Origin: an uncultured Verrucomicrobiota bacterium
GTDB lineage: Bacteria > Verrucomicrobiota > Kiritimatiellia > CAIKKV01 > CAITUY01
Assembly: GCA_964535015.1 (NCBI GenBank)
Contig: CAZHRU010000002.1
Span: forward strand, 2,215 to 66,214
Length of the DNA stretch: 64,000 nucleotides
Direction of reading: 5' to 3'
Shown: positions 1 through 64,000 of the stretch, piece after piece
How positions within the stretch are numbered: position 1 is the stretch's first letter
Layout: each line of letters starts with the position of its first letter
Made by a program: the position numbers and the translations under genes
The notes under the pieces: model-generated
Database searches by the model: none
Told to the model about the DNA's origin: nothing
Seen by the model: the letters and a program-made list of their open reading frames with translations, nothing else

Positions 1-444
1 CTCCGGAAACGTCAACTCCCGGGCCAGCGTGACCCTTGAAAACCCGCACTCCCGCGCCGCCTGCGCCCCTTCCAGGTTATGGATCGCCAACTGTGTACTG
101 GCATGAAGTCGTAAACCGGGAAAATGAAGCCGCGCCAACCGCGCCACACCCAGGTCCTGGATAATCACGGCATCAACCCCCGCCTCATCCGCGGTCATCA
201 GCGCCTCCAGGACGTCATCCACCTCACGGTCGAGAATCAGCGTGTTGAGCGCCACATACACGGATCGCCGCGGCGTCAACGAGTGCGCATACGCCACAAC
301 CTCACCCAGTTGCTCCTGTGTGAAGTTTCCCGCTTCCGCCCTCGCGGAAAAACGCTTTAACCCGAGATAAACCGCATCCGCTCCATAGTGCAGGGCGGCA
401 TAGGCGCAGTCGGAATCTCCGGCCGGAGCCAGGAGTTCCGTCAC
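1..444 (-). CDS. Peptidase U32 family protein, N-terminal part (gene continues past the left edge of the window)
   Basis: Absent from the ORF track because it is edge-truncated. My own minus-strand translation from GTG 444..442 gives VTELLAPAGDSDCAYAALHYGADAVYLGLKRFSARAEAGNFTQEQLGEVVAYAHS...GVDAVIIQDLGVARL, a typical U32 N-terminus. The GTG overlaps the corA stop (GTGA), suggesting coupling. Confidence 0.75.
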   Translation of the reverse strand, partial: MTELLAPAGDSDCAYAALHYGADAVYLGLKRFSARAEAGNFTQEQLGEVVAYAHSLTPRRSVYVALNTLILDREVDDVLEALMTADEAGVDAVIIQDLGVARLARLHFPGLRLHASTQLAIHNLEGAQAARECGFSRVTLARELTFPE

Positions 445-1412
445 AGCCAGCCCCTCTTCTTCAGCAGGCCATAGAGCAACGCCGTACTCCCGCCCGTGAT
501 CCCCCAGACCCACATCCAACCATTGGGATTGTCGGGGCCGGGCCAATGCATCAGGTTCATTCCGTAATAACTGGTGACCACCAGCACGGGCATAAACAGC
601 GTCGCCAGGACCGACAACACCTTGATGACGTGATTCACCTGCATCTGCTGCAGATTCAGATGCACCTGCAACACGTTGGTCAGCGAATCCCTCGCATTTT
701 CCGCCATGGTGCTGATGCGCACCAACTGATCCAGCAGATCGCGATAGTACGGCAACATATGCGGCCGCAGGATCTTGAATTCCCCGTGCGACATGCGCGC
801 CATCATCTCGCGTTGCGGCCACACGATCTGCCGCAACCGCTGCGCCTCCACCTTTAACTTAAGCACACTTTCAAGGATGCTCTGCGAGGGATCCGACAGG
901 ACATTCTTTTCCAGTTCGGCAATCTCCACCGTCAGATCTTCCAGCGCCGGCGCATACCCTTCCAGCAGGAAGTCCATGATCGTGTACGTCAGGCGGTCCG
1001 GCGCGCGCGCCACTGTCGGCGCATTCTTCAGCACCCGGTCCACCGTGGCGTTGATACACCGCAGCGGATCCCGGTGATAGGTCACCAGGAAGTTCTTGCC
1101 GATAAACAGGTCTATTTCGGACGTTCTGAATTCACCGGCATTGTAAGTGACGGCATGAATCACCACAAAGACGTACCCGTCATACTCCTCAGCCTTGGAG
1201 CGATCACTCGGGGTCAGACAGTCCTCAACGGCCAGCGGATGGAACTGGAAGACGCCATCCAGAACGGACTTGGCCTCCTCGTCAGTACACTCGCCCACAT
1301 CCACCCAGAACTGGACCCCTTCGTCCTGCAACACCACCCGGAGCAAATCCAGGGAAAGATCCTGACTGATCAACTTTCCCTGCGTTTGATTGAATACAAA
1401 TGACCGGACCAT
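441..1412 (-). CDS. corA: Magnesium/cobalt transporter CorA
   Basis: 323 aa. The C-terminal two-TM region carries the signature YGMN (..VTSYYGMNLMHWPG..). Length and cytoplasmic N-domain are typical of CorA. Confidence 0.9.
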   Translation of the reverse strand: MVRSFVFNQTQGKLISQDLSLDLLRVVLQDEGVQFWVDVGECTDEEAKSVLDGVFQFHPLAVEDCLTPSDRSKAEEYDGYVFVVIHAVTYNAGEFRTSEIDLFIGKNFLVTYHRDPLRCINATVDRVLKNAPTVARAPDRLTYTIMDFLLEGYAPALEDLTVEIAELEKNVLSDPSQSILESVLKLKVEAQRLRQIVWPQREMMARMSHGEFKILRPHMLPYYRDLLDQLVRISTMAENARDSLTNVLQVHLNLQQMQVNHVIKVLSVLATLFMPVLVVTSYYGMNLMHWPGPDNPNGWMWVWGITGGSTALLYGLLKKRGWL

Positions 1413-1443
1413 ATCTCACCCCCTCGGCATCGAACCCACCCGC

Positions 1444-2070
1444 TTAGACCGACTCCCCTGCCTGGACCTGCGGCGCCACCTTGCGCCCGCGTTTGGCAAA
1501 CAGATCCATTTGCGGTTCCCTTAGCAGATCGTAATTCTTCAGAATACGCAACACTTGCAGCAAATCCGACTTGTCATAATTCCTGTTGGTCTTGACCATC
1601 CTCACCAACTCCGACAGCATCGTCCGGAAGGACAGCACTCCGTCGATGCCCCGGTCCCGCAGCGCCTTCAACATCTTCTCCTTCAATACGCCGGAGGCCG
1701 GCAACTCCGGCAGGCACAGCACCGCCGCCACCGGCCCCGCCCCCAGCCGTACCGAGGCCGCATTCCGCACCGCCTGGCTGGCAAAACGCGAAATCTCCGG
1801 CGTCTGTTCCAACGTCGTCGCGTAGAACCGCTCCGTATGCCAGCCCCGGACTCCAACCACGGCGCGGGCCACACTCCCCAGATCTGCCGTACTCCAGATC
1901 ATGTGGTCCGGCGTGCGATGCTCCTGCACCTGGGGGTGGACAATCAGAAGATCCAACTCCTCGTCCGCTTTCTTCTGGCGCGACGACGACACGTATTTGC
2001 ACGGTTGACTCGTCAGAAAACCGAGTTGCTCGAAATATTCACGGGCGATCCATTCACTGACAGCAGACAT
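1444..2070 (-). CDS. Hypothetical protein (possible PD-(D/E)xK-like N-terminal region)
   Basis: 208-aa ORF in the same orientation as its neighbours. Its start overlaps the aroB stop by 17 nt. The translation is non-biased, unlike the Arg/Pro-rich antisense ORFs. I recognise no confident family. Confidence 0.6.
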   Translation of the reverse strand: MSAVSEWIAREYFEQLGFLTSQPCKYVSSSRQKKADEELDLLIVHPQVQEHRTPDHMIWSTADLGSVARAVVGVRGWHTERFYATTLEQTPEISRFASQAVRNAASVRLGAGPVAAVLCLPELPASGVLKEKMLKALRDRGIDGVLSFRTMLSELVRMVKTNRNYDKSDLLQVLRILKNYDLLREPQMDLFAKRGRKVAPQVQAGESV

Positions 2071-3142
2071 TCCACATCTCCGAAAGTAGTTCTTCAGATA
2101 CTTCGCATCCCGTCGTCACCGAACCAAGACGTTCGGCCAAAACAAACCGCGGGCGCGTCTGCAACGTCTTCTTGTCGGACAACATTGCATCCCACAACAT
2201 TGCCCACTCGATCCCGTTGCCCTTCGCTGTCTTAATCGGTAATCCCAGCCGCCGCAACAGATCCGTAATCCGCCCCGCCTCGCCATCCGACAACCCCTGC
2301 TTCTTTACCGACACCCGCGCGGCGAAATGCATCCCGATGGCCACGGCCTCGCCATGCAACCATCGTCCATACCCGCCCACTTTCTCGATCGCGTGCCCCA
2401 GCGTGTGCCCGAAATTAAGAATGGCCCGGGGTCCGATCTCCCGCTCATCCATCGCCACCACCTCGGCCTTGATTTCGCAACATCGCGCAATAACCGCCTC
2501 CAGCAACACCGGGTCGCGCCGCAAAAGATCATCCACCCGCCGCTCCATCAACGCAAAAAAGGCCGCATCCCAGATCACCCCGTACTTGACCACCTCGGCG
2601 AGTCCGGAAACGTATTCCCGCTCCGGCAGGGTCCCCAGCAGATCCAGATCCGCGTCCACCTCCACCGGCTGATGAAACGCCCCCACCAGATTCTTCCCCC
2701 GGTTCAGATTCACTCCGGTCTTCCCGCCCACGGAACTGTCTACCATCGCCAGCAGACTTGTCGGAACCTGCACAAAACGGAGACCCCGTAAGTAAGTGGC
2801 GGCCACAAACCCGGCCAGGTCGCCCACCATCCCGCCTCCCAACGCAACCACGACGCTGTTTCGATCCAGCCGGTTCCCGGCGGCCTGCTCATACAGCAGT
2901 TCCACGCACGCAAGTGACTTGGAGGACTCTCCCGCCGGAACCACCGCCGCAATCGTCTCCAGTCCCTGCTCCATCAGCCGGCGCCGGCACGACTCCCCGT
3001 GGAACCGGTCCACATTGGAGTCAGAAACCACCAAGGCTTTTGCACCACGGGTGGCTCCCATCGTCGACGCCAACGACACTCCCCGCCCGATGAAGATGGG
3101 ATAGGAGCGCTCCCCCAACTTGACTTCAACTGTCTTGCCCAT
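2054..3142 (-). CDS. aroB: 3-dehydroquinate synthase
   Basis: 362 aa. Motifs GGGMVGDLAGFVAATYLRG, VQVPTSLLAMVDSSVGGKTGVN and the HTLGHAIE metal site. Confidence 0.92.
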   Translation of the reverse strand: MGKTVEVKLGERSYPIFIGRGVSLASTMGATRGAKALVVSDSNVDRFHGESCRRRLMEQGLETIAAVVPAGESSKSLACVELLYEQAAGNRLDRNSVVVALGGGMVGDLAGFVAATYLRGLRFVQVPTSLLAMVDSSVGGKTGVNLNRGKNLVGAFHQPVEVDADLDLLGTLPEREYVSGLAEVVKYGVIWDAAFFALMERRVDDLLRRDPVLLEAVIARCCEIKAEVVAMDEREIGPRAILNFGHTLGHAIEKVGGYGRWLHGEAVAIGMHFAARVSVKKQGLSDGEAGRITDLLRRLGLPIKTAKGNGIEWAMLWDAMLSDKKTLQTRPRFVLAERLGSVTTGCEVSEELLSEMWNVCCQ

Positions 3143-3226
3143 CGTCGCTCTCCATTCCGGCCCCGCCCGGAGCCATCAGTCGCTTACCTATAGCACGATC
3201 GTCCCGGCCTCACAAGTTCACTGGCG

Positions 3227-3703
3227 TCACGCCCTGTCATCCCCCTGGTCGTCGTCATTCATCTCATCGCTTCCAGACGTCGAGTGGGCGTCAAGGTAAC
3301 CCTGGAGAATAACCTGCGCGGCCAACTTGTCGCGGACCTCCTTGCGCCGGGCCCGCGATACATCCGCCGACACCAGCATCCGCTCGACCAGTCCGGTGCT
3401 AAGGCGCTCATCCCATACCTCAACCTCCAACCCGCGATCCCGTAGCCGCTTGAGAAAAGCCTCCACCTGCAGCGCCATCGGCCCCTTGGTCCCGTCCATG
3501 TTCAACGGGATCCCCACCACCACCCGGACCGCCCCTTTCTCCTCCGCCACCTCGCCCACTGCCCGCGCGGCCTCCGTTTCTGAAAGCACATCACGAGTGA
3601 ATAATGGCGTGGCCACAATCCCCATCGCGTCACTGATGGCAAATCCAACCCGCCGGGTCCCGTAGTCCACCCCCAGCACACGCCCCGCCTTTGCCTGATT
3701 CAT
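3227..3703 (-). CDS. ruvX: Putative pre-16S rRNA nuclease / Holliday junction resolvase-like YqgF (RuvX)
   Basis: VLGVDYGTRRVGFAISD N-terminal motif. I trimmed the start to ATG 3703 (MNQAKAGRVLGVDYG); the longer track ORF (to 3796) would overlap the opgH 3' end. Confidence 0.85.
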   Translation of the reverse strand: MNQAKAGRVLGVDYGTRRVGFAISDAMGIVATPLFTRDVLSETEAARAVGEVAEEKGAVRVVVGIPLNMDGTKGPMALQVEAFLKRLRDRGLEVEVWDERLSTGLVERMLVSADVSRARRKEVRDKLAAQVILQGYLDAHSTSGSDEMNDDDQGDDRA

Positions 3704-3726
3704 CACGAGCGATGTGATCCTCAACG

Positions 3727-5880
3727 TCAACGGTACAACGCCGTCTGGGGACGACTCGTCCATGTGTTGTAGTAGCGCATGGCCAGCCGCCACCATGGCG
3801 ACAGCGCGGACTCCCGGAGGCGCCAGACTTGATGGTGCAGTTCCCCCACGGCTTCGGCATTCATCAGAATGGCCATCTGCTCCCGCCGATCCAGCGATGC
3901 GGGCCCTTTGGCCAGAAGCCGCTCCTGCAACTCCTTCAACCGGTTGGCACGATGCCCGGCCCCCTGCTTCCGCCGGAGTAACGAGCGATGCGACGCATTC
4001 ACGTACGGATCAAGAACCACCTGCATCAACCCGTAATGCGGCACCAACCAGTCCGGCGGCAACAGGTGCCGGCGTATCGCCCGCAGATTCTTAGCCAGAT
4101 GACGAACCACCGACGGCGGGTTGTTTTCAACCGGGATGCTGAACATGCCAACCCGCCTCAACCACCGCCCCACTCCGGTCATGCTTAACACCGCTGAAAG
4201 CGGAATGGACCCCATCAATCCAAACGTCACCGGGCTTAACCACCAGAAAAAAGCCGTGTTGATGCGGAAGGCCAGTAGCGCCCACGCCAACCCCACCAGG
4301 GTGTGCCCAAGGTGGGATTTGACGATCCCCTCCCAGTCCACCCCATCACCGGCATCCCGCGTCTGGGCACCCCACGGCACCTCACGCCCACTCAGGATTT
4401 CCATAACAAAACGGGTATTGAACAGCATCTGCACCGGCGCAAGCAGGGCCGACAAGATGTGCTCAATAACAAACCCGAGCAGGACCCGTGCCCCCCCCCC
4501 AAACGAACGACGTCGCTCCCTGTTCACCAGCGTCAACACCACCGCCAACGCCTTTGGCAACGTCAGCAACCCCAGTGTCACCGTGAACAACAGCAACGCC
4601 AAACGCCCGCCCCCAATGTCGAGGAACGACGAAAACCCCACATCGGAGTCGAACCGCATCGCCGCCCCCGAGGCCCAGTAAAGCCATCCGGCTATGGTCC
4701 CCAGCACCAGGAACGCCAGCCATAGGGGCGAGGCCAGATAGGACAAGATCCCCAACAGCAGGTGCAACCGGTTGATCGGATGGAACCCGCCCGCCGTGAT
4801 CAGCCACGCATGTTGCAGATTACCACGGCACCAGCGCCGGTCACGCCGCGCATGATCAATAAACGTGGGCGGAAGATTCTCATAACTCCCGCCCAGTTCA
4901 TACGCCATCCACACCTCGTAGTTTGCACGGCGCATCAACGCCGCCTCCACATAGTCATGGCTCATGAACCGCGCATTCTCCCCCGCCTCACCCGTCACCA
5001 TCGGCAACCCGCAATGCTCAATGAACGGCGCCACACGGATGATCGCATTGTGCCCCCAGAAATTGCCGCACCCCGCCTGCCAGAAGTTCAGTCCCGCCTG
5101 AAATACCGGACCGTACAATGTCCCGGCAAACTGCATCAACCGCGCAAAAAAGGTCTGCCCCTGGATCGGACTGGGCACCGTCTGAATGATCCCCGCCTGC
5201 GGATTGACTTCCATCATCTGAACCAACCGGACCAGCGTATCCGCATTGATCAGGCTGTCGGCATCCAGAACCACCATGTACCGGTACTTGCGGCCCCACC
5301 GTCGCAAAAAGTCGCTGATATTGCCGCTTTTCCGGTTCAGGGCCACATTGCGCTTCCGGTAAAAGATGCGCCCGAATCCCTTGACCTGCTTGCATAGATC
5401 AATCCATGCCACTTCCTCCTCGATCCATTTGTTGGGATCATTGGAGTCACTAAGAATGAACACGTCGAACCGCCCGATGAACCCGGAACGCACCAGATCC
5501 AGATACATCGTCCGAAGCCCCTCGTAAACACGGCTCACGTCCTCATTGTAAATCGGCACCGCAATCGCCGTCGCCGGAAGATCGTCAACCTTCGGCAGCG
5601 ACTCCGGCACCGTCCGCGACAAACTGAACGGATCACGCCTGCGCAACAGGATCAGGAACCCGCACAACGCCTGCACAAATCCAATCATGACCATGCCGAA
5701 CAGCGGAACGAACAGGACCAGGATCGCTTTCTCAATCCCCGTCATGCCTCCCCGCCACAGAATGTCAGCCATCACCCAGGTCGCCAGGCCCGTCATCACC
5801 ACCACAGTGGTAAAGAAGAAGACCTGACGACGCCAGGATCGGCGTAGCGGACTGATGGGAATGGTTCCAAGGGCACTCAT
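3727..5880 (-). CDS. opgH: Glucans biosynthesis glucosyltransferase H (OpgH/MdoH, GT2, polytopic)
   Basis: GT2 core motifs IAVPIYNED, VLDADSLI, QTVP and RRDRRWCRGNLQH, flanked by multiple TM segments. Start trimmed to ATG 5880 (MSALGTIPISPLRRSWRR..), 4 nt after the stop of the upstream gene. Confidence 0.88.
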   Translation of the reverse strand: MSALGTIPISPLRRSWRRQVFFFTTVVVMTGLATWVMADILWRGGMTGIEKAILVLFVPLFGMVMIGFVQALCGFLILLRRRDPFSLSRTVPESLPKVDDLPATAIAVPIYNEDVSRVYEGLRTMYLDLVRSGFIGRFDVFILSDSNDPNKWIEEEVAWIDLCKQVKGFGRIFYRKRNVALNRKSGNISDFLRRWGRKYRYMVVLDADSLINADTLVRLVQMMEVNPQAGIIQTVPSPIQGQTFFARLMQFAGTLYGPVFQAGLNFWQAGCGNFWGHNAIIRVAPFIEHCGLPMVTGEAGENARFMSHDYVEAALMRRANYEVWMAYELGGSYENLPPTFIDHARRDRRWCRGNLQHAWLITAGGFHPINRLHLLLGILSYLASPLWLAFLVLGTIAGWLYWASGAAMRFDSDVGFSSFLDIGGGRLALLLFTVTLGLLTLPKALAVVLTLVNRERRRSFGGGARVLLGFVIEHILSALLAPVQMLFNTRFVMEILSGREVPWGAQTRDAGDGVDWEGIVKSHLGHTLVGLAWALLAFRINTAFFWWLSPVTFGLMGSIPLSAVLSMTGVGRWLRRVGMFSIPVENNPPSVVRHLAKNLRAIRRHLLPPDWLVPHYGLMQVVLDPYVNASHRSLLRRKQGAGHRANRLKELQERLLAKGPASLDRREQMAILMNAEAVGELHHQVWRLRESALSPWWRLAMRYYNTWTSRPQTALYR

Positions 5881-5884
5881 TTGT

Positions 5885-6484
5885 TTAACGGCGGGTATAC
5901 AGGAACAACGCCACCAACAGGGCGGCAAAGACAAGCCACATAAACAGCGTCTTGATGATGGGGAACCGTTCCAGCGTTTCCATCGCCGACCCGGCCAGTT
6001 CAGGAATCAATCCACGGTCAAGGGGGCGCGGCACCATGCTGCTGACTTCCAGTTCAGGCCCCGTCTTGACCAATCGCGCGTGCAGAGTCTCCGAAAACCC
6101 CGGCGGCGCCTCCCGCGGGTTCAGAAACGCGTTCGGCCAGCGCATGGGCGCATCGCACAAATACAGCGCCAGATACGCCTCATCCATCGTCGCCGGCCGC
6201 CCCAGTTCGGGGCGTTGCAGCAGTTCCGCCATCCAACTGGCGATCATCGCCCGCGTCTCGTCAATCGCCAAGGTCGCCAGATTCTCGGCGTTCCCCGCCT
6301 GCCGTTCCAGCGCCCGCTGAAGAATCACCGCCGCCAGCCTCGCCCGATGGAGCCGGCTCGACACCCGGCAGGCACGAAGGTAGTTCTCAACCTTCTCAAA
6401 CGCCTCATCCCATTCCCCGGCCTTCTCCGGATTCCAGGACGGCAGTGCTATGGAGTCCAGTGGTACGTCCACGTTTCGGTGCAT
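5885..6484 (-). CDS. Hypothetical tail-anchored protein encoded between opgG and opgH
   Basis: 199 aa. The body is helical-looking and soluble, with a single C-terminal hydrophobic segment (IIKTLFMWLVFAALLVALFLYTRR). The start overlaps the opgG 3' end by 37 nt and the stop lies 4 nt before the opgH ATG. Confidence 0.6.
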   Translation of the reverse strand: MHRNVDVPLDSIALPSWNPEKAGEWDEAFEKVENYLRACRVSSRLHRARLAAVILQRALERQAGNAENLATLAIDETRAMIASWMAELLQRPELGRPATMDEAYLALYLCDAPMRWPNAFLNPREAPPGFSETLHARLVKTGPELEVSSMVPRPLDRGLIPELAGSAMETLERFPIIKTLFMWLVFAALLVALFLYTRR

Positions 6485-7986
6485 GGCACTCCATCCTTGC
6501 GCAGTTCCGCGCGCAGTTCAACCGCCGTTGCCGAGTCTTCCGCATACACATCAAACGCAATCCGCCACGTCCGGTTAAATGCATTGTACTCGTCAGACTT
6601 GGCCGACAGGTGCCCGCCGGTAACGCCCACCGATGCCTCCGGTTTCACCGCCCCCTCACCGGGCGGCGTGGGCCACGCAAACTCCAGCACAAATTTCCGG
6701 GCCCGCGGTTGCGGCGGTCCAAGGATAGCCCCCGATTTCATCGACACGACCCTTGCCTTCGGAGGCAAACTGTCGTTTTCGTTATACCAGACAATGTCAT
6801 AGGAGAACTCAGCCCAGTCCCCCGGCCCCAGCGCTTTGGCCGGCTCCCAGAACGCCACGATATTGTCATGGAACTCCGAATCCGTCGGAAGTTCCAGTAA
6901 CCGCACCGCCCCTGCTCCCCAATCCCCAACCGGCTTGATCCACCCTGATGGACGCCGGTGGTACGAACACTCCATATCCTGATAAGAACCAAATGAACGC
7001 TCACGCTGGATAAGACCAAACCCCTTGGGATTCTTGTCCTGGAATGCGCTGAAACGTAACCGGCCGTCGTTCTCCAACGGACGCCACAACCATTCGTTAT
7101 TCCCGTTGGCAATCAGCAGACCGTCGGAATCGTGGACCTCGGGCCGGAAGTCATCAAACCGCCTGGCATTGTTCTTGCCGAACCAATACATGCTGGTGAG
7201 CGGCGCAATTCCATAGTTGATCACATTGGTCCTGGCAAAAACCGCCACCCGTGTGTGCATAACGGTCTCCGCGCCCGGAACAATCACGAACGATGCCGCC
7301 CCCGCCACACTCGGACCATCGAATAGCCCGATCACCCTGATCTCCTTCCCGTCCTGACCGGGGCGATATACCCAGAAATCCTCAAACCGTGGAAATTCCT
7401 CAGGCACATTCACTCCACAGTTCACCGCCACCGCCCGCGAGGACAGCCCGTAAATCAGACCCTTTGGCAACGCCCGGAAATAACTCGCCCCCTGGAAAAC
7501 AATCAGTTCATCAAGATACTCGGTAGTGTTCAGCGGGTAATGAATCCTGAACCCCGAGAATGTCAACCCGCGTACGTCCATCCAACTGAGTTTAACCAGC
7601 GGCCCGTAGTCGAACAGCGACCGGTCGAACCCGAAATCCTGCACGTTCTCGCCATCCACCAAATGCATGTAGATCTGGTCGGTCTGACCACCGGCCGGAT
7701 GAAAGAACTGGAGTTGGAAGGGAAGACGCTCTCGCCGCCACACCGCCTCGCGTGTGTCGTAACGGATATCGCGCATCTGGTCATAGGAGAGTTCCCTCAG
7801 ACGCGCCGACAACGGCCGCCGCATATCCTTGTAGGGGGCCGTGGCCATATCACGGGCCATCCCCTTGATACGCTCAAAATCAGGCGCACGCTCCCGCTCC
7901 GCCGATGACACATTCCCGGGGTCTACGAACAAAAAAGCGCCGATGACAAAAACCAATCCCTGCGTCAAAGCTCTATTCATAGACAT
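6448..7986 (-). CDS. opgG: Periplasmic glucan biosynthesis protein OpgG/MdoG family
   Basis: 512 aa with a Sec-type signal (MSMNRALTQGLVFVIGAFLFV). Segments LSYDQMRDIRY, FQLQFFHPAG and GASYFRA are MdoG-like. It is adjacent to opgH. Confidence 0.88.
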   Translation of the reverse strand: MSMNRALTQGLVFVIGAFLFVDPGNVSSAERERAPDFERIKGMARDMATAPYKDMRRPLSARLRELSYDQMRDIRYDTREAVWRRERLPFQLQFFHPAGGQTDQIYMHLVDGENVQDFGFDRSLFDYGPLVKLSWMDVRGLTFSGFRIHYPLNTTEYLDELIVFQGASYFRALPKGLIYGLSSRAVAVNCGVNVPEEFPRFEDFWVYRPGQDGKEIRVIGLFDGPSVAGAASFVIVPGAETVMHTRVAVFARTNVINYGIAPLTSMYWFGKNNARRFDDFRPEVHDSDGLLIANGNNEWLWRPLENDGRLRFSAFQDKNPKGFGLIQRERSFGSYQDMECSYHRRPSGWIKPVGDWGAGAVRLLELPTDSEFHDNIVAFWEPAKALGPGDWAEFSYDIVWYNENDSLPPKARVVSMKSGAILGPPQPRARKFVLEFAWPTPPGEGAVKPEASVGVTGGHLSAKSDEYNAFNRTWRIAFDVYAEDSATAVELRAELRKDGVPCTETWTYHWTP

Positions 7987-8044
7987 TGTCGTTTATGAAA
8001 CCCCCCGTTTAGACTCGCACAGGGACCCCCCTGAATCGGAGGTA

Positions 8045-8074
8045 TTTATAATCCGATCCGATGGCCATTAGCAA
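8045..8074 (-). promoter_or_regulatory. Candidate sigma70-type promoter upstream of opgG
   Basis: Minus strand reads TTGCTA (8074..8069), an 18-nt spacer, then TATAAA (8050..8045), about 60 nt upstream of the opgG ATG. The spacer is long, so this is weak. Confidence 0.25.
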
Positions 8075-8095
8075 GCCTAAAGCCCCTGCCGACGA

Positions 8096-10180
8096 TCAAT
8101 CATGAACCGTGTAGGGTACGATGCACAACTCCCGCAACATGAGATCAATACCTTTCTCCGGGTCCGGACTCCCGATCAGCACCACCTCCCGGATTCCCGT
8201 CAGCCCCGGCGTCGCAGGCAGCGGAATTCTCAACTCCGCTTCCGCCGCCCCCGTGTTCTCAAACCGAAATGCAATCAGATTGGCCACACGCCGACTACCG
8301 CTCTCCCGGTCCTCAAACGCCAGTGTCGCCCCCACCGCCGAACCGTTATTGCAGTACCGGATCCGCAACTCACCGTCCGATGGCGATACCCCGCCCAACC
8401 GTCCGGGAAACGTCCAGGTAATCGCGCCTTTCTTCCCTGGGGCGCCCCACAACCGATACGCACCTTTCACGGCCTGCCCCTGGATACCGCCGCCACCCGG
8501 CGACCAAACCACCGCCTTTGCCTCCACCCCCAACAGGTCCACCCGCTCACCCCACGGATACACCCGCGCCCAATCCCCCGCAAACCCCCGCTCATCAAGA
8601 TAGCGACTCATCGCCACCGACCCCCGCCCAATCCCCCCAAGGATCAATGACATCACATGCGCCGCCGTCTGACACTCCACCCGTTCCCCGGTATCCACCC
8701 TGACCCCCTCCCACGGGCCGTGCCTCGTAAACAATCCCGAAATACCCGACCACTGCTCCCCGAGAAACTGCTCGACCTCTTCCGGTAGAATCGAATACGC
8801 CACCCCCACTGTGTACAACGACGGGGCATTGGTAACTCGTGGCTTCGGGTCAACCGCCAGTTCCGGAACCCCTGCCCGCCCCGTATACTCGATACCATTG
8901 CCGGTGTAGGACTCCGTCAGGAACCCGGGTAACCGGTGTTGACGCGAATAATCAAGATTGATCCGCACCGCGTTCTCCAGGACCGCACGCCACCCGGGAA
9001 CCGTTAACTCCCTCATAAACAACGACAATCCAAACGCCTGGAATGCCGACCCCTCCCATGGCGCCAGGGTGAAAACATGCCGGCCTCCCTCCGTAATCCT
9101 GCCTTTGATCCAGAACCCGAGGTTGCGCAGTGCGTCCAAAGGCATCCCATAACGGATCACCACAAACTGGGTGGGCCCCCGGAACTCGTTGACCAGATAA
9201 TCCGAATACCCCGCCTGCCACTCGCCGCCATCAACCGCCCACCCCACAAACCGCCGGTCAGACGCGTTCCATCCAAAACGGAACAGTCCACGCTTCGCAT
9301 CGTACAGGTATTCATAACCCGGCCGCTGGGCTTCAATGAAGAACTCCAACTTTTCGCGGATTCGCCCTGCCGTCGCGGTGTCCCGCACCCCCGGATCCAT
9401 TAGCGCGCCCTGCGTCTTTGCAACGGACGCCGCCAAGTTCGCGTTATCCCCATAGATGATCTGCAACACCCGCCGGTCAAGAATCGCCAAAATCCTGGCC
9501 CGCATTTCCGCCCTGTCATACACCGCCAGTTCACCGGTGAATCCACCCTCCCCGTAATCCCCCTCCCGAACAATGTCCGCCCCCTCGTCGCCCTGCCACG
9601 CCTTCAGCCATCCGCGCTGGCTCAGGGCCCGCCACACCGCTTCGCCTTCCACAGGCCCGAATGCCTCACGGAACTCGCTCTTGCTTGCCACCGAGGCCAG
9701 CGGGGCTTCCCTACCCTTGGCCCCAAACCCCATGAAGTTGCACAACAAACCACGATCACTTAACTGTGGGTCACGTTGATCCGCCAGCAGACTATCCGTC
9801 AGGTGCTCCAGCCGCACCAGTGCTTCCGCCCGCGACACATACGGCGAATCCGCGTACCCGCCCGCCACTTGCGCAAGCAATTCCATCCATGCCCCGATCG
9901 CCGTCAACTGCGTGAATCCGCGTAACCGTAATCCGGTCTTCGGATCGTCATTCCACCCCTCGCGCGGATACCCTGATTTCGGCTCAATCAATCCATGCTC
10001 GGGACGGAGATACTCCATCGCATTGGCCAGCAACCGCGTCATATGGGTATGGCGCGCATTCACCGTCGAAAAAACACACCGCTTGCTACGCGTCTCCCCG
10101 GCCGGCGCACGACCATGACTGCCCACGCTCACACACCCGGCGACCACGACCGCAATCCCCACCGCCATCAACCCTGTCAT
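8096..10180 (-). CDS. Lipoprotein with a six-hairpin (alpha/alpha)6 glycosidase-like body and a C-terminal beta-sandwich-like domain
   Basis: Start trimmed to ATG 10180, giving MTGLMAVGIAVVVAGC (lipobox VAGC) 7 nt after the stop of the GH94 gene. Segments GYPREGWNDDPKTGLRLRGFTQLTAIGAWMELLA and APWEGSAFQAFGLSLFM resemble the glucoamylase-like/DUF3131/GH144-type superfamily. This is recollection, not a search. Confidence 0.7.
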   Translation of the reverse strand: MTGLMAVGIAVVVAGCVSVGSHGRAPAGETRSKRCVFSTVNARHTHMTRLLANAMEYLRPEHGLIEPKSGYPREGWNDDPKTGLRLRGFTQLTAIGAWMELLAQVAGGYADSPYVSRAEALVRLEHLTDSLLADQRDPQLSDRGLLCNFMGFGAKGREAPLASVASKSEFREAFGPVEGEAVWRALSQRGWLKAWQGDEGADIVREGDYGEGGFTGELAVYDRAEMRARILAILDRRVLQIIYGDNANLAASVAKTQGALMDPGVRDTATAGRIREKLEFFIEAQRPGYEYLYDAKRGLFRFGWNASDRRFVGWAVDGGEWQAGYSDYLVNEFRGPTQFVVIRYGMPLDALRNLGFWIKGRITEGGRHVFTLAPWEGSAFQAFGLSLFMRELTVPGWRAVLENAVRINLDYSRQHRLPGFLTESYTGNGIEYTGRAGVPELAVDPKPRVTNAPSLYTVGVAYSILPEEVEQFLGEQWSGISGLFTRHGPWEGVRVDTGERVECQTAAHVMSLILGGIGRGSVAMSRYLDERGFAGDWARVYPWGERVDLLGVEAKAVVWSPGGGGIQGQAVKGAYRLWGAPGKKGAITWTFPGRLGGVSPSDGELRIRYCNNGSAVGATLAFEDRESGSRRVANLIAFRFENTGAAEAELRIPLPATPGLTGIREVVLIGSPDPEKGIDLMLRELCIVPYTVHD

Positions 10181-10187
10181 CCACCCG

Positions 10188-13100
10188 TCACATCTCATTA
10201 CTCCACTCCCTCCGCACTGCCACCACCCGCAGATCACCGCGCGGCTCCGCCAGATCATCCGGCAGGCGGACCTTGTTGTTCTCCAACCGCGCCCCCACAA
10301 CACCTTCCAGCGCCTGTCGCACCATCCAGGCCGCCGCCCCCGTATAACCGTTCCAGATCATCCGCCCGGGTTCAACCTCCGTCAGGTAATCCGCCGCCTG
10401 CTTGTTCGGCTGCCCTCCATAGACATCAATCCGGTCCTCCCCCGTATGATCCAATGGCGAGATCTTCCGCCATAACCGGATCGCCGCCGCGCGATAGGTT
10501 GCCGCCCCCTCTCCGTCCCCCGCCGCCCGTCGCGCCTCCGCCAACAACCGCGCCGCCCCCACCAACCATTGCACCCCGTGACTGTACATCCCGTTCTCGC
10601 GCACGCCTTCCGGATACTGACTGACCCGCCCAAAGTGCGGACGGGTCCCTGCGTGAATCGCCGGCCATCCGAGCAACACCACCAACTCCCGCTCCAGAAT
10701 ACCCAGCGCGGTATCAAATCCCCGGCGGGCACGGTCAGCATCCGCTCCCGCCATCACCGCCCAGGCGACCGTCAACGCATCCACCTCCCACGCCCCCCCT
10801 CCCGCCACCCCAATCTCCGTCCCGTCATCATGGATGGCCCGCAAATACCGATCCCCACGCCACGTCGCCTCCAGCGCCTGCTTCAACCCCTCCAACCACC
10901 GCCGGTACTCCGCCGCCACGCCCGCCCCGCGCCGTCGTTCAATATGCGGCATGAACTCGCGCAACACGTACGCCAGGAAGAATCCCAGCCACACACTCTC
11001 CCCGCGCCCCTCACTGCCAATCTCATCAAAACTGTCATTCCAATCGCCCGTGCCGATCAGCGGCAACCCATGCCGCCCCATCCGCCGCCGCCGCACCAGA
11101 TCCAACGCCCTCATCACGTGATCAAACACCGTCTCGACCACCGGCGACCGCAACGGGAATAACCCCATCCCCCCCTTGCCTTCCGGCAACGGCAACAACG
11201 GCGTTTCCGTGTCCAGATAGGGAACCCGTTCATCGAGAATCGTCTCGTCCCCCGCCATCCGCACATACTCCGCCACCCCCCACCCCAACCACAGCAGGTT
11301 GTCGGACGCATGCGATCTCGACGCCAACCCGGTCTTGCCATTCATCACAAAGAACCAGTGCACCGTGTCGCCCTGGATGAACTGCTGACCCGCGTGGAGC
11401 AGCAATTGCCGCCGGGCCAACCGCGGATCCGCCCAGATCAGGTTGACCGCATCCTGCAGTTGATCCCGATACCCGAATGCGCCACTGGCCTGGTAAAACC
11501 CTTTCCGCGCCCACAAACGCTCCGCCAGCGCCTGGTACTTGAGCCAGTACAAAAGATGATCGAACCCGCGATCCGTTGTATCAACCGTCACCGTCCGGCT
11601 ATACCCGTTCCACCACCGACGCGTGGCGTCCAATTGCGCATCGGCATGATCGGACCGCGCATACACCGACATCCATCGCTCCGCCTCGGCACTCGAGTCC
11701 GCTTGCCCCAGTATCACGACCACCGTGCGCACCTCCCCCGGCGGCACTTCCAGTCCCACCCGTAACCCCGCCACCGGCCGATCATCGCCATCGTCCCCAC
11801 TCATCGCCCCCTCGACACCCTCAACCCACCTCGGATGCGCCACACTCCGTCCGCCACCAAAGAACTCGCCCCGCCGCATCACCACCGCATCCGGCGCCGG
11901 ATTCATCGCCGCGAACGCGGGCCCGCTCCGGAATGTGTTACGCGGATTCTCAAAAAGCACCCCATCCCCATCCGCCGACAACCACCGCCGCAACACACCC
12001 GCATGTTCCGGACGGTTGGCCAGCACCATCTCGAAATACGCCGCGCATTGGAAATGCCGTGCCCGCCCGCCCTCGTTCCGCACTCTCAGCCGGTAGACGC
12101 CCAACGGCTCGTCCGGCGGCACAAACACCGTCAGCTCCGTGGCAAGCGTTCCCTGCCGCATGTGGAATACCGCGGAACCGTCCACACGAAACTCTGTCTC
12201 GTATCGCGCCCCGCGTTCGCGCAGCGGCTCCCATGTCGGCGAGTACCACGCCCTTTCATCCTGATCGAATAGATACAGGGCCTCGCCCGGCAGTTCGCGC
12301 GTAACCACATCCGCCCAGTCCGGCGTCAACCGGTTCTGCTGCGAATTGCCATTCGCCGAGGTGTGCAATCCGCGCTGGGTCACCGCCATGACGTGCCCCA
12401 TGGCATTCGCCATGGTGTGATCAAATGCACGCGGCGTGAAAGGCGTCAGCACCCGCAGAACCCGCCCCCCATCCTCATATCGCGTATACGGTCCCGTCAC
12501 GCCCCCGGGACGCTCACCATGACCCAGCCGCACCGCAACGGCACCGCACGTTGCCGCCGGAAAGGGTGTCCCGCACCCGGTTCCATCCCGCCACCGCCGC
12601 ACCTCCGCCTCGGCCTCAGCCATGGACCCCGCACATCCCACCCGCAACCGCACCGTCTCCTCCGCACCCGGCGCCACCTCAACCCGCAACGCCATGCACC
12701 CGATCGCGTCCAGCAACGGACAGGGCCCCACGCTTTCCGGGGCACGCCACCGGTTCTCGCGCACTGCCTCTGGCGCCCACACCGTCCCCGCCCTCCCGAT
12801 AAACTCAACCCGGGCCATCTGAATCCCTTCCGGCTTCCTGTCCGCCGCCAGAAATCCAACCTGGTGCGTCTGTCGGTGTAACGCCAGAACCGCATCCATC
12901 TCCGACCGGTACGACACCTCGGGGAACAACCGGTTGTACTGCGTGTGATTGCGGTCGGCCTCCGCACTGTTGAGTACCCATTCCAGATACGGAATCACCC
13001 GCAGGGACCTGCCCAGCACCCCGGGATTGCGTACTGTGATCACCCACGACTCCACCGCCCGGTCCTCGTCCGGCAATTCAATCCGGATGACCACCTCCAG

Positions 13101-16100
13101 TCCCTGCACTTCATGCCGCATCGTCAGCGCCTGCTCATCGCCCGACATCGCCGGCAACGTCCCAACCTCACCGGGATAATTCCCCGCCAGCGGCCAGCAG
13201 CTCCATGGGCCGGATGCGCCCTCCTGCCGTTCCGCCAGGAACAACGCGCGTCCCGCCGGATCACGCCCATCATAGGAACGCCGATGCACATCGAATCCCC
13301 GTTCCAGGTACTCGGCCCGCATTCCTCCGTCCCGGGCCAGCGTGAAGGAATAGACATCATTAACCAGTTTCAACGATGCGGGCCGCCCGGCGCGCCGCCT
13401 CAACACCCGCCCGCGCCACACGCCTGCCACAACCGCCACAGCAGCCACCACCCCCCCCGCTTCCAACCCCAGGACCACGCCCGACTGTTGCCAGACCTGC
13501 TCCACCCAGGACACCCCCCCCAACTTGATGGCCTGGGATTGCGCCCAGACTCGATCCCAAACGGCACCTGCCGGAATGTAGAACGGCAAGAGTAACGGCG
13601 CCCATGTCGTGAACCGCTTGACCCCCTCAGGGAAACACCGCGACGTCGCATCCGCCCCAAGGAACCGCGCCACCCTGGCATCCAATCGTTCCATCCCGAT
13701 GAAACTCAGGTTCACCAGCGTCGCCACCCGCAGCCCCATGTGGTCAAGCCAGATCAGCACACGGAAAGCGTCGTACGCCAGCACCCACATGAAGACCGTC
13801 ACACTCCACGCCTCAAACCCCTCGCGGCCAAGCCACAGACTCTGACCAATGCAACACAGGGTGCGAATACCCCCATCCTGATTATACCAGGTCGGCACCG
13901 GCATCTGACGGAGGAAGGTGAAGATGATCGGCGCCATCCACAACCCCCATCGCAACACGAAGATCGTCCCTTCCGCCAACTCCGTGACCCCGTCCCGCGT
14001 GAACAACCTCCGCAACGGTGCCATCTCCCGCTGGAACACCGCCATCAAGGCCGACCGGTTGATCGCGAACAACCATGCCGCCACGCCCCACGAAATCACC
14101 CCCGCCAACGCTTCATTCCAGAGCAGGCGCGCGCCGCCCGTGTAGTGCCCCAGATCCAGGAACCCCCACCGGCTTAACAACGGGTACACCTCGTACGGCT
14201 TCGCGGCCGTCCCAAACCCCAGATACACCGCCAGTTTCCCGGTAATCACCGGCGTCTGCGCCGCATCCAGATAGAAACCAAGGGCCGCCCCCACCAACCC
14301 GCCCAGCATGGCCTTGACCGCGTAGAGCCGCCACCCGCCCACAACACCCCGCCCGGCCCCCCCCAGGACCGCGTCACGCAGGAAACTGATTCCCGCATAC
14401 GCCGCCACCCCCGCCGCAAACCCCCACCCCGCCCGCACCGGCATCGCCCACGTGATAAACTCGTGCGACCACCCCCACGCCGCCATGACTCCAACCACGG
14501 CCCCTCGCCACACCAGCGAATACCGCCGATAGTTCCCCGCCAGACGCCGCACAAAGGATGGACTTCCGTCGAAACTCTCTATCAACGTTTTCGCGAACGG
14601 GAAAACCACGCCTCCAGCCACCGCCCATGTCACCAGCGGGGCCGCCGCTACAGACTGCTTCCACCACTCAGACCCGAGCACCAGACCACCCGCCTGCAAC
14701 AGTCCCATCACCCAACCGCCAAACCACATTCCCTTGCTCGCCCCCGTCCGCGCATACCCCGTAAGTTCAAGCCGCCCATGATGGGCACCCCCGCGCACCG
14801 CATCCAGCATCAGACCCGTCAGCAGATACGCTTCCGCCCACAACGCCGCCTGCGAAAGCACGGTGGCGATTATCGCCACCGGCACACGCCACAACCCCGG
14901 CACATTCCATCCCCCGGATCCTCCGTCAGCCACCCATGGCGATAGCACCACCGCCACCGCCACCAACGGCAATACCCACAGATCAACACCGCGCGCCTTC
15001 ACGACTTTCCAGGACCGGAGGCAAACCCAACACACCAGCAGGTTGACCCCCGCCAGCACCACAATCCTCCCCAACGCCAACCCGAGGGGCCCCGACCCCA
15101 CCCGTAACATCAATTCCCGGTTCGGCAACGCCAGCAACAATCCGAAAAGAAAAGGTATCGCCACCAGCCGAAGACTTGCGGAAACGCTTAACGAACGCCC
15201 AGCCACCCCCAGTTTCCGAACCGTGCCCGCCAGGTAGATCACCCAGAACGTAACCGCGCCAAGACGGCTGATCTTCGCCAGATCCACCCCTTGCTCCGCC
15301 GCTGTCCAGATCGGCACGTCACTGGCCGCCGTCGCCAGCACGCCCGAAACCAGGGCATGGCACAACGTCTCGCCTGCCGTCGGAAACCGCCCGGCCCGCA
15401 CCCTTGTGAGTATCCCGGCAACCAGCACCCCTGACAACATCACCACCAACGGGGTAAACGCCGACTGCCCCACCAGGGTCGTCCCGTCACTGACGATTCC
15501 CATCACCCCGCCGATTCCCGCCACAACCGCCAACCCAACCCCCAACGCCCACCCAACCCGGCACGGCATCCCGGCCCCGGTCTTTCGTCTCGCTAACAAG
15601 GCCGCCACTCCGGCCGCCAACAACGCCACCAGCCCCATCGCCACCCACCGCCCCCATCCCCCCGCCAACACCGCATACCACACAGGCCACCCGACAAATT
15701 CCGCCTGCACCCGAAGCACGCCGGATACCGGGGCCCCTCCTCCGGAATGCTGAAGGGCCAATACCCCTTCCTTCCACTCCCCGATCCGATTCCAATCCAA
15801 AATCACTTCACCCTGCCGCCGACCAGCCCGTAACACCAGCGGCACCGATTGAACCCCAACCGAACCTTTGATTTCCAATGTCGCCAGAATCGGGAGTTCC
15901 GCGCCAGATTCCAGAGTCAAGTGATAGCGCAGGACATGCGCGCCTTTTGCAGGTGAATCAACCCTCTCCGCATTCGCCCATACCCCGGCCCCGCCACCCG
16001 GCGGTATCATGAAGCGAAACTGCCAGACCCCACCTTCCCCTTGGTTCAATGAAGCCTGCCCGCCCTTCATGTCAAACGTCCCCTGCCCCCCCGCCCCACG

Positions 16101-16184
16101 AAGAAAACTATCCGCCTGGCAAACAGAACCAGTCAACACTCCCAAAGCAATAATCAGGACAAACACTCTTCCCATCCAATTCAC
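10188..16184 (-). CDS. Giant polytopic membrane protein with a C-terminal GH94 (cellobiose/beta-1,2-glucan phosphorylase, Cgs C-terminal-like) region
   Basis: 1998 aa. Signal peptide (MGRVFVLIIALGVLTGSVCQADS), a ~140-aa extracytoplasmic domain, then residues ~166-925 almost entirely hydrophobic helices. From ~938 there is a GH94-like region with GYRDQLQD (nt 11451..11468), GDTVHWF, GTGDWND (nt 11034..11048) and ENGMYSHGVQW. The start is GTG 16184 or ATG 16175. Confidence 0.85.
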   Translation of the reverse strand: MNWMGRVFVLIIALGVLTGSVCQADSFLRGAGGQGTFDMKGGQASLNQGEGGVWQFRFMIPPGGGAGVWANAERVDSPAKGAHVLRYHLTLESGAELPILATLEIKGSVGVQSVPLVLRAGRRQGEVILDWNRIGEWKEGVLALQHSGGGAPVSGVLRVQAEFVGWPVWYAVLAGGWGRWVAMGLVALLAAGVAALLARRKTGAGMPCRVGWALGVGLAVVAGIGGVMGIVSDGTTLVGQSAFTPLVVMLSGVLVAGILTRVRAGRFPTAGETLCHALVSGVLATAASDVPIWTAAEQGVDLAKISRLGAVTFWVIYLAGTVRKLGVAGRSLSVSASLRLVAIPFLFGLLLALPNRELMLRVGSGPLGLALGRIVVLAGVNLLVCWVCLRSWKVVKARGVDLWVLPLVAVAVVLSPWVADGGSGGWNVPGLWRVPVAIIATVLSQAALWAEAYLLTGLMLDAVRGGAHHGRLELTGYARTGASKGMWFGGWVMGLLQAGGLVLGSEWWKQSVAAAPLVTWAVAGGVVFPFAKTLIESFDGSPSFVRRLAGNYRRYSLVWRGAVVGVMAAWGWSHEFITWAMPVRAGWGFAAGVAAYAGISFLRDAVLGGAGRGVVGGWRLYAVKAMLGGLVGAALGFYLDAAQTPVITGKLAVYLGFGTAAKPYEVYPLLSRWGFLDLGHYTGGARLLWNEALAGVISWGVAAWLFAINRSALMAVFQREMAPLRRLFTRDGVTELAEGTIFVLRWGLWMAPIIFTFLRQMPVPTWYNQDGGIRTLCCIGQSLWLGREGFEAWSVTVFMWVLAYDAFRVLIWLDHMGLRVATLVNLSFIGMERLDARVARFLGADATSRCFPEGVKRFTTWAPLLLPFYIPAGAVWDRVWAQSQAIKLGGVSWVEQVWQQSGVVLGLEAGGVVAAVAVVAGVWRGRVLRRRAGRPASLKLVNDVYSFTLARDGGMRAEYLERGFDVHRRSYDGRDPAGRALFLAERQEGASGPWSCWPLAGNYPGEVGTLPAMSGDEQALTMRHEVQGLEVVIRIELPDEDRAVESWVITVRNPGVLGRSLRVIPYLEWVLNSAEADRNHTQYNRLFPEVSYRSEMDAVLALHRQTHQVGFLAADRKPEGIQMARVEFIGRAGTVWAPEAVRENRWRAPESVGPCPLLDAIGCMALRVEVAPGAEETVRLRVGCAGSMAEAEAEVRRWRDGTGCGTPFPAATCGAVAVRLGHGERPGGVTGPYTRYEDGGRVLRVLTPFTPRAFDHTMANAMGHVMAVTQRGLHTSANGNSQQNRLTPDWADVVTRELPGEALYLFDQDERAWYSPTWEPLRERGARYETEFRVDGSAVFHMRQGTLATELTVFVPPDEPLGVYRLRVRNEGGRARHFQCAAYFEMVLANRPEHAGVLRRWLSADGDGVLFENPRNTFRSGPAFAAMNPAPDAVVMRRGEFFGGGRSVAHPRWVEGVEGAMSGDDGDDRPVAGLRVGLEVPPGEVRTVVVILGQADSSAEAERWMSVYARSDHADAQLDATRRWWNGYSRTVTVDTTDRGFDHLLYWLKYQALAERLWARKGFYQASGAFGYRDQLQDAVNLIWADPRLARRQLLLHAGQQFIQGDTVHWFFVMNGKTGLASRSHASDNLLWLGWGVAEYVRMAGDETILDERVPYLDTETPLLPLPEGKGGMGLFPLRSPVVETVFDHVMRALDLVRRRRMGRHGLPLIGTGDWNDSFDEIGSEGRGESVWLGFFLAYVLREFMPHIERRRGAGVAAEYRRWLEGLKQALEATWRGDRYLRAIHDDGTEIGVAGGGAWEVDALTVAWAVMAGADADRARRGFDTALGILERELVVLLGWPAIHAGTRPHFGRVSQYPEGVRENGMYSHGVQWLVGAARLLAEARRAAGDGEGAATYRAAAIRLWRKISPLDHTGEDRIDVYGGQPNKQAADYLTEVEPGRMIWNGYTGAAAWMVRQALEGVVGARLENNKVRLPDDLAEPRGDLRVVAVRREWSNEM

Positions 16185-16209
16185 TCTCTGCCCCCCACAG
16201 TTGGCACAT

Positions 16210-16236
16210 TCTGGTAATAGAGCAGTGTCTGGTAAT
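16210..16236. repeat. Direct repeat TCTGGTAAT x2 (18-bp period) in the leader/promoter region of the GH94 gene
   Basis: TCTGGTAAT at 16210..16218 and again at 16228..16236, about 30-50 nt upstream (minus sense) of the GH94 start. Confidence 0.6.
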
Positions 16237-16360
16237 CCCCCCGCGCCGGGATAATTGGATGGGACTTCTGGGAATCAGGCGACAAATTTATCCCTGCACA
16301 AACATCATCCCTCATAGCACCACTTGCCCAACGTCCATTCATTCACATCAACATCCATAA

Positions 16361-16387
16361 TTCCCATGCTTCCCATACTTCCCATCC
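16361..16387. repeat. Three tandem 9-bp units TTCCCATNC
   Basis: ttcccatgc / ttcccatac / ttcccatcc at 16361..16387, immediately after the coaX stop (16392..16394). The minus strand reads ATGGGAAGT ATGGGAAGC ATGGGAATT. Confidence 0.6.
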
Positions 16388-16391
16388 CCCC

Positions 16392-17162
16392 CTACCCCCG
16401 GTTCAGTTCCCGAATGGCAATCAGGCCGTCCAACGTCAGGTTCGGCAATACCTCCACCTTCACGTCCAACCCCTTCACCGCCTGCCCCGCATACCCCCCA
16501 GTCGCACAAAACACAACCTCTCGCTCCTCCATATCCCCCACCACTTCATGGAAAATCTCTCGCACCATCCCGCGATATCCCACCATGGCGCCAATCCGCA
16601 TCGCCTCGCGCGTACTCCGCCCGATCGCCCGGTTGACCCGCCCCAACTGGATCGACGGCAACAACGCCGTGCGTTCACATAGGTAATCGGTCATCATCGG
16701 CAACCCGGGCGCAATCACACCGCCCACATACCGGCCATCCCCGGTAATCACGTCAAAAGTCAACGCCGTCCCGAAGTCCGCCACCACCGCCGCGCCCCGG
16801 TACCGGTTCCATGCGGCCACCGCATTCGCCAACCGGTCCGCCCCAATGGTCTCAGGATGCGGATAGTCCACCCCAACCCCCAACCGGATCCGGTGACTCA
16901 CCACCAACGGATCGCGGCCGGTGTAGCGGTTGAGTACATGGCGCCAACAGGGATTGAGCCGCGGCACCACCGAGCACAACACGGCATCCGAGACAGTCCC
17001 CGGCGATGCCAATCGCCTCAACAACGTCTCAATCCGCTTCGGATCATTCCCGTCGGACGACGGCAATCGTCCGGTCCGCACCACCCGCCGCCCCACCGCC
17101 ACCCCGACAGTAGTGCTGGTATTCCCAATATCCACCACAATCACTTTTTCAACTTTGTTCAT
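16392..17162 (-). CDS. coaX: Type III pantothenate kinase
   Basis: Start trimmed to ATG 17162 (MNKVEKVIVVDIGNTSTTVGV), 2 nt after the nadC stop. Motifs DIGNT and ADFGTALTFDV. The long Gly/Asp-rich N-extension in the track ORF is implausible. Confidence 0.9.
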   Translation of the reverse strand: MNKVEKVIVVDIGNTSTTVGVAVGRRVVRTGRLPSSDGNDPKRIETLLRRLASPGTVSDAVLCSVVPRLNPCWRHVLNRYTGRDPLVVSHRIRLGVGVDYPHPETIGADRLANAVAAWNRYRGAAVVADFGTALTFDVITGDGRYVGGVIAPGLPMMTDYLCERTALLPSIQLGRVNRAIGRSTREAMRIGAMVGYRGMVREIFHEVVGDMEEREVVFCATGGYAGQAVKGLDVKVEVLPNLTLDGLIAIRELNRG

Positions 17163-17164
17163 TG

Positions 17165-18010
17165 TTAGAGCAACTCCAGCGACAAATCCGCCGCCGGAGC
17201 CGAATGCGTCAGCCCCCCGATCGAAATCGCGTCCACTCCCGTCGCCGCGATCGCCTCCACCGTCGCCAGCGTGACCCCGCCCGACGCCTCCAGTTTGCAC
17301 CGTTTCGCGCACAACTCCACACAGCGCCGCATCAACGCCGGCGTCATGTTGTCCAGCATGATCCACTCCGGCTTGCTCCGAATCGCATCCAGAAGTTCCG
17401 CCTCGGATTCCACCTCGACCTCAACCGGAACACCGGGAAACGCCGCCCGCGCCGCCACCACCGCCCCCGCCAAATCGCGAATCCCCGCCTCCATCCAGAA
17501 CCGCCGGTGGTTGTCCTTGATCAACACCATGTCATACAACCCCATGCGATGATTCACCCCGCCTCCGCATGTCACGGCGTACTTCTCCAGCCGCCGAAGT
17601 GTCGGGGTCGTCTTGCGCGTATCAAGGATATTCACGCCAAAGGGAGCCACCTTGTCCACAAACTCGCGCGTTCTGCTCGCGATTCCTGTCATCCGTTGCA
17701 TGAAGTTGAGCGCCACACGCTCCGCCGTCAAAATGCTCCGAACCGCCCCCTCAATCTCCAGCAGAACCTCATTCGACTGCACCCTCGCCCCATCCTCCAC
17801 CCGCCGCAGGCACTTCAATCCCCCATCCACCTGCCGGAACACCTCCTCGGCCACCGGCACCCCCGCCGCCACATAACGGCCCCGCGACAGAATAACCGCC
17901 CTGCCAACCCGTCCCTCGGGAATCACCGACAACGACGTCACATCCCCGCCGCCAACATCTTCCGCCAAGGCCCGGCCAATCAATTCCCTGATTTCTTCAT
18001 TCACAATCAT
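17165..18010 (-). CDS. nadC: Nicotinate-nucleotide (quinolinate) pyrophosphorylase
   Basis: 281 aa. Motifs ERVALNFMQRMTGIA, TRKTTP, LIKDNH and the C-terminal ISIGGLTHS. Confidence 0.92.
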   Translation of the reverse strand: MIVNEEIRELIGRALAEDVGGGDVTSLSVIPEGRVGRAVILSRGRYVAAGVPVAEEVFRQVDGGLKCLRRVEDGARVQSNEVLLEIEGAVRSILTAERVALNFMQRMTGIASRTREFVDKVAPFGVNILDTRKTTPTLRRLEKYAVTCGGGVNHRMGLYDMVLIKDNHRRFWMEAGIRDLAGAVVAARAAFPGVPVEVEVESEAELLDAIRSKPEWIMLDNMTPALMRRCVELCAKRCKLEASGGVTLATVEAIAATGVDAISIGGLTHSAPAADLSLELL

Positions 18011-18055
18011 ACGTCCGGCATTCCTGTCTTTGTGGTAGTCTCTACTATCCCCTCC

Positions 18056-19120
18056 CTACAGCGACCACATGTACATCCGCGCCGCATTCCCCTGTAAACT
18101 GCGAACGGAAATGTCGATGTTCTGTACCGCCTCAAAAAGGGACGCGAACGTAAACTCCTCCTGATAGCGGATGACCTTGACCGTCTGGACCTTCAGCAGT
18201 TTGGCGGTCGCTGACATGGCGTCATCCCAGTAACCAATGCGATCAATCAACTTGCACTCAAGGGCTTCACTCGCCGTCAGTATACGCCCATCCGCCACCT
18301 TGATGACCTCCTCATCCGGAAGCCTCCGGCCCTCCGCCACGATCTTGACGAACCGCTTGTACATGTCATCGATGGTAACCTGCAACAGCTTCTGCTGTTC
18401 CTCGGAAAGGTCTCGCAACGGATTGAGCATATCCTTGTTTTTGCCGGAGGTGATCGACACGCTCTTGATCCCGTACTTGTCGCCAAACCCCTTGAAATTG
18501 AGGGCCGAGATCAGCACCCCGATCGACCCTGTAATCGTCGTCGGATGCGCGACAATGTAATCGGCCGCCGAGGCGACGTAGTAGCCGCCGGAAGCAGCCA
18601 CATCGCCGAACAGAGCGACAATCTTCCGGGATGGATCCGATTTCTTGAATTTCAAGAGTTCATTGTAAATCATGTCACTGGCGGTGATGCCGCCTCCCGG
18701 ACTGTCCACCACCAGGATCAGGGCCTTGACATCAGAGTCGTGCGTGGCCGTACGAATCTCGCGAAGCGCCGTTTCCACGGGATCGCGGCCCATGGAAAAG
18801 ATCGAACCCTGCTTGCCTTGCATGATGACCCCGGAAATGTCGACCCTGGCCACTTTGCAGTCTCCCCGGCCGTATGACCATGTTTCCATCATGTCGGGGA
18901 ATTCATCAATCCCATGCTCCATGCGGTTGAACATGCCAAACTTGGACGCGGATACCCCCCGCATGAAAGAGTGCGCGTGGAAGCCGATCAATGCAACGCC
19001 GGCAAGAATACTGATCACCCACACCCACATCTTGGTCTTCGGTTTCGCCCGCACCGGGCGCGGCAAAGGCGGCGGCATTGCCCCACGGTCAAATGTTTCC
19101 ATCATCAACCCTTCCTTCAA
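18056..19120 (-). CDS. sppA: Signal peptide peptidase SppA (36K type)
   Basis: N-terminal TM segment. Motifs VDSPGGGITASD and GDVAASGGYYVA (Ser nucleophile context) are typical of the S49 family. Confidence 0.85.
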   Translation of the reverse strand: MKEGLMMETFDRGAMPPPLPRPVRAKPKTKMWVWVISILAGVALIGFHAHSFMRGVSASKFGMFNRMEHGIDEFPDMMETWSYGRGDCKVARVDISGVIMQGKQGSIFSMGRDPVETALREIRTATHDSDVKALILVVDSPGGGITASDMIYNELLKFKKSDPSRKIVALFGDVAASGGYYVASAADYIVAHPTTITGSIGVLISALNFKGFGDKYGIKSVSITSGKNKDMLNPLRDLSEEQQKLLQVTIDDMYKRFVKIVAEGRRLPDEEVIKVADGRILTASEALECKLIDRIGYWDDAMSATAKLLKVQTVKVIRYQEEFTFASLFEAVQNIDISVRSLQGNAARMYMWSL

Positions 19121-19184
19121 TTCACTTCTGGACGGCGAACTTTATGTGAGCCGATCCTTGTCATGTCCTGATTGCAGAACCTCC

Positions 19185-20393
19185 TCACCCTCTGCCCCCC
19201 TCCACTTTCCACTCCGACGGCAAATAGCACACCCCCTCAAACCGCTTGTCCGAATCCACGCCGATCGCAAACGCATGATCAAGCCGGTGATAGTTCGACC
19301 GGTGATCCGCCGAATGCACCGAGAATGAAAACAAATATGTCCCCGCCGCCAGGTCCAGCACCGGCAACCGTAACACCACCGACCCCGCCCCGCTTAACGC
19401 CGGAATCAACATCCCTGCAATCTGGGTATTGCTCCCATGCACCAGCCGCCCTTGTTCATCCGACACACTGAACCCGAATACCGACGGACCCACCGGCATC
19501 TTCGCCTCATACTTCACCCGCACATTCAACGCCTTGCCGCTCCCGAAACTCCGGCAGTCCTTCCCCTGGTCATCAAAAAACTCCGCCCCCGTCAGCACAA
19601 CCTCCCGCGTCCCCCATTCCCGCCGTAACTCCCCGCCCGCCTGCCCGCGTGAAAACGTTTCATACTGCCCAATCACCGCGCCAGGGGCCCCATGCCCCTT
19701 GATCTGACCGTGATCAAGAAACAGGATCGTGTCGCTGACCGATTGGATCGTATTCAGGTCGTGCGAGATGATCAGCATGGTCTTGCCCATTTCGCGGAAC
19801 TGCTCCATCCGCTTCAGACACTTCCGCTGGAAGGCCGCGTCGCCCACCGCCAGCACCTCGTCCACCAGCAGAATGTCCGGGTCCACCTCCACCGCCACCG
19901 CAAACCCGAGCCGCACATACATCCCCGACGAATAGTGCTTCACCGGCTCATCCAGGAACGGCCCGATGTCCGCGAACGCGACAATCGCGTCGAATCGCTG
20001 TTTCATCTGCTCCCGCGAAAGCCCCATGATCGCCCCGGCCAGATATACATTCTCCCGGCCCGTCAGGTCCGGATGAAATCCCGCCCCCAATTCCAGCAAC
20101 GAGGATATCGTCCCCGATGTCGTGATCCGCCCCTCGGAGGGACTCATCGTCCCGGCAAGCAACGCCAACAGCGTACTCTTGCCCGCCCCGTTGGCCCCGA
20201 TGATCCCCAGCGTGGAGCCCCGACGGACCTCAAAATCAATACCCTTCAACGCCCACAACTCGCGCGTCCCCCGCCCGCCCTTCCGCAACAGGTCCATCAC
20301 CACGGACTTCAGCGTCCGGGTGGCCGAATGCCGCAACCGGAACCGCTTGCTTACTCCCTGCACCTTGATGGCCACATTGTCCGTCATCATCAT
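19185..20393 (-). CDS. wzt: Polysaccharide ABC exporter ATP-binding protein (Wzt/TagH-like) with a C-terminal glycan-binding-type domain
   Basis: Start trimmed to ATG 20393 (MMMTDNVAIKVQGVSKRF), adjacent to the permease stop. Walker A GANGAGKST, signature YSSGMYVRLGFA, Walker B ILLVDEVL. A ~150-aa beta-rich C-terminal extension resembles Wzt_C. Confidence 0.88.
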   Translation of the reverse strand: MMMTDNVAIKVQGVSKRFRLRHSATRTLKSVVMDLLRKGGRGTRELWALKGIDFEVRRGSTLGIIGANGAGKSTLLALLAGTMSPSEGRITTSGTISSLLELGAGFHPDLTGRENVYLAGAIMGLSREQMKQRFDAIVAFADIGPFLDEPVKHYSSGMYVRLGFAVAVEVDPDILLVDEVLAVGDAAFQRKCLKRMEQFREMGKTMLIISHDLNTIQSVSDTILFLDHGQIKGHGAPGAVIGQYETFSRGQAGGELRREWGTREVVLTGAEFFDDQGKDCRSFGSGKALNVRVKYEAKMPVGPSVFGFSVSDEQGRLVHGSNTQIAGMLIPALSGAGSVVLRLPVLDLAAGTYLFSFSVHSADHRSNYHRLDHAFAIGVDSDKRFEGVCYLPSEWKVEGGRG

Positions 20394-20395
20394 CC

Positions 20396-21175
20396 TCACA
20401 ACTCGTCCGCAAACCCCTTTTGCAACCCTTGAAAAACAACCACCCCAGCCCCGCACACCAACCACGACACCAGCAACGACGGCCCCCAAAGCGCCACCGA
20501 CGGCAACGCCTCGCCCATCAACGCCGCGCGGTAGAGCGCCAGCAACCCTGTCATCGGATTGAGATAGAACAACTGGTGAATCACCGGGTTGCTGAACTTC
20601 TGGGTCACCATCTCGGGACTGTAGATCACCGGCGTCAGGAAGAACCACGCCATGGTGAACACACCCACCAGGTGCTGCACGTCACGGAAGAACACATTCA
20701 CCGAGGACAGCGCCAGACTCACCCCCGTGCATAACGCCACCTGGGTAACCATCGCCAGCGGCAACCATGCCAGCAATCCGAACGGCACCCCCACCATCTT
20801 GAGATAGACCACCACAATGACCAGCGACAACGCAAAGTTCACAAAATTCGCCAGCACCATGGACAGCGGCAACAGCACCCGCGGAAACGCCGCCTTCTTG
20901 ACCAGGTTCGAATTCCCCAGGATGGCGTTGACGGAATCCCCGAGACTCATCGCGAGATACTGCCAGACAAAAATACCGGTCACCAGCAATGGCAGTGACA
21001 TGGAGAACCGCATGATCCCAAGGAAAACGGCGTAAATCACAATCAGGAACACCGGCCCAAGCAAGGTCCATAGGAACCCCAGCACCGACTCCTTGTATCG
21101 GATCTTGATGTTCCGGACCACCAGCATGGCCAGCAGTTCCCGACGATTCACAATATCGCTAAGCAGTTTCAACAT
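20396..21175 (-). CDS. wzm: ABC-2 type polysaccharide exporter permease (Wzm/TagG-like)
   Basis: 259 aa with about 6 TM segments. N-terminal RELLAMLVVRNIKIRYKESVLGFLW is typical of ABC-2 permeases. It lies directly upstream of the ATPase gene. Confidence 0.85.
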   Translation of the reverse strand: MLKLLSDIVNRRELLAMLVVRNIKIRYKESVLGFLWTLLGPVFLIVIYAVFLGIMRFSMSLPLLVTGIFVWQYLAMSLGDSVNAILGNSNLVKKAAFPRVLLPLSMVLANFVNFALSLVIVVVYLKMVGVPFGLLAWLPLAMVTQVALCTGVSLALSSVNVFFRDVQHLVGVFTMAWFFLTPVIYSPEMVTQKFSNPVIHQLFYLNPMTGLLALYRAALMGEALPSVALWGPSLLVSWLVCGAGVVVFQGLQKGFADEL

Positions 21176-21244
21176 GGCGCCGGAAGAGTATGGTTTTCAG
21201 CCGCCGTCTGTCGAGCCGGAATCTGGCGCATTATCTCCGGGCGA

Positions 21245-21371
21245 CATGGCATCAACCGCCCACCGGGCTCGTCCCGCATGTCACCAGCCGCCCACCGGGT
21301 CGTCCCGCATGTCACCAGCCGCCCACCGGGCTCGTCCCGCATGTCACCAGCCGCCCACCGGGCTCGTCCCG
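21245..21371. repeat. Four head-to-tail copies of a ~32-bp unit (CATGTCACCAGCCGCCCACCGGGCTCGTCCCG) in the pheS-wzm intergenic region
   Basis: Copies at 21245..21276 (5' end diverged: catggcatcaac), 21277..21307 (31 nt, one C deleted), 21308..21339 and 21340..21371 (these two identical). No spacers lie between copies. Confidence 0.9.
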
Positions 21372-21375
21372 GTGG
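21355..21375 (-). terminator. Hairpin at the end of the repeat array, possible pheS terminator (no U-tract)
   Basis: CCACCGGG (21355..21362), loop CTCGT, CCCGGTGG (21368..21375). This is an 8-bp GC-rich stem about 55 nt downstream of the pheS stop. It lacks a T-run, so intrinsic termination is uncertain. Confidence 0.3.
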
Positions 21376-21429
21376 AGGCAAACGTTGATCGTTCGCGGCG
21401 AACCTGCGCGTCTCCCCGACTTTCTTCAA

Positions 21430-22449
21430 TCACCTGAATTGCGCCAGGAACCGGATGTCATTGTCATACAACAGGCGGATATCCTCGATGCCGTACTTGA
21501 TCATCGCAATGCGCTCAACCCCCATCCCGAACGCATAACCTGTGCATGACTCCGGATCATAGCCAACCTTGCTAAACACCTTGGGATTGACCATTCCGGC
21601 GCCGGAAATCTCAATCCACCCGCTGTTCTTACATACGCGACACCCCGTCCCACCGCACACATGACAAGAGAAATCGTACTCAACACTTGGCTCCGTGAAG
21701 GGAAAGAAGTGCGGACGGAACCGCACCTTCACGTTCGGCCCCATCATCTTGTGGGCAAAGAAGGTGACATCACCCTTGAGGTCCGCCATGCTCACCTGAC
21801 GATCCACATACAGTCCTTCAATCTGGTGAAAATTCGCACTGTGCGTGGCATCGGTTGTGTCACGCCGATAACAACGGCCCGGCGCAATAATCCGTACTGG
21901 CGGCTTGCACCTTTCCATCACGCGGATTTGCACCGGTGAGGTCTGTGTGCGCAACAGCGTCTTCGGAGCCAGCCAAAAGGTATCCTGAGTGTCACGGGAC
22001 GGATGATTATCCGGCGTGTTGAGCGCGTCAAAATTGTGCCATTCCGTTTCAATGTCCGGACCATCGGCCACCGTGAACCCCATCCGTCCAAAGATGGCGA
22101 TGGCGTCCTCAATGACTTGTGTCACCGGATGCCTGGAGCCCATTCCGCGCCATGCGCCCGGCAACGTCACATCGAAGGCCTGTTGGTTGGCCTGCCGGGC
22201 AACCTGTTGCAACCGCGCCTTCGTTTCCTCGACCTGTTGGGTCAATGCCTGCTTCAAGTCATTGGCGCGCTTCCCGAACTCCGGACGCTCCTCCGCCGAT
22301 ACTTCCTTCAGTCTGTCCATGACAGCCGGGAGCAACCCTTTCCGGCCCAGGTACTTGATGCGGACCGCTTCAAGGACAGCCAGGGTTTCCGCCCGCGCCG
22401 CCTCGTCTACCGCCCGCTCTTTCAACTCGGTAAGCTCGTGTGCTTTCAT
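21430..22449 (-). CDS. pheS: Phenylalanine--tRNA ligase alpha subunit
   Basis: Start trimmed to ATG 22449 (MKAHELTELKERAV). Class II motifs FRPHFFPFTEPS, FHQIEGL and GMGVERIAM. Confidence 0.93.
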   Translation of the reverse strand: MKAHELTELKERAVDEAARAETLAVLEAVRIKYLGRKGLLPAVMDRLKEVSAEERPEFGKRANDLKQALTQQVEETKARLQQVARQANQQAFDVTLPGAWRGMGSRHPVTQVIEDAIAIFGRMGFTVADGPDIETEWHNFDALNTPDNHPSRDTQDTFWLAPKTLLRTQTSPVQIRVMERCKPPVRIIAPGRCYRRDTTDATHSANFHQIEGLYVDRQVSMADLKGDVTFFAHKMMGPNVKVRFRPHFFPFTEPSVEYDFSCHVCGGTGCRVCKNSGWIEISGAGMVNPKVFSKVGYDPESCTGYAFGMGVERIAMIKYGIEDIRLLYDNDIRFLAQFR

Positions 22450-22552
22450 CGTATATCCGTCCTGAAAATTCGGCGCTTTGTATAACAGAACCCGCACACG
22501 TCTGCCATGCCTTTCTTCACAACCCCAACGGTGTCTATCGGGTCCGGAACAT

Positions 22553-22581
22553 TTGACGTTTGGGGTCGGAACTGATAATCA
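22553..22581 (+). promoter_or_regulatory. Candidate sigma70-type promoter for the SGNH hydrolase gene
   Basis: TTGACG (22553..22558), a 17-nt spacer, then TAATCA (22576..22581). An AAGGAG RBS lies upstream of ATG 22633. Confidence 0.35.
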
Positions 22582-22632
22582 CTCACCCGTTTCGGGTTCG
22601 CCCACACGAACAAATGAAGGAGCCTTTTCACC

Positions 22633-23991
22633 ATGATGCCTTTTGACAAACAACAGCCACCCCTTCCCGTCACTCTGTCTTCACTTGCACGCTGTTTCCT
22701 GTGTGCGTCGTTTGTGATTACCGCACTGGTGACCACCAGTCTTACCGCCGCCGAAAACCCCGCCCTGACACCGGCGGCCAAAACCGAGGGATGGTGGCAG
22801 GACCGCCATGCTTCCTTTCTCGCGAAGGCCAAAGCCGGCGGGGTCGATGCGCTTTTCCTGGGCGACTCCATCACGCAGGGCTGGGAAGCGGCAGGTTCCG
22901 AAGCTTGGCAATTCGAGTTCGCGCCATTCCGGCCGGCCAATTTTGGGATCAATGCCGACCGTATCGAACACCTCCTCTGGCGTATCACCAACGGTGAACT
23001 CGATGGCATTACCCCCAAGGTCATCGTCCTGCTAATCGGTACCAATAACCTCAAGGGTGGCACAACCCGCCAAACGCCCGCGGAAATTCGGGACGGCGTC
23101 GCCTCCGTTCTTCATGAACTCCGCCAACGACTGCCCGGATCCACAATCATCCTTTGCGGCATCCTCCCGCGGCAAACCAAGAAGTACGACTGGATGCCCG
23201 CCACACTAAAGGAAACCAACACACTCCTTGCAAACCTTGCCGACGGCAACCATGTCCGTTTCCTGGATATGACCTCCACCTTTGCCCTTGCGGACGGCAC
23301 TCTCGTTCGCGGCCTTTATCAAAATGATGAACTGCACCTGCAGAATGCCGGATATTGGCGGTGGGCCGATGCACTTCTTCCGCTACTCAAACCGCTTATG
23401 GGAGTCAAAGTCCCGGATCCTGAACTCCACCCGGTGAAACCATCTACCCTTTCGCCGCGCGCGGGTCAGTCGCTGGCACCGTTGGTTCCCGACCTCTGTC
23501 CTGCAATCTGGGTCGCCGCCGGGCCGGTCTCCTGGCCAACCGGACTGCCCCTGCCCAACCTAGCCTCCAACCCCGCGTTTGTACCCGGCGATGCCGCCCC
23601 CGTCGGCGACACAAACACCATGGCCCGCGCTCTGTCGGATGCAGATCGTTTCACTGACTCCTCTTATACCGCAGGCATGTCCGCCATCGACCTGACATCC
23701 ATCCACACCCGCGCCACCGGCACCGTCAGTCTGCTCTGCACTGTCTTGACCAATGACACGCCGCGCACCGTGCAGTTCCGACTCCACACCCCCGGCGGCC
23801 GAACCTGGAACCCGCCCTCCCGCATTCAGGTTCGCGCCTGGCTGGGCACCCAGGAGCTGAACGAACGCGACTCCTACCGCCTCGAACCCGGGGTCTACCC
23901 AATGCAAGTCGTCACAGCCCTCGTCAGATGCGACTCTTGGGGCCGCCTCTGGATCGCCCCGCGTCTCATTGACGCCCCGCCTCGCAACTGA
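22633..23991 (+). CDS. Secreted SGNH/GDSL-family hydrolase (PAF-acetylhydrolase/O-acetylesterase-like) with an unknown ~180-aa C-terminal domain
   Basis: Signal-like N-terminus. SGNH blocks: FLGDSITQGW (block I Ser), LLIGTNNL (block III Asn) and NDELHL (block V Asp/His). I do not recognise the C-terminal half. Confidence 0.8.
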   Translation: MMPFDKQQPPLPVTLSSLARCFLCASFVITALVTTSLTAAENPALTPAAKTEGWWQDRHASFLAKAKAGGVDALFLGDSITQGWEAAGSEAWQFEFAPFRPANFGINADRIEHLLWRITNGELDGITPKVIVLLIGTNNLKGGTTRQTPAEIRDGVASVLHELRQRLPGSTIILCGILPRQTKKYDWMPATLKETNTLLANLADGNHVRFLDMTSTFALADGTLVRGLYQNDELHLQNAGYWRWADALLPLLKPLMGVKVPDPELHPVKPSTLSPRAGQSLAPLVPDLCPAIWVAAGPVSWPTGLPLPNLASNPAFVPGDAAPVGDTNTMARALSDADRFTDSSYTAGMSAIDLTSIHTRATGTVSLLCTVLTNDTPRTVQFRLHTPGGRTWNPPSRIQVRAWLGTQELNERDSYRLEPGVYPMQVVTALVRCDSWGRLWIAPRLIDAPPRN

Positions 23992-24070
23992 TAGGCCGCG
24001 CAATCAGGACTTGTTCCCCCATGCCCTATCTGCTAATAAAAGCAGGCACTATTTTTACGGAATACTATCT

Positions 24071-27000
24071 ATGACACGATCACCACGTTCTGACTCCACT
24101 CTGCCCCCCCCCAATACGCCCGACGCGGCTCCTTCTCCCTCCACCGAACCATTCTTCCGTTTCGTGGACTGGAGCGCCTTTTGGACCGCAACCATCGTTG
24201 TCTTGATTGTCTACGGCTTCACATTGGCGCCCACCGTAACACTCGAAGACTGCGGCGAACTTGCCGTCGGTTCCGATCATCTGGGGGTCCCCCACCCTCC
24301 CGGCTATCCAATCTGGACCATCATCACGTGGATCTTTACCAAAGTCTTCTTCTTTGTGCAGTTTCGCGGGCAACCCAATCCCGCCTGGAGCGTTGGATTC
24401 GCTTCGGCCGTCTTCGGGGCCTTGGCCAGCGGGTTCACCGCCATTCTGCTCTGCCGCAGCGGACGCGATATGCTGCGCAGCATCAAACGCACCACCGAAA
24501 TGATCGGCGAACGCACGGAAAGCATCATCTGCTGGGCAAGCGGCGTGGCCGCCAGCCTGCTACTGGCCTTCAGCCCCGTCGTCTGGTCGCAGGCCGTTAT
24601 CGTTGAGGTCTATAGTCTCAACGCCTTCTTTATGGCCGTGATCATGTTCGTCGCCTACGTCTGGATGCGAAAGGCCGACGAGCCAATCCGCGGGGTTTCC
24701 TGGCTCATCCTGGGAATTGCACTCACCTGTTTTGTTGTCATGGGATCCCGCCTTATCGTTCACCTCGGCCACTACTCTGACTTTGCGTCGGTTGGCATCC
24801 ACTACCTTCTCGGCTACCTGTTGATCGCCCTACTGGTCGGTGTCCTCGCTTACCTCTGGCGTCACCATCCTTCGAACCGACTCCTCTACCTGATGTCGTT
24901 AACCTTCGGCCTCGGCCTGACCAACTACCAGGTCATGCTCCTTTTCCTGGCGTCCCTGGCAGTAATCGTCCTCGTCAAGGACGTCAAACTCTTCCGCGAC
25001 TTCATCATCGCCGGCATTCCCTATGTGGTCTTCTATCTCCTGGCAACCATGGGCGGACTTCAGTCGCTTCTGGGGCCCGACGTCCGGATTACTTATCTGG
25101 GTATCATTCATCCCACCCATCCGTTGACCTATCTTTACATCCTGGCCAACTTCGCGTGGCTCGCCGTGGTCTATTTCAAATTCCCCTATGGACGTCAGGT
25201 GGCCCCGAGCATCCTGTGCATGGAACTTGGCCTGATTGTCTATGCCTTTATGCCCCTGGCCTCCGAAACCAATCCGCCCATCAACTGGGGGTATCCCCGC
25301 ACTTGGGAAGGGTTTGTTCACGCGATCACCCGCGGACAGTACGAAAAGATCGTTCCCACCAATATCTTCTCCAGCCAATTCATTCGTCAAATCGGCGACT
25401 ACATGAGCGACTTGCGCGCCAAGTTCACGTTGCCGGTGGCCATTCTTGGCATCCTGCCGTTCACCGCCTGGAGTGTCCGCATCGGCACGCGCCGCTACCG
25501 CGCCATTCATCTGGCCATTCTCTTTGCCGCCCTGGCCGTCGCCCTGATCACCATTGAGGAAGTCGCCGTTCCCACCGGCGTGCAAGTCGAGTGGCTGAGC
25601 CGTCTCTATCGCTTCCTGATCCTCGGGGCGGGCATTCTTATGACCATTGGCGGCATGTCCCTGATTGTCGGTGAGGTGGAAGAACTGCTACTAAAGCTTT
25701 CCGGACGCAGCCAGACCTCGTTCTCGGAAAGACTGACCATCGGCGCCGTCCTCCTCGGTGTCCTGGCGATTACCCTCTACATTGGCGGGAAACTTTTCGC
25801 CATCATGGTCAACCCCCAACTTGGACTCAATCCCAGTGAGAAGATGGGACTGTTCGCCCTCATTCTGATTCCCGTTATCGCCGCCGGCCTGGTGTGGCAC
25901 CTCATGCGCGGCAGTGGCGCCCTCGAATTCGAAGTGGACCGGACTGATCAGAAATGGATTCTGGCCGCCCTCTCGGGATTTATCGTCATGAGCGTGGTCA
26001 TGATCGCATTGGCCAATCCCAAAGGCGACATCCAGGATGAGTTCATCCAGCGCGTCAAGTTCATCCCGTCCCACGCACTCTTTGCCTTCTGGATCGGTTA
26101 CGGATTGCTGTTGGCCCTGGGAACAGTGGACACCCTCTTCAAGGGGAACCGCATCGTGATCTGGGCGGGAGTGATCTTTGTGGCGTTGGTTCTGCCGGCA
26201 TGGCCTATCCTGCAGAACGCCTACAACAAGGAACTGCTCCGCACCGATGGCGGCGCCGAACAGAACCGGCACGACTACGGCTGGCAGTTCGGAAACTACC
26301 AATTGCGTGGCGCCGAGGCCATTGCCGAGGAACTGTCGCCCGCGGAGGAGCCTCTTCCCGACCCCTCGTTCCCTCCCGAAATGGGGCCGCGCGCCGTATT
26401 CTTCGGCGGCACCGATCCGGGCCGGTTCGTCCCAACCTACATGATCTACTCCGCCCATGTGCGTTCGGATGTCCATCTGATTACCCAAAATGCGCTGGCC
26501 GACAACACCTACATGAGCGTGATGCGCGACCTCTATGGCGACGTCATCTGGATCCCTTCAACAAGCGACGGCAACAGCGCCTTCCAGCGTTACGTCGAAG
26601 ACGTGCGCGCCGGTAAAATCCCCGCCAGCGCCGACATCAAGATCGAGAACGGACGCGTCAGCGTCCAGGGCGTCGGCGGCGTCATGCTGATCAACGGCAT
26701 CCTGGCCCAGATGATCTTCGATCACAACAAACCCCGGCACAGCTTCTACGTCGAGGAAAGTTACGTCATCCAGTGGATGTACCCCCATCTTACCCCGCAC
26801 GGCCTGATCATGAAGATCAACACCAATCCGCTTATGGCCCTCCCGCCGGATAACGTCACCGCCGATATGGATTTCTGGGATTGGTACACCCGCCGCCTGA
26901 CCGGCGACCACGGCTTCCTGCGTGACATCGTCGCCCGGAAATCGTTCTCCAAACTCCGTAGCGCCATCGCCGGACTCTACGTCGTGCGAGGAATGTTTCC

Positions 27001-27640
27001 CGAGGCCGAACAGGCTTTCAAAGAGGGGGTCTCCCTGTACCCCCTGAGCCCGGAAGCCTGCTTCCGACTGGCGGATCTCTACCTGCGATGGAACCGTCCC
27101 AATGATGCAATCAAACTCATGGAAGACTTCTGCCGCCAGGACCCGGGCAATGACCGCGCCCAGGCTTTCGTGAATGACCTCAAAGGCCGGAATCAACTCT
27201 CTGACAAACGCCGCGAACTGGAGACCCTCCTGGCCTCCGGTAAGGCCAATGTCGGCACCGCCCTTGAATTGGTTGACCTCTATCGCAAACTCGGGCTTTC
27301 AGAACAGTTCCAGCAACTCGCCCGCAGCCTCTTGTCGCAGAAGGGACTGCCGCCCCAGATGTGCCTCCGCATCGCCCAGTTGGCCGCCGAGGACCGCAAA
27401 CCCGATCTCATGGAGGCGGCCCTTCAACAATACACCGAAGGCGTGCCTGCCGATATGCGCGGTTGGATTGACCTGGCTGGAATCCAACTCGCGGTTGGCA
27501 AACAGGAACCCGCCTTCGCCTCATTGCGCCAGGCCGTGAAGGTCGGCAAGGAATCCGCCATCGCGATGCTGCGGGATGACCCCCGCTTCCAGGCAATCCG
27601 CACCCTGCCCGCCTTCCAACAGTTGCTGGCGCCCCGGTAA
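24071..27640 (+). CDS. DUF2723 (TMEM260-like GT-C fold glycosyltransferase candidate) polytopic membrane protein fused to C-terminal TPR repeats
   Basis: Start trimmed to ATG 24071 (MTRSPRSD..). The N-terminal signature TLAPTVTLEDCGELAVGSDHLGVPHPPGYPIW is characteristic of DUF2723. There are more than 15 hydrophobic segments. The last ~250 aa look like TPRs (AEQAFKEGVSLYPLSPEACFRLADLYLRWNRPNDAIKLMEDF..). Confidence 0.8.
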   Translation: MTRSPRSDSTLPPPNTPDAAPSPSTEPFFRFVDWSAFWTATIVVLIVYGFTLAPTVTLEDCGELAVGSDHLGVPHPPGYPIWTIITWIFTKVFFFVQFRGQPNPAWSVGFASAVFGALASGFTAILLCRSGRDMLRSIKRTTEMIGERTESIICWASGVAASLLLAFSPVVWSQAVIVEVYSLNAFFMAVIMFVAYVWMRKADEPIRGVSWLILGIALTCFVVMGSRLIVHLGHYSDFASVGIHYLLGYLLIALLVGVLAYLWRHHPSNRLLYLMSLTFGLGLTNYQVMLLFLASLAVIVLVKDVKLFRDFIIAGIPYVVFYLLATMGGLQSLLGPDVRITYLGIIHPTHPLTYLYILANFAWLAVVYFKFPYGRQVAPSILCMELGLIVYAFMPLASETNPPINWGYPRTWEGFVHAITRGQYEKIVPTNIFSSQFIRQIGDYMSDLRAKFTLPVAILGILPFTAWSVRIGTRRYRAIHLAILFAALAVALITIEEVAVPTGVQVEWLSRLYRFLILGAGILMTIGGMSLIVGEVEELLLKLSGRSQTSFSERLTIGAVLLGVLAITLYIGGKLFAIMVNPQLGLNPSEKMGLFALILIPVIAAGLVWHLMRGSGALEFEVDRTDQKWILAALSGFIVMSVVMIALANPKGDIQDEFIQRVKFIPSHALFAFWIGYGLLLALGTVDTLFKGNRIVIWAGVIFVALVLPAWPILQNAYNKELLRTDGGAEQNRHDYGWQFGNYQLRGAEAIAEELSPAEEPLPDPSFPPEMGPRAVFFGGTDPGRFVPTYMIYSAHVRSDVHLITQNALADNTYMSVMRDLYGDVIWIPSTSDGNSAFQRYVEDVRAGKIPASADIKIENGRVSVQGVGGVMLINGILAQMIFDHNKPRHSFYVEESYVIQWMYPHLTPHGLIMKINTNPLMALPPDNVTADMDFWDWYTRRLTGDHGFLRDIVARKSFSKLRSAIAGLYVVRGMFPEAEQAFKEGVSLYPLSPEACFRLADLYLRWNRPNDAIKLMEDFCRQDPGNDRAQAFVNDLKGRNQLSDKRRELETLLASGKANVGTALELVDLYRKLGLSEQFQQLARSLLSQKGLPPQMCLRIAQLAAEDRKPDLMEAALQQYTEGVPADMRGWIDLAGIQLAVGKQEPAFASLRQAVKVGKESAIAMLRDDPRFQAIRTLPAFQQLLAPR

Positions 27641-27641
27641 T

Positions 27642-28385
27642 TCACGCACCGGGAAACTCATAGGACAGGATGCTCAACCCGTAGAGCGCCGCGGTTTCAA
27701 CGCGCAGTACGCGACGTCCGTAACTCACAGGCACCGCCCCCTGGCTCCGGGCAAGTTCCAGTTCGGACGGCGAAAAGTCGCCCTCCGGCCCGATGAGCAA
27801 CGCCACCGACCTGGGCTGCTTTCCCTCCAGGGAACGCAGGTAACGTTTGAGCGGAATGGCGTCTTCCTCCAACGAACCGACCAGAACCAACTCCGTCTCC
27901 AACTTTGACGCCAGCAGTTGCTTGAAAGACACCAGCGGGGCAATCCTCGGTATCCAGGCGGTTCGACACTGTTTGGCCGCTTCCTCCGCAATCTTCTGCC
28001 ACCGCACCACCCGTTGATCGGCCCTCTCTCCCTCCAGCCGGACCACCCCTCTTTCCGTCATCACAGGGATAATGGACCACACCCCAATCTCCGTGGCCTT
28101 CTGGATGATCCACTCCATCTTTTGGGACTTGGGGATTGCCTGGACAAGCGTCACCAGCACAACACCCATCGGCTGACTTGTGCGCTCGCACACCTCCGCA
28201 ATCAGGATGCCGCGATCGTCGCCCGCAATCCGGCACAAGGCTTCACCGCCATGCCCGTCGCAGACAATCACGGAATCCCCTGACCCAAACCGCAACACAG
28301 TGGCGATATGCCGTGAATCTCCGGCGGAAAGCCGGATCCGATCACCGGCCCATGAGGCAGACTCTACAAAACAGCGTGGTATCAT
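27642..28385 (-). CDS. rsmE: 16S rRNA (uracil1498-N3)-methyltransferase
   Basis: 247 aa. Motif [14 protein letters not shown] plus a PUA-like N-terminus. The start overlaps the dnaJ stop by 4 nt. Confidence 0.88.
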
Positions 28386-29578
28386 GATTCCGTCTTGGAA
28401 CGCTTCAGGTCATCCCGGACCTTCAGGAAGGCCGCCGCCTGCTCATGACTTTTCCGGACAAGGGGATAATTGTCCCCATTGCACTGATCCGCAAACTCGC
28501 GCAGTGCCTTTTTCTGCTTCGAACTCAGCCGCGACGGAACCTCTATGATCACTTTGACGTGCAGATCCCCTGCGCCGTACCCCTCGACACTTGGCGCCCC
28601 TTTTCCGCGCAAACGATAGACCTTCCCGCTCTCGGTGCCGGCCTCAATCTTTAACCGGGCCAACCCCTCCAGCGTGGGCACGTCCACTTCACCGCCGAGT
28701 GCGGCCACATCAAACGCGACCGGGATTTCACAGTACAGATCAGAGCCTTCCCGGTGGAAGAAGTTGTGCGATTTCACATGCAGGATGACGTATAGATCTC
28801 CGGCAGTCCCGCCACGAACCCCACCCTCACCGCGACCGGCCAGACGCAGGCGCGATCCGGTTTCCACCCCTGGCGGGATCCGAAGCGTCAGACGTTTCCT
28901 GGTCTTCTGTCGCCCGGCCCCGCCGCACGCACGACAGGGCTTGATGATCACCCGGCCTCGGCCACCGCAAACCGGACAGGTTTGCCGCACCTGAAAAAAC
29001 CCGCTGGACGCCACCACGGCCCCGCGGCCGCCACACTGCTTGCAGGTTTCTTCCGAGGACCCCGGTTCACTCCCGCTGCCTCCGCAGGTGGCGCACTGCT
29101 CCGCCATCGGCAGGGTGATCTCCCGGTGCGAACCGAACAACGCCTCTTCAAACTCAACTTCCAGGTCAAACCGCAGGTCCGCCCCCTGCTGGGGCCCCGT
29201 CCGGGACCCGCGCCGCCCGCCACCCCCGAATACATCCTCAAATACACTGCCGCTCTCCCCGAAGAGACTGCCAAACAAATCCTGAAGATCCGATACGTGG
29301 GTGAAGTCGCGCGAGAAATCAAATCCGCCCGGACCGAACGCCGAACGCATCCCATCATGCCCATACTGATCATATTGCCGCCGCTTGTTCTCGTCGCTCA
29401 GCACCTCGTAGGCTTCGCTGATCTCCTTGAACTTCAACTCAGCGGCTTTGTCGCCCTGGTTGCGGTCCGGGTGATGCTGCATCGCCAGACGGCGATAGGC
29501 CTTCTTGATCTCATCGCCCGATGCCGTCCGCGGGATGCCAAGCACCTCGTAATAGTCTCTTTTTGTTTCCGCCGCCAT
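28382..29578 (-). CDS. dnaJ: Molecular chaperone DnaJ
   Basis: J-domain [13 protein letters not shown]...HPDRN, a G/F-rich linker and four CxxCxGxG zinc motifs ([32 protein letters not shown]). Confidence 0.95.
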
Positions 29579-29590
29579 CCCGGAGCACCC

Positions 29591-30124
29591 TTACGAAGTC
29601 GGTTGACCCTCGCCCTTTTGCCCCGCCGCGCCCTTGAGGTCCCCGTGCAGGAACGATAATACGTCCTTGAATTTGATGATGTTCTCCGGCGCCACCTCGA
29701 TCAGTATCTCATGCGCTTCAATCATGCTCTCGGTCAATTCCCGCTTGTCATGATTCACCGCGAGGCTTTCCGCCACCGAAGGCATCGTCTCTCCTGCGCT
29801 GGACTCCTCGTCGAACTTGACCAACGTGGCCAGGCCCAGCATCTTGATCAAATACTTGTTCTTGTCACTGGCGTTACGCAACACCAGGGCGCCTTCACTT
29901 TTGTTCATGCTGACGGCCAAACCGGCCAGCGTTCCCATGAACGTGCTGTCCATGCCGGCGCAGTCAGCCAGATCCACCAGGATTCGGGTGCAACCTCGGT
30001 CCATGGACACCGTCCCGAACTCCTTCAATGACGGCCCCACCTTGAACGTTCCCCGCCCGTGAACCCGCACATAGGCACTTCTATCGCGGATCGCGACCTC
30101 TATACTATCACTCGCATTTTCCAT
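29591..30124 (-). CDS. STAS-domain protein (anti-sigma-factor-antagonist-like) with a ~70-aa C-terminal extension
   Basis: Residues 1-105 follow the SpoIIAA/STAS pattern (YVRVHGRGTF..., ILVDLADCAGMDSTFMGTLAGL, LVLRNASDKNKYLIKMLGL). Confidence 0.65.
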   Translation of the reverse strand: MENASDSIEVAIRDRSAYVRVHGRGTFKVGPSLKEFGTVSMDRGCTRILVDLADCAGMDSTFMGTLAGLAVSMNKSEGALVLRNASDKNKYLIKMLGLATLVKFDEESSAGETMPSVAESLAVNHDKRELTESMIEAHEILIEVAPENIIKFKDVLSFLHGDLKGAAGQKGEGQPTS

Positions 30125-30176
30125 AGTTAGGAATGCCCCTCATCAAAGAAACGGAAAAAGGCTAACACCTGACCGG

Positions 30177-30857
30177 TCAACTGTCAATGTAGGGAGCAAG
30201 GACGACAACAATTTCTCCTTTAACAGTCCGACCCGAAAAAGCCCGCCTGATATCGGCCGCCGACCCCCAAACCGTCTCCTCGAACTTCTTGGTCAACTCC
30301 CGCCCCACAAAGAGTTGCCGGTCTGACAGGACTTCCTCAATCACATCCATCAGCTTTCCCAACCGGTAAGGGGATTCGAACAACACCACAGGCAACGGCA
30401 CGGCACGCACCTGTTCCAGCAACCTGCACATGGCGCCCCGCTTGCGCGGCGCGAACCCAGCAAATACAAATCCGTTGGAGACAAACCCGCTCAACGCCAC
30501 GGCGGTCGTCACTGCGCTGGGTCCGGGAATCGCGGTCACCGCCACCCCCGCACTGCGGCAGGCCGTCACCATGCGCGAACCCGGGTCCGATATCCCGGGC
30601 ATCCCCGAGTCGGTCACCAGCGCCAACGCCTGCCCATCCCGAATGCGTTGCACAATACTGTCCGCCCGCGCGGCTTCATTGAACTTATGGCAACTCATGA
30701 CCGGCTTATCAATCCCGTACCGGTTCAACAGAATCCGGGTGTGCCGCGTGTCCTCGGTGAGAATCGCATCCACGCTCCGCAGGGTTGCCAGACCGCGCGC
30801 GGAAATATCGTCGAGATTGCCGATGGGGGTCCCCACCAAATAGAGTCCCGCATTCAT
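30177..30857 (-). CDS. rsmI: 16S rRNA (cytidine1402-2'-O)-methyltransferase
   Basis: LYLVGTPIGNLDDIS N-terminal motif. Tetrapyrrole-methylase-fold length (226 aa). Confidence 0.9.
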   Translation of the reverse strand: MNAGLYLVGTPIGNLDDISARGLATLRSVDAILTEDTRHTRILLNRYGIDKPVMSCHKFNEAARADSIVQRIRDGQALALVTDSGMPGISDPGSRMVTACRSAGVAVTAIPGPSAVTTAVALSGFVSNGFVFAGFAPRKRGAMCRLLEQVRAVPLPVVLFESPYRLGKLMDVIEEVLSDRQLFVGRELTKKFEETVWGSAADIRRAFSGRTVKGEIVVVLAPYIDS

Positions 30858-30897
30858 CTCGGCCTCAACATCTGAAAGTCGTTAAATTGCTTCATGC

Positions 30898-30925
30898 TTG
30901 GTTTTTTCTGAAAGCGGCATACAAT
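30898..30925 (+). promoter_or_regulatory. Candidate sigma70-type promoter for the GT4 gene string
   Basis: TTGGTT (30898..30903), a 16-nt spacer, then TACAAT (30920..30925), about 35 nt upstream of ATG 30962. Confidence 0.35.
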
Positions 30926-30961
30926 GAGCCACTATTTCTAAGGGTTTCAGGCGGGAAAGCA

Positions 30962-32077
30962 ATGCGAATTTGCGTGGATATTCAACCGGCGGTGGCACAA
31001 CGGGCTGGCGTGGGACGCTACACCAAGTATCTGGTCGAGCATCTTGGCGAATTCTCCGGCAACGATTCCCTCTCCCTGTTCTATTTCGATTTCCGCGGCC
31101 GCGGCCTTTCCTTTCAGGCTCCTCGCACCACCCCCTGCCCCTGTCGCTGGGTTCCCGGACGCCTCATTCAGCAGGCCTGGAAACGCCTGGATTGGCCCCC
31201 GTTCAACTGGTTCTCAGGCGCTGCCGATCTGTACCACTTCCCGAATTTCACCATCCCCCCCGTAACCACCGGACGCCACGTGGTCACCATCCACGACATG
31301 AGTTTTCTCCGGTTCCCGCAGTTTGCCGAAACGAAGAACCTTCAGTACCTCACCTCCGTCATCCATAAAACCGTCGCCCGTGCGGATGCCATCATCACCG
31401 ATTCACGCTTCAGCGCCGCCGAAATCGCCGACTGCCTTCACGTAACCGCAGACCGGATCTTCCCGGTCCATCTGGGCGTTGCCCCTGAGTGCCGCCGGGC
31501 AACCCCTGACGCCGTCGCATCCCTCCGTCAACGTCTGGGTCTTGATCGCCCGTATCTCCTGACGGTGGGCACCCTCGAACCCCGGAAGAATATCCCGTTT
31601 CTCATCGACGCCTTTGAAAACCTGCGGGGGTTCGATGGCGACCTCGTGATCGCCGGTATGCGCGGCTGGAAGTATGAACCGATTCTTGAACGCATGCGGA
31701 ATTCCTCGTGTGCCGCCCGCCTCCGTTACCTTGAATACGTTGACGACCGCGACCTGCCCGCCCTCTACACCGGCGCCAACCTGTTCGTTACCACATCGTT
31801 CTACGAGGGATTTGGCCTGCCTCCCCTGGAGTCCATGGCCTGCGGAACCCCCGTCATCTCCTCAACCGGAGGCTCCCTGGCCGAAGTCGTCGGCGACGGC
31901 GGAATCACACTCGCCGGGTTCGATGCGGACCAGTGGACCGATACCATGGCCAGCGTCCTTCAGGCCCCGAACCGCCACGCCGATCTTGTCCGGAAGGGAT
32001 CGACCCATGCCGCCCGGTTTGACTGGCGGGAAACCGCCCGCCAGACCTTTAACGTCTATCGCCAGGTGTGCCCATGA
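30962..32077 (+). CDS. Glycosyltransferase family 4 (GT-B)
   Basis: Start trimmed to ATG 30962 (MRICVDIQPAVAQRAGVGRY). C-terminal EX7E-type motif YEGFGLPPLESMACGTPVI. Confidence 0.85.
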   Translation: MRICVDIQPAVAQRAGVGRYTKYLVEHLGEFSGNDSLSLFYFDFRGRGLSFQAPRTTPCPCRWVPGRLIQQAWKRLDWPPFNWFSGAADLYHFPNFTIPPVTTGRHVVTIHDMSFLRFPQFAETKNLQYLTSVIHKTVARADAIITDSRFSAAEIADCLHVTADRIFPVHLGVAPECRRATPDAVASLRQRLGLDRPYLLTVGTLEPRKNIPFLIDAFENLRGFDGDLVIAGMRGWKYEPILERMRNSSCAARLRYLEYVDDRDLPALYTGANLFVTTSFYEGFGLPPLESMACGTPVISSTGGSLAEVVGDGGITLAGFDADQWTDTMASVLQAPNRHADLVRKGSTHAARFDWRETARQTFNVYRQVCP

Positions 32078-33252
32078 GGATTGCCATCGACGCCCGCTGG
32101 ATATTCAACGAGATTTCCGGCATCGGAGCCCACACCCGTGAATTGTTGCGGCATCTGGCCGCACTCGACCGGAAGAACTCCTACCTCCTGCTCTTCGCGG
32201 ATCGCCAATTGGCCGAACGGACCTGGAGCGAGGCTCAACTCTCAGACAAGCCAAACTTCAGGCCCGACATCCTGCCCTGGGGCATTTTCTCACCCCGGAG
32301 TCAACTGATGCTGCCTCTACATCTGCGTTCCAGGCGGATCGATGTCTTTCATTCCACCAATTACATGATTCCGTTGGCCGCCTTTCCAAAGGGTAAGATG
32401 GGGCGCGTCAAGTGTGTCGCCACCATCCACGACCTGATCCCCCTGATCTTTCCTTCCGCCACCCCGCGCGCATTGAAGACCCGTCTCTTCCCCATCTACA
32501 AGCGACTCATGCTTGAAGTGGGCGCCAGGGCGGATCGCATCATCACCGTCAGCGAGGCCTCGCGGACCGACGTCATCTCGCACCTCCACATCCCCGCGGA
32601 ACGCCACCCTTCCGTGGTGGCCATCCATAACGGTGTCTCCGATCTGTTCAAACCCGCAACCGAACCGGTCAGCAACGGCAACGGTGCGCAAACCATCCTT
32701 TATGTCGGACGATGCGATCCGTACAAGAATCTCGTCAATCTGATCGAGGCGTTCGCTATCGCCCGCGCGCAAAGCCCACGCCCACTGCGCCTGACTATCA
32801 TCGGTTCCGCCGATCCCCGCTATCCCGAAGCGGAGAACCGAATCCGTGAACTGGGCCTCAACGCCCATGTGAACCGCGTCGGCTACCAGTCAACCCAGGA
32901 ATTGGTCCGGGCCTATCAGGCCGCCGCCGCCACCATCCTGCCCTCCCGTTACGAGGGTTTCGGATTCCCCGTCGTGGAATCCATGGCCTGCGGGACTCCG
33001 GTCATCTGTAGCGACATTCCCGTACTGAAGGAAGTCGCTGGCGATGCCGCCTTGCTCGTCTCCCCCGATGACATCCCGGCCATGGCCGGGGCCATGCTAA
33101 AGGCCGTCAACGATCCCGCCCTGCGGGACAGCCTCGTCCGGGCTGGCCTCGCCCGTGCCTCCCGTTTCACCTGGCTTGAAAATGCCCGTCGAACCCTGGC
33201 TCTCTACGAGGCAATGCACCGCACCGCGGAAACACCGGAGTCTGCCGTATGA
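32068..33252 (+). CDS. Glycosyltransferase family 4 (GT-B)
   Basis: MPMRIAIDARWIFNEISGIG N-terminus and the YEGFGFPVVESMACGTPVI motif. It overlaps the upstream GT by 10 nt. Confidence 0.85.
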   Translation: MPMRIAIDARWIFNEISGIGAHTRELLRHLAALDRKNSYLLLFADRQLAERTWSEAQLSDKPNFRPDILPWGIFSPRSQLMLPLHLRSRRIDVFHSTNYMIPLAAFPKGKMGRVKCVATIHDLIPLIFPSATPRALKTRLFPIYKRLMLEVGARADRIITVSEASRTDVISHLHIPAERHPSVVAIHNGVSDLFKPATEPVSNGNGAQTILYVGRCDPYKNLVNLIEAFAIARAQSPRPLRLTIIGSADPRYPEAENRIRELGLNAHVNRVGYQSTQELVRAYQAAAATILPSRYEGFGFPVVESMACGTPVICSDIPVLKEVAGDAALLVSPDDIPAMAGAMLKAVNDPALRDSLVRAGLARASRFTWLENARRTLALYEAMHRTAETPESAV

Positions 33253-34367
33253 ACCATGATTTCCCTCCAGCATGGTCCACGCTGAATACCCTGCTCTGCC
33301 ACGACTGGTTAACCGGGATGCGCGGCGGCGAACGGGTTCTGGAAATTCTCTGCGAGGGCTTCCCTTCTGCCCCCCTCTACACCCTCATCCACAACCCGTC
33401 CGCTGTCTCAGAGACCATTAACCGCCACCCCATTCACACCTCGTGGTTACAGTCCCTGCCCGGCATTGCACGTCACTACCGCCACCTGTTGCCTCTGTTC
33501 CCCGGCGCCATGGAACGGTTCCGCCCCGCCCCCGCCGACCTGCTGATCAGCACCAGTCACTGCGTTGCCAAGAACCTCATCGTGCCGGCCAACACCGCCC
33601 ATCTCTGTTACTGCTTCACCCCCATGCGCTACGCCTGGCTGTTCCAGGGCGAATACCTCGGCGCCAATCCATTGAAACGCCTGGCCGCCCGTCCCATTCT
33701 GGCGTGGCTGCGCCGCCACGATCGCATCACCGCAAACCGCGTCACGCGATTTGTCGCCATCAGCCGCCATGTTCAAACCCGGATCAAGACCTTCTACAAC
33801 CGGGATTCGGATGTCGTTTACCCGCCTGTGGATCTCGACCGGTGGACGCCCCACCCCCATGCTCCCGAGTCCTTTGAACTGGTGGCTTCCGCCCTGGTTC
33901 CCTATAAGCGCCTGGACCTCGCCGTCCGGGCCTACACCCGTATGGGGCGCCCTCTCAAGGTGGTGGGCGTGGGGTCCGAAATGGCGACCCTGCGGCGTCT
34001 CGCAGGCCCCTCCATCGAGTTCCTCGGATGGCAGTCGGATGCCCAACTCCTCGACCTCTACCGGCGATGCCGTGCCCTCATTTTCCCGGGTGAGGAGGAT
34101 TTCGGCATCATCCCCCTTGAAGTGCAGGCCTGCGGGAGACCCGTAGTCGCCTTCGCCCGCGGCGGCGCCCTGGAGACCGTCGCCGATGGCATCTCCGGTG
34201 TCTTCTTCCAGGAGCAGACGGAGGAATCGCTAATCGAGGCCGTGGATCGTTGTACCACCCGGACTTGGGATTCCAACACCATCCGCCATCAGGCCGAGCG
34301 TTTCGGGGTAAACACCTTCATCGAAGGCTTGAATCAGTCGATTATCAAAACGCTGGAAACTCGTTGA
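33249..34367 (+). CDS. Glycosyltransferase family 4 (GT-B)
   Basis: CHDWLTGMRGGERVLE N-terminus and the EEDFGIIPLEVQACGRPVV motif. ATGA overlap with the upstream GT. Confidence 0.85.
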   Translation: MNHDFPPAWSTLNTLLCHDWLTGMRGGERVLEILCEGFPSAPLYTLIHNPSAVSETINRHPIHTSWLQSLPGIARHYRHLLPLFPGAMERFRPAPADLLISTSHCVAKNLIVPANTAHLCYCFTPMRYAWLFQGEYLGANPLKRLAARPILAWLRRHDRITANRVTRFVAISRHVQTRIKTFYNRDSDVVYPPVDLDRWTPHPHAPESFELVASALVPYKRLDLAVRAYTRMGRPLKVVGVGSEMATLRRLAGPSIEFLGWQSDAQLLDLYRRCRALIFPGEEDFGIIPLEVQACGRPVVAFARGGALETVADGISGVFFQEQTEESLIEAVDRCTTRTWDSNTIRHQAERFGVNTFIEGLNQSIIKTLETR

Positions 34368-34397
34368 AAAAACGATTCGCGATTCACAACGCAACGC

Positions 34398-36068
34398 TCA
34401 CGCCCCGGCCGCCGCCTCCCTGAACACCGCCAGCACCGCGCGTTCACCTCTCGCCCCGCTTCCGATACAGAAGTAGTGCGGCACCCCCAGCACCACGCGC
34501 CAAACCCGGGAACATACGGCCCTACCATCCCCCTCGATCAGCACCGCTCCGCCGGGAATCGCCTCCTTCCATACCGTCGCCGGACACAACCCCTGCCGCG
34601 CACTGAATCCATTCCGAAACCACAGATACCGGACCCGCCGTACCATCGTCTCGGACCGCCCTTCCCAGAAACTGTCCAGCAACCGGAACCGCACCTCCAG
34701 ACTCGGACACCTACCCTCCCCTGTAATCGCCTCGCATCGATCGGTAAACTGATTGAGAAAGTCTGCGCATTCCAGCATTCCATCGGCAAACACGTCCCGA
34801 AGCACCGGCTTGTTATAGAACCAATCCAACACCTTCGCCACGTGATCCGCCCTGCGCATATCGGCAACGGGCATGTCGGACGTCGCCAGCACCTCGTACG
34901 GTGGCCGCCCTGCCCCCACCAACCCCCAGTCGCCCGGCGCCTGAGCCAACGGCGTACCCGGAAGCAGCTTGAGCCTTTCCAATTGGATTTCCGCCACACC
35001 GGTGCGCATAAGCGCCTCCACATCCCGGATCAGACCCGCCGAGGTCTGCCCTGGCAGTCCTGCCATAAGGTCGGCATGCAGTTGGAGGCCACGGATTCCC
35101 GCCAGTTGCCGCACCCCTGCCAACGTTTGCAGCGGCGTCCCCCGCCGCTGAATAATCGGATACACCTTGCTTTCCAGACTCTGCACACCTACCTCAAGAT
35201 GCAGACGTTCCGCCGGGGCCAGTCGGAACTCGGCGGCAACATCCTCGGAAACCAATCCCGGATCGATCTCCAAGTGGAATCGCATCGCGGGATACTCCTC
35301 GCGGAAAAGGCGCAACAGCTCGAGGCACCGGCGGTCAACCAGATTGAAAGTCCGATCAACCACTCGCACCGTGCGTACCCCGGCGGCTCGAATCGCCCCC
35401 AATTCCGCCCTGATCCGTTCTATACTCTTGTACCGCACCCGTGTCTTCCGACTGGTGCAGAAAAGGCACCCATTGGGGCACCCCCGCGACGTCTCCACTT
35501 GAACAAACGGCCGCGTAAACCCATCCATCATCGCGGGATAAAACTCAGGGATCATATCCAACTCATCAACCACGGACGCCATCCCGTTATCCCGGTAAAC
35601 GCCATCCACCATCCTGCACACCCCCGGTATATCCGCCCATCGCGATGGCGTCCCCGCCAAAGCCATCAGGTCCGCAAACGCCCGTTCCCCTTCACCGCGA
35701 ACCGCCACATCCACCACCGACGGCACCAACCCCCGGTTATCCCCCAGGCATTCCGGTCCACCGGCCACCAGGAGGCATTCAGGCTCCAACTCGCGTACTC
35801 GCCCCAGCACCCCCTGTACGAATTGCCGGTTGAATAGATACAGGGTCGTCGCCACAACATCCGGCCGCGACTCCCGAACGCGCTCCACAACCGCCATCGG
35901 ATCGTCATTGATGGTCGCATCCACCGGGTGCCATGCCACCCTGTTCTCATCAACCATGGCCCGCAGACACCACGCCGCCAGACTGCTGTGCGAATAGGAG
36001 GAATTCACTGCCAGAAAGGCGACCCGCACCTTCCTCGAATGCCCTAGATCCTGTTGACAATTCACCAT
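34398..36068 (-). CDS. B12-binding-domain radical SAM protein (DUF4080-type C-terminus)
   Basis: Start trimmed to ATG 36068 (MVNCQQDLGHSRKVRVAFLAVNSSYSHSSLA). Radical SAM cluster motif SRGCPNGCLFC (CxxxCxxC). The N-terminal B12-binding-like Rossmann region is typical of class B enzymes. Confidence 0.85.
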   Translation of the reverse strand: MVNCQQDLGHSRKVRVAFLAVNSSYSHSSLAAWCLRAMVDENRVAWHPVDATINDDPMAVVERVRESRPDVVATTLYLFNRQFVQGVLGRVRELEPECLLVAGGPECLGDNRGLVPSVVDVAVRGEGERAFADLMALAGTPSRWADIPGVCRMVDGVYRDNGMASVVDELDMIPEFYPAMMDGFTRPFVQVETSRGCPNGCLFCTSRKTRVRYKSIERIRAELGAIRAAGVRTVRVVDRTFNLVDRRCLELLRLFREEYPAMRFHLEIDPGLVSEDVAAEFRLAPAERLHLEVGVQSLESKVYPIIQRRGTPLQTLAGVRQLAGIRGLQLHADLMAGLPGQTSAGLIRDVEALMRTGVAEIQLERLKLLPGTPLAQAPGDWGLVGAGRPPYEVLATSDMPVADMRRADHVAKVLDWFYNKPVLRDVFADGMLECADFLNQFTDRCEAITGEGRCPSLEVRFRLLDSFWEGRSETMVRRVRYLWFRNGFSARQGLCPATVWKEAIPGGAVLIEGDGRAVCSRVWRVVLGVPHYFCIGSGARGERAVLAVFREAAAGA

Positions 36069-36116
36069 GCCATCCTCACTATCCCGCTCATTCACAACAG
36101 CATGGAGGTAACCATC

Positions 36117-36500
36117 ATGACACGTCAAGCGGTTGTAAGCACCCGGGCCCCTGCAGCGATCGGACCTTATTCCCAGGCCATTTCCGTCGACAACTTCGTG
36201 TTCTGTTCCGGTCAGTTGGGTCTGGATCCCCTCACCGGGCAACTGGTGACAGGTGGAGCCGCCACGCAGACGGAGGCAGTCCTCTCAAATCTGGCGGCCG
36301 TACTCGCCGCCGCCGGATCCTCCATGGCTCGGGTTCTCAAGACCACAGTCTTTCTCACGGACCTCAAGGATTTCCAGGCCATGAACGAGGTCTACGCACG
36401 CCACTTCACCGCCCCGCATCCCGCCCGATCCACCGTCCAGGTGGCCGCCCTGCCCCGCGGTGCCTGTGTGGAGATCGAAGCCATGGCGATCAAAGGATAA
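36117..36500 (+). CDS. ridA: RidA/YjgF family reactive-intermediate deaminase
   Basis: Start trimmed to ATG 36117, preceded by a GGAGG RBS. Motifs APAAIGPYSQA, TTVFLTDL and VEIEAMA. Confidence 0.9.
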   Translation: MTRQAVVSTRAPAAIGPYSQAISVDNFVFCSGQLGLDPLTGQLVTGGAATQTEAVLSNLAAVLAAAGSSMARVLKTTVFLTDLKDFQAMNEVYARHFTAPHPARSTVQVAALPRGACVEIEAMAIKG

Positions 36501-36546
36501 CGGACGCTTCCCGCGTTACCTGCCGGTGACCAGGACGTCTTCCGCC

Positions 36547-39500
36547 TTACGGAGTAATCAGCGCCTTGAAGACCCGGTTGCTTGCGTCCGTGAACTGGAC
36601 GGTGCACTTGCCGTTGGCATCAAACAACGCATTGCTGATGAACGCACTCCCCACATCCGCCCACTCATCCATCAGGTCTGGCTTGCCTAGCAGTTTCAGC
36701 ACACCGTTGATCCGGGTGTGCAACGGCTGCACCCCATCCCTCAACTGGACAGCACTCGACACCGTCCCACCCGTGACCGATAGTGACAGGAACGAGAATC
36801 CGATGTCGTAAATGTTGGTCGGATCAAGTCCGAGCAGGTAATCGGTTCCCAGATCCGGATCCGACGCCGCGTCCGCCTCACTGGCGTAGTATTGCTTCAC
36901 CCATTCCACGGCGACATTGGTCGGCACACCGGCCTGTGCCGCCGTGACCCCCGCAAAGTCAACCTTGACACTATGGTCGGACGCCACCGCCGTAAAGAGA
37001 TTCGTGTACACGCATGTACCGGCCGCCGCCGGCACCGCCGCCGCATCGTTGCTGACGGAGGCAATGCGGAACCACGGGTCCGCCGTATAGACAACCGATG
37101 TGCTCCCGCCCGCCGGGACCGTGATCTGGCCGGAGGGCAACGCCGAACCATGCAACCCGACCCATTGGCTGATTCGATACAACCCCGATGCGAATAGGGG
37201 TTCGTCATACGTCAGAACCAGATCATCAATTGAACCACGCCCCTTCAGAATTATGCCGTTGACGCGACTCGGGTTCTCACCCACAGACCCCGCCCGCCGG
37301 GCCGCCGAGAGGAACCACGTCCCTCCATCCGGTGTGCAGGGCGGTGTCATGGCCACGGTCTTCCAGTTATCACTGTAGGCATTGGTATCCGAATGGAGTG
37401 CCTGCCCGTTGATCAACACGCGAAACGCCTCCGCCCCGGCCACCGCATCCAACACAACCGTCAGACGGCACCATGTCCCTGCCGCAACGCCATTGGTCAC
37501 TGCAGAGGCGAACGCGGTCCCGAACCCCCCGCCGGTTTTCGTGCCGTGGAACACATACAGGTTGGTCACCGATCCGTCGGCCTTCAGGAAAATCGCTGCT
37601 TTGAGATTCACATTGGTCAGGTCCGCTGTCGGAATGTCCTCGTGCACGACAAACGTAACCATCGTGTCGAGATAGACCCTGGCATCCCCAAACTCCGCCC
37701 CCGTGCAAGGCGGCACCACCGCGGTTCCTTCCGTATTCAGGAACAGGAAGCGTTTCCCGGCCGAATGGTCGTACGACATCGGGAATGGCACCCCCCCCGC
37801 CAACGCGGAGTATCCACTCGCCGGATTGGTTACGATCGACAAGTCGTCATTCCCCGAAACCCAACCATTGGTTGTGTTGACCCGCGCATTGTCCGCCCAA
37901 GCCGTTTCGAAGTTTTCCGCCAGAACCGTGCTGGCAACCGAGAGTGTAACCACCGCCTGGTTCGTACCGCCCGAGAGATCCGCAACCCGGAATGTGAACG
38001 CATCCGTTCCGACATAGTTCAGGGTGGGCGTATAGGTCACGTTTGACCCCGTCAACGTCCCCAGCGTCCCGTGAATCGGCCCGCTGACAATCGAGTACGT
38101 TAACGCATCACCATCCGAATCGGTCCCCGACAACGTTACCCCACGCGCCGTATTCTGCGCCGTCAGGAGCACCTGCGCAAACGCCACTGGCGCATCATTC
38201 ACCGCCGTCACCGTAATGGCGACCGCCGCAGGAGTGGACGTCACACTTCCATCCGCGACACGGAACGTAAAGGAATCGCCGCCGAAATAGTTGGTCGCCG
38301 GCGTATAGGTGACGCTGGCACCGGACACCACACCCAGACTTCCATGCGATGGGCCCGTGGCGATGCTATACGTCAACGGATCCCCATCCACGTCACTCCC
38401 CGCCAATGTGATCGCCTTGGCCGTATCCTCAGCCGTCGTCACCGCCTGCGTCGAGGCCACCGGCGCATCATTCACCGGCGTGACCGTCAGGGAGACTGTC
38501 GCCACTCCCGAGTTCGTCCGGCCATCCGAGGCGCGATAGGTGAAGGAATCGCCCCCCGCGTAGTCCGTCACGGGGGTGTACGTGAAGGATCCATTCGCAT
38601 TCAGCGTCACCGCCCCATGCCCCGGATCACTCACCTTCACCGCCATCAAACTGTTCGTGTCGGCATCCGTGTCATTCCCCAATACGCCCGGCGCCGCCAC
38701 GTTGAAGACCGTATCCTCTCCCACCGAATAGGCATCCCCCGCCGCAATCGGCGGGGTGTTCGGCGCCTCCGTGTCGGCAATATTCACTCCCGCCGAAGTA
38801 TTGCTGCCCCCCAGATTATCCGTCGCTCTGGCCGTCAGCACATAACTCCCCGCCGACGCATTACTCCAGGTACAACTGTAGGGACCGGTCGCATCCTCGC
38901 CCACCTTCGTCACTCCGCTGAAGAACTCGACCAACGCCACCGACCCGTCGCTATCCGAGGCGTCCGCCTGCAACACAATCGTGCCGGGTGCCACAAACGT
39001 CCACCCGTTCGTCGGACTGGTGAGCGTCACCGTCGGTAATGCATTGGTCCCCGTCACCGTGATCGTCACCGTGGCAATGTTGGAATTGGTCTGCCCATCC
39101 GAGGCCCGGAAGGCAAAGACATCGCCCCCGACATAATTGGTGGCCGGCGTATAGGTCACATTCGAGGCCGTGATCGAACCGAGTGTGCCGTGCGCCGGAT
39201 TGGTCACAATACTGTAGGACACCGCCTGGCCATCCGGATCAACCGCCGTGAGCGTGATGGGCAGCGCCGTATTCCGGAGCGTCGTCACCGCCTGCGTCTG
39301 CGCCACCGGTGCCTGGTTGATGACCTGGACAACAAACTGGTTGGACGTCATCAGCGTTCCGTCGCAAACCGTGACCGTCACGGTGACCACCCCACTAACG
39401 TTGGCCACCGGATAGAAGGAGACCGTCCGGTTCTCGTTGCTCCCGCCCAGTGTGATATTGCAGGCGGGCATGATCGACCGACTCGACGTCTCCGCCCAGA

Positions 39501-41886
39501 GCATCAGATTCGTCGGGGCGGTCTCGGCATCCCCGACCGTCACCGGGATCGGGCCATTCATACTGTTGATCCCCACAATGCGATTGGTGATCGCTGACAA
39601 CACAGGTGCTGTGTTGGCCCCGACCGGCGGCTGGTGGTGACGTCCTAATTTGAGGGTGCCATCCCCCAGCAAGACCATGCCGCGATGCCAACTCACATCA
39701 CTGTAATTCGCTGCGAACCACTTCTGGAAAGCGATTCCGTGCGAATCGCCCTGCCCCAGAGGCGTGTAGAAAGCCGTCGGATACAGCATCGAGCCGGTCT
39801 TGGTGGATCCCACCGAAATAATCCCATATCGGGGCGTGAAAATACGGACACCGGCAATGTACCCACCCCATGTGTAATTCGCCGAAGAACAGTTCCAGCA
39901 GTTCCAGAACAGGCGGGTGATATCCGCTGCCGCCACGGCAACATAGTTGAAATCCGGCCCCGACTGATGGAACGATTCGCTCGAATGACACATAAAAAAC
40001 TCGGTCTCGTATGCCACACGCCACCGGCTCGACCAGTCAATACCATCCGTGGTCATGCCCGCAACCGCCGACGAAACCCGGAGATTATTCGTATAGGCGG
40101 GCCCGACACTGTCTGAGGGCGTCCAAGTCTTCCAATCGTCATCCGCCCAGAGCATCCCGCGATCCGGCAATCTCAATTCCCCTGCGCGAAAGGCGTGATT
40201 CTTGTCGAAGTAACGCTTCACCAGGGTCGCTTCGCTCGGACTTCCGGAGAACGCCCCGCTCATCCCGGAACACTTGATCCGTGACACCCAGATGTCGGGA
40301 ACGATACCCGTCAAATAGGGTAAGTCAATCTTGGTGTCAGCATTTGTGTCCGCCCAGTTGCACTGCAAATCCATGTAGTACAGGTCAAATGGGAATGTCG
40401 CAGGGCCGTACTTGCCGCCATACTCATTCGGGTTGTAAAAATAGGCCACCGGCAAATCCCCGATGAACACCGCACCGCCCAAATCGGGCACCGTCTTCAA
40501 ATAGTCGCGCAATTGGGCGGGCGTGCTCCCGCTGAGTATCCAATCCTTGACCAGCGGAACATATCCGTCCGCCGCGAGATCATTGGTGTAACGACTGAAT
40601 TGCGGCTCAATCAGGGGGTGAAGATTGGTATTCACCACCACCGCCACCACATTCCAATCACTCACCACCAGTGTGCAGGTGGCCGCCTGGGATTCCTCCA
40701 ATCCATCACTGACCTTCCAGGTGAAGGAATCGATGCCGACACTGTTCGTGTTCGGAGTGTAGACAATCGCGGCGCTATTGGTTCCACTCACTTGATTGAC
40801 CGTTCCGTTGGTCGGCCCACTGAGAATCGTAAAGGTGCGGGTTTGATCGTCTGGATCCGTATACGCCAGATTAAATGAGGAGGTGGACTTGTTTCGGTAG
40901 ACCCTGACGGTCTGATTGGACGCGGTCGGAATCGTATTGTCCAACACCGTGACCTGACAGGTCGCCACCTGCGAATCAAACATACCGTCGTTGGCATAGA
41001 AAGTGAACGAATCGTCGCCGATATGATTCGTGGGCGCCAGATACTTCACGTAGTAGTAGTTCGTGTAACTGACAATAATCGGCTCCACAGCCCCGAAAGG
41101 AGGCTGATTCACTACAGCCTTGAGCAAGGAAACGTCGGTCTGGGAATCTCGAACGGCAAGGCTAACGTAACGGGTACCTCCCTGAATAATTGTGAAGGTC
41201 ATATTACTGGCCGTCGGAGCATTACTGTTCGCCACGATCGTGACGGTGCACGTGGCGATGTTGGAATCATCGTAGCCATCGTTCACCTTATAGGTGAAGA
41301 CATCCGCCCCCACCGCATTTGTGGGAGCGGCATAGACGGCATAAGAAAACGAGGTGGCTGAGATGATCCCCAGGACAGGCGGAGACATCACGATCATTTG
41401 CTTGGCCTGACCACAATTCGGATCCTGAACCGAGGGATAGACGGAGACCGTTTGCCCCTGAACCACAGTCGCGGAGGCCGGACCAGCCACCGGAATCGTG
41501 TTTGTGGTCGAGAACACCACGGAAACCGAGGCTGTGGCCGAGTCGTACTGGCTGCTGGCTATTGCCGTGAGCACAATCTGCTTCCCGATCACGGAGGGAG
41601 TCAGGTCAAACGTCCAGGAGGCATAGTCGTCCGGATTGACCAGAGCGGCGTTTCCAGCCAGAATCCCATCCTGATACAATGCGACGTTCGTAATTATCCG
41701 AAAGGTTCCGAGGAAATCGTAGGCAGTCCCGGTCACACAATACGTGGTGTTGGAGCCCATGTAGACCTGTCCCTTGTCCTCCGGCGTACCGATCCAAACC
41801 GAAGCTGTCCCGCCCCATGCGGCGGAAGCCAGCACCCAGGCCACCAATACCGCCAGTGAAAACCTCACATCACGAAGTCCTGTCAT
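36547..41886 (-). CDS. Giant secreted tandem-95/Ig(cadherin)-like repeat protein with an embedded gingipain-like (clan CD-like) module and a LamG/ConA-like region
   Basis: 1779 aa with a signal peptide. It has at least 8 repeats of the ..V(N)DAPVA..TxxxxxxITLxGxDxDGDxLTYSIxxGPxHGxL...VTYTPxxNYxGxDxFTFRxxDG..A.V.ITV.. type. Residues ~411-748 (nt 39643..40656) follow the C25 pattern: GAVFIGDLPV, FDLYYMDL, VPDIWVSRI, MCHSSESFH, WNCWNCSSANY, GIISVGSTKTGSM. Confidence 0.85.
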   Translation of the reverse strand: MTGLRDVRFSLAVLVAWVLASAAWGGTASVWIGTPEDKGQVYMGSNTTYCVTGTAYDFLGTFRIITNVALYQDGILAGNAALVNPDDYASWTFDLTPSVIGKQIVLTAIASSQYDSATASVSVVFSTTNTIPVAGPASATVVQGQTVSVYPSVQDPNCGQAKQMIVMSPPVLGIISATSFSYAVYAAPTNAVGADVFTYKVNDGYDDSNIATCTVTIVANSNAPTASNMTFTIIQGGTRYVSLAVRDSQTDVSLLKAVVNQPPFGAVEPIIVSYTNYYYVKYLAPTNHIGDDSFTFYANDGMFDSQVATCQVTVLDNTIPTASNQTVRVYRNKSTSSFNLAYTDPDDQTRTFTILSGPTNGTVNQVSGTNSAAIVYTPNTNSVGIDSFTWKVSDGLEESQAATCTLVVSDWNVVAVVVNTNLHPLIEPQFSRYTNDLAADGYVPLVKDWILSGSTPAQLRDYLKTVPDLGGAVFIGDLPVAYFYNPNEYGGKYGPATFPFDLYYMDLQCNWADTNADTKIDLPYLTGIVPDIWVSRIKCSGMSGAFSGSPSEATLVKRYFDKNHAFRAGELRLPDRGMLWADDDWKTWTPSDSVGPAYTNNLRVSSAVAGMTTDGIDWSSRWRVAYETEFFMCHSSESFHQSGPDFNYVAVAAADITRLFWNCWNCSSANYTWGGYIAGVRIFTPRYGIISVGSTKTGSMLYPTAFYTPLGQGDSHGIAFQKWFAANYSDVSWHRGMVLLGDGTLKLGRHHQPPVGANTAPVLSAITNRIVGINSMNGPIPVTVGDAETAPTNLMLWAETSSRSIMPACNITLGGSNENRTVSFYPVANVSGVVTVTVTVCDGTLMTSNQFVVQVINQAPVAQTQAVTTLRNTALPITLTAVDPDGQAVSYSIVTNPAHGTLGSITASNVTYTPATNYVGGDVFAFRASDGQTNSNIATVTITVTGTNALPTVTLTSPTNGWTFVAPGTIVLQADASDSDGSVALVEFFSGVTKVGEDATGPYSCTWSNASAGSYVLTARATDNLGGSNTSAGVNIADTEAPNTPPIAAGDAYSVGEDTVFNVAAPGVLGNDTDADTNSLMAVKVSDPGHGAVTLNANGSFTYTPVTDYAGGDSFTYRASDGRTNSGVATVSLTVTPVNDAPVASTQAVTTAEDTAKAITLAGSDVDGDPLTYSIATGPSHGSLGVVSGASVTYTPATNYFGGDSFTFRVADGSVTSTPAAVAITVTAVNDAPVAFAQVLLTAQNTARGVTLSGTDSDGDALTYSIVSGPIHGTLGTLTGSNVTYTPTLNYVGTDAFTFRVADLSGGTNQAVVTLSVASTVLAENFETAWADNARVNTTNGWVSGNDDLSIVTNPASGYSALAGGVPFPMSYDHSAGKRFLFLNTEGTAVVPPCTGAEFGDARVYLDTMVTFVVHEDIPTADLTNVNLKAAIFLKADGSVTNLYVFHGTKTGGGFGTAFASAVTNGVAAGTWCRLTVVLDAVAGAEAFRVLINGQALHSDTNAYSDNWKTVAMTPPCTPDGGTWFLSAARRAGSVGENPSRVNGIILKGRGSIDDLVLTYDEPLFASGLYRISQWVGLHGSALPSGQITVPAGGSTSVVYTADPWFRIASVSNDAAAVPAAAGTCVYTNLFTAVASDHSVKVDFAGVTAAQAGVPTNVAVEWVKQYYASEADAASDPDLGTDYLLGLDPTNIYDIGFSFLSLSVTGGTVSSAVQLRDGVQPLHTRINGVLKLLGKPDLMDEWADVGSAFISNALFDANGKCTVQFTDASNRVFKALITP

Positions 41887-42767
41887 AATTCACCCCTCTT
41901 AATGATCCTGTCCTGGGCGGCCTTGGTCACTTCCAGCGCCCGCTGAACAACTTCCTGCACCATGCGTTCCCCGGGTTTGAATTGCTCCAACCGCCGGATC
42001 TGCCGATTCACCGCATCCAAAGCCGAAACATGCCCGATGAGTCCCAGGGACTCCACAACGACATTGTCGTACGACAAATCCTCGTGCCGTTCGAGTTCCG
42101 CCACCAGTTGCGGGACGTTGTCGCCTCCGCCGCACGTCCCAAGAGCACGGATGGCCATCTCGCGGATGGGCATCCCGTAGCCGTCCGGACGGATGGCATT
42201 ATCCCGGATCACGCGGGCCAGGAGGGGGGCTGCGGCCTTGTCCCCGCGGCGTCCGAGTATCTCCAGCGCCTGTAAAATGACGGACGGATCCTCATCGGTT
42301 ACGGCCATCTGAACCACCTCGCCCACAGTCGGTTGATTCTCCTGACTCCACCTCAACATGGCCTCACGCCGTAGAATGGCATTGGGTTCACCCCGGTATT
42401 CCGCAACCAACGCCGACGGGGCGGCCGGCACCGGGACGATAGTCGGCAAATCAGGGATAACGGCGGTACCCCCTGCGGTTGCATGCGCGGAATCGCCCAC
42501 ACGACGTTCCGTACTCACGCCACCGCCTGGAATCGCCACAACACCTCTATCGCTGACCGCACCGGCCCCGTTCGCCAGGTTGCTGGACAAAACGGCAGCG
42601 TCCGACCGGACTACTCTGGAGACGTCCGGCGGCAAGACGCCGCCATCAACCGCCTTTGGCGCAGGTTCTTCCCGGACCGAACGAGTTTCGAAAACGAACA
42701 GCAAGGCAAGACCCACGGCCGCCAGCAAAACCGCCATCCATAAACTTGCACGACCTCGATTCGTCAA
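41883..42767 (-). CDS. Membrane-anchored HEAT-repeat protein
   Basis: N-terminal TM segment (LWMAVLLAAVGLALLFVF), an Ala/Pro/Val-rich linker, then PBS-lyase-type HEAT repeats (ALEILGRRGDKAAAPLLARVIRD, AIRALGTCGGGDNVPQLVAEL, ESLGLIGHVSALDAV). The start is TTG 42767 or ATG 42737. The stop overlaps the start of the giant gene (4 nt). Confidence 0.7.
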   Translation of the reverse strand: MTNRGRASLWMAVLLAAVGLALLFVFETRSVREEPAPKAVDGGVLPPDVSRVVRSDAAVLSSNLANGAGAVSDRGVVAIPGGGVSTERRVGDSAHATAGGTAVIPDLPTIVPVPAAPSALVAEYRGEPNAILRREAMLRWSQENQPTVGEVVQMAVTDEDPSVILQALEILGRRGDKAAAPLLARVIRDNAIRPDGYGMPIREMAIRALGTCGGGDNVPQLVAELERHEDLSYDNVVVESLGLIGHVSALDAVNRQIRRLEQFKPGERMVQEVVQRALEVTKAAQDRIIKRGEL

Positions 42768-42914
42768 TGAACACCACTCCTATCGCAGTAAGCCATTCCA
42801 AACCCAAACAGTATACAACGAACCAAGGAGTGTGTAAACGGTCTTTCTCGCGCAATGGTCGGATACACGAACTTCTTCTTGCCTATCGCCTTGCCGGATT
42901 TTATTGTCTCGCCC

Positions 42915-44300
42915 ATGCGTTACATCAGTACCAGAGGCGCCCAGGAACCTGTTGGCTTCAAAACAGCGGTCATGACCGGCTTGGCCCGGGATGGAGGGCT
43001 TCTCCTCCCCGCCGAAATCCCCTATGTGGCCTCCCGCCTCCCCGTCTGGCAATCCCTCTCCTACCCCGATCTCGCCTTCGAGATTATGTCCCTCTTCTGC
43101 GATATCCCCGCCCGCGACCTCCGCTCCATCATCAACCGCAGTTACAGCACCTTCCGCCATCCGGACATCACTCCCGTCCTCAGCGTGGACGACCTCCATA
43201 TTCTCGAACTCTTCCACGGCCCCACCCTCGCCTTTAAGGATGTCGCCCTGCAGTTCCTTGGCAATGTCTTTGAATACATTCTAGACGAGGATAACCGGGC
43301 CCTGAACATCCTGGCGGCCACCTCCGGCGACACCGGCAGCGCCGCCATCTGCGGCGTCCGCGGCCGTGAGCATATCCGCATCTTCGTCATGCACCCGCGG
43401 GGCCGCGTCAGTCCCACCCAGGAACGCCAGATGACCAGCGTTCTGGATGACAACGTCTTCAACATTGCCGTGGAAGGCACCTTTGACGACTGCCAGCAGA
43501 TCATGAAGGACCTCTTCAGCGACCTCGCCTTCAAGGATCAGCATTCCCTCGGCACCGTCAATTCCATCAATTGGGCGCGCATCCTGGCCCAGGTAGTCTA
43601 CTACTTCTTTGCCGCCTTCCGCGTCATGCGCCTCACCGGGTCCCGCCGCGTCCGCTTCTCGATCCCCACGGGTAATTTCGGCGACATCTTCGCCGGTTAC
43701 GTCGCCCAACGCATGGGCCTCCCCATCAGCCGCCTGATTCTGGCCACCAATGAGAACAATATCCTCGCCCGCTTCTTCAACACGGGCGAATACAAACAGG
43801 GGGACGTGCATTCCACCATCAGCCCGTCCATGGATATCCAAGTGGCCAGCAACTTTGAACGGTACCTCTATTACCGCTCCGGCGAGGACGCCTACGTACT
43901 CCGCGACCTCATGACGGCATTCAGCAAATCAGGCCGCCTAACCGTCGCCCCGTTGCCCGATGGGCGGATCGACGACCTGATCTCGGCCGGTTCTGCCAAC
44001 ACGGCGGAAACCCTGGCCACCATCCGCAAGTTTCATGAGGCCCACGGCTACCTGCTGGATCCCCACACCGCTGTCGGCGTCCATGTGGCGGAACAACATC
44101 GCCACAAGGGCGAACCCATGATCTGCCTCGCCACAGCACACCCCGCCAAGTTCAGTCAGGCCATTCAGGACGCCACCGGGCACGACCTGGCGCATCACCC
44201 CATCCTGGATGCACTGACTGACCTGCCAACCCGTTGCACCGTCCTGCCAGCATCCAAGGACGCCATCCGCCGCCACATGGAACGGGCCATCCGCAACTGA
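42915..44300 (+). CDS. thrC: Threonine synthase
   Basis: Start trimmed to ATG 42915 (MRYISTRG). PLP-lysine motif FHGPTLAFKDVALQ and SGDTGSAA. Confidence 0.92.
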   Translation: MRYISTRGAQEPVGFKTAVMTGLARDGGLLLPAEIPYVASRLPVWQSLSYPDLAFEIMSLFCDIPARDLRSIINRSYSTFRHPDITPVLSVDDLHILELFHGPTLAFKDVALQFLGNVFEYILDEDNRALNILAATSGDTGSAAICGVRGREHIRIFVMHPRGRVSPTQERQMTSVLDDNVFNIAVEGTFDDCQQIMKDLFSDLAFKDQHSLGTVNSINWARILAQVVYYFFAAFRVMRLTGSRRVRFSIPTGNFGDIFAGYVAQRMGLPISRLILATNENNILARFFNTGEYKQGDVHSTISPSMDIQVASNFERYLYYRSGEDAYVLRDLMTAFSKSGRLTVAPLPDGRIDDLISAGSANTAETLATIRKFHEAHGYLLDPHTAVGVHVAEQHRHKGEPMICLATAHPAKFSQAIQDATGHDLAHHPILDALTDLPTRCTVLPASKDAIRRHMERAIRN

Positions 44301-44308
44301 CAGTCCTG

Positions 44309-44650
44309 TCAACCGATCGCCACTGAACCCGTCTCACCCGTCCGAATCCGCAGACATTCCTGCAAATCCAGAAGGAATATCTTTCCATCCCCCGTCTGCC
44401 CCGTACGCGCCCCCTGCACAATCGCATCCATGGCGGGTTTCACATACTCGTCGTTGACCGCAATTTCCAGTTTCACTTTCTTCAGCAACGTTCCGGCTTC
44501 CTTGTGACTCCGATAGATCTCCGCAATCCCCTTCTGCCGCCCCCGCCCAACCACATTGGAAACCGTCACCAGTTGAATGTCATTCGCCAGCAACAGGTTC
44601 AACACCTCGTCCAACCGGTCCGGTTGAATAATGGCTATAATGTATTTCAT
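44309..44650 (-). CDS. glnK: Nitrogen regulatory protein P-II
   Basis: 113 aa. MKYIIAIIQPDRLDEV, T-loop GRGRQKGIAEIYRS (Tyr present), TGQTGDGKIF, IRIRTGE. It lies directly downstream of amtB. Confidence 0.92.
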   Translation of the reverse strand: MKYIIAIIQPDRLDEVLNLLLANDIQLVTVSNVVGRGRQKGIAEIYRSHKEAGTLLKKVKLEIAVNDEYVKPAMDAIVQGARTGQTGDGKIFLLDLQECLRIRTGETGSVAIG

Positions 44651-44662
44651 ACGGTCTTCTCC

Positions 44663-46024
44663 TTAATCCAGTACGGTGTACCCCGCCTCGCGGTGCTGCG
44701 TCAGGTCCAGCCCGACCGCCTCCTCATGCGCATCCACACGAAGTCCAATAACAAAATCAATCACCTTGAACAACACCAGTGACATCACAAAGGAATACAC
44801 CATCGTGATCCCCACCGCCTTGACTTGAAGCCAGAGTTGCTCCGGGTTTCCATAGAACAACCCGTTGACACCCGCCGGATTGACCGCGCGCGTGGCCCAA
44901 ATTCCCACCGCCACCGTCCCCCAGATACCCCCGATTCCATGCACCCCAAAAGCATCCAGCGAGTCATCGTACTGGTACTTGGCCTTCAACGCCGTCACGG
45001 CCAGCCAGCAGATAACCCCCGACAAAAGCCCGATCCAAATCGCACCCGATAGCGCCACATACCCCGCTCCAGGCGTCACGGCGGCCAACCCTGCCACCGC
45101 CCCCGTAATCATTCCCAACGTCGTCGGCTTGCCAAACTTCACCCAGTCCAGAATCGACCAGACTAACCCCGCCGCCGCCCCCGCAATGTGCGTGCACAGG
45201 AACGCACTCACCGCCACACTGTTGGCCGCCAACGCACTGCCCGCATTGAATCCGAACCACCCAAACCACAACAGACCCGCCCCCAGAACCGCCACCGGCA
45301 AATTGTGCGGCGGCGAAATCGCATCCGGGAACCCCTTCCGCTTGCCCAACACAATGACCGCCGCCAATGCCGCCATGCCCGCATTGATGTGAACCACAAT
45401 CCCGCCCGCAAAATCCACCGCCCCCATCCCCCCCAACGTCCCGAGAGCCCCCCCCTGCCCCCACATCCAGTGCGTCACCGGATCATACACCAGCGTCGTC
45501 CACAACAAACTGAAGACTACAAACGCCGCAAACCGCATTCGTTCCGCAAAAGCCCCAATGATCAGGGCCGGCGTAATGACCGCAAACATCATCTGGAAAA
45601 CCACGAACGCCGTATGCGGTACCGTCGGAGCATAGGCCGATGCCCCCATCCCGACATTCTTCAACCCCACCCAGTCCAGACTACCCACAATCCCCCCCAG
45701 ATCCGGACCAAACGACAGACTGTACCCGCAAAACACCCATTGCAGGCTGATGACACTTAGCATCATGAAACATTGCATCAAGATCGAAAGCACATTCTTC
45801 CGGCGAACCAACCCGCCATAGAAAAAGGCCAACCCCGGCGTCATCAGCATCACTAACGCCGCCGCCAGCAATACCCAAACCGTATCCGCCCCGTTGATGA
45901 CAAGCCCCGCTCCCGTAGGCGCTGTCATCGAAAGCTCCTCTCCCGCCCATAACAGAGACGGCACCATTCCCATCAGCGCGACAACAACCATCCGCCATCC
46001 ATAAGCAATTCGCATAGCAAGCAC
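44663..46024 (-). CDS. amtB: Ammonium transporter
   Basis: About 11 TM segments. Motifs AVDFAGGIVVHINAG and DDSLDAFGVHGIGGIWG. The track start is GTG 46024; ATG 46015, which has AAGGTG upstream, is an equally good start. Confidence 0.92.
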   Translation of the reverse strand: MLAMRIAYGWRMVVVALMGMVPSLLWAGEELSMTAPTGAGLVINGADTVWVLLAAALVMLMTPGLAFFYGGLVRRKNVLSILMQCFMMLSVISLQWVFCGYSLSFGPDLGGIVGSLDWVGLKNVGMGASAYAPTVPHTAFVVFQMMFAVITPALIIGAFAERMRFAAFVVFSLLWTTLVYDPVTHWMWGQGGALGTLGGMGAVDFAGGIVVHINAGMAALAAVIVLGKRKGFPDAISPPHNLPVAVLGAGLLWFGWFGFNAGSALAANSVAVSAFLCTHIAGAAAGLVWSILDWVKFGKPTTLGMITGAVAGLAAVTPGAGYVALSGAIWIGLLSGVICWLAVTALKAKYQYDDSLDAFGVHGIGGIWGTVAVGIWATRAVNPAGVNGLFYGNPEQLWLQVKAVGITMVYSFVMSLVLFKVIDFVIGLRVDAHEEAVGLDLTQHREAGYTVLD

Positions 46025-46073
46025 CTTTCACTTTCCGTACCTGGAGATCAATCCGCACGGCCATGCTGGATCA

Positions 46074-46088
46074 GCAAAAGGCATACCA
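46074..46088 (-). promoter_or_regulatory. Candidate sigma54 (-24/-12) promoter for amtB-glnK
   Basis: Minus strand reads TGGTATGCCTTTTGC (46088..46074). This has the same GG/GC spacing as the TGGCACG-N4-TTGC consensus and lies about 50 nt upstream of the amtB start. A TGGTGCA half-site (minus strand, 46256..46250) sits about 165 nt further upstream. Confidence 0.4.
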
Positions 46089-46293
46089 ACTCTGCGGCAC
46101 CCTGGAGGAGTTATCCATTGTCGCGGTGACTACTGCTACACGCAAACGGCTTGCCTGCAACCCATTACGCTCCGCCATCCACAGTGATTACAAACTTCGC
46201 CTGGCAGGAATCACCGGCAGAGACCATTCAACGGCAACGACAAGTTTGTTGCACCAGGGAAAAAGCGCGACATATTTGAAACTGATTACCCGC

Positions 46294-47289
46294 TCAGTCC
46301 AAGCGCCCGCCACCGGTGAACATCTGCGATCGCACGAGACCGTGCCAGACAAGTCCCGCATCCCGCAACCCGGCACAAGCCGCCTTTCCGGGCGGACGGT
46401 ACACAAATCGGAACCCGGTAAAGTCCCGCAGTCCCGTAATGGATTGCGGAACTGCATCCCGCTTGCGCACAAACCACTCCGGCCTGCTTAAGTCCACTTG
46501 GACCGACGTCCCCTGGCCGGGTTTCAACACAATCACCTCCGCCTCCTCAGGTGGCGCCACCGCCTGATCTTTCCCCACCCATTCCCATGTCGTCACAACC
46601 CCTGTGTTCCGGATGGAGTCAGGTTCAAGCCGTAACCGACCGCCGGAGGCCGGATCCAACACCACCAGATCGTTCGAAGACACATTCATCAGCGTCACCA
46701 CCGCCGCCCGCACCTGCCGGTTGGTGTTGTTCTCCAACTTCAGGCTTATCCCTAATGGAGACCAGTGATGCGCCTTCAACACCGCCGTCCCGCCATGTCC
46801 CACCGCGATTTCCATGTCCAGGGCAACCCGCACATCACCGCGCACCCGCCCCGCCTCCATCTCCCGTCCCGCCCCCTGCTTCACAAAGTACGCCTCAATC
46901 CCATAGTTCACCGCCATCACGGGACTCCCGCTGTAAAAGTAACCGGTCCGCCCCCGCATGAACAAACCCTCATCCGGCTTCGTCCCCGTCAGGCGGCTCA
47001 CCGAACCAAACCCGTCCTCGTCACATGACAGGACCGCGTATGCCTTCCTGCCGCGATTCCACCGGTCCCCGCCGGCCAATAGATCCGCCGTAACGGCATT
47101 CGTGGCAACATGGTTGACCTCGTAGTCCAACCTCACGTAATCCCCGCGAAACGGATCCCGCGGATCCACCGGTTGCGTCCTCAAATAAACCGGCTTCCCC
47201 TTCAACACCACCCATTCCCGTTCGCCCGCCATAAACCCCAACACCAGAAGCTGGAATCCGACAGCCACCCCCATCAGAATCTTCCTCAT
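46294..47289 (-). CDS. GDYXXLXY-domain membrane-anchored protein with an extra ~170-aa C-terminal domain
   Basis: N-terminal TM segment (ILMGVAVGFQLLVLGFM). Exact family motif DPRDPFRGDYVRLDY (GDYVRLDY at nt 47122..47145). At 331 aa it is roughly twice the length I recall for this family. Confidence 0.75.
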   Translation of the reverse strand: MRKILMGVAVGFQLLVLGFMAGEREWVVLKGKPVYLRTQPVDPRDPFRGDYVRLDYEVNHVATNAVTADLLAGGDRWNRGRKAYAVLSCDEDGFGSVSRLTGTKPDEGLFMRGRTGYFYSGSPVMAVNYGIEAYFVKQGAGREMEAGRVRGDVRVALDMEIAVGHGGTAVLKAHHWSPLGISLKLENNTNRQVRAAVVTLMNVSSNDLVVLDPASGGRLRLEPDSIRNTGVVTTWEWVGKDQAVAPPEEAEVIVLKPGQGTSVQVDLSRPEWFVRKRDAVPQSITGLRDFTGFRFVYRPPGKAACAGLRDAGLVWHGLVRSQMFTGGGRLD

Positions 47290-48617
47290 GACACACCTCC
47301 CGCCGCCTTCTGCTTCTTCGCCCGGGAATAGACAACCCCCTCCACCAACAGAAGCGCACCCATCCCGACAAAAATCACCCCGCGTATCAGCAGACTATCA
47401 AACAGATCGAAATACCGTGCCACGATCACCAAAATCAACAGCACCGACCCCAGGAGCGTCGGACGGCTAATCCCTCGCCGGCATCCTATCGCCATCAGTG
47501 ACGCCGCTAACCCGATCAACACCAAATTGAACGGACCCGCCACCACCCAGTTGCCGAAACTCCTGAGATAGAACAAATCCGCCATCGCCAGGATCACCGA
47601 CATGGGCACCAGCATGATCTCAACACCCAGTTCGCCCTCGCGTCGCTCAACCGTCCCACGTACCCAGTCGCGCGCCAACAGGATCCAGGTCGCGGCGCAG
47701 GCAACCAGCGGAATACCCCAGTACACAAAATATGACCACGCCAGGCGACTCCGATCCCATCCGAAAAACTCGTGCGCGATCCGCGGAAAACTCATCAGAT
47801 AGAGAATCCCGATGTAAAGGCCCCACCCATATACCGCCAGCAATCCGCTGGCCTCAGGAAAGGAACCCCGGATCCGGACATGATACGACTTGGCTATCAT
47901 CAGCGCCGAAAGACTCAAAAGCACCGACAGGACCAGCCAGGGTTGCCCGCCGTCACGCGGCACCGCAAACGCATAGCTCAGAACCAATCCCGGCACCGCA
48001 ACGGCCAGCAACAAACGCGAACGCCGTAAGTACGCCAGGGGAATGATGACCAAAGCCAACAGCACCGGCGCTACATACATGGGACTGTAAAACTGCACCC
48101 GCTCGACCCCGCTCCAGATCACGAACAGGATCGCCGCCAGGATCGCCTGCGGAATCGACGGCATGGTAATGGCCATGGCCAGTGCCCCCACACCCCAGAT
48201 CAGGAACGCATTCGGGAAATGCTCATCAATGTGGTAGATCTGGGCCACCAGCCAAATCCCCGCCCCGAATAACATCGTCCCCAAAAGGCACAACCCCTCC
48301 CCGAGCGGACGCCGCCTCTCCTCTCCCCGGAATAGATGCAACCCGACCAGGTGCGCAATCAGAACACTCCCCAACACCAGCGTCAGTTTCTGGAACTTCG
48401 TGATGTCGGTCCAGTTGTACGCCAACAGCAGAATCACCCCAAGCCCCGCAATCACCGCTCCCAGCGATGAGAAGATAATCGTCCCCCACGCCACCGATGG
48501 CACGCAGGACGGATAGCGCCCAAGAATACCCGCTTTCTGCGCCTCACTTACCACCCCATCGCGCACCCACTGATCAACCTCTCTGCGCAACCATTCGACT
48601 TGCTTCTTTTCCGCCAC
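47286..48617 (-). CDS. Polytopic membrane protein, DUF2157/DUF4401-like
   Basis: The N-terminal soluble helix pattern (VEWLRREVDQWVRDGVVSEAQKAGILGRY) followed by about 12 TM segments matches my memory of DUF2157. ATGA overlap with the GDYXXLXY gene. Confidence 0.7.
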   Translation of the reverse strand: MAEKKQVEWLRREVDQWVRDGVVSEAQKAGILGRYPSCVPSVAWGTIIFSSLGAVIAGLGVILLLAYNWTDITKFQKLTLVLGSVLIAHLVGLHLFRGEERRRPLGEGLCLLGTMLFGAGIWLVAQIYHIDEHFPNAFLIWGVGALAMAITMPSIPQAILAAILFVIWSGVERVQFYSPMYVAPVLLALVIIPLAYLRRSRLLLAVAVPGLVLSYAFAVPRDGGQPWLVLSVLLSLSALMIAKSYHVRIRGSFPEASGLLAVYGWGLYIGILYLMSFPRIAHEFFGWDRSRLAWSYFVYWGIPLVACAATWILLARDWVRGTVERREGELGVEIMLVPMSVILAMADLFYLRSFGNWVVAGPFNLVLIGLAASLMAIGCRRGISRPTLLGSVLLILVIVARYFDLFDSLLIRGVIFVGMGALLLVEGVVYSRAKKQKAAGGVS

Positions 48618-48641
48618 CTGAGCCTCCTTCCCAACCCCACT

Positions 48642-51284
48642 TCAACCATTTCCCCTCAACAACCCCGCCACCACGTCCACCGCCTCGGCAATCTTGCCCG
48701 CCTCCTTGCCACCCGCCCGCGCCATCCCCGGCTGCCCGCCCCCACTGCCTCCCGCCACCTTGGCGACCTCCTTGACGAGTTTCCCCGCATGCACACCCTT
48801 CTTGATCAGATCGGGACTCACCGCGGCAATGAATTGCACCTTGCCTTCGCAGACCGCCCCCAACACCACCACCACCGACCCGACGCGGGCCAACACTGCC
48901 TCGGCCAACGTCTTGAGCCCATCCGACGATACCGCTCCGACATCAGCCGCCACCAGCGTCATCCCCTTGACTTCCCCCGCACCCGCCACCAACCCCTCCA
49001 GTTTCATCAGCGCCGCCGCCGTCTCCTGATCCTTGATCCGCTTCTCCAGCGACTTGATCTGCTCCGCCACCGCGTCCACGCGGTCACTCACCTCGGCCGG
49101 CGACACGCTGAACCGCTTGGCTAGTCCCTCCACCATCGTCCGGTCCCCGCACATCGCCTCGTACGCCGCCATCCCGGCCACCGCCTCGATACGCCGCACC
49201 CCCGACGCAATGGAACTCTCCGATAGGATCCGGAAACTCCCGATCGCCCCCGTCGCCGCCACGTGCGTACCGCCGCAAAGTTCACGACTGTACCCGCCGA
49301 CATTGACCACCCTGACCGTGTCCCCATACTTTTCATCGAAGATCGCCACAATTCCCGAACCCGGCACGTCCTTCAACGCCATCTCGGAGGTCGTCACCAA
49401 GGCATTGCCCACCACCATCTCATTGACCTGCCGCTCCACCGCCGCGATTTGCTCCGGCGTCAACGCCTGGAAATACGAAAAGTCAAATCTCAACCGGTCC
49501 GGTCCCACCTGCGACCCCGCCTGCTTGATACTGCCGCTGACCACCCCTTTCAGCGCATGCTGCAACAGATGCGTTGCCGTGTGGTGCCGGGCCACCGCCG
49601 CCCTTCGTTCACCATTGACCCTGGCGGTCACCGTCGCGCCTTTCTTCAGGCTCCCCCGGATCATCCGCCCGACGTGCAGTACAATCCCCTCCGTCGGCAC
49701 CCGCGTATCCGTGACCTCAAACTCGCCCTCGGCAGACACAAGAACCCCCTGATCCCCAACCTGCCCGCCTTTTTCGGCATAGAACGGCGTCTCGCTCATC
49801 AACACGGCACCTTCCGCGCCCTCCCCTAGAACCCCCGCCAACACACTGCCCCCGCCATCCCGACGCACCAACACCTCCAGAACCTGCGCCGCCCCTTCCC
49901 CCTGAGTATACCCAGTGAACTTCGTCTTGATCCCACGCGCCACCAGGTCCGACACCAAATCCGCATCCGCATCCGTGGTCGCCGCCTTGCGCGCATCGCG
50001 CGCCCGCTTGCGCTGTTCCTCCATCAACTCCGCAAACCGGGCCTCATCCACCGTCAATCCCTTTTCCCGTGCCATTACCACCGTCAAGTCCAGCGGGAAT
50101 CCATAGGTGTCGTAGAGTTTGAATGCATCCCCTCCGGGAAACACCTTCCCGTTCCCTTTCGCCACCCCCGCGACCCCTTCTTCAAATAACGCCAACCCGC
50201 GGTCCAAGGTGGTGGAGAAACTCTCCTCCTCCGCCAAAATCGCCCGCGCAATCTCAGCACGGTGCTGCACCAACTCGGGATAAACCCGCCCCATGCACGC
50301 CTCCAACGTCGGCAATAACCCCGTCATGAACGGTTTCGTATACCCGATCTTCCGCCCATACCGGACCGCCCGCCTCAGCAACCGCCGCAACACATATCCA
50401 CGCCCGTCGTTCGACGGCGCCACCCCGTCCCCAATCGCAAACGCCAGCGTCCGCAGATGATCGGCGATCACCCGCATCGCCACCGCACTGTCGCCCGTGT
50501 ACGGATGCCCGGTCTCCCCGGCCATTTTCAGAATCAGCGGCTGGAAAATATCCGTGTCATAGTTCGACGTCTTCCCCTGAATCACCGATACCACTCGCTC
50601 AAGGCCCATCCCGGTGTCCACGTGCTTCGCCGGCAGTTCCTCCAGCGACCCGTCCTGCCGCCGGTTGTACTGGATGAAGACGTGATTCCATATCTCGATC
50701 ACCTCCTGCAACCCCGCATTGATCATGGCCGCCGTACACCCGTTCTCCGTCCGGTCATAATGGATCTCCGAACAGGGCCCGCACGGCCCCGTCTCGCCCA
50801 TCTCCCAGAAGTTGTCCTTCTCCGCAAACTTCAGGATGTGCGTGGGATCAATATCCGTGACTTCCTTCCAGATCGCAATGGCCTCATCATCGTTCTTGTA
50901 GACCGTCGCCCACAGGCGGTTCTTGGGCAACCCCCAGACCTTCGTCAACAGTTCCCACCCCCAAGCAATGGATTCCCGCTTGTAGTAGTCGCCAAACGAC
51001 CAGTTCCCCAACATCTCGAAGAACGTGTGGTGATACGTGTCGTAACCCACCTCTTCCAGATCGTTGTGCTTGCCGCTCACCCGGATGCACTTCTGCGAAT
51101 TTGCCACACGCCGGTATTGGCTGGCCCGCGCCCCCAGGAAGATCTCCTTGAACTGGTTCATGCCCGCGTTCACGAACAACAGGGTCGGATCCGCCTGCAG
51201 GACCACGGGAGAACTGGGAACGATCTCATGCCCCTTGCTTTTGAAAAAGTCCGTAAACGATTGTCTGATTTCAGCCGCCGTCAT
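48642..51284 (-). CDS. alaS: Alanine--tRNA ligase
   Basis: Start trimmed to ATG 51284 (MTAAEIRQSFTDFFKSKGHE). Motifs HHTFFEMLGNWSFGDYYK and the editing-domain HTATHLLQHAL. C-terminal DHHA1-like region. Confidence 0.95.
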   Translation of the reverse strand: MTAAEIRQSFTDFFKSKGHEIVPSSPVVLQADPTLLFVNAGMNQFKEIFLGARASQYRRVANSQKCIRVSGKHNDLEEVGYDTYHHTFFEMLGNWSFGDYYKRESIAWGWELLTKVWGLPKNRLWATVYKNDDEAIAIWKEVTDIDPTHILKFAEKDNFWEMGETGPCGPCSEIHYDRTENGCTAAMINAGLQEVIEIWNHVFIQYNRRQDGSLEELPAKHVDTGMGLERVVSVIQGKTSNYDTDIFQPLILKMAGETGHPYTGDSAVAMRVIADHLRTLAFAIGDGVAPSNDGRGYVLRRLLRRAVRYGRKIGYTKPFMTGLLPTLEACMGRVYPELVQHRAEIARAILAEEESFSTTLDRGLALFEEGVAGVAKGNGKVFPGGDAFKLYDTYGFPLDLTVVMAREKGLTVDEARFAELMEEQRKRARDARKAATTDADADLVSDLVARGIKTKFTGYTQGEGAAQVLEVLVRRDGGGSVLAGVLGEGAEGAVLMSETPFYAEKGGQVGDQGVLVSAEGEFEVTDTRVPTEGIVLHVGRMIRGSLKKGATVTARVNGERRAAVARHHTATHLLQHALKGVVSGSIKQAGSQVGPDRLRFDFSYFQALTPEQIAAVERQVNEMVVGNALVTTSEMALKDVPGSGIVAIFDEKYGDTVRVVNVGGYSRELCGGTHVAATGAIGSFRILSESSIASGVRRIEAVAGMAAYEAMCGDRTMVEGLAKRFSVSPAEVSDRVDAVAEQIKSLEKRIKDQETAAALMKLEGLVAGAGEVKGMTLVAADVGAVSSDGLKTLAEAVLARVGSVVVVLGAVCEGKVQFIAAVSPDLIKKGVHAGKLVKEVAKVAGGSGGGQPGMARAGGKEAGKIAEAVDVVAGLLRGNG

Positions 51285-51451
51285 TGTTGCGCCACCCATC
51301 TCAGCCTTCCTTTCTACAATCAAAACGGGAAAATATGTGGGTGGCCCCCACGAAGGTCAAGCGTCGAGTTGCGACCTTCCACCCCTGGCAGGGTCATTTC
51401 ATCTGCTCGAGACGTCACGCGGTCGCCCGTAAGCACACGCGGCCGCCGTCT

Positions 51452-52042
51452 TCATTCACGGGGATTTCCTGCACCCGCCGGGGAATCACCCTGCTTCGTC
51501 ATCGCTTCGTCCCACTTCCCCATGCACGGAGGACACATCCCGCGGCCTTTTATATCCAGGTCGTCCATCGCCGGAGACGCACACAACACACAGGTGAATA
51601 ACGGACACGGCTTCATCCCCAGCATCAGCCCCAGACCCTCCATGCTCTCCTTCTCCACCCGCCGGATCCATTGCTCAGCCTGATCCTTGCCCGCCACACT
51701 CAACGCACCCACACTGACCACCACCGCCTTGTCCTTCGCCAGGGAACGCCTCCCGCCCATTCCCGTCAATCCCTCCGCCAGGACCAGCACCGCCGCGGTG
51801 TTGCCTTTTACTCTTTCCTTGCCCAGTTCATGAACCGCCTGCAACGTCAACTGCACCGGCGGAACAAACGTGCCGGCATTGGTCACCGGTAACAACTGCT
51901 GGCTCACCAAGCTGATCACCCGCTCCTTCATTGTGGCATCCACCATCCCCACCGAATAAAGGGATATCGTCCTCTCGCCAGCCCCCGCCACGCTCGCCAT
52001 CACCGCCACCAACACTGCCATCCATGTCGACTTCACGTTCAT
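51452..52042 (-). CDS. Secreted archaemetzincin (M54)-like protein with a degenerate active site (predicted pseudo-peptidase)
   Basis: Signal peptide MNVKSTWMAVLVAVMASVAGAG. The C-terminal segment RRVEKESMEGLGLMLGMKPCPLFTCVLCASPAMDDLDIKGRGMCPPC (core at nt 51524..51640) aligns to the recalled signature HEXXHXXGX3CX4CXMX17CXXC. It reads EGLGL in place of HEXXH and Pro in place of the third His, while the C-x4-C...C-x2-C cysteines are retained. Confidence 0.6.
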   Translation of the reverse strand: MNVKSTWMAVLVAVMASVAGAGERTISLYSVGMVDATMKERVISLVSQQLLPVTNAGTFVPPVQLTLQAVHELGKERVKGNTAAVLVLAEGLTGMGGRRSLAKDKAVVVSVGALSVAGKDQAEQWIRRVEKESMEGLGLMLGMKPCPLFTCVLCASPAMDDLDIKGRGMCPPCMGKWDEAMTKQGDSPAGAGNPRE

Positions 52043-52070
52043 CCTCAGTCCCTCCCCTGCATTTCCACAT

Positions 52071-52105
52071 AAAAAAGGAGGCGAAAACCCACGGCCTCCG
52101 CCTCC
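52071..52105 (-). terminator. Rho-independent terminator-like hairpin after the corrinoid protein gene
   Basis: Minus strand reads GGAGGCG (52105..52099), a 15-nt loop, CGCCTCC (52083..52077), then TTTTTT (52076..52071). It starts 21 nt after the stop. Confidence 0.5.
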
Positions 52106-52125
52106 TGACTGACTCTCGTCTTGGC

Positions 52126-52761
52126 TTACTTCGCCAGAACTTTGGCCAGATCCGCCGCCGAGGCCGCATCCGGAGCATACCCGTGCGCCCCGATTTCGTC
52201 GCAGAACGCCTGCGTCACCGGCGCGCCACCGATCATCACCTTAACCTTGTCGGCCACATCCGACTTCTTCACCGTATCCACAACCTCCTTCATGTTGGTC
52301 ATGGTCGTCGTCAACAACGCCGAGGCACCGATCAAGGTCGCGTTGTTCGCCTTGGCCAACTCGACAAACCGCGCGGGCTCCACATTGATCCCCGCGTCAA
52401 TCACCTTGAACCCAGCCCCTTCCAGCATCATCCCCACCAGGTTCTTGCCGATGTCGTGCAGGTCGCCCTTGACCGTGCCAATCACCACCACGCCGCGCGG
52501 CTCGACTTTCGCCGCCGCCAACGCCGGCTTCAACAGTTCCATGCCGGATTTCATCGCCCGTGCCGCAATCAACACCTCGGGCACATACACTTCGTTCTTC
52601 TTGAACCGTTCACCAATCACGCTCATCCCCCCCAGCAACCCTTTGTTCAGGATGTCCGCCGGAGCAATCTTCTCGTCCAGCGCCTTCTGCACCAGCGCCT
52701 TGACGTCATTGGCTTTGCCCTTCATCAAATTCTCTTTGATCTGCTCAAGAATCGCACTCAT
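52126..52761 (-). CDS. Corrinoid (cobalamin)-binding protein, MtaC/MtbC-like two-domain type
   Basis: 211 aa. N-terminal helical cap domain plus a Rossmann B12-binding domain with the DxHxxG motif (GDLHDIGKNLV), SALLTTTM and MIGGAP. Confidence 0.85.
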   Translation of the reverse strand: MSAILEQIKENLMKGKANDVKALVQKALDEKIAPADILNKGLLGGMSVIGERFKKNEVYVPEVLIAARAMKSGMELLKPALAAAKVEPRGVVVIGTVKGDLHDIGKNLVGMMLEGAGFKVIDAGINVEPARFVELAKANNATLIGASALLTTTMTNMKEVVDTVKKSDVADKVKVMIGGAPVTQAFCDEIGAHGYAPDAASAADLAKVLAK

Positions 52762-53070
52762 CGAATCTCCCTTTCGCTTATTCAGTTCTGTTAGTTACAC
52801 ATCTCTGCTTCAAAAAACAGCATGACTCTATCAATGCCGCCACGAAACAAATAGACTCTTCTGGCTGAAAGTTATAACGATATTGCTGCTACTCGAGAGT
52901 ATAGTGATTACCGCCACTGGGGCCCGGCTTCCACAAGACAGGCTTCCAACCTTGACTTGGCGCACCTTTATCAGCTATTTTCGAGAACTGATGTAGCCCC
53001 CTGGGCAAAACCAACAGCAGCCAACTCCTGACACTTTACGCACTTCTTGCCCTGACACAAGAGACACCCT

Positions 53071-54282
53071 ATGGCGATCCTGTCACGACGAACACTAACC
53101 GAAATCAGGCGGGATATGATCAAGGCAACCGGCCTGCGGCCCTTCTTCATGGATCTGAACGGTTCCACCGACCCCGCCGATGACCTGCTGGCCGCCCACA
53201 CCCGGGTACGCCGCCTCCGCAACTACGCCTTGCAGGAAAGCGTCAATCTCGGAGAGCCCTGCTTCTTCGAATTGGTCCCGGGCCTCGCCAGTTGGCTGGT
53301 GGCCCTCGAGAACCGGCGGATCATTCACGGAGCCATGATCGGCGGCGAAGTGGTCGCGACTGACCCCTCCCGCTATCCCGGCGAGTGTGTGCAGGATCTG
53401 ACCAGTCTGGGACTATCCCGTTCCGAGGCCCTCCACTACCTGTCAACCCGCCAACCTTTCTCGGCACCCCAAATGCGCGCCGCCGCCAAGCGCCTCCGTG
53501 ACACCTTTTACCAGATCAGCGGGTGGAAACCCATTCAGATGGAGGAGAACCGCCTGCGCATGCGCCAGCAACAGCAGATCGCCGAAGCCATCGACGACCG
53601 GAAACGCCGCGGCGAATACACGACCTATCCCTTTGAAAAGGAACGTATTCTCCTTTCCCATATCCGGGCGGGTGACCAGGCCGGCGCACGCCGCGTCCTG
53701 AATGAAATGCTCGGCGCCATGTATCTCAGTTCCCCGAAACTCGTCGTCCTCCGCGCGCGCGCCATCGAACTGATGGGGTACCTGACCCGCGCCGCCGTCG
53801 AGGACAGTCCCGTCATGGAGTCCATGATCGAACGCAATCACCAATGGATGGACCGACTGATCAAGGCTCGTGATTTCGAGGATCTTTCCCGCGTGTTGAC
53901 CGACGCCCTGAATGACTTTATCGAGGGCATCTACCTGCATGGATTCAACCGCTCCAACAGCCATGTCAGCAAGGCCCTGGATTACATTACCCGTCACTAC
54001 ACCAAATCGCTCTCACTCGCCGATATTGCCAAGGAGGTCGGACTCAGCCCCTACCGACTTGCCCACCTGGTCAAGGCCCACACCGGAAAAACCATCCTGC
54101 AAATCATCCTGCATGCCAGAGTCCAGAACGCCCGCCACCTTCTGGAGAGTACCGATAAGAACTGCACGGACATCGCCTACGAGACCGGCTTTAACGATCA
54201 GAGTTACTTCATCAAGCATTTCAAGCGCCTGAACGGCATCACACCCGCCCGCTATCGCCGCACCCGCATGGTGAAGACATAG
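53071..54282 (+). CDS. AraC-family transcriptional regulator with a PocR-like N-terminal sensory domain
   Basis: C-terminal dual HTH (LSLADIAKEVGLSPYRLAHLVKAHTG...FNDQSYFIKHFKRLNGITPARYRR). The N-terminal pattern IKATGLRPFFMDLNG...GEPCFFELVPGLASWLVALENRRIIHGAMIGGEV resembles PocR. Confidence 0.85.
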   Translation: MAILSRRTLTEIRRDMIKATGLRPFFMDLNGSTDPADDLLAAHTRVRRLRNYALQESVNLGEPCFFELVPGLASWLVALENRRIIHGAMIGGEVVATDPSRYPGECVQDLTSLGLSRSEALHYLSTRQPFSAPQMRAAAKRLRDTFYQISGWKPIQMEENRLRMRQQQQIAEAIDDRKRRGEYTTYPFEKERILLSHIRAGDQAGARRVLNEMLGAMYLSSPKLVVLRARAIELMGYLTRAAVEDSPVMESMIERNHQWMDRLIKARDFEDLSRVLTDALNDFIEGIYLHGFNRSNSHVSKALDYITRHYTKSLSLADIAKEVGLSPYRLAHLVKAHTGKTILQIILHARVQNARHLLESTDKNCTDIAYETGFNDQSYFIKHFKRLNGITPARYRRTRMVKT

Positions 54283-54285
54283 GGC

Positions 54286-54960
54286 TCATCCGATTGCCGT
54301 GCGGCGCAACCCCACCAGCCGATTCCAGGAACACTCGACCAACCGGAACCCCCACCGGTCGGCAAGATAGCGAAAGGTTGCTTCCGTGTAGAAGACGATG
54401 TGTGTGGCGTCATTGGCATAGTGCCAGGACTCCATCCGTGTCGCCTCCGTTACCAGTGCCGTCATCACCACCAGAAGACCGCCCGGGCGGAGCAGTGACA
54501 CCAGGCGATCCATCTCGCTGGCAGGCGCCCGGAAATGTTCGAACACCTCAGTGGATACCACGGCGTCAAAACCCTGGACCGGTAGTGCCCCCCCGCCTGA
54601 CCCACCGGCGCCCCCCGCGAAATTCGGATCACACCCGCTGGCGTCAAAACCCGCCCCCTTCAGAAGTTCCGTCAGGACAGGCTCAGGCCCGCATCCGTAG
54701 TCCAACACCCGCCCCTCCACCCCGTGTCGCTTTAAACAATCGATCACCGGCATCAGGAAACGAACATACCCGGCGTCATCCAGACGGTTACGGTGCAGTT
54801 GATACCGCGCCACTTCCTGCGCCGGACTTAACCAGTGATCGGGTGCAACGGATCGTAAATCGCAGATCCCGCAACGCCGGATACCCCGCCCCCATGCCCG
54901 GCCATCCGGAAACACTGTATTCCCGCATAGCGGACAAGGCGCTTCAGGGCGTGCCTCCAT
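54286..54960 (-). CDS. Class I SAM-dependent methyltransferase with an N-terminal Cys4 zinc-ribbon-like motif
   Basis: CPLCGN...CGICD at the N-terminus. Motif I VLDYGCGPE and a post-I acidic residue. It lies 3 nt downstream of pcnB. Confidence 0.8.
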   Translation of the reverse strand: MEARPEAPCPLCGNTVFPDGRAWGRGIRRCGICDLRSVAPDHWLSPAQEVARYQLHRNRLDDAGYVRFLMPVIDCLKRHGVEGRVLDYGCGPEPVLTELLKGAGFDASGCDPNFAGGAGGSGGGALPVQGFDAVVSTEVFEHFRAPASEMDRLVSLLRPGGLLVVMTALVTEATRMESWHYANDATHIVFYTEATFRYLADRWGFRLVECSWNRLVGLRRTAIG

Positions 54961-54963
54961 GGG

Positions 54964-56340
54964 TCACGACGCAGAATGGCCCGCCTTGGAGTGATGCGCC
55001 GCGCCTGTATCGGGGTTCGCCAAAGGGTCGCCACGCCGCTCACGGAACGACTTGCTTCGCCGCGGACCACGACCCCGCCGCGGTCGCCCCCCCTCCCCCC
55101 TCTGATGGCCACCCTGATCCCACTCCTCCGCAATCCGACGAACCCGCTCCAGTGCCGCACCATGCGACCCCGTCAGTCGCACTGTGAATTCAAGATAGGC
55201 CAAGGCTTCCGGGAAGAACTCCCGCGGCGCCAACGGCCGGGCCCGCGCTCCGTTCTCAGCCACCAGCCGCGGCTGCGACGCCAGAATCTCCGCCGTGCGG
55301 TACCGCACCAGTTTGGGCACCTGCACCCGCTCGGTCAACCCGCCAAAATGCTGCAAGGTCACCGAATGCAAAGCCAACCCCTTGTGCTGGCCTTGCTCGG
55401 ATAACTCCCCGGCCTGCCGCTCATGCATACCCCCGAACATCAACGCAAACAACAGCGCCGGCGACACCTCCCGCCCGGCCTTCCGCCACTCATCCACCTG
55501 CGTCAATGCCTCGCTGACCCGACAGCACTCAGGCGTCCCCTGCTGCGATCCCAGCCATGACCCCATTTCCGGGAATAGTATCTCGTATAACCCGAACTCG
55601 CGCAGTAACGTGTACGCCCCGCGGGCCGCACCGCAGAAAAACAACTTCTGCACCTCTTCGTACAACCGCGACCGGTTCGCCAAGGCCAACTTTCCATGAT
55701 GCTCCCGGATCGCTGCGGCCGTGGCCGGATCCAGACTGAACCCGAGCATCGCCGCAAACCGCACCGCCCGCACCATCCGCACCGGATCCTCCACACACCT
55801 CAATCCGGGATCCCCGATGAACCGCAACACCCGCCGGCTCAAATCCTCCAACCCCCCCACGTAGTCAATAATCGAGTAATCACGAATGTCATAGAAAAGG
55901 GCGTTGACCGTGAAATCGCGCCGCCGCGCATCCTGCTCCGGCGTCCCGAAAAGATTGTCCCTCACAATCAACCCGTCGTCACGCTTGATATGCAGGTGGG
56001 GCGGAGGCGCTTCCTCCCCCTCCTCAGGCGGCGTCTGGTCGGACCGGAAGGTCGCCACCTCAATGATCTTGTCCCGCCCGAAAAAGACATGCGCCAACCG
56101 GAATCGCCTCCCGATCAGCCGACAGTTGCGAAAGACCTTACGTAATTCCGCCGGCGTGGCATCCGTAACCACATCGAAATCCTTCGGCTTCCGCCCCAAC
56201 AGAAGATCACGAACCCCACCCCCCGCCAGATACCCGACGTACCCCGCTTCCTTGAGCCCATACAGCACCCGTTGCGCCTCCGGACTGATATTCTGCCTGC
56301 TTAACGAATGCTCTGACCGCTGAACAATAACTGGTTCCAC
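54964..56340 (-). CDS. pcnB: Poly(A) polymerase I / tRNA nucleotidyltransferase family protein
   Basis: LAGGGVRDLLLGRKPKDFDVVT nucleotidyltransferase motif, RLIGRRFRLAHV, and an Arg-rich C-terminal tail typical of PcnB rather than the CCA-adding enzyme. Confidence 0.75.
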   Translation of the reverse strand: MEPVIVQRSEHSLSRQNISPEAQRVLYGLKEAGYVGYLAGGGVRDLLLGRKPKDFDVVTDATPAELRKVFRNCRLIGRRFRLAHVFFGRDKIIEVATFRSDQTPPEEGEEAPPPHLHIKRDDGLIVRDNLFGTPEQDARRRDFTVNALFYDIRDYSIIDYVGGLEDLSRRVLRFIGDPGLRCVEDPVRMVRAVRFAAMLGFSLDPATAAAIREHHGKLALANRSRLYEEVQKLFFCGAARGAYTLLREFGLYEILFPEMGSWLGSQQGTPECCRVSEALTQVDEWRKAGREVSPALLFALMFGGMHERQAGELSEQGQHKGLALHSVTLQHFGGLTERVQVPKLVRYRTAEILASQPRLVAENGARARPLAPREFFPEALAYLEFTVRLTGSHGAALERVRRIAEEWDQGGHQRGEGGRPRRGRGPRRSKSFRERRGDPLANPDTGAAHHSKAGHSAS

Positions 56341-56547
56341 TCTTTTCCCCCGCCAATACGATGGTGTAAGTTTCTCACTTCACCCCTGTCTCTGTCAATC
56401 ACTAGCATCCTTCCCGTCGCTGATTGCAGGCCTCAGGCGCTAGTCTGACAAACTCAATGCAACTCGTCGCCACCTGCAATCTGCAAGGCTTTCGACCGTC
56501 CCAGAACCCGTCTAACCAGAAAACAACACTGCATCCGATTAAATAAC

Positions 56548-56575
56548 TTGTACGACTTCGCGTCCTGTGTATAGT
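56548..56575 (+). promoter_or_regulatory. Candidate sigma70-type promoter for the small HTH gene
   Basis: TTGTAC (56548..56553), a 16-nt spacer, then TATAGT (56570..56575). A GGAGG RBS at 56606..56610 lies 8 nt before ATG 56619. Confidence 0.4.
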
Positions 56576-56618
56576 ATCAAACTCATAGTCTAGAATAGCA
56601 ATAGCGGAGGAACAAGTT

Positions 56619-56996
56619 ATGATAAATCTGAGCGAACTGAGTGCGGTTGATATGGGGAAGATTCTCAAACTGCGGCGCAAGATTGAGATTCTGGAACAGC
56701 AAATGGCCAAGGTGGTTAAGGAGGCGGAAAACAAGCCTTCCTCGATTAGTGTTGCCGTACGCCATATGCGACTCCCGCGGAACTCCCAACCCAGTCTTCG
56801 TGAAATGATCAGCAAGATCCTTCACAAGGCGAATGGACCCATGACGGTCTCCGAAATCTACGAGGAGTCCCTCAGCAGCGGCTACCAGTGGCGCTCCAAG
56901 GAACCTATGAACGCCTTGAACGTCAAAATGTACACCGACAGAACATTCAAGAAGGCAGCCCCAGGCAAGTTTGTCCTTCGTAAGCCGATCGATTGA
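56619..56996 (+). CDS. Small coiled-coil + HARE-HTH-like (winged-helix) protein
   Basis: 125 aa with a strong RBS. N-terminal heptad-like helix (ILKLRRKIEILEQQMAKVVKEAE). The C-terminal pattern LREMISKILHKANGPMTVSEIYEESL...MNALNVKMYTDRTFKKAAPGKFVLRK resembles HARE-HTH. By eye the gene has lower G+C than its neighbours. Confidence 0.6.
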   Translation: MINLSELSAVDMGKILKLRRKIEILEQQMAKVVKEAENKPSSISVAVRHMRLPRNSQPSLREMISKILHKANGPMTVSEIYEESLSSGYQWRSKEPMNALNVKMYTDRTFKKAAPGKFVLRKPID

Positions 56997-57017
56997 CACC
57001 TCGGGTGATAACCTGAA

Positions 57018-57050
57018 GCAGCCCCCGCCAGTCGGGGGCTGCTTTCTGTT
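57018..57050 (+). terminator. Rho-independent terminator
   Basis: GCAGCCCCCG (57018..57027), loop CCAGT, CGGGGGCTGC (57033..57042), then TTTCTGTT. The 10-bp perfect stem starts 21 nt after the stop of the small HTH gene. Confidence 0.65.
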
Positions 57051-57065
57051 GCACAGGAGACAACC

Positions 57066-57446
57066 ATGCCAAACACTTCTCAACCGAACGACACCCACAA
57101 GGCCATGTTCCTGGATCTGATTGCCATGCTGTCCGCAACCACCATGCAACAGATGGGCAAACTCATCAACCCCATGACCGGGAAAACCGAGGTCAATATG
57201 GAAGCCGCTCAGGCCACCATCGACATGCTGGAAATGCTCGAGTCCAAGTCACGCGGCAATCTGGACCGGGACGAGGAACGATTCCTCAAGACCTCGCTGA
57301 CCACCTTGCGGATGAATTATGTGGAGACAAAGTCCGCCACACCCGCAACCCCTCCCCCTGCCACTCCCGTAGCCCCCACCCCCGCGGACGCAACCCCGCC
57401 CGCCGATGAATCCAAGGAACCCAGGTTCCACAAGACCTACGGCTGA
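57066..57446 (+). CDS. DUF1844-like small protein with a Pro/Ala/Thr-rich tail
   Basis: AGGAG RBS. The pattern MFLDLIAMLSATTMQQMGKLINPMTGKTEVNMEAAQATIDMLEMLESKSRGNL matches my memory of DUF1844. Confidence 0.65.
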   Translation: MPNTSQPNDTHKAMFLDLIAMLSATTMQQMGKLINPMTGKTEVNMEAAQATIDMLEMLESKSRGNLDRDEERFLKTSLTTLRMNYVETKSATPATPPPATPVAPTPADATPPADESKEPRFHKTYG

Positions 57447-57454
57447 TCCGAATC

Positions 57455-58618
57455 TCAGAGCGCCTTGCTAAACCGCTCCAGACGCAGCATGCCTTCCTCG
57501 ATGTTCGCCATGCTGCAGGCGTAGGAAAGCCTGATATTCTCGTCAGCCCCGAACGGCAACCCCGGTACGACCGCCATCTTCTCCTGCTCCAACAACCGCT
57601 CGGCAAACCGAATCGACGGCAACCCGAACGAGGAAATGTTGGGGAACACATAGAACGCCCCCATCGGCTTGACGCACGTCACACCCGGCATCGCCGCCAG
57701 TCGCGCGTGCAGATACTTTCGCCGCTGGTCAAAGGCCTCCACCATACGCGTCACGCAGTCCTGGGGCCCCCGCAGCGCCGCCACTGCCCCGTACTGCGCA
57801 AAGGTGTTCGGCGCCGAGGTGCTGTGACTCTGCAATGCCGACCCCGCTTTGACCAGCTCGATCGGCCCCGCATAGTACCCCAGCCGCCAGCCGGTCATTG
57901 CATACGGCTTGCTGAAACCATTCACGGTGATCGTTTGCTTGAAAATCTCCGGCGACAAACTGCCCACACTCACCGCATGGGTCCCGTCGTAAACCATCCG
58001 CTCGTAAATCTCGTCCGAGACAATGTAGACTCCGTGCCGCACCGCCACGTTGGCCAGCGCCCGCAGTTCATCACCTGTATACACCACACCCGTCGGGTTC
58101 GACGGACTGTTCAGAATCAACGCCTTCGTCCTCGGCGTCATCGCCGCTTCCAATTGCGGCGGCAACACCTTGAGCCCATCGGATTCCCGCCCCCGGACAA
58201 ACACCGGTGTCCCGCCTGCCATTCGCACCATCTCGGGATAACTCAACCAGTAGGGCGACAGGATGATCACTTCATCGCCCGGATTGCACAGCGCCATGAA
58301 AATATTGTACAAAGAATGCTTGGCCCCGTTGCTGACCAACACCTGATCGGGCTTGTACGACAACTTGTTTTCGACCCTCAGCTTCTCCGCAATCGCCGCA
58401 CGCAACTCTGGGATTCCGTCGTTCGGGGCGTACTTCGTCTTGCCATCGCGCAACGCCTTGGCCGCCGCCTCCTTGATGTGCTCCGGTGTATCAAAATCCG
58501 GCTCGCCGGCACCAAACCCGCATACCTTCTCACCCGCCGCCGCCATCGCTTTGGCCTTGGCGTCAATCGCCAATGTCAACGAAGGGGTTATCGCCGCCAC
58601 TTTTCCATTAAGTTCCAT
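57455..58618 (-). CDS. Aspartate (class I, Ib-type) aminotransferase
   Basis: Start trimmed to ATG 58618 (MELNGKVAAITPSLTLAIDAKAK). Motifs GEPDFDTP, NSPSNPTG and the PLP-lysine motif FSKPYAMTGWRLGY. Confidence 0.88.
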   Translation of the reverse strand: MELNGKVAAITPSLTLAIDAKAKAMAAAGEKVCGFGAGEPDFDTPEHIKEAAAKALRDGKTKYAPNDGIPELRAAIAEKLRVENKLSYKPDQVLVSNGAKHSLYNIFMALCNPGDEVIILSPYWLSYPEMVRMAGGTPVFVRGRESDGLKVLPPQLEAAMTPRTKALILNSPSNPTGVVYTGDELRALANVAVRHGVYIVSDEIYERMVYDGTHAVSVGSLSPEIFKQTITVNGFSKPYAMTGWRLGYYAGPIELVKAGSALQSHSTSAPNTFAQYGAVAALRGPQDCVTRMVEAFDQRRKYLHARLAAMPGVTCVKPMGAFYVFPNISSFGLPSIRFAERLLEQEKMAVVPGLPFGADENIRLSYACSMANIEEGMLRLERFSKAL

Positions 58619-59774
58619 AGTACTTCTCCACCCATTCCTGGATCGTATCCTGTTGCACATCCACAATTTTCATTTCGCGCGCCGCATTCTCAGGCGAGTC
58701 GGAGGCGTGCGCGGCATTGACCATGATATCACTGCCGTACTCGCGTCTCACGGAACCCACTTGCGCCTTCGCCGGATCAGTAGGTCCCAGCAGATACCGA
58801 ATCTTCTCGACCGCGCTCATCCCTTTGTAAATCAGAGCCAGGCAATTCTCCGTCCCCGTAGTGCTCTTGTCCGCCTCGGCCACTTCCGAGGGGCGATGCC
58901 CCGTCATGAACTGGACGATGTCCTCAAACTGCCGGTCTCCCTGCAGGGGCCCCAGAAACTCACCGAGTCTGGTCTCCAACTCTTCGGGAATATCCGCCTT
59001 GAATTCCCGCCCCAGGATGGCGCCGGCCTTCTGCCCCATCACCCCCTTGAACTTCTCCCGCAAAATATTCCGCACCGGACCGTAGAACTCCTCCGCCTGG
59101 GATACCTTCATTGAGAATTTCCGTATTCCCACAATCCGCAACCCGGACCGCGAAAGCAGGTCGATGATGTGTCCCGGTCGGCCGCTCGGAAACCGGAAGT
59201 TGTCGGGCTTGATCAACACCAGGGTGCTCTGAACCCCTTCACTCTCCGATACGTCCGCCCCGTGGTCGACAATTCCACCGTCCGTCGCGCTGAATTCACT
59301 CCATAACCGCAGGACCAAGGCCGCCCGCTCCACCGAAGGTGGCACCAGAACCGCCGGTTCGAAATAGGTCACCCGCCCGTCCGCATCCGTGACATAATCG
59401 CCATAGGTGTCGCGAATCGTCTCGCCGCCCACCCACCCGGCACGTAGATGCCCGGTGGCATCACGCACTTTCTGAATGGCGTTCTCCCCTTCGAAGAGCA
59501 GCAGGATCACACGCCGCCGCTTACCCGTCACCGGATCCGGGGCATAGGACTTCTTCACATATTGGTTGAGTAGTTTGGCAAACTCTGCCTCACTCGGATT
59601 GCTGCCCAGGAGCGAAGCCGCGTAGCGGTCCACCAGTTCCTGACTGGGACCGAACATGCGTGCCGCCACCAAGTCCAGTCCGGTCCGACTCATCAGCCGC
59701 CCAATCACTCCGCCCGTTCTCGATTTGGCAATCGTGTAAGGATTGATCAATGCGAATGCAAGTTCCGAGGCCAT
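58608..59774 (-). CDS. Two-domain nucleoside-diphosphate-kinase-like protein
   Basis: 388 aa. The C-terminal half has NDK blocks STLVLIKPDNF, GLRIVGIRKF, GPTDPAKAQVGSVRREYG and NAAHASDSPENAAREM (His codon at 58707..58709), plus a ~40-aa insertion. The N-terminal half (LAFALINPYTIAKSRTGGVIGRL...) is NDK-like but lacks the NxxH(G/A)SDS block. Confidence 0.75.
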   Translation of the reverse strand: MASELAFALINPYTIAKSRTGGVIGRLMSRTGLDLVAARMFGPSQELVDRYAASLLGSNPSEAEFAKLLNQYVKKSYAPDPVTGKRRRVILLLFEGENAIQKVRDATGHLRAGWVGGETIRDTYGDYVTDADGRVTYFEPAVLVPPSVERAALVLRLWSEFSATDGGIVDHGADVSESEGVQSTLVLIKPDNFRFPSGRPGHIIDLLSRSGLRIVGIRKFSMKVSQAEEFYGPVRNILREKFKGVMGQKAGAILGREFKADIPEELETRLGEFLGPLQGDRQFEDIVQFMTGHRPSEVAEADKSTTGTENCLALIYKGMSAVEKIRYLLGPTDPAKAQVGSVRREYGSDIMVNAAHASDSPENAAREMKIVDVQQDTIQEWVEKYYGT

Positions 59775-59887
59775 AGTCCACTCTTCCTGTCTGCTGAAAG
59801 TCTACACCACCCACGACGGTTTAATTGGCGGGGTACTATTTCGATTGGCACCGTCTAAATCAAGCCAAAAATGCGACGCACCCTTTG

Positions 59888-59916
59888 TTGACACCTCCAC
59901 TATTTTTTAATAGTGT
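59888..59916 (+). promoter_or_regulatory. Candidate sigma70-type promoter for the tRNA gene
   Basis: Consensus TTGACA (59888..59893), a 17-nt spacer, then TAGTGT (59911..59916), about 15 nt upstream of the mature tRNA 5' end. Confidence 0.4.
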
Positions 59917-59931
59917 TCGACCGTTTTTTGC

Positions 59932-60006
<75 letters not shown>

Positions 60007-60039
60007 GCCTTCGCTCATAGCGCAGCACGAGCGAAGGCT
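60007..60039 (+). terminator. Stem-loop immediately 3' of the tRNA (no U-tract)
   Basis: GCCTTCGCTC (60007..60016), a 12-nt loop, then GAGCGAAGGC(T) (60029..60039). The stem is 10-11 bp and perfect. It may act in processing or termination. Confidence 0.35.
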
Positions 60040-60115
60040 GTCACACCGCGGCCCCTGGCCAAACGCCGGGGTAAAGGCGGATCGGTTCGCAACGCTGCCC
60101 AAGGAAGGAGCCCCC

Positions 60116-61018
60116 ATGCTGACAATCGAAACCGTCCGATTCAAAGGTTGGACTAATAACATCCGGATCTCCAATGGCTCCGTTGAATTGATCGTGACCG
60201 GTGAGGTCGGTCCGCGCATCCTCCGTTGCGGATTCGTCAACGAACGCAACCTGATGGCCCAATTCAAGGAACAGATGGGCGGAAGCGCCGAGAAGGAGTG
60301 GATGATCCGCGGCGGACACCGCTTGTGGATCGCCCCGGAATCCAAGCCGGAAACCTATGAACTCGACAACAGCCCGGTCCAGATCCGTAAGATCCAGGGC
60401 GGCATCCGCACCCTCCAGGAACCCGGACGGCTGACCGGCATCCAGAAGATCATGGAGATCCGCATGACGGAAACCTCCAACGAAATCACCATCACACACC
60501 AACTCATCAACCGCAGCCGCAAGCCGCGCACCCTCGCCCCGTGGGCCTTGACTGTCATGGCGCCGGGCGGCCTTTGCATCATTCCGTTGCCCGAAAAGAT
60601 CCCCCACACCGACCGCCTGCTCCACAACCAGACCTGGAGCATCTGGGGCTACACGGACTTCGCCGACGGCCGGTGGACGCTCGGATCCCGCTACGCCTTC
60701 TTCCGCCAAAGCCGCAAACACGGCCCCGGCAAACTTGGCATCGCCCACCGTGAAGGCTGGGTGGCCTATCAACTCGATGGATTCCTGCTGGCCAAGTCGT
60801 TTAAGTTCGCCGAAGGCGCCACCTATCCCGATGGCGGCGTGAATTTCGAAACCTTCTCCAACGAACGCATGCTGGAGGTGGAAACCCTCGGCCCCCTGAC
60901 CACCCTGGCCCCGGGCAAGTCCGTCAAACACGTCGAGACTTGGACGTTGCTCAGGAATACCAAGCCGGTTCGAACCGAAAAGGACGCCGCCCTGATCGCG
61001 CGGAAACTCAGAACCTGA
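60116..61018 (+). CDS. Hypothetical protein (possibly galactose-mutarotase-like/DUF4380-like beta-sandwich)
   Basis: 300 aa with a GGAGC RBS-like sequence upstream and a non-biased translation. Beta-rich pattern with GGHRLWIAPE and LAPWALTVM. The family assignment is a low-confidence recollection. Confidence 0.6.
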   Translation: MLTIETVRFKGWTNNIRISNGSVELIVTGEVGPRILRCGFVNERNLMAQFKEQMGGSAEKEWMIRGGHRLWIAPESKPETYELDNSPVQIRKIQGGIRTLQEPGRLTGIQKIMEIRMTETSNEITITHQLINRSRKPRTLAPWALTVMAPGGLCIIPLPEKIPHTDRLLHNQTWSIWGYTDFADGRWTLGSRYAFFRQSRKHGPGKLGIAHREGWVAYQLDGFLLAKSFKFAEGATYPDGGVNFETFSNERMLEVETLGPLTTLAPGKSVKHVETWTLLRNTKPVRTEKDAALIARKLRT

Positions 61019-62231
61019 GATCCGCATTCAGCAGCCGCTCTTCCAATTCCGCGATGACCCGGTCGTCATCCGTCTTCCCGGCACTCTCAAACGTCGCCGA
61101 GAACCGTAGGAACGACCCCGCATCGTCCCACGGAACCGTGGAAATCGAACTCTCACGGATCAGGTACTGCGAAGCGTCTTCCGCCGTGGCGAAGACCTTC
61201 ATCCCCGCCCCTTTCGGCGCCGGAACATACAGATAGAACGTCCCTCCCGGCATCTTCGCCTTGAACCCCACCCGCTTCAACACCTTGACCATCTTGCGCA
61301 ACCGCCGCTCGTAATGCCGCTTGATCTTGTCGGACAACGCCCGGTCAGCAATCCCGGCGCACGCCGCCAACTGGATGGCCTTGAATTGGCCGGAATCAAT
61401 ATTGTCCTTCACCTCGGCGTACGCCTGCACAATCCGGGGCGCCCCCGCCACAAACCCCAGCCGCCAGCCGGTCATGTTGTAACTCTTGCTCATCGAGTGC
61501 AACTCGATCGCCACGTCCTTCCCGCCCGGCCGGCTGAGAATGGACAACGGTTCACGCCCGTACACCAGCGTCGCATAGGCCGCATCCTGCACAATCAGGA
61601 TATTGTTCGCCTCCGCAAACGCAATCAACTCATCAAACAGGGCCTCCGATGGCGCCACCCCGGTGGGATTGTTCGGATAATTCACATACATCAACTTTGC
61701 CCGCCGCACCACGTCCGGATCGAGTTTGTCGAGCGCCGGATAGAACCCGTTCTCCTTGCGGAGCGGCATCTTGACGACTTCCCCGCCCAGGTAACGTGTG
61801 TGTGTGGCCAATACCGGATACCCCGGCACCGTCACCAGCGCCACATCCCCCGGATTGATGAAACACAACGGCAACATCGCCAACGCCGGCTTGGAGCCAA
61901 TACTGTGGGTGATTTCCGTTTCCGGATCGAGGCCCGCCACCCCGAAAAACTTGGCCATGTATTCCGCCGCCGCCACCTTGAATTCGCGAATCCCGTTGTC
62001 GGCATATCCGCGGTTCACCGGATCATCCACAGCCTTCTTCAGCGCCTTCCGGATCGGCGCCGGAGCCATCTGGTCCGGCTCCCCAACCCCGAAATCCAGC
62101 AGTTCCACGGCCGGCCGGGCCGCCCGCGCCGCCGCCTTGGCCCTCTTGATCTTCTCGAATTTGTAGATCTCGTTGCTGGTTCCAAACGCCGATCCGCCAA
62201 TCCGCTCCGCAAACAACTTCTGAAAATCCAT
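61008..62231 (-). CDS. dapL: Class I aminotransferase, probably LL-diaminopimelate aminotransferase (DapL2-type)
   Basis: Start trimmed to ATG 62231 (MDFQKLFAERIGGSAFGTSNEIYKFEKIKRAK..LDFGVGEPD), an N-terminus I associate with DapL-type enzymes. Motifs NYPNNPTG and the PLP-lysine motif SMSKSYNMTGWRLGF. Confidence 0.7.
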   Translation of the reverse strand: MDFQKLFAERIGGSAFGTSNEIYKFEKIKRAKAAARAARPAVELLDFGVGEPDQMAPAPIRKALKKAVDDPVNRGYADNGIREFKVAAAEYMAKFFGVAGLDPETEITHSIGSKPALAMLPLCFINPGDVALVTVPGYPVLATHTRYLGGEVVKMPLRKENGFYPALDKLDPDVVRRAKLMYVNYPNNPTGVAPSEALFDELIAFAEANNILIVQDAAYATLVYGREPLSILSRPGGKDVAIELHSMSKSYNMTGWRLGFVAGAPRIVQAYAEVKDNIDSGQFKAIQLAACAGIADRALSDKIKRHYERRLRKMVKVLKRVGFKAKMPGGTFYLYVPAPKGAGMKVFATAEDASQYLIRESSISTVPWDDAGSFLRFSATFESAGKTDDDRVIAELEERLLNADLRF

Positions 62232-62352
62232 GTCTCTCTCCCGGTTGCGATTCAACAAAACGCTTAACCATTACCCTGAACCGCCCCGCCAATCAACTCC
62301 CAAGTATTGACGCCGACCGATTTCAACGGCATCATAACCTCACAGGAGACCT

Positions 62353-63945
62353 ATGAGCGAATCACCGACAACCCCAGACACCAGCACCGCCACCCGCGAT
62401 GCCACCGCCTTGGTTCAGGCTATCGGGCAGTCCCTGAACATGGCCACCCTGTACGGAATGAACCATAAGGTTACCCGCACCTCCCTCGAGGGCAGTTACC
62501 CCGTCCTCAACCTTTTCATCGATCTGTACGGCCACCTCGATGTCAACGTCACCGAGGGCAGCCTTCTCATCAACGGCAATCCCTCGGAGGCGCCCTTGTC
62601 CGCCACCCTGGCCGCCAAACTGACCACCCATAACCTTCTGAGTTTCGAAATCGCCAAGGGATTCACCCTCGATGAATACCTCGCCCTCTTCACCATCCTG
62701 CTGACCTCGCCCAGCCAACTCGGCGGCCCCGCCTCATCCAAACTGAACGAAACCGGCGGATTCCTCCACATCCAGGCGCGTTCGGTTGAATACCGCCGCA
62801 TCGCTGAAGGCGAAACGATCCAGGATGCCTCATCCGGCGATTCCACCCCCCCGCCAGACCTGGATAACATCCTGGCCTTCCTGAAGGGAGATGAGAACGC
62901 CGACGCGCAACGCTCATCCGAGGATATCCTCCACCTCGCCGGCGATGCCGAAAAACTGGCCGACCTTATCCTGCGCACTGTTGAGGTCCGCGCTTCCGTT
63001 ACCAACATCTCGTCAGGCGAATCCCTGACCGATATCGTCGTCGGCACCATCGGCAAAATCGTCACCGAACTGACCAGCCCGGACAACATCCGTACCGAAA
63101 AAAGCCGCAAACAGGTCAAGCGCTCGCTGATGCTCCTGGAGAAGGTCGTCCTCCAGAAACTGCAACAATTCGCCGGACACGAGACTTCCGAGGCCGCCCA
63201 GGCCTTGCTCGACGAAGCCGCCGAAAGTCTGGACATGGAGAACATGGCTTCCAAGTTCCTCAAGAACAAAAAAGCCGCTGAGGAATCCAGCGACAAACTG
63301 CGCCGCCTGATCGCCCGGACAGGCGACGATCCTGAACAACTGGCCGCCCTGCACGAAACTCTCGCCAGCCGCGGACTTTCACAAGAAGGCTGGCAGGAAC
63401 TCATGATCACTCGCGAATCCTTGTCAAGGGCGGGCACCGGTGACTCCACCGATGGCTTGAACGACATCAAGACCCTGACCACGCTCCTGGCGAAACTCGG
63501 AGAGACCATCGCCCAGTCACACACCTCCCCTGCCCCCGAAACACTCCATGAACTGGCCGACGAAACCAACCGTCAGATGGAAACCCTGGCCAAGCGAGCC
63601 GAGAAGAAGATTTCCGCCCTCCGCCAGATGCTTGGCCAGGAGGCGCTAGATGCTTCGGGAAAACCAATTCCATTGTCGCGCAGGCAATTGATGGAGTTCA
63701 TGGCGGAAATCGGACAGGAACTCAGCCAACCCTTGACCGTGGTTTCAGCAACCATCGATATGCTCCGGGCCCAGCGTGCCGGAATCCTGACCGAAGCCCA
63801 AGGCGAACTGCTCACCATGACCGCCGACAGCACGGCCCGCCTTACCCATCTCGTGGATTGCCTGATCCGAATCGCCGGAAACCCGCACAACACCCACCCC
63901 GATCAGGCCATCTTGGATGTACTCCGCCACACATCGAATCCCTAA
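62353..63945 (+). CDS. Signalling-like protein: HD-GYP-associated-type N-terminal domain, long acidic coiled-coil middle, C-terminal DHp (HisKA)-like helix pair lacking the phospho-His and lacking an ATPase domain
   Basis: AGGAG RBS. The C-terminal FMAEIGQELSQPLTVVSATIDMLRAQ...LTEAQGELLTMTADSTARLTHLVDCLIRIA mirrors the H-box F.A..SHELRTPLT with Gln (codon 63715..63717) at the His position. The ORF ends 76 aa later with no HATPase_c. Confidence 0.7.
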   Translation: MSESPTTPDTSTATRDATALVQAIGQSLNMATLYGMNHKVTRTSLEGSYPVLNLFIDLYGHLDVNVTEGSLLINGNPSEAPLSATLAAKLTTHNLLSFEIAKGFTLDEYLALFTILLTSPSQLGGPASSKLNETGGFLHIQARSVEYRRIAEGETIQDASSGDSTPPPDLDNILAFLKGDENADAQRSSEDILHLAGDAEKLADLILRTVEVRASVTNISSGESLTDIVVGTIGKIVTELTSPDNIRTEKSRKQVKRSLMLLEKVVLQKLQQFAGHETSEAAQALLDEAAESLDMENMASKFLKNKKAAEESSDKLRRLIARTGDDPEQLAALHETLASRGLSQEGWQELMITRESLSRAGTGDSTDGLNDIKTLTTLLAKLGETIAQSHTSPAPETLHELADETNRQMETLAKRAEKKISALRQMLGQEALDASGKPIPLSRRQLMEFMAEIGQELSQPLTVVSATIDMLRAQRAGILTEAQGELLTMTADSTARLTHLVDCLIRIAGNPHNTHPDQAILDVLRHTSNP

Positions 63946-64000
63946 CCCATGGTCCGTAGTCCGAGCCTATTCCCTACCCCACACACCCGTCCTTGACGTG

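Follow-up and report, generated by a model that had tools for sequence, protein, structure and literature searches.

ORF listing of the window, i.e. the whole 64,000-nt stretch of DNA analysed, yields five open reading frames on the minus strand, all of them present as the original prediction had placed them:

10188..16184, minus strand: giant protein of 1998 aa with signal peptide, periplasmic beta-sandwich, 19-TM domain and cytoplasmic GH94 module (ORF; Pfam GH94 supersandwich and catalytic domain)
8096-10180 (694 aa), or 8096..10198 with ATG 10198 (700 aa), minus strand: lipoprotein (lipobox VVAG/C)
7987..8095, minus strand: 109-nt intergenic gap, the junction of module A (giant and lipoprotein) and module B (OpgG-X-OpgH), which are found apart elsewhere
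6448..7986, minus strand: OpgG (GH186/MdoG family) with Sec signal peptide (PF04349, E=2e-167)
5885..6484, minus strand: X, 199 aa, with a C-terminal TM helix, conserved between OpgG and OpgH
3727..5880 from ATG (longest ORF from TTG 5934), minus strand: OpgH (GT2 glucan synthase, short type; NF003958)

The giant starts either at GTG 16184 (1998 aa) or at ATG 16175 (1995 aa), the latter as in the public protein P0123, which is 100% identical to it. The 700-aa form of the lipoprotein matches the length of the public protein P0003. Giant and lipoprotein are separated by 7 nt or, with ATG 10198 as start of the lipoprotein, overlap by 11 nt, X and OpgH are separated by 4 nt, and the 109-nt gap lies between lipoprotein and OpgG. 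The spacings reported originally are thus reproduced except for OpgG and X, which overlap by 37 nt rather than lying within 4-7 nt. A weak promoter-like site had also been proposed at 8045-8074 in the gap (TTGCTA-N18-TATAAA), but a consensus scan of the gap called neither promoter nor terminator, with no excess over shuffles. The gap could house a promoter, and co-transcription of the two modules is putative. The shared orientation is weak evidence for an operon, because the minus strand carries all real genes between 441 and 22497, including CorA, AroB and RuvX and then CoaX, NadC, an S49 peptidase, Wzt and PheS.

The OpgG and OpgH of the window are genuine, as predicted, with clear matches at orthologue level. 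Over its full length OpgG shares 34% identity with E. coli OpgG, and the OpgG family has been shown to consist of beta-1,2-glucanases (PMC10514313). OpgH scores 818 bits against the NCBIfam MdoH equivalog NF003958 (cutoff 419), contains GT2 Pfam domains and is 40% identical to residues 137-820 of E. coli OpgH; the 136 N-terminal residues that form a cytoplasmic domain in the latter are missing. X has no match in Pfam, NCBIfam or PDB searches and ends in a TM helix, in agreement with its first description as a tail-anchored protein of unknown family. It is, however, no incidental ORF but accompanies OpgG and OpgH as a conserved partner, since it lies between them in 18 metagenome loci and in the close relative L006 (identity 44-85%), with an X/OpgG overlap of 34-37 nt across the X-bearing loci. 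By position, X resembles opgI of the Rhodobacter sphaeroides opgGIH operon (cited in PMC10514313). No similarity to the E. coli OpgH N-terminal domain was detected by hhalign (Prob 3%).

The giant membrane-bound GH94 protein

15690..16109, minus strand: aa 26-165, extracytoplasmic CBM-like beta-sandwich (AlphaFold strands over 23-165)
13389..15689, minus strand: aa 166-932, polytopic membrane domain of ~19 TM helices (AlphaFold helical model, pLDDT mostly 80-93)
10188..13388, stop codon included, minus strand: aa 933-1998, GH94 phosphorylase module (GP1-GP3 equivalents, without the Rossmann-like insert; phmmer)

Homology to Cgs starts at aa 933, and the phosphorolytic domain of Cgs is the nearest relative of the GH94 module. 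In phmmer searches the A. tumefaciens Cgs 8RF9, its closest solved relative, is matched with E=1e-111 (about 36% identity), and cellobiose phosphorylases with E about 1e-36. Similarity of the module to LpSOGP is only marginal (E=0.007). The catalytic and phosphate-binding residues are all invariant: D1717, the catalytic Asp of DWND that Cgs shares, R1573/D1574/Q1577/D1578 and H1869 are found in 15/15 family members.

A signal-peptide-like helix (ending ...VCQA/D) precedes the N-terminal beta-sandwich, whose best Foldseek matches are CBM11, CBM27 and CBM16 modules at weak E-values (from 5e-4). This type of domain occurs in five tandem copies in one homologue (P0133) and is missing from many Verrucomicrobiota homologues. 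The positive-inside pattern is N-out and C-in, with KR-rich loops alternating among the 19 TM helices and RGRVLRRRAGR directly after the last. Taken together with the signal peptide and the outside beta-sandwich, this places the GH94 module in the cytoplasm, so that the giant, like Cgs, is an inner-membrane protein with a cytoplasmic GH94 domain.

The membrane domain has no Pfam match at E<=10, no PDB profile match and no credible Foldseek match, a feature beyond the original reading. Similarity to the Cgs N-terminus or to OpgH was not found, nor was an internal repeat. The N-terminal membrane region is common to 394 cluster representatives and carries the invariant motifs IESFDGS, WYNQDG, LDHMGLRVATLVNLSF and PEGxKRF; GH94 is the only Pfam domain in the ~19 full-length homologues. 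Transport by this domain is putative and cannot be inferred from homology.

Whether the giant is simply a Cgs has to be considered, because the closest match to its GH94 module is the one in Cgs and its homologues are annotated by JGI as 'cyclic beta-1,2-glucan synthetase'. This assignment is refuted to near certainty. Neither Pfam nor NCBIfam detects a GT domain; aa 1-930 show no profile similarity to the N-terminal GT84 and cyclase region of Cgs; and Foldseek returns no GT match for the model. Since the AlphaFold model of aa 166-932 is all helices except one beta-hairpin, there is no space for a GT-A or GT-B fold. The giant, without a GT84/GT2 or cyclase domain, is also shorter (1998 aa versus about 2800-3000 aa), with 19 TM helices unrelated to the 6 of Cgs. 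Its architecture and invariant motifs are conserved in hundreds of clusters and therefore it is not a decay product. The idea of a Cgs-type GH94 protein without polymerase is accordingly upheld.

A secreted enzyme related to the beta-1,2-glucanase clan

8561..10063, minus strand: aa ~40-540, (alpha/alpha)6 catalytic domain (candidate residues D245, E332, F380, E423, H508)
8099..8548, minus strand: aa 545-694, CBM-like C-terminal beta-sandwich (AlphaFold strands 555-689)

The AlphaFold model of the lipoprotein (pLDDT 88) finds its best Foldseek match in EeSGL1 (GH192, PDB 8XUJ; E=7e-19, TM 0.80), followed by the Cgs cyclase domain (1e-15), GH189 (3e-13), GH162 and GH144; the top 19 PDB matches all belong to the beta-1,2-glucanase/Cgs-cyclase clan. 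EeSGL1 leads the sequence matches, too (profile E=4e-10), although the identity is only about 15%. The predicted (alpha/alpha)6 fold is thus borne out, whereas the suggested GH144/DUF3131 membership is not, as neither PF10091 nor PF11329 is matched in Pfam. Homologues fall into at least 491 clusters, every one 'hypothetical' and without Pfam assignment. Compared with EeSGL1, the lipoprotein has an extra N-terminal segment and the C-terminal beta-sandwich, which resembles CBM11, CBM16 and CBM29 in Foldseek (E about 1e-4) and has no detected sequence homology to the beta-sandwich of the giant.

The candidate catalytic residues are invariant in 32 sequences. In the profile alignment with EeSGL1, D245 pairs with D149, the candidate-base position, and E332 with the general acid E221 (roles from PMC12102758); the general-acid Glu, Phe and Tyr of the SGL clan (GH144, GH162, GH193, GH194) are all present. 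Aligned by hhalign to the Cgs cyclase (Prob 91%), E332 pairs with the acid/base Glu E1356, E423 with the nucleophile E1442 and H508 with the helper H1536 (roles from PMC10834661). E423 corresponds to Ser in EeSGL1, and the position of E1400 in GH189 is Gln here. The lipoprotein thus belongs to a separate, unnamed family with a fold nearest the inverting GH192 and apparently GH189-like catalytic positions, the Glu and His having gone unremarked in the earlier reading. Judged from alignments at only 15-23% identity, these residues would favour transglycosylation, including cyclisation, over simple hydrolysis.

The relatives of both proteins raise the question of a synthase that works without a GT. 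In such a system, GH94 running in reverse would use glucose-1-phosphate to extend a beta-1,2 chain, the 19-TM domain would extrude it as in BcsA or OpgH, and the GH189-like enzyme would cyclise or size it in the periplasm. Among characterised proteins, the nearest relatives of the pair are indeed the two non-GT modules of Cgs, the GH94 domain and the cyclase, and E423 and H508 align to the GH189 nucleophile and helper His, although this equivalence depends on the low-identity alignments. The cyclase-like enzyme is here a separate exported protein and therefore acts in another compartment than in Cgs.

Conservation of the two modules

The five-gene order is not a conserved unit but a junction of two independently conserved, autonomous modules. 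It is confined to a narrow clade that comprises the window and, as its nearest relatives, L006 and L085; the junction is kept in three independent assemblies with tight spacing. The giant/lipoprotein gene pair is widespread across phyla; giant and secreted SGL-like enzyme are adjacent and co-directional in 45/67 evaluable genome loci, from Planctomycetota, Verrucomicrobiota, Kiritimatiellia, Lentisphaerae and Desulfobulbales. OpgH does not occur within 10 kb in any of the 45. Cultured carriers of the pair include Tundrisphaera sp. TA3 and Desulfopila sp. IMCC35006. Module B is found in 18 metagenome loci, most of them without module A. The source organism, a Kiritimatiellia-like bacterium, has the genes of OpgG, its small partner and OpgH placed beside the pair.

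No third gene recurs beside module A, any other family being present in at most 11/84 loci. The pair is surrounded by housekeeping genes (coaX, nadC, ruvX, pheT), and neither a regulator nor a TonB receptor nor a beta-glucosidase accompanies it. The lipoprotein family is associated with beta-1,2-glucan genes in three independent ways: through the TM-GH94 giant; through a soluble 1,2-beta-oligoglucan phosphorylase (SOGP_N 9e-57) directly upstream of the homologue in L048, a Nitrospiraceae MAG; and through OpgG directly downstream in L075, a gammaproteobacterial MAG, as in the window clade. A PF10091 glucanase-type gene lies nearby in L104.

These neighbourhoods bear on the GT-free synthase in both directions. 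The housekeeping context without catabolic partners and the 45 loci lacking a nearby OpgH are in its favour, but in L048 a catabolic enzyme takes the giant's place, and in the window the true synthase, OpgH, adjoins, so that a second one would be redundant. The pair might equally serve to feed on foreign glucans, e.g. cyclic glucans from other bacteria, by import and phosphorolysis, in which case the adjacency to OpgG-X-OpgH would be functionally meaningless. This accords with the autonomy of the pair, mostly unlinked to OpgH, with its carriers, largely polysaccharide-degrading PVC bacteria of lakes, peat and sludge, and with the catabolic nature of known SGL/SOGP clusters (PMC3960220, PMC12102758). 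However, none of 80 loci has an outer-membrane uptake component, regulator or beta-glucosidase nearby, the junction is retained in the three assemblies, and L075 has a second, independent lipoprotein-OpgG adjacency. We consider such feeding unlikely.

Possible fate of the glucan

It was originally proposed that all five genes form one pathway, in which OpgH polymerises, GH94 shortens nascent chains on the cytoplasmic side, as its counterpart does in Cgs, and the periplasmic trimming falls to lipoprotein and OpgG. The five genes are co-directional with short gaps, and chain length is under control of the GH94 domain in Cgs (PMC10901819). OpgH-type GT2 synthases, however, extrude the chain as it grows through a channel of their own directly to the periplasm, so that a separate cytoplasmic GH94 would probably not meet it, judging from the BcsA-like architecture cited in PMC10901819. 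The large conserved membrane domain of the giant would also be left without a role, and the gene order is limited to a narrow clade. Such an integrated pathway is very unlikely, and length control of the OpgH product by a cytoplasmic GH94 is unlikely; within the proposed division of labour, recycling by GH94 fits better.

In vitro, the GH94 1,2-beta-oligoglucan phosphorylase does build beta-1,2-glucan from Glc1P (PMC3960220). By our own estimate, net synthesis in the cell would be unfavourable without extra energy coupling. A high Pi/Glc1P ratio, as in the cytoplasm, disfavours net synthesis by phosphorylases, and no phosphorylase is known to us to serve as synthase of an envelope polysaccharide. 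We consider a GT-free synthase unlikely.

We tentatively prefer, at somewhat less than an even chance, the reading that two independent beta-1,2-glucan modules meet here in a lineage-specific junction, module A serving retrieval. The secreted SGL-clan enzyme, lipid-anchored in the window clade, would cleave or rearrange periplasmic beta-1,2-glucan; the chain or oligosaccharide would pass through the 19-TM domain of the giant; and the fused cytoplasmic GH94 would degrade it phosphorolytically to glucose-1-phosphate, starting at the non-reducing end, with the high Pi/Glc1P ratio of the cytoplasm providing an inward pull. That the giant has a 19-TM domain of its own and, in the window clade, also a periplasmic beta-sandwich indicates that substrate would cross via the giant. 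The gene content, the identities of the domains, the preserved catalytic residues, the topology pattern and the synteny statistics are shown above, whereas the beta-1,2 specificity, the transport through the membrane domain and the direction of flux that retrieval entails are our inference.

Catabolic clusters combining endo-glucanase, transporter and GH94 phosphorylase are already known (PMC3960220, PMC11842490). The SOGP clusters of Listeria innocua (Lin1839) and Lachnoclostridium phytofermentans share the scheme proposed for module A, with endo-glucanase outside, transport, and GH94 phosphorolysis inside, and a true SOGP adjoins the lipoprotein-family gene in L048. They differ in that SOGP works with an ABC importer, whereas the giant's phosphorylase is Cgs-type and fused to a membrane domain, and module A lacks a beta-glucosidase. 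Several points weigh against retrieval: the context of the pair suits a constitutive function in the envelope better than a catabolic locus, the beta-sandwich taken as a hint of substrate capture is missing from many homologues, the putative GH189-like Glu and His favour transglycosylation, and the giant's membrane domain is without any known relative. Turnover of OPGs in model bacteria is, to our knowledge, not an established process.

The original interpretation is thus partly supported and the observation itself confirmed; a search of the accessible literature found no account of the arrangement, in keeping with its presumed novelty. Given a genome of a few thousand genes, two beta-1,2-glucan modules are unlikely to be neighbours by chance. 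In module B, OpgH would polymerise and extrude the beta-1,2 chain, with X as its membrane-anchored accessory, and OpgG would act in the periplasm, so that osmoregulated periplasmic glucan is made and processed. In the window clade, module A may then turn over, recycle or size-limit the cell's own OPGs.

Gene layout and the OpgG, X and OpgH proteins

As originally predicted, five consecutive genes were recovered as open reading frames (ORFs) on the minus strand, from 16184 down to 3727. The first two, encoding a 1998-aa protein (the giant) and a 694-aa exported enzyme (the lipoprotein), are referred to as module A, and the last three as module B.

Genes of the locus
10188-16184, minus strand: giant; ORF with GH94 supersandwich and catalytic domains (Pfam/NCBIfam)
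8096-10180 (or 10198), minus strand: lipoprotein; ORF, no Pfam/NCBIfam family
6448-7986, minus strand: OpgG; ORF with MdoG match (Pfam/NCBIfam)
5885-6484, minus strand: X, 199 aa; ORF, no Pfam/NCBIfam family
3727-5880 (or 5934), minus strand: OpgH; ORF, MdoH equivalog above cutoff

The genes had been described as separated by overlaps or gaps of 4-7 nt, apart from one gap of 109 nt. Reading of the sequence retains the 109 nt between lipoprotein and OpgG, the 4 nt between X and OpgH, and, as one option, 7 nt between the 3' end of the giant (...EWSNEM-TGA) and the lipoprotein ATG, the other being an 11-nt overlap; the overlap of OpgG and X, however, is 37 nt. Between the five genes, neither promoter nor terminator was called by a consensus scan, with regional counts the same as in shuffles, and the weak promoter-like site proposed for the 109-nt gap was not recovered. 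The shared orientation says little, because all credible genes from CorA (441) to PheS (22497) lie on the minus strand in a run that is housekeeping apart from the five glucan genes. Its content is CorA, a 208-aa ORF, AroB, RuvX, the glucan genes, CoaX, NadC, an S49 peptidase, a Wzt-type ABC ATPase and PheS, and GC skew stays strongly negative (-0.13 to -0.37) along the whole run. An NCBI MAG protein (P0123) matches the giant at 100% identity, and among genomes the closest match is a Kiritimatiellia MAG (L005), with 86% over the lipoprotein.

Three genes upstream of the giant is the Wzt-type polysaccharide-export ATPase (19185-20648, minus strand), which has a carbohydrate-binding Wzt_C domain; the order Wzt-NadC-CoaX-giant is kept in one relative (L001). 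Farther along, a 1223-aa protein combines a TMEM260-like O-mannosyltransferase domain with TPR repeats (23969-27640, plus strand). Three successive GT4 glycosyltransferase genes (30785-34367, plus strand) are followed by a B12-binding radical SAM gene (34398-36242, minus strand); the genes at 30785-36242 may form a separate glycan or lipid-modification cluster. Beyond them lie a 1779-aa protein of cadherin-like and Big_9 repeats (36547-41886, minus strand) and a HEAT-repeat protein (41883-42767).

OpgH and OpgG are genuine. OpgH scores 818 bits against NF003958 (cutoff 419), carries the GT2 domains PF13632 and PF00535, and is 40% identical to residues 137-820 of E. coli OpgH, whose N-terminal cytoplasmic domain is missing here. 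OpgG matches PF04349 with 558 bits over its full length (36-510), is 34% identical to E. coli OpgG, and begins with a hydrophobic export signal. X, called unknown and tail-anchored in the original prediction, indeed consists of a soluble part of about 170 residues followed by a C-terminal transmembrane helix, with no relatives detected in Pfam, NCBIfam or the PDB outside the OpgG-OpgH gene position. The idea that X is the split-off N-terminal domain of an E. coli-type OpgH was not upheld and is retained as no more than a lead, since the two share a short motif only (PELEVSSMVPRP versus PEAKRSSMFPDP; Prob 3%, not significant). Residues 139-152 of X form an invariant motif, GPELEVSSMVPRP, akin to PEAKRSSMFPDP of that E. 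coli domain at a level that is not statistically significant. In PMC10514313, with reference to Cogez 2002, R. sphaeroides is described as carrying opgI between opgG and opgH and requiring it together with opgH; X occupies the corresponding gene position.

A GH94 phosphorylase fused to a membrane domain

The giant comprises a signal peptide, a periplasmic beta-sandwich, a domain of 19 transmembrane (TM) helices (aa 166-932) and a GH94 module (aa 933-1998). The predicted GH94 assignment is borne out by matches to PF06165 (206 bits) and PF17167 (195 bits), and a phmmer search of PDB sequences matched the synthase of cyclic beta-1,2-glucan (Cgs) from A. tumefaciens (8RF9) in the GH94 part only (E=1e-111), followed by cellobiose and chitobiose phosphorylases. 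The catalytic Asp of the DWND motif (D1717), R1573 and H1869 align with residues of Cgs and cellobiose phosphorylase, and 15/15 full-length homologues retain D1717, R1573, the RDQLQD motif and H1869 without change; in RrCGS the GH94 catalytic residue is D2528 (PMC11842490). We conclude that the GH94 module is of the Cgs type, has its catalytic residues intact and is predicted to face the cytoplasm. Its nearest homology to the Cgs domain and its gene neighbours suggest that it would be specific for beta-1,2-glucan.

The likeness to Cgs, which combines GT84, a GH189 cyclase and GH94, is confined to this C-terminal phosphorylase domain. Neither Pfam nor NCBIfam detects a GT84/GT2-like glycosyltransferase domain in the giant, and an hhalign comparison of aa 1-1260 with 40 Cgs homologues, taken over their N-terminal 1750 aa, found similarity from aa 933 only, which is the start of the GH94 module. 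The AlphaFold model of aa 1-1000 (pLDDT 78) contains a signal helix, a beta-sandwich (23-165), about 19 membrane helices and one beta-hairpin, with no Rossmann-type sheet and no glycosyltransferase match by Foldseek. PF10091, present in all of the approximately 100 Cgs matches, is also missing from the giant. With no glycosyltransferase or cyclase domain found, an ordinary Cgs is ruled out and the GT-less character noted earlier is confirmed. Whereas the GH189 cyclase of Cgs resides in the same polypeptide, a cyclase-like enzyme is here separately encoded and exported. Databases leave the giant unnamed or label it 'cyclic beta-1,2-glucan synthetase', a misleading label that the locus analysis corrects.

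The membrane domain has no recognizable kin in the searches made. Neither a Pfam scan at E<=10 nor a profile search of the PDB yielded a hit, Foldseek gave no credible match to the helical domain, relationship to the TM/GT region of Cgs or to OpgH was rejected (hhalign Prob <=0.2% for both), and an internally duplicated transporter was dismissed as hhalign found no internal repeat. Loop charges alternate cleanly, with RGRVLRRRAGR directly after the last helix; by the positive-inside rule, the N-terminus would lie outside and GH94 in the cytoplasm. More than 60 polar or aromatic residues of the domain are invariant, including the motifs IESFDGS (inner face), WYNQDG, LDHMGLRVATLVNLSF and PEGxKRF. 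An exhaustive search recovered 394 clusters at 50% identity with this domain, the full-length members being about 1750-2250 aa; the mere two matches to the N-terminal 1000 aa in a k-mer-prefiltered search are therefore a prefilter artefact. In about 15 complete homologues, GH94 domains are the only Pfam domains.

The N-terminal beta-sandwich, the only part of aa 1-1000 matched by Foldseek (weakly, to carbohydrate-binding modules), is accessory: five tandem copies precede the membrane domain in one homologue (P0133, 2651 aa), and many Verrucomicrobiota homologues lack it (e.g. P0264, P0268 and P0274). Its homology to the C-terminal beta-sandwich of the lipoprotein was unsupported (Prob 2.5%).

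The exported partner enzyme

The window protein carries a lipobox (...IAVVVAG/CVSV; pattern [LVI][ASTVI][GAS]C after the signal helix), which is shared by only about 15 of its 120 best homologues. Since the rest have ordinary signal peptides, the family as a whole is exported. The AlphaFold model (pLDDT 88) consists of an (alpha/alpha)6 domain and a C-terminal beta-sandwich, and the first 19 PDB matches by Foldseek are all beta-1,2-glucan enzymes, being SGL clan members or the Cgs cyclase, which agrees with the predicted glycosidase-like fold. The best is EeSGL1/GH192 (E=7e-19, TM 0.80), and others are the cyclase domain inside Cgs, the TiCGS cyclase/GH189, TfSGL/GH162, and CpSGL and XcSGL/GH144. 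The more specific proposal of a GH144/DUF3131-type enzyme fails, because neither PF10091 (Glycoamylase) nor PF11329 (DUF3131) matches; no Pfam family was found at E<=0.01, and none is precomputed for the 120 homologues. The lipoprotein is an exported enzyme of the beta-1,2-glucanase clan, in a family of at least 491 clusters at 90% identity.

The clan is defined by residues that in XcSGL are E239 (general acid), F286 and Y367, while EeSGL1 has D149 as candidate base and E221 as general acid (PMC12102758). In the Cgs cyclase/GH189, E1356 acts as acid/base and E1442 as nucleophile, the latter with H1536 next to it in a retaining mechanism, and E1400 is also noted (PMC10834661). The lipoprotein is about 15% identical to EeSGL1 over about 290 residues (phmmer E=5.7e-7, profile E=4e-10), and the profile alignment pairs invariant D245 and E332 with D149 and E221, respectively. 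E332 also pairs with E1356 of TiCGS in an hhalign comparison with the Cgs cyclase family (Prob 91%). By sequence alignment rather than superposition, F380 follows E332 by 48 residues, versus 47 in XcSGL, and the invariant Y456/Y463 lie at the distance expected for the clan Tyr. Furthermore, E423 pairs with the nucleophile E1442 (LPGFLTES versus VPWGISES) and H508 with H1536 (hmmsearch E=0.002; hhalign Prob 91%), and hhalign places Q381 at the E1400 position. EeSGL1, in contrast, has Ser at the position of E423, a difference that argues for a family distinct from GH192. In alignments at 15-23% identity, the family appears to have a fold nearest to an inverting glucanase, yet to carry the residues on which retaining transglycosylation by GH189 depends.

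Synteny, direction of glucan flow and significance

The two proteins of module A are tightly coupled genetically. Among 80 genome loci anchored on the lipoprotein family, 67 have enough upstream sequence, and in 45 of these the giant lies upstream on the same strand, directly adjacent in about 30. Two further loci, from a gammaproteobacterial MAG (L015) and a Haliea sp. MAG (L032), have a divergent giant-like gene downstream on the opposite strand (about 34% identity in the GH94 part, 45% in membrane motifs). Carriers include Planctomycetota (Gemmataceae, Isosphaeraceae, Thermoguttaceae, Pirellulaceae), Verrucomicrobiota, Kiritimatiellia/Pontiellaceae, Victivallales, Desulfobulbales and some gammaproteobacterial MAGs, and cultured ones are Tundrisphaera sp. 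TA3 and Desulfopila sp. IMCC35006. In the lipoprotein-anchored loci, no third gene was found to accompany the pair repeatedly. In a planctomycete (L104, GCA_020630975.1), the gene after the giant encodes a 1001-aa protein without Pfam match, and the opposite strand carries a PF10091 'Glycoamylase' (GH144/GH189-type) gene about 9 kb downstream.

Conservation of the whole five-gene neighbourhood, as initially proposed, is not what relatives display. Within the lipoprotein-anchored genome loci, OpgG-X-OpgH lies downstream in L006 only, which shares RuvX-AroB-CorA with the window. X, used as anchor in 18 metagenome loci, immediately follows OpgG in all 18, with OpgH after it in 12, wherever tblastn-detectable; the lipoprotein is upstream in just one (L085), and in another (L092) 8.5 kb of unrelated DNA takes its place. 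The separate occurrence of the modules in the surveyed loci implies that they are autonomous and were joined in one narrow clade. The lipoprotein family is tied to beta-1,2-glucan by two other neighbours. In a MAG of Nitrospiraceae, a soluble GH94 phosphorylase of the SOGP type, 1125 aa long (L048:6082-9459, plus strand; SOGP_N, SOGP_2nd and SOGP_4th domains), stands in for the giant directly upstream of the lipoprotein-family gene, and in a gammaproteobacterial MAG an OpgG homologue (L075:12225-13787, plus strand; 38% identity) lies directly downstream of such a gene, with no giant or OpgH within 10 kb.

We infer that the membrane domain would serve as the path by which beta-1,2-glucan moves from the periplasm to the GH94 site or in the opposite direction. 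Inward flow is favoured because phosphorolysis thermodynamics favour breakdown, because the presence of SOGP in place of the giant in L048 indicates catabolism, and because known clusters of SGL, transporter and SOGP work on this principle. In the window clade, the adjacency to OpgG-X-OpgH suggests that module A may turn over the cell's own osmoregulated periplasmic glucans (OPGs). The housekeeping context without a regulator and the GH189-like residues of the lipoprotein count against such retrieval, and leave room for a route that makes periplasmic and possibly cyclic beta-1,2-glucan independently of a glycosyltransferase, in which the phosphorylase polymerises from glucose-1-phosphate, the 19-TM domain exports as a translocon of a new class, and a GH189-like transglycosylase cyclises outside the cytoplasm; we consider this outward route unlikely. 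The earlier idea that GH94 controls the length of the OpgH product in the cytoplasm, in an otherwise OpgH-based synthesis, fits least, since OpgH extrudes its own chain and the membrane domain of the giant would be left without a role.

Beta-1,2-glucans have roles in osmoadaptation, symbiosis and virulence. To our knowledge, only two routes of their synthesis (OpgH and Cgs) and a handful of degrading enzyme families are known. The literature found, which covers the Cgs structure, GH189, GH192-194 and SOGP but not subscription journals, holds nothing on a membrane-fused GH94 or the secreted family of the lipoprotein. We rate the locus as a variant on known beta-1,2-glucan systems, in which the phosphorylase-coupled membrane domain could be a categorically new component. 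It points to a secreted, as yet unstudied family of enzymes in the beta-1,2-glucanase clan and to a GH94 phosphorylase fused to a large membrane domain without known relative, both spread over Planctomycetota, Verrucomicrobiota, Kiritimatiellia, Lentisphaerae and some Proteobacteria and Desulfobacterota, groups whose periplasmic glucans have, as far as we know, hardly been examined. Should the membrane domain indeed carry glucan towards or away from the phosphorylase fused to it, this would represent a new mode of sugar-polymer transfer across a membrane; with inward flow, phosphorolysis of the cargo would drive carbohydrate import, with the giant as the first such importer. The adjacency to OpgG-X-OpgH offers a testable handle on whether bacteria recycle their periplasmic glucans.

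Follow-up and report, generated by a model that had tools for sequence, protein, structure and literature searches.

Cyclic beta-1,2-glucan synthetase (Cgs) is the closest described relative of the system considered here. It is an inner-membrane protein with 6 TM helices in which a cytoplasmic NTD, the glycosyltransferase GT84, an in-chain cyclase and an RFL insert accompany a C-terminal half made of GP1, the GP2 supersandwich and the GP3 barrel, and its GH94 domain both sets chain length and serves as a scaffold (PMC10901819). The soluble 1,2-beta-oligoglucan phosphorylases (SOGP; Listeria innocua Lin1839, Lachnoclostridium phytofermentans, PDB 5h3z) are GH94 proteins with an extra N-terminal sandwich domain, and their genes lie beside beta-1,2-glucanases and sugar importers. 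BcsA-BcsB and OpgH have a third layout, with a cytoplasmic GT2 catalytic domain at the non-reducing end of the chain, a multi-helix membrane block and a periplasmic jelly-roll.

The window, the whole 64,000-nucleotide stretch of DNA analysed, encodes a large inner-membrane GH94 protein (Table 1). A signal peptide leads into a periplasmic, CBM-like beta-sandwich, which is followed by a membrane block of ~19 helices and then by a cytoplasmic Cgs-type GH94 module (GP1-GP2-GP3). The first-pass annotation had proposed an N-terminal extracytoplasmic domain joined to a membrane block and GH94, and both Pfam and AlphaFold bear out this architecture. An ORF check on the window recovered the reading frame with its GTG start; in the database the identical protein starts from the ATG three codons in.

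Table 1. Positions of the features in the window
Feature	Positions	Strand	Basis or remark
Whole gene, inner-membrane GH94 protein	10188..16184	(-)	1,998 aa from GTG; 1,995 aa from ATG at 16175
Signal peptide MGRVFVLIIALGVLTGSVCQA, predicted cleavage after CQA	16113..16175	(-)	sequence reading; AlphaFold gives a helix, then the beta-sandwich
Periplasmic beta-sandwich, CBM-like, ORF aa about 25-165	15690..16112	(-)	AF2 model
Polytopic membrane block, ~19 TM helices, N-out/C-in, ORF aa about 169-933	13386..15680	(-)	AF2 model
Most conserved stretch, RWGLWMxP (TM16) and periplasmic loop WYNQDG	13860..13955	(-)	invariant in 35 sequences
GP1, first GH94 supersandwich, ORF aa 940-1211	12552..13367	(-)	hhalign vs Cgs alignment
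GP2, GH94 supersandwich, ORF aa 1266-1493	11706..12389	(-)	Pfam PF06165, E 9e-61
GP3, GH94 (alpha/alpha)6 catalytic domain, ORF aa 1524-1964	10293..11615	(-)	Pfam PF17167 (Glyco_hydro_94), E 3e-57
GYRDQLQD, active-site Asp, aa 1571-1578	11451..11474	(-)	aligned with Cgs D2393 (PMC10901819)
GTGDWND, catalytic acid Asp, aa 1711-1717	11034..11054	(-)	aligned with Cgs D2528
SGL-clan periplasmic lipoprotein, partner gene	8096..10201	(-)	profile match GH192/GH189; synteny; L082 fusion
opgG (MdoG, GH186-type periplasmic glucan biosynthesis protein)	6448..7986	(-)	Pfam PF04349, E 2e-167
opgH (MdoH, GT2 beta-1,2-glucan synthase/translocase)	3727..5934	(-)	NCBIfam NF003958 and Pfam GT2

Homology to Cgs's C-terminal half extends over ~1,000 residues, and in both proteins the GH94 module of an inner-membrane protein faces the cytoplasm. 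GP1 aligns with Cgs columns 1564-1835 (hhalign, probability 97%, E 4e-11), the Pfam GH94_b-supersand match is split over two stretches, and GP3 matches PDB 8rf9 (Cgs residues 2067-2764; E 1e-111, ~36% identity), making Cgs the nearest relative of the module; cellobiose phosphorylases (E 1e-36) and SOGP 5h3z (E 0.007) are weaker ones. Both active-site aspartates of Cgs, D2393 and D2528 (for the role of the latter, PMC10901819), are kept. The D, W and D of GTGDWND do not vary in any complete family member, and the same constancy across complete members holds for the catalytic Asp, the His and the remaining active-site motifs. Judged from these alignments the GH94 catalytic set is intact. All the motifs quoted in the first-pass annotation, which include GDTVHWF (aa 1605-1611), ENGMYSHGVQW (aa 1863-1873) and the membrane stretch LRWGLWMAPIIFTFLRQMPVPTWYNQDGGIRT (aa 744-775), are present and were given correct starts, although their end coordinates fell a few bases short. 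The chemistry is probably that of SOGP, in which beta-1,2-glucan is phosphorolysed from its non-reducing end, and we infer the beta-1,2 specificity from similarity and gene context. The likeness to SOGP is nonetheless weak, and the Pfam models SOGP_N, SOGP_2nd and SOGP_4th do not match the present protein; SOGP is soluble, and the present protein is membrane-integrated and Cgs-like.

The N-terminal 935 residues are of a different kind. In aa 1-935 Pfam has no match with a threshold as loose as E <= 10; neither Pfam nor NCBIfam has a model that fits the membrane block, no PDB sequence matches it, and when the N-terminal 935 aa were compared with full-length Cgs, profile against profile, the probability was 0.06%. 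Neither a glycosyltransferase domain, whose signatures the first-pass annotation had failed to see in the membrane block, nor a cyclase domain is present in it by Pfam and by the Cgs profile comparison. Pipelines name members of the family 'cyclic beta-1,2-glucan synthetase', JGI several of them, and in its C-terminal 1,060 aa the protein shares homology with Cgs's C-terminal half; even so, it is scarcely credible that the protein is Cgs proper or a cut-down Cgs. True Cgs matches carry Pfam GT2 and PF10091, both missing here, so that together with the profile comparison Cgs identity was rejected. The protein also lacks the NTD, GT84, in-chain cyclase and RFL insert of Cgs, has ~19 TM helices of unrelated fold where Cgs has 6, and carries a periplasmic CBM-like domain at its N-terminus instead of a cytoplasmic NTD (PMC10901819). 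Hundreds of genomes share this architecture, so the protein is not a truncated Cgs.

Relatives are encoded in at least 551 GTDB species genomes, distributed among Verrucomicrobiota, Kiritimatiellia, Lentisphaerota, Planctomycetota, Omnitrophota, Elusimicrobiota and some Desulfobulbales. The architecture is not a product of chance, since full-length homologues exist at 37-75% identity and the N-terminal profile picks up 680 cluster representatives. A description of the family was not found in the literature searched. Of the earlier proviso that this might prove a common, characterised NdvB-type protein, only 'common' holds; the family is neither characterised nor of NdvB type. Its breadth, the CBM-like nature of the N-terminal domain and the partner lipoprotein described below went unmentioned in the first-pass annotation.

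In the predicted model the N-terminal domain is CBM-like, with Foldseek matches to CBM11 (6r31, E 2e-4, TM 0.53), CBM16, CBM86 and CBM22. It occurs in repeated copies in Omnitrophota and Elusimicrobiota members and is missing from a subtype of ~1,830 aa. AlphaFold places the beta-sandwich at residues about 20-162 and models the membrane block, residues about 166-930, confidently (pLDDT 87, pTM 0.85), and Foldseek finds no structural neighbour for the ~19-helix model in the PDB. The topology is N-out/C-in and places GH94 in the cytoplasm; K+R in short predicted loops is 15.9 on the cytoplasmic and 3.7 on the periplasmic side, in keeping with the positive-inside rule, and RGRVLRRRAGR directly follows the last helix.

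The first-pass annotation had called the block transporter-sized, and as neither a homologue nor a structural neighbour of it could be detected, this stays an argument from size. Some weight is added to the transport idea by invariant aromatic and polar motifs (ESFDGS, YLDxxQ, RWGLWMxP, WYNQDG, DHMGLRVATLVN and RFxTWxPLxxPxYxP), which are spread over both membrane faces and within the bilayer, and glucan may be translocated through the block. Invariant D637, D767, D811-H812, E850 and R854 (P0001 numbering) lie at periplasmic helix ends and in loops, where they could belong to a periplasmic-face enzyme, such as a glucan-modifying or lipid-linked transferase, or to a sensor of periplasmic glucan or membrane tension that regulates the phosphorylase. 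A fold without recognised relatives leaves such roles free, and MscS-type channel genes, kinases or two-component systems adjoin in several loci (in L005-L007 an MscS-cNMP channel gene is directly upstream). We consider a non-transport role unlikely: Pfam, PDB sequences and Foldseek reveal no likeness to GT-C, acyltransferases, phosphoglycerol or phosphoethanolamine transferases or sensor families, and the invariant motifs do not gather in one site but are scattered across the bilayer core and the two faces.

The gene belongs to a single minus-strand cluster with a lipoprotein gene, opgG and opgH. The ATG of the lipoprotein gene overlaps the stop codon of the large gene by 14 nt behind the Shine-Dalgarno sequence GGAGGGAG, and from this arrangement the two genes are predicted to be translationally coupled. 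The lipoprotein, ~700 aa with a lipobox, is covered by no Pfam or NCBIfam model; its profile matches GH192 EeSGL1 (PDB 8xuj, E 1.6e-8) and GH189 TiCGS-Tg (PDB 8wy1, E 2e-3). Catalytic positions are shared with both: in the alignments the general base D149 and the general acid E221 of EeSGL1 correspond to the invariant D252 and E339 (PMC12102758), and E1356 and E1442 of TiCGS to E339 and E430 (PMC11842490). The lipobox and an extra C-terminal region of ~150 aa set it apart, and with identity too low for the known families it probably represents an additional SGL-clan group. Since both GH189-type glutamates are kept, its activity could be that of a transglycosylase or a cyclase and not of a hydrolase. 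Cgs too pairs its GH94 module with an SGL-clan enzyme bearing these glutamates, but as a cytoplasmic domain and not a separate periplasmic lipoprotein.

This lipoprotein is the most conserved partner of the family. Of the 61 loci with enough downstream sequence, 28 have a homologue downstream in the same orientation (immediately adjacent in 16), a PF10091/GH144-type gene takes its position in at least 7 further loci, and in L082 it is fused in-frame to the large protein, with an additional TM helix separating GH94 from the SGL domain, which is in keeping with a cytoplasmic GH94 module. OpgH, earlier placed about 4 kb downstream, lies at 4.25 kb and scores 818 bits against the NCBIfam MdoH equivalog NF003958 (cut-off 419). 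The earlier suggestion of a link to glucan made by another enzyme thus gains support from the operon of SGL-clan lipoprotein, OpgG and OpgH and from conserved synteny, and the family shows conserved genetic coupling both with SGL-clan enzymes and with further genes of beta-1,2-glucan metabolism.

Where a synthase is near, then, it is encoded separately as OpgH (GT2), unlike in Cgs, and one might see here a Cgs in pieces: OpgH in the GT84 role, the lipoprotein as GH189 cyclase and the large protein as GH94 length control in trans, its block docking to OpgH so that nascent chains are trimmed at the cytoplasmic face with no conduit. The four-gene cluster, opgG and/or opgH adjacent in three other loci (L039, L063, L068), a GH94 module that is Cgs-type down to GP1, both GH189 glutamates in the partner, and the length-setting and scaffolding by GH94 in Cgs would all fit. 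We nevertheless regard this arrangement as rather doubtful. Among 83 fetched loci, which include the window's relatives, OpgH adjoins the large gene in only 3 and OpgG in 4; the partners kept best belong to the SGL clan, and several loci have a catabolic look. Some 770 residues, ~19 helices and dozens of invariant polar or aromatic residues far exceed the needs of a docking anchor, and because OpgH is thought to translocate its product during synthesis (PMC11842490), little cytoplasmic chain would be left to trim.

Catabolic gene company recurs in two independent lineages and suggests uptake and breakdown. Omnitrophota loci hold a solute-binding protein, ABC permeases, a soluble GH94, ROK, a two-component system and GH144+CBM30. 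In Lentisphaera marina an MFS_2 symporter and an SOGP-type phosphorylase are encoded directly upstream of a membrane-block-plus-GP1 protein that has no catalytic domain of its own.

GH94 reactions are reversible in vitro, and the module could instead be run as a synthesis, the chain growing at its non-reducing end in the cytoplasm and leaving through the membrane, guided by the beta-sandwich, for the GH189-like lipoprotein to cut or cyclise. The geometry is that of processive synthases, the periplasmic jelly-roll domain recalls BcsB with its carbohydrate-binding domains, the conserved two-gene module has no GT, and in L003 the glucose-1-phosphate-consuming rmlABCD genes adjoin. With phosphate in large excess over glucose-1-phosphate in the cytoplasm, however, phosphorolysis is favoured, so net synthesis by a phosphorylase would be unfavourable in vivo, and we know of no structural or periplasmic glucan made by a phosphorylase. 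The likeness to BcsA-BcsB and OpgH is one of layout only, as the catalytic domain is a phosphorylase and not a GT2, and Pfam and Foldseek find no sequence or fold similarity of the membrane domain to BcsA or OpgH. With the true synthase OpgH already in the window, and SBP, ABC, ROK, SOGP and MFS_2 genes pointing to uptake and breakdown elsewhere, this direction seems distinctly improbable, even though the partner holds the nucleophile and acid/base positions that TiCGS uses for cyclisation (PMC11842490).

The reading we tentatively prefer, at somewhat less than an even chance, is a trans-envelope module for retrieval and phosphorolysis of beta-1,2-glucan, in which the direction would be import and breakdown, the reverse of that in BcsA-BcsB and OpgH. 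For an osmotic link, by way of osmoregulated periplasmic glucan (OPG), speak opgG/opgH beside the gene in the window and in L039, L063 and L068, and the MscS-cNMP channel gene upstream in L005-L007. Against the retrieval reading count the 33 of 61 informative loci with no lipoprotein homologue nearby and the partner's two GH189-type glutamates, which would also suit a transglycosylase or cyclase; the clearest catabolic loci, moreover, already have an ABC or MFS_2 importer, so oligosaccharide import does not need the large protein, and the operon with biosynthetic opgGH in the window fits a synthesis or length-control role equally well. In the retrieval mechanism the coupled lipoprotein would cut or linearise periplasmic beta-1,2-glucan, here most likely the osmoregulated periplasmic glucan from the downstream-encoded OpgG and OpgH. 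The beta-sandwich would hold the chain, the membrane domain would hand its non-reducing end to the cytoplasmic face, and the GH94 module would take off glucose units as glucose-1-phosphate. By such cutting, holding, passing and phosphorolysis, the last acting as the ratchet, the module would recover beta-1,2-glucan from the periplasm or from outside and recycle it.

The gene at 10188..16184 and its neighbors encode a variant of the beta-1,2-glucan machinery of the type of Cgs, the enzyme that synthesizes cyclic beta-1,2-glucan, with an architecture that has no precedent, a membrane domain that is an orphan, and what is probably a new group of the SGL clan. The N-terminal domain, polytopic block and GH94 module described in the first-pass annotation were all found in this ORF, and the motifs it quoted begin where it placed them, their ends having been set a few bases short. 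The N-terminus reads as a signal peptide, MGRVFVLIIALGVLTGSVCQA, and is followed by a region that AlphaFold models as a beta-sandwich, whose Foldseek neighbors are carbohydrate-binding modules of CBM11 (6r31, E 2e-4, target TM-score 0.53), CBM16, CBM86 and CBM22. An NCBIfam search with the whole product gave no match anywhere. The identical NCBI protein, P0001 (1,995 aa), begins three codons downstream of the GTG start of the ORF; its ATG gives a more conventional signal peptide (MGRVFVL...) than the GTG, and adding 3 to a P0001 residue number gives the ORF number.

Features of the window, of the GH94 membrane protein, and of loci carrying its relatives (L-numbers, with positions inside each locus)
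Feature	Position	Strand or placement	Details
GH94 membrane protein gene	10188..16184	minus	1,998 codons; GTG start at 16184; ATG of P0001 at 16175
Partner lipoprotein gene	8096..10201	minus	701 aa; lipobox VVAGC
opgG	6448..7986	minus	PF04349, E 2e-167
opgH	3727..5934	minus	NF003958 MdoH equivalog, 817.9 bits vs cut-off 419
ORF overlapping opgG	5855-6802	plus	315 aa; probably spurious
Wzt and Wzm genes	19185-21175	minus	ABC ATPase with Wzt C-terminal glycan-binding domain; ABC-2 permease
Beta-sandwich	residues ~20-162		AlphaFold model
GP1-like subdomain	residues 940-1211		hhalign probability 97% to GP1 of Cgs
GP2-like subdomain	residues 1266-1493
GP3-like catalytic (alpha/alpha)6 barrel	residues 1524-1964		PF17167, 194.8 bits vs cut-off 27
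ESFDGS	~533-538 (P0001)	cytoplasmic loop	invariant
YLDxxQ	635-640 (P0001)	TM14, periplasmic end	invariant
RWGLWMxP	742-749 (P0001)	TM16	invariant
WYNQDG	763-768 (P0001)	periplasmic loop	invariant
DHMGLRVATLVN	811-822 (P0001)	within helix	invariant
PEGxKRFxTWxPLLxPFYxP	849-868 (P0001)	periplasmic	invariant
MscS-type channel genes, Kiritimatiellia relatives	L005:8652-9974; L006:1052-2365; L007:8596-9912	same strand as GH94 gene	C-terminal cNMP-binding domain; end 27-65 bp upstream
Lentisphaera marina IMCC 11369 cluster	L052:6059-16586		SOGP-type GH94 (1,137 aa); membrane block plus GP1-like only (1,264 aa); SGL lipoprotein; PF10091/GH144
Fused gene, MAG AM-2014_bin-1020	L082:6932-13930		single 2,332-aa ORF
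Sulfatase genes (PF00884)	L001:8551-9978; L002:8517-9986

Judged by its sequence, the GH94 module is Cgs-like and looks active. Pfam identifies the PF06165 supersandwich in two stretches (205.9 bits against a cut-off of 23) in addition to the catalytic domain, and PDB matches include Agrobacterium Cgs (8rf9/8rf0, residues 2067-2764, E 1e-111), cellobiose phosphorylases (E ~1e-36) and the 1,2-beta-oligoglucan phosphorylase (SOGP) 5h3z (E 0.007). The Pfam models SOGP_N, SOGP_2nd and SOGP_4th do not match the protein; a neighboring gene in L052, used as a positive control, matches all of them. The three subdomains GP1, GP2 and GP3 of Cgs's C-terminal half are likewise present, and the Rossmann-like RFL insert of Cgs is absent, since only about 50 residues lie between the end of GP1 and the start of GP2. 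Wherever the sequence is complete, the GDWND Asp/Trp/Asp, the YSHG His, and the YTG and QxAD motifs are invariant among 35 family members; by analogy with cellobiose and chitobiose phosphorylase structures, the His, Thr and Gln of ENGxYSHG, YTG and QxAD may form the phosphate-binding set. FGYRDQLQD aligns with the second active-site Asp of Cgs, D2393, and GTGDWND with the catalytic acid, D2528 (PMC10901819); both counterparts, whose possible loss had been raised in the first-pass annotation, are retained in the Cgs alignment and invariant in complete members. Such invariance of the active-site motifs indicates that catalysis is under selection in this family, in contrast to Cgs, in which the catalytic Asp is dispensable for growth (PMC10901819). 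By these matches the GH94 half is assigned as a further member of the already known GH94 family.

The resemblance to Cgs does not extend to the rest of the protein. True Cgs matches all carry an in-chain cyclization domain, PF10091, whereas the GH94 membrane protein has no PF10091 match and the counterpart is a distant SGL-clan relative encoded separately by the neighboring partner gene. Cgs has six TM helices and a cytoplasmic N-terminal domain; the protein here is predicted to have about 19 such helices and to carry its N-terminal domain in the periplasm. Pfam at E <= 10 and NCBIfam gave no match on the first 935 residues, a profile of 12 N-terminal sequences found only two chance matches (E 0.6) among all PDB sequences, and hhalign of the N-terminal 935 residues against a 10-sequence alignment of full-length Cgs returned a probability of 0.06%. 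This value rules out a degenerate GT84, GH189 or Cgs TM region, and with it the automatic label 'Cgs' for a protein without GT84 and PF10091 domains. The earlier observation that the membrane block holds no glycosyltransferase is borne out by the same searches, in which no GT family matched at E <= 10 and neither a GT84/GT2-like domain, with its D, D, D and RW motifs, nor a GH189 domain was found.

In its predicted structure the 770-residue membrane block is an orphan, confidently modeled yet lacking a Pfam family or PDB neighbor. Remodeled alone from a 35-sequence alignment (AlphaFold, residues 166-935), it has a mean pLDDT of 87, a pTM of 0.85 and about 19 membrane-length helices. The families initially suggested for it, GT-C enzymes, MATE/MOP flippases and other transporters, went unmatched by Pfam, the PDB profile and Foldseek alike. 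A first model (935 aa, pLDDT 77) gave Foldseek matches to the beta-sandwich only; with the pLDDT-87 model the best match (E 0.04 at TM-score 0.12) is noise by a method that is weak on all-helical membrane folds, WzxE and a MATE transporter appear only at E 1.5-3.2 with TM-scores of 0.08-0.12, membrane pyrophosphatase, Nav/Cav and ABC matches have TM-scores near 0.1, and GT-C enzymes are absent from the list. Because of this weakness of Foldseek, the block may have a very distant relation to known membrane families. Comparison of its quarters and halves by hhalign revealed no internal duplication or inverted-repeat symmetry (all probabilities <0.5%). When the block's conserved core was used to look for homologues, the matches were mostly fragments of 250-700 aa and showed no new architectures; many of these come from ENA contigs of great length, up to 1.1 Mb, and they are either frameshift-fragmented long-read gene calls or stand-alone core proteins.

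Across the family, Lys plus Arg amounts to 15.9 in short predicted-cytoplasmic loops versus 3.7 in short periplasmic loops, and RGRVLRRRAGR directly follows the last membrane helix, which together argue for a topology with the N-terminus out and the C-terminus in, least certain over the stretch 769-898. In the predicted orientation the beta-sandwich would be periplasmic and the GH94 module cytoplasmic. Outside GH94, the membrane block is the best-conserved part of the protein, with dozens of invariant residues. Its aromatic-plus-polar motifs, situated on both faces and in the bilayer core, have what we infer to be the expected look of a carbohydrate path.

The partner gene, which the first-pass annotation had overlooked, is translationally coupled to the gene for this protein, its ATG overlapping the upstream stop codon by 14 nt and preceded by GGAGGGAG. 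The encoded lipoprotein has no match in Pfam or NCBIfam, and as a single sequence it aligns with the GH192 enzyme EeSGL1 (8xuj) at E 6e-7 and the GH189 transglycosylation domain of TiCGS (8wy1) at E 0.016; with an 18-member family profile these values become 1.6e-8 and 2e-3. In family-profile alignments, with correspondences counted by hand, the invariant D252 and E339 fall on D149 and E221 of EeSGL1, its general base and general acid, and the invariant E339 and E430 on the catalytic glutamates E1356 and E1442 of TiCGS (PMC12102758, PMC11842490). On this basis the partner is assigned to the SGL clan as an enzyme whose catalytic set is complete. Its family retains both inverting-type and GH189-type catalytic residues; the enzyme could be a glucanase or a transglycosylase, and the family probably forms an additional group within the beta-1,2-glucanase clan.

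A full-length partner homologue (37-57% identity) occurs downstream on the same strand in 28 of the 61 loci with at least 2.5 kb of downstream sequence, in 16 of them directly adjacent. Where the partner is missing, a PF10091 (GH144-type) gene often lies directly downstream at a distance of 17-184 bp (L010, L040, L044, L051, L053, L055 and L080). L001 has a downstream gene of 1,001 aa that bears no relation to the lipoprotein of the window. The GH94 and partner genes of L082 are joined in one reading frame, and a hydrophobic helix, KSSPRKRWLSIVLATAAAAGLFVL, preceded by KSSPRKR, separates the end of GH94 from the SGL domain; this is predicted to be the extra membrane crossing required by the proposed topology. 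The single ORF arose either as a Rosetta-stone fusion or through loss of a stop codon, and may be a sequencing error.

In the window the partner is followed by opgG and opgH, one or both of which also adjoin the GH94 gene in L039, L063 and L068. Two other readings fit the operon with opgGH, the genes for osmoregulated periplasmic glucan (OPG), and the GH189-like partner almost as well as the retrieval role considered below. A Cgs broken into pieces, with the GH94 module serving in length control, is in our estimate unlikely, and a GT-independent glucan synthase that also exports its product is very unlikely. Between opgG and the TTG listed as the start of opgH lie about 510 nt (5934-6448), so that opgH may be served by a separate promoter or begin further upstream; scanned for promoters and terminators, the operon was indistinguishable from shuffled sequence. 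GC skew is negative in every 2-kb window across 1-64000 (-0.05 to -0.37), the minus strand carries most large ORFs of the first 23 kb, and all of the window seems to belong to a single replichore. The Wzt/Wzm pair 3 kb upstream of the GH94 gene is an ABC-dependent-pathway O-antigen or glycan exporter with no evident link to it.

The gene contexts are all tied to beta-1,2-glucan; two are clearly catabolic, and that of the window is tied to OPG synthesis. In Omnitrophota, a phylum with few cultured members, L010, L053 and L080 share a string of about 22 kb (SBP, soluble 790-aa GH94, response regulator, histidine kinase, GH144+CBM30, TPR lipoprotein and the large GH94 gene, then GH144/DUF3131, two ABC permeases, an unknown 260-aa protein and ROK), which from its gene content looks like a beta-1,2-glucan utilization locus. 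In the L. marina cluster the membrane block and the catalytic phosphorylase are naturally encoded apart; its SOGP-type gene is preceded by an MscS-like channel, Ser/Thr kinases and an MFS_2 symporter, and a truncated form resembling it is found in L044 (Victivallales). The MscS-type channels upstream of the Kiritimatiellia relatives hint at a link to osmotic stress. Sulfatase genes adjoin the GH94 gene in several PVC loci, although homologues occur in only about 9 of the 83 loci despite being adjacent in the first three inspected. PVC genomes are rich in sulfatases. An OpgB-like link is thus unproven, and the adjacency may be chance or a hint at substituted glucans; the second-largest neighbor cluster across loci is PF10091/GH144, not sulfatase.

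In an exhaustive profile search 680 representatives of clusters at 50% identity matched, 304 with E-values under 1e-30, and when a single genome was scanned for each GTDB species, relatives turned up in at least 551 genomes. The suggestion that this might be a common, already characterized NdvB-type protein holds as to frequency; full-text literature searches for the architecture found only Cgs, SGL and SOGP papers, and the absence of GT and cyclase domains sets the protein apart from the NdvB type. Among the matches listed are Verrucomicrobiota, Kiritimatiellia, Lentisphaerota, Planctomycetota, Omnitrophota, Elusimicrobiota, Chlamydiota, Desulfobulbales and a few others, and the carriers include the cultured Lentisphaera marina and Victivallis vadensis (Lentisphaerota) and, in Desulfobulbales, Desulfopila sp. 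IMCC35006. Complete members span 1,700-2,250 aa and form two subtypes, with the N-terminal sandwich (~2,000 aa) and without it (~1,830 aa). Versions from Omnitrophota and Elusimicrobiota reach 2,400-2,680 aa. Repeated N-terminal sandwich units account for the additional residues of one representative, P0128, and by analogy the long ORFs of these two phyla probably contain them as well. In the source databases members are named 'cyclic beta-1,2-glucan synthetase', described as 'glycosyl transferase family 36' or left 'hypothetical'; the first two are mislabeling.

We tentatively favor a role for the GH94 membrane protein and its partner in retrieving beta-1,2-glucan across the envelope and degrading it by phosphorolysis. 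The lipoprotein would cut or linearize the glucan in the periplasm, the beta-sandwich would hold the chain, the membrane block would pass its non-reducing end inward, and the GH94 module would release glucose-1-phosphate. The cytoplasmic ratio of phosphate to glucose-1-phosphate favors breakdown, and it is this ratio, together with the catalytic conservation of the phosphorylase, a partner that is an endo-acting member of its clan, catabolic neighbors in two lineages, and a membrane domain far larger and better conserved than an anchor requires, that leads us to this reading. A role for the block unrelated to transport is quite improbable. Confidence in the retrieval role is limited because glucan conduction by the block is an inference and because the catabolic loci carry separate importers. 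In the window's organism the likely substrate is its own OPG pool, and the role would then be turnover or homeostasis. It is conceivable, if doubtful, that the block is a new polysaccharide conduit and the protein a reverse synthase that threads periplasmic beta-1,2-glucan into the cytoplasm, processive phosphorolysis pulling the chain in without ATP or an ion gradient.

To our knowledge glycoside phosphorylases are regarded as soluble cytoplasmic enzymes, Cgs alone being integrated in the membrane; this family would add another way, unrelated in architecture, to place a GH94 phosphorylase there. Retrieval would provide a dedicated turnover route for osmoregulated periplasmic or cyclic glucans in PVC-group bacteria, Omnitrophota and others, and the same apparatus working in reverse would be a glucan synthase that does not depend on nucleotide sugars. 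In either direction, a transport-coupled glycoside phosphorylase would be without precedent. The results bear on the removal or recycling of beta-1,2-glucans in the periplasm, OPGs and cyclic glucans alike, and on how bacteria without TonB/Sus-type systems take up long glucans; with an SGL-clan enzyme, a ~19-helix domain and a cytoplasmic phosphorylase in hand, both questions are testable with a few defined constructs. Carried by several hard-to-cultivate phyla, the family occurs often enough to be of consequence and lends itself to experiment.
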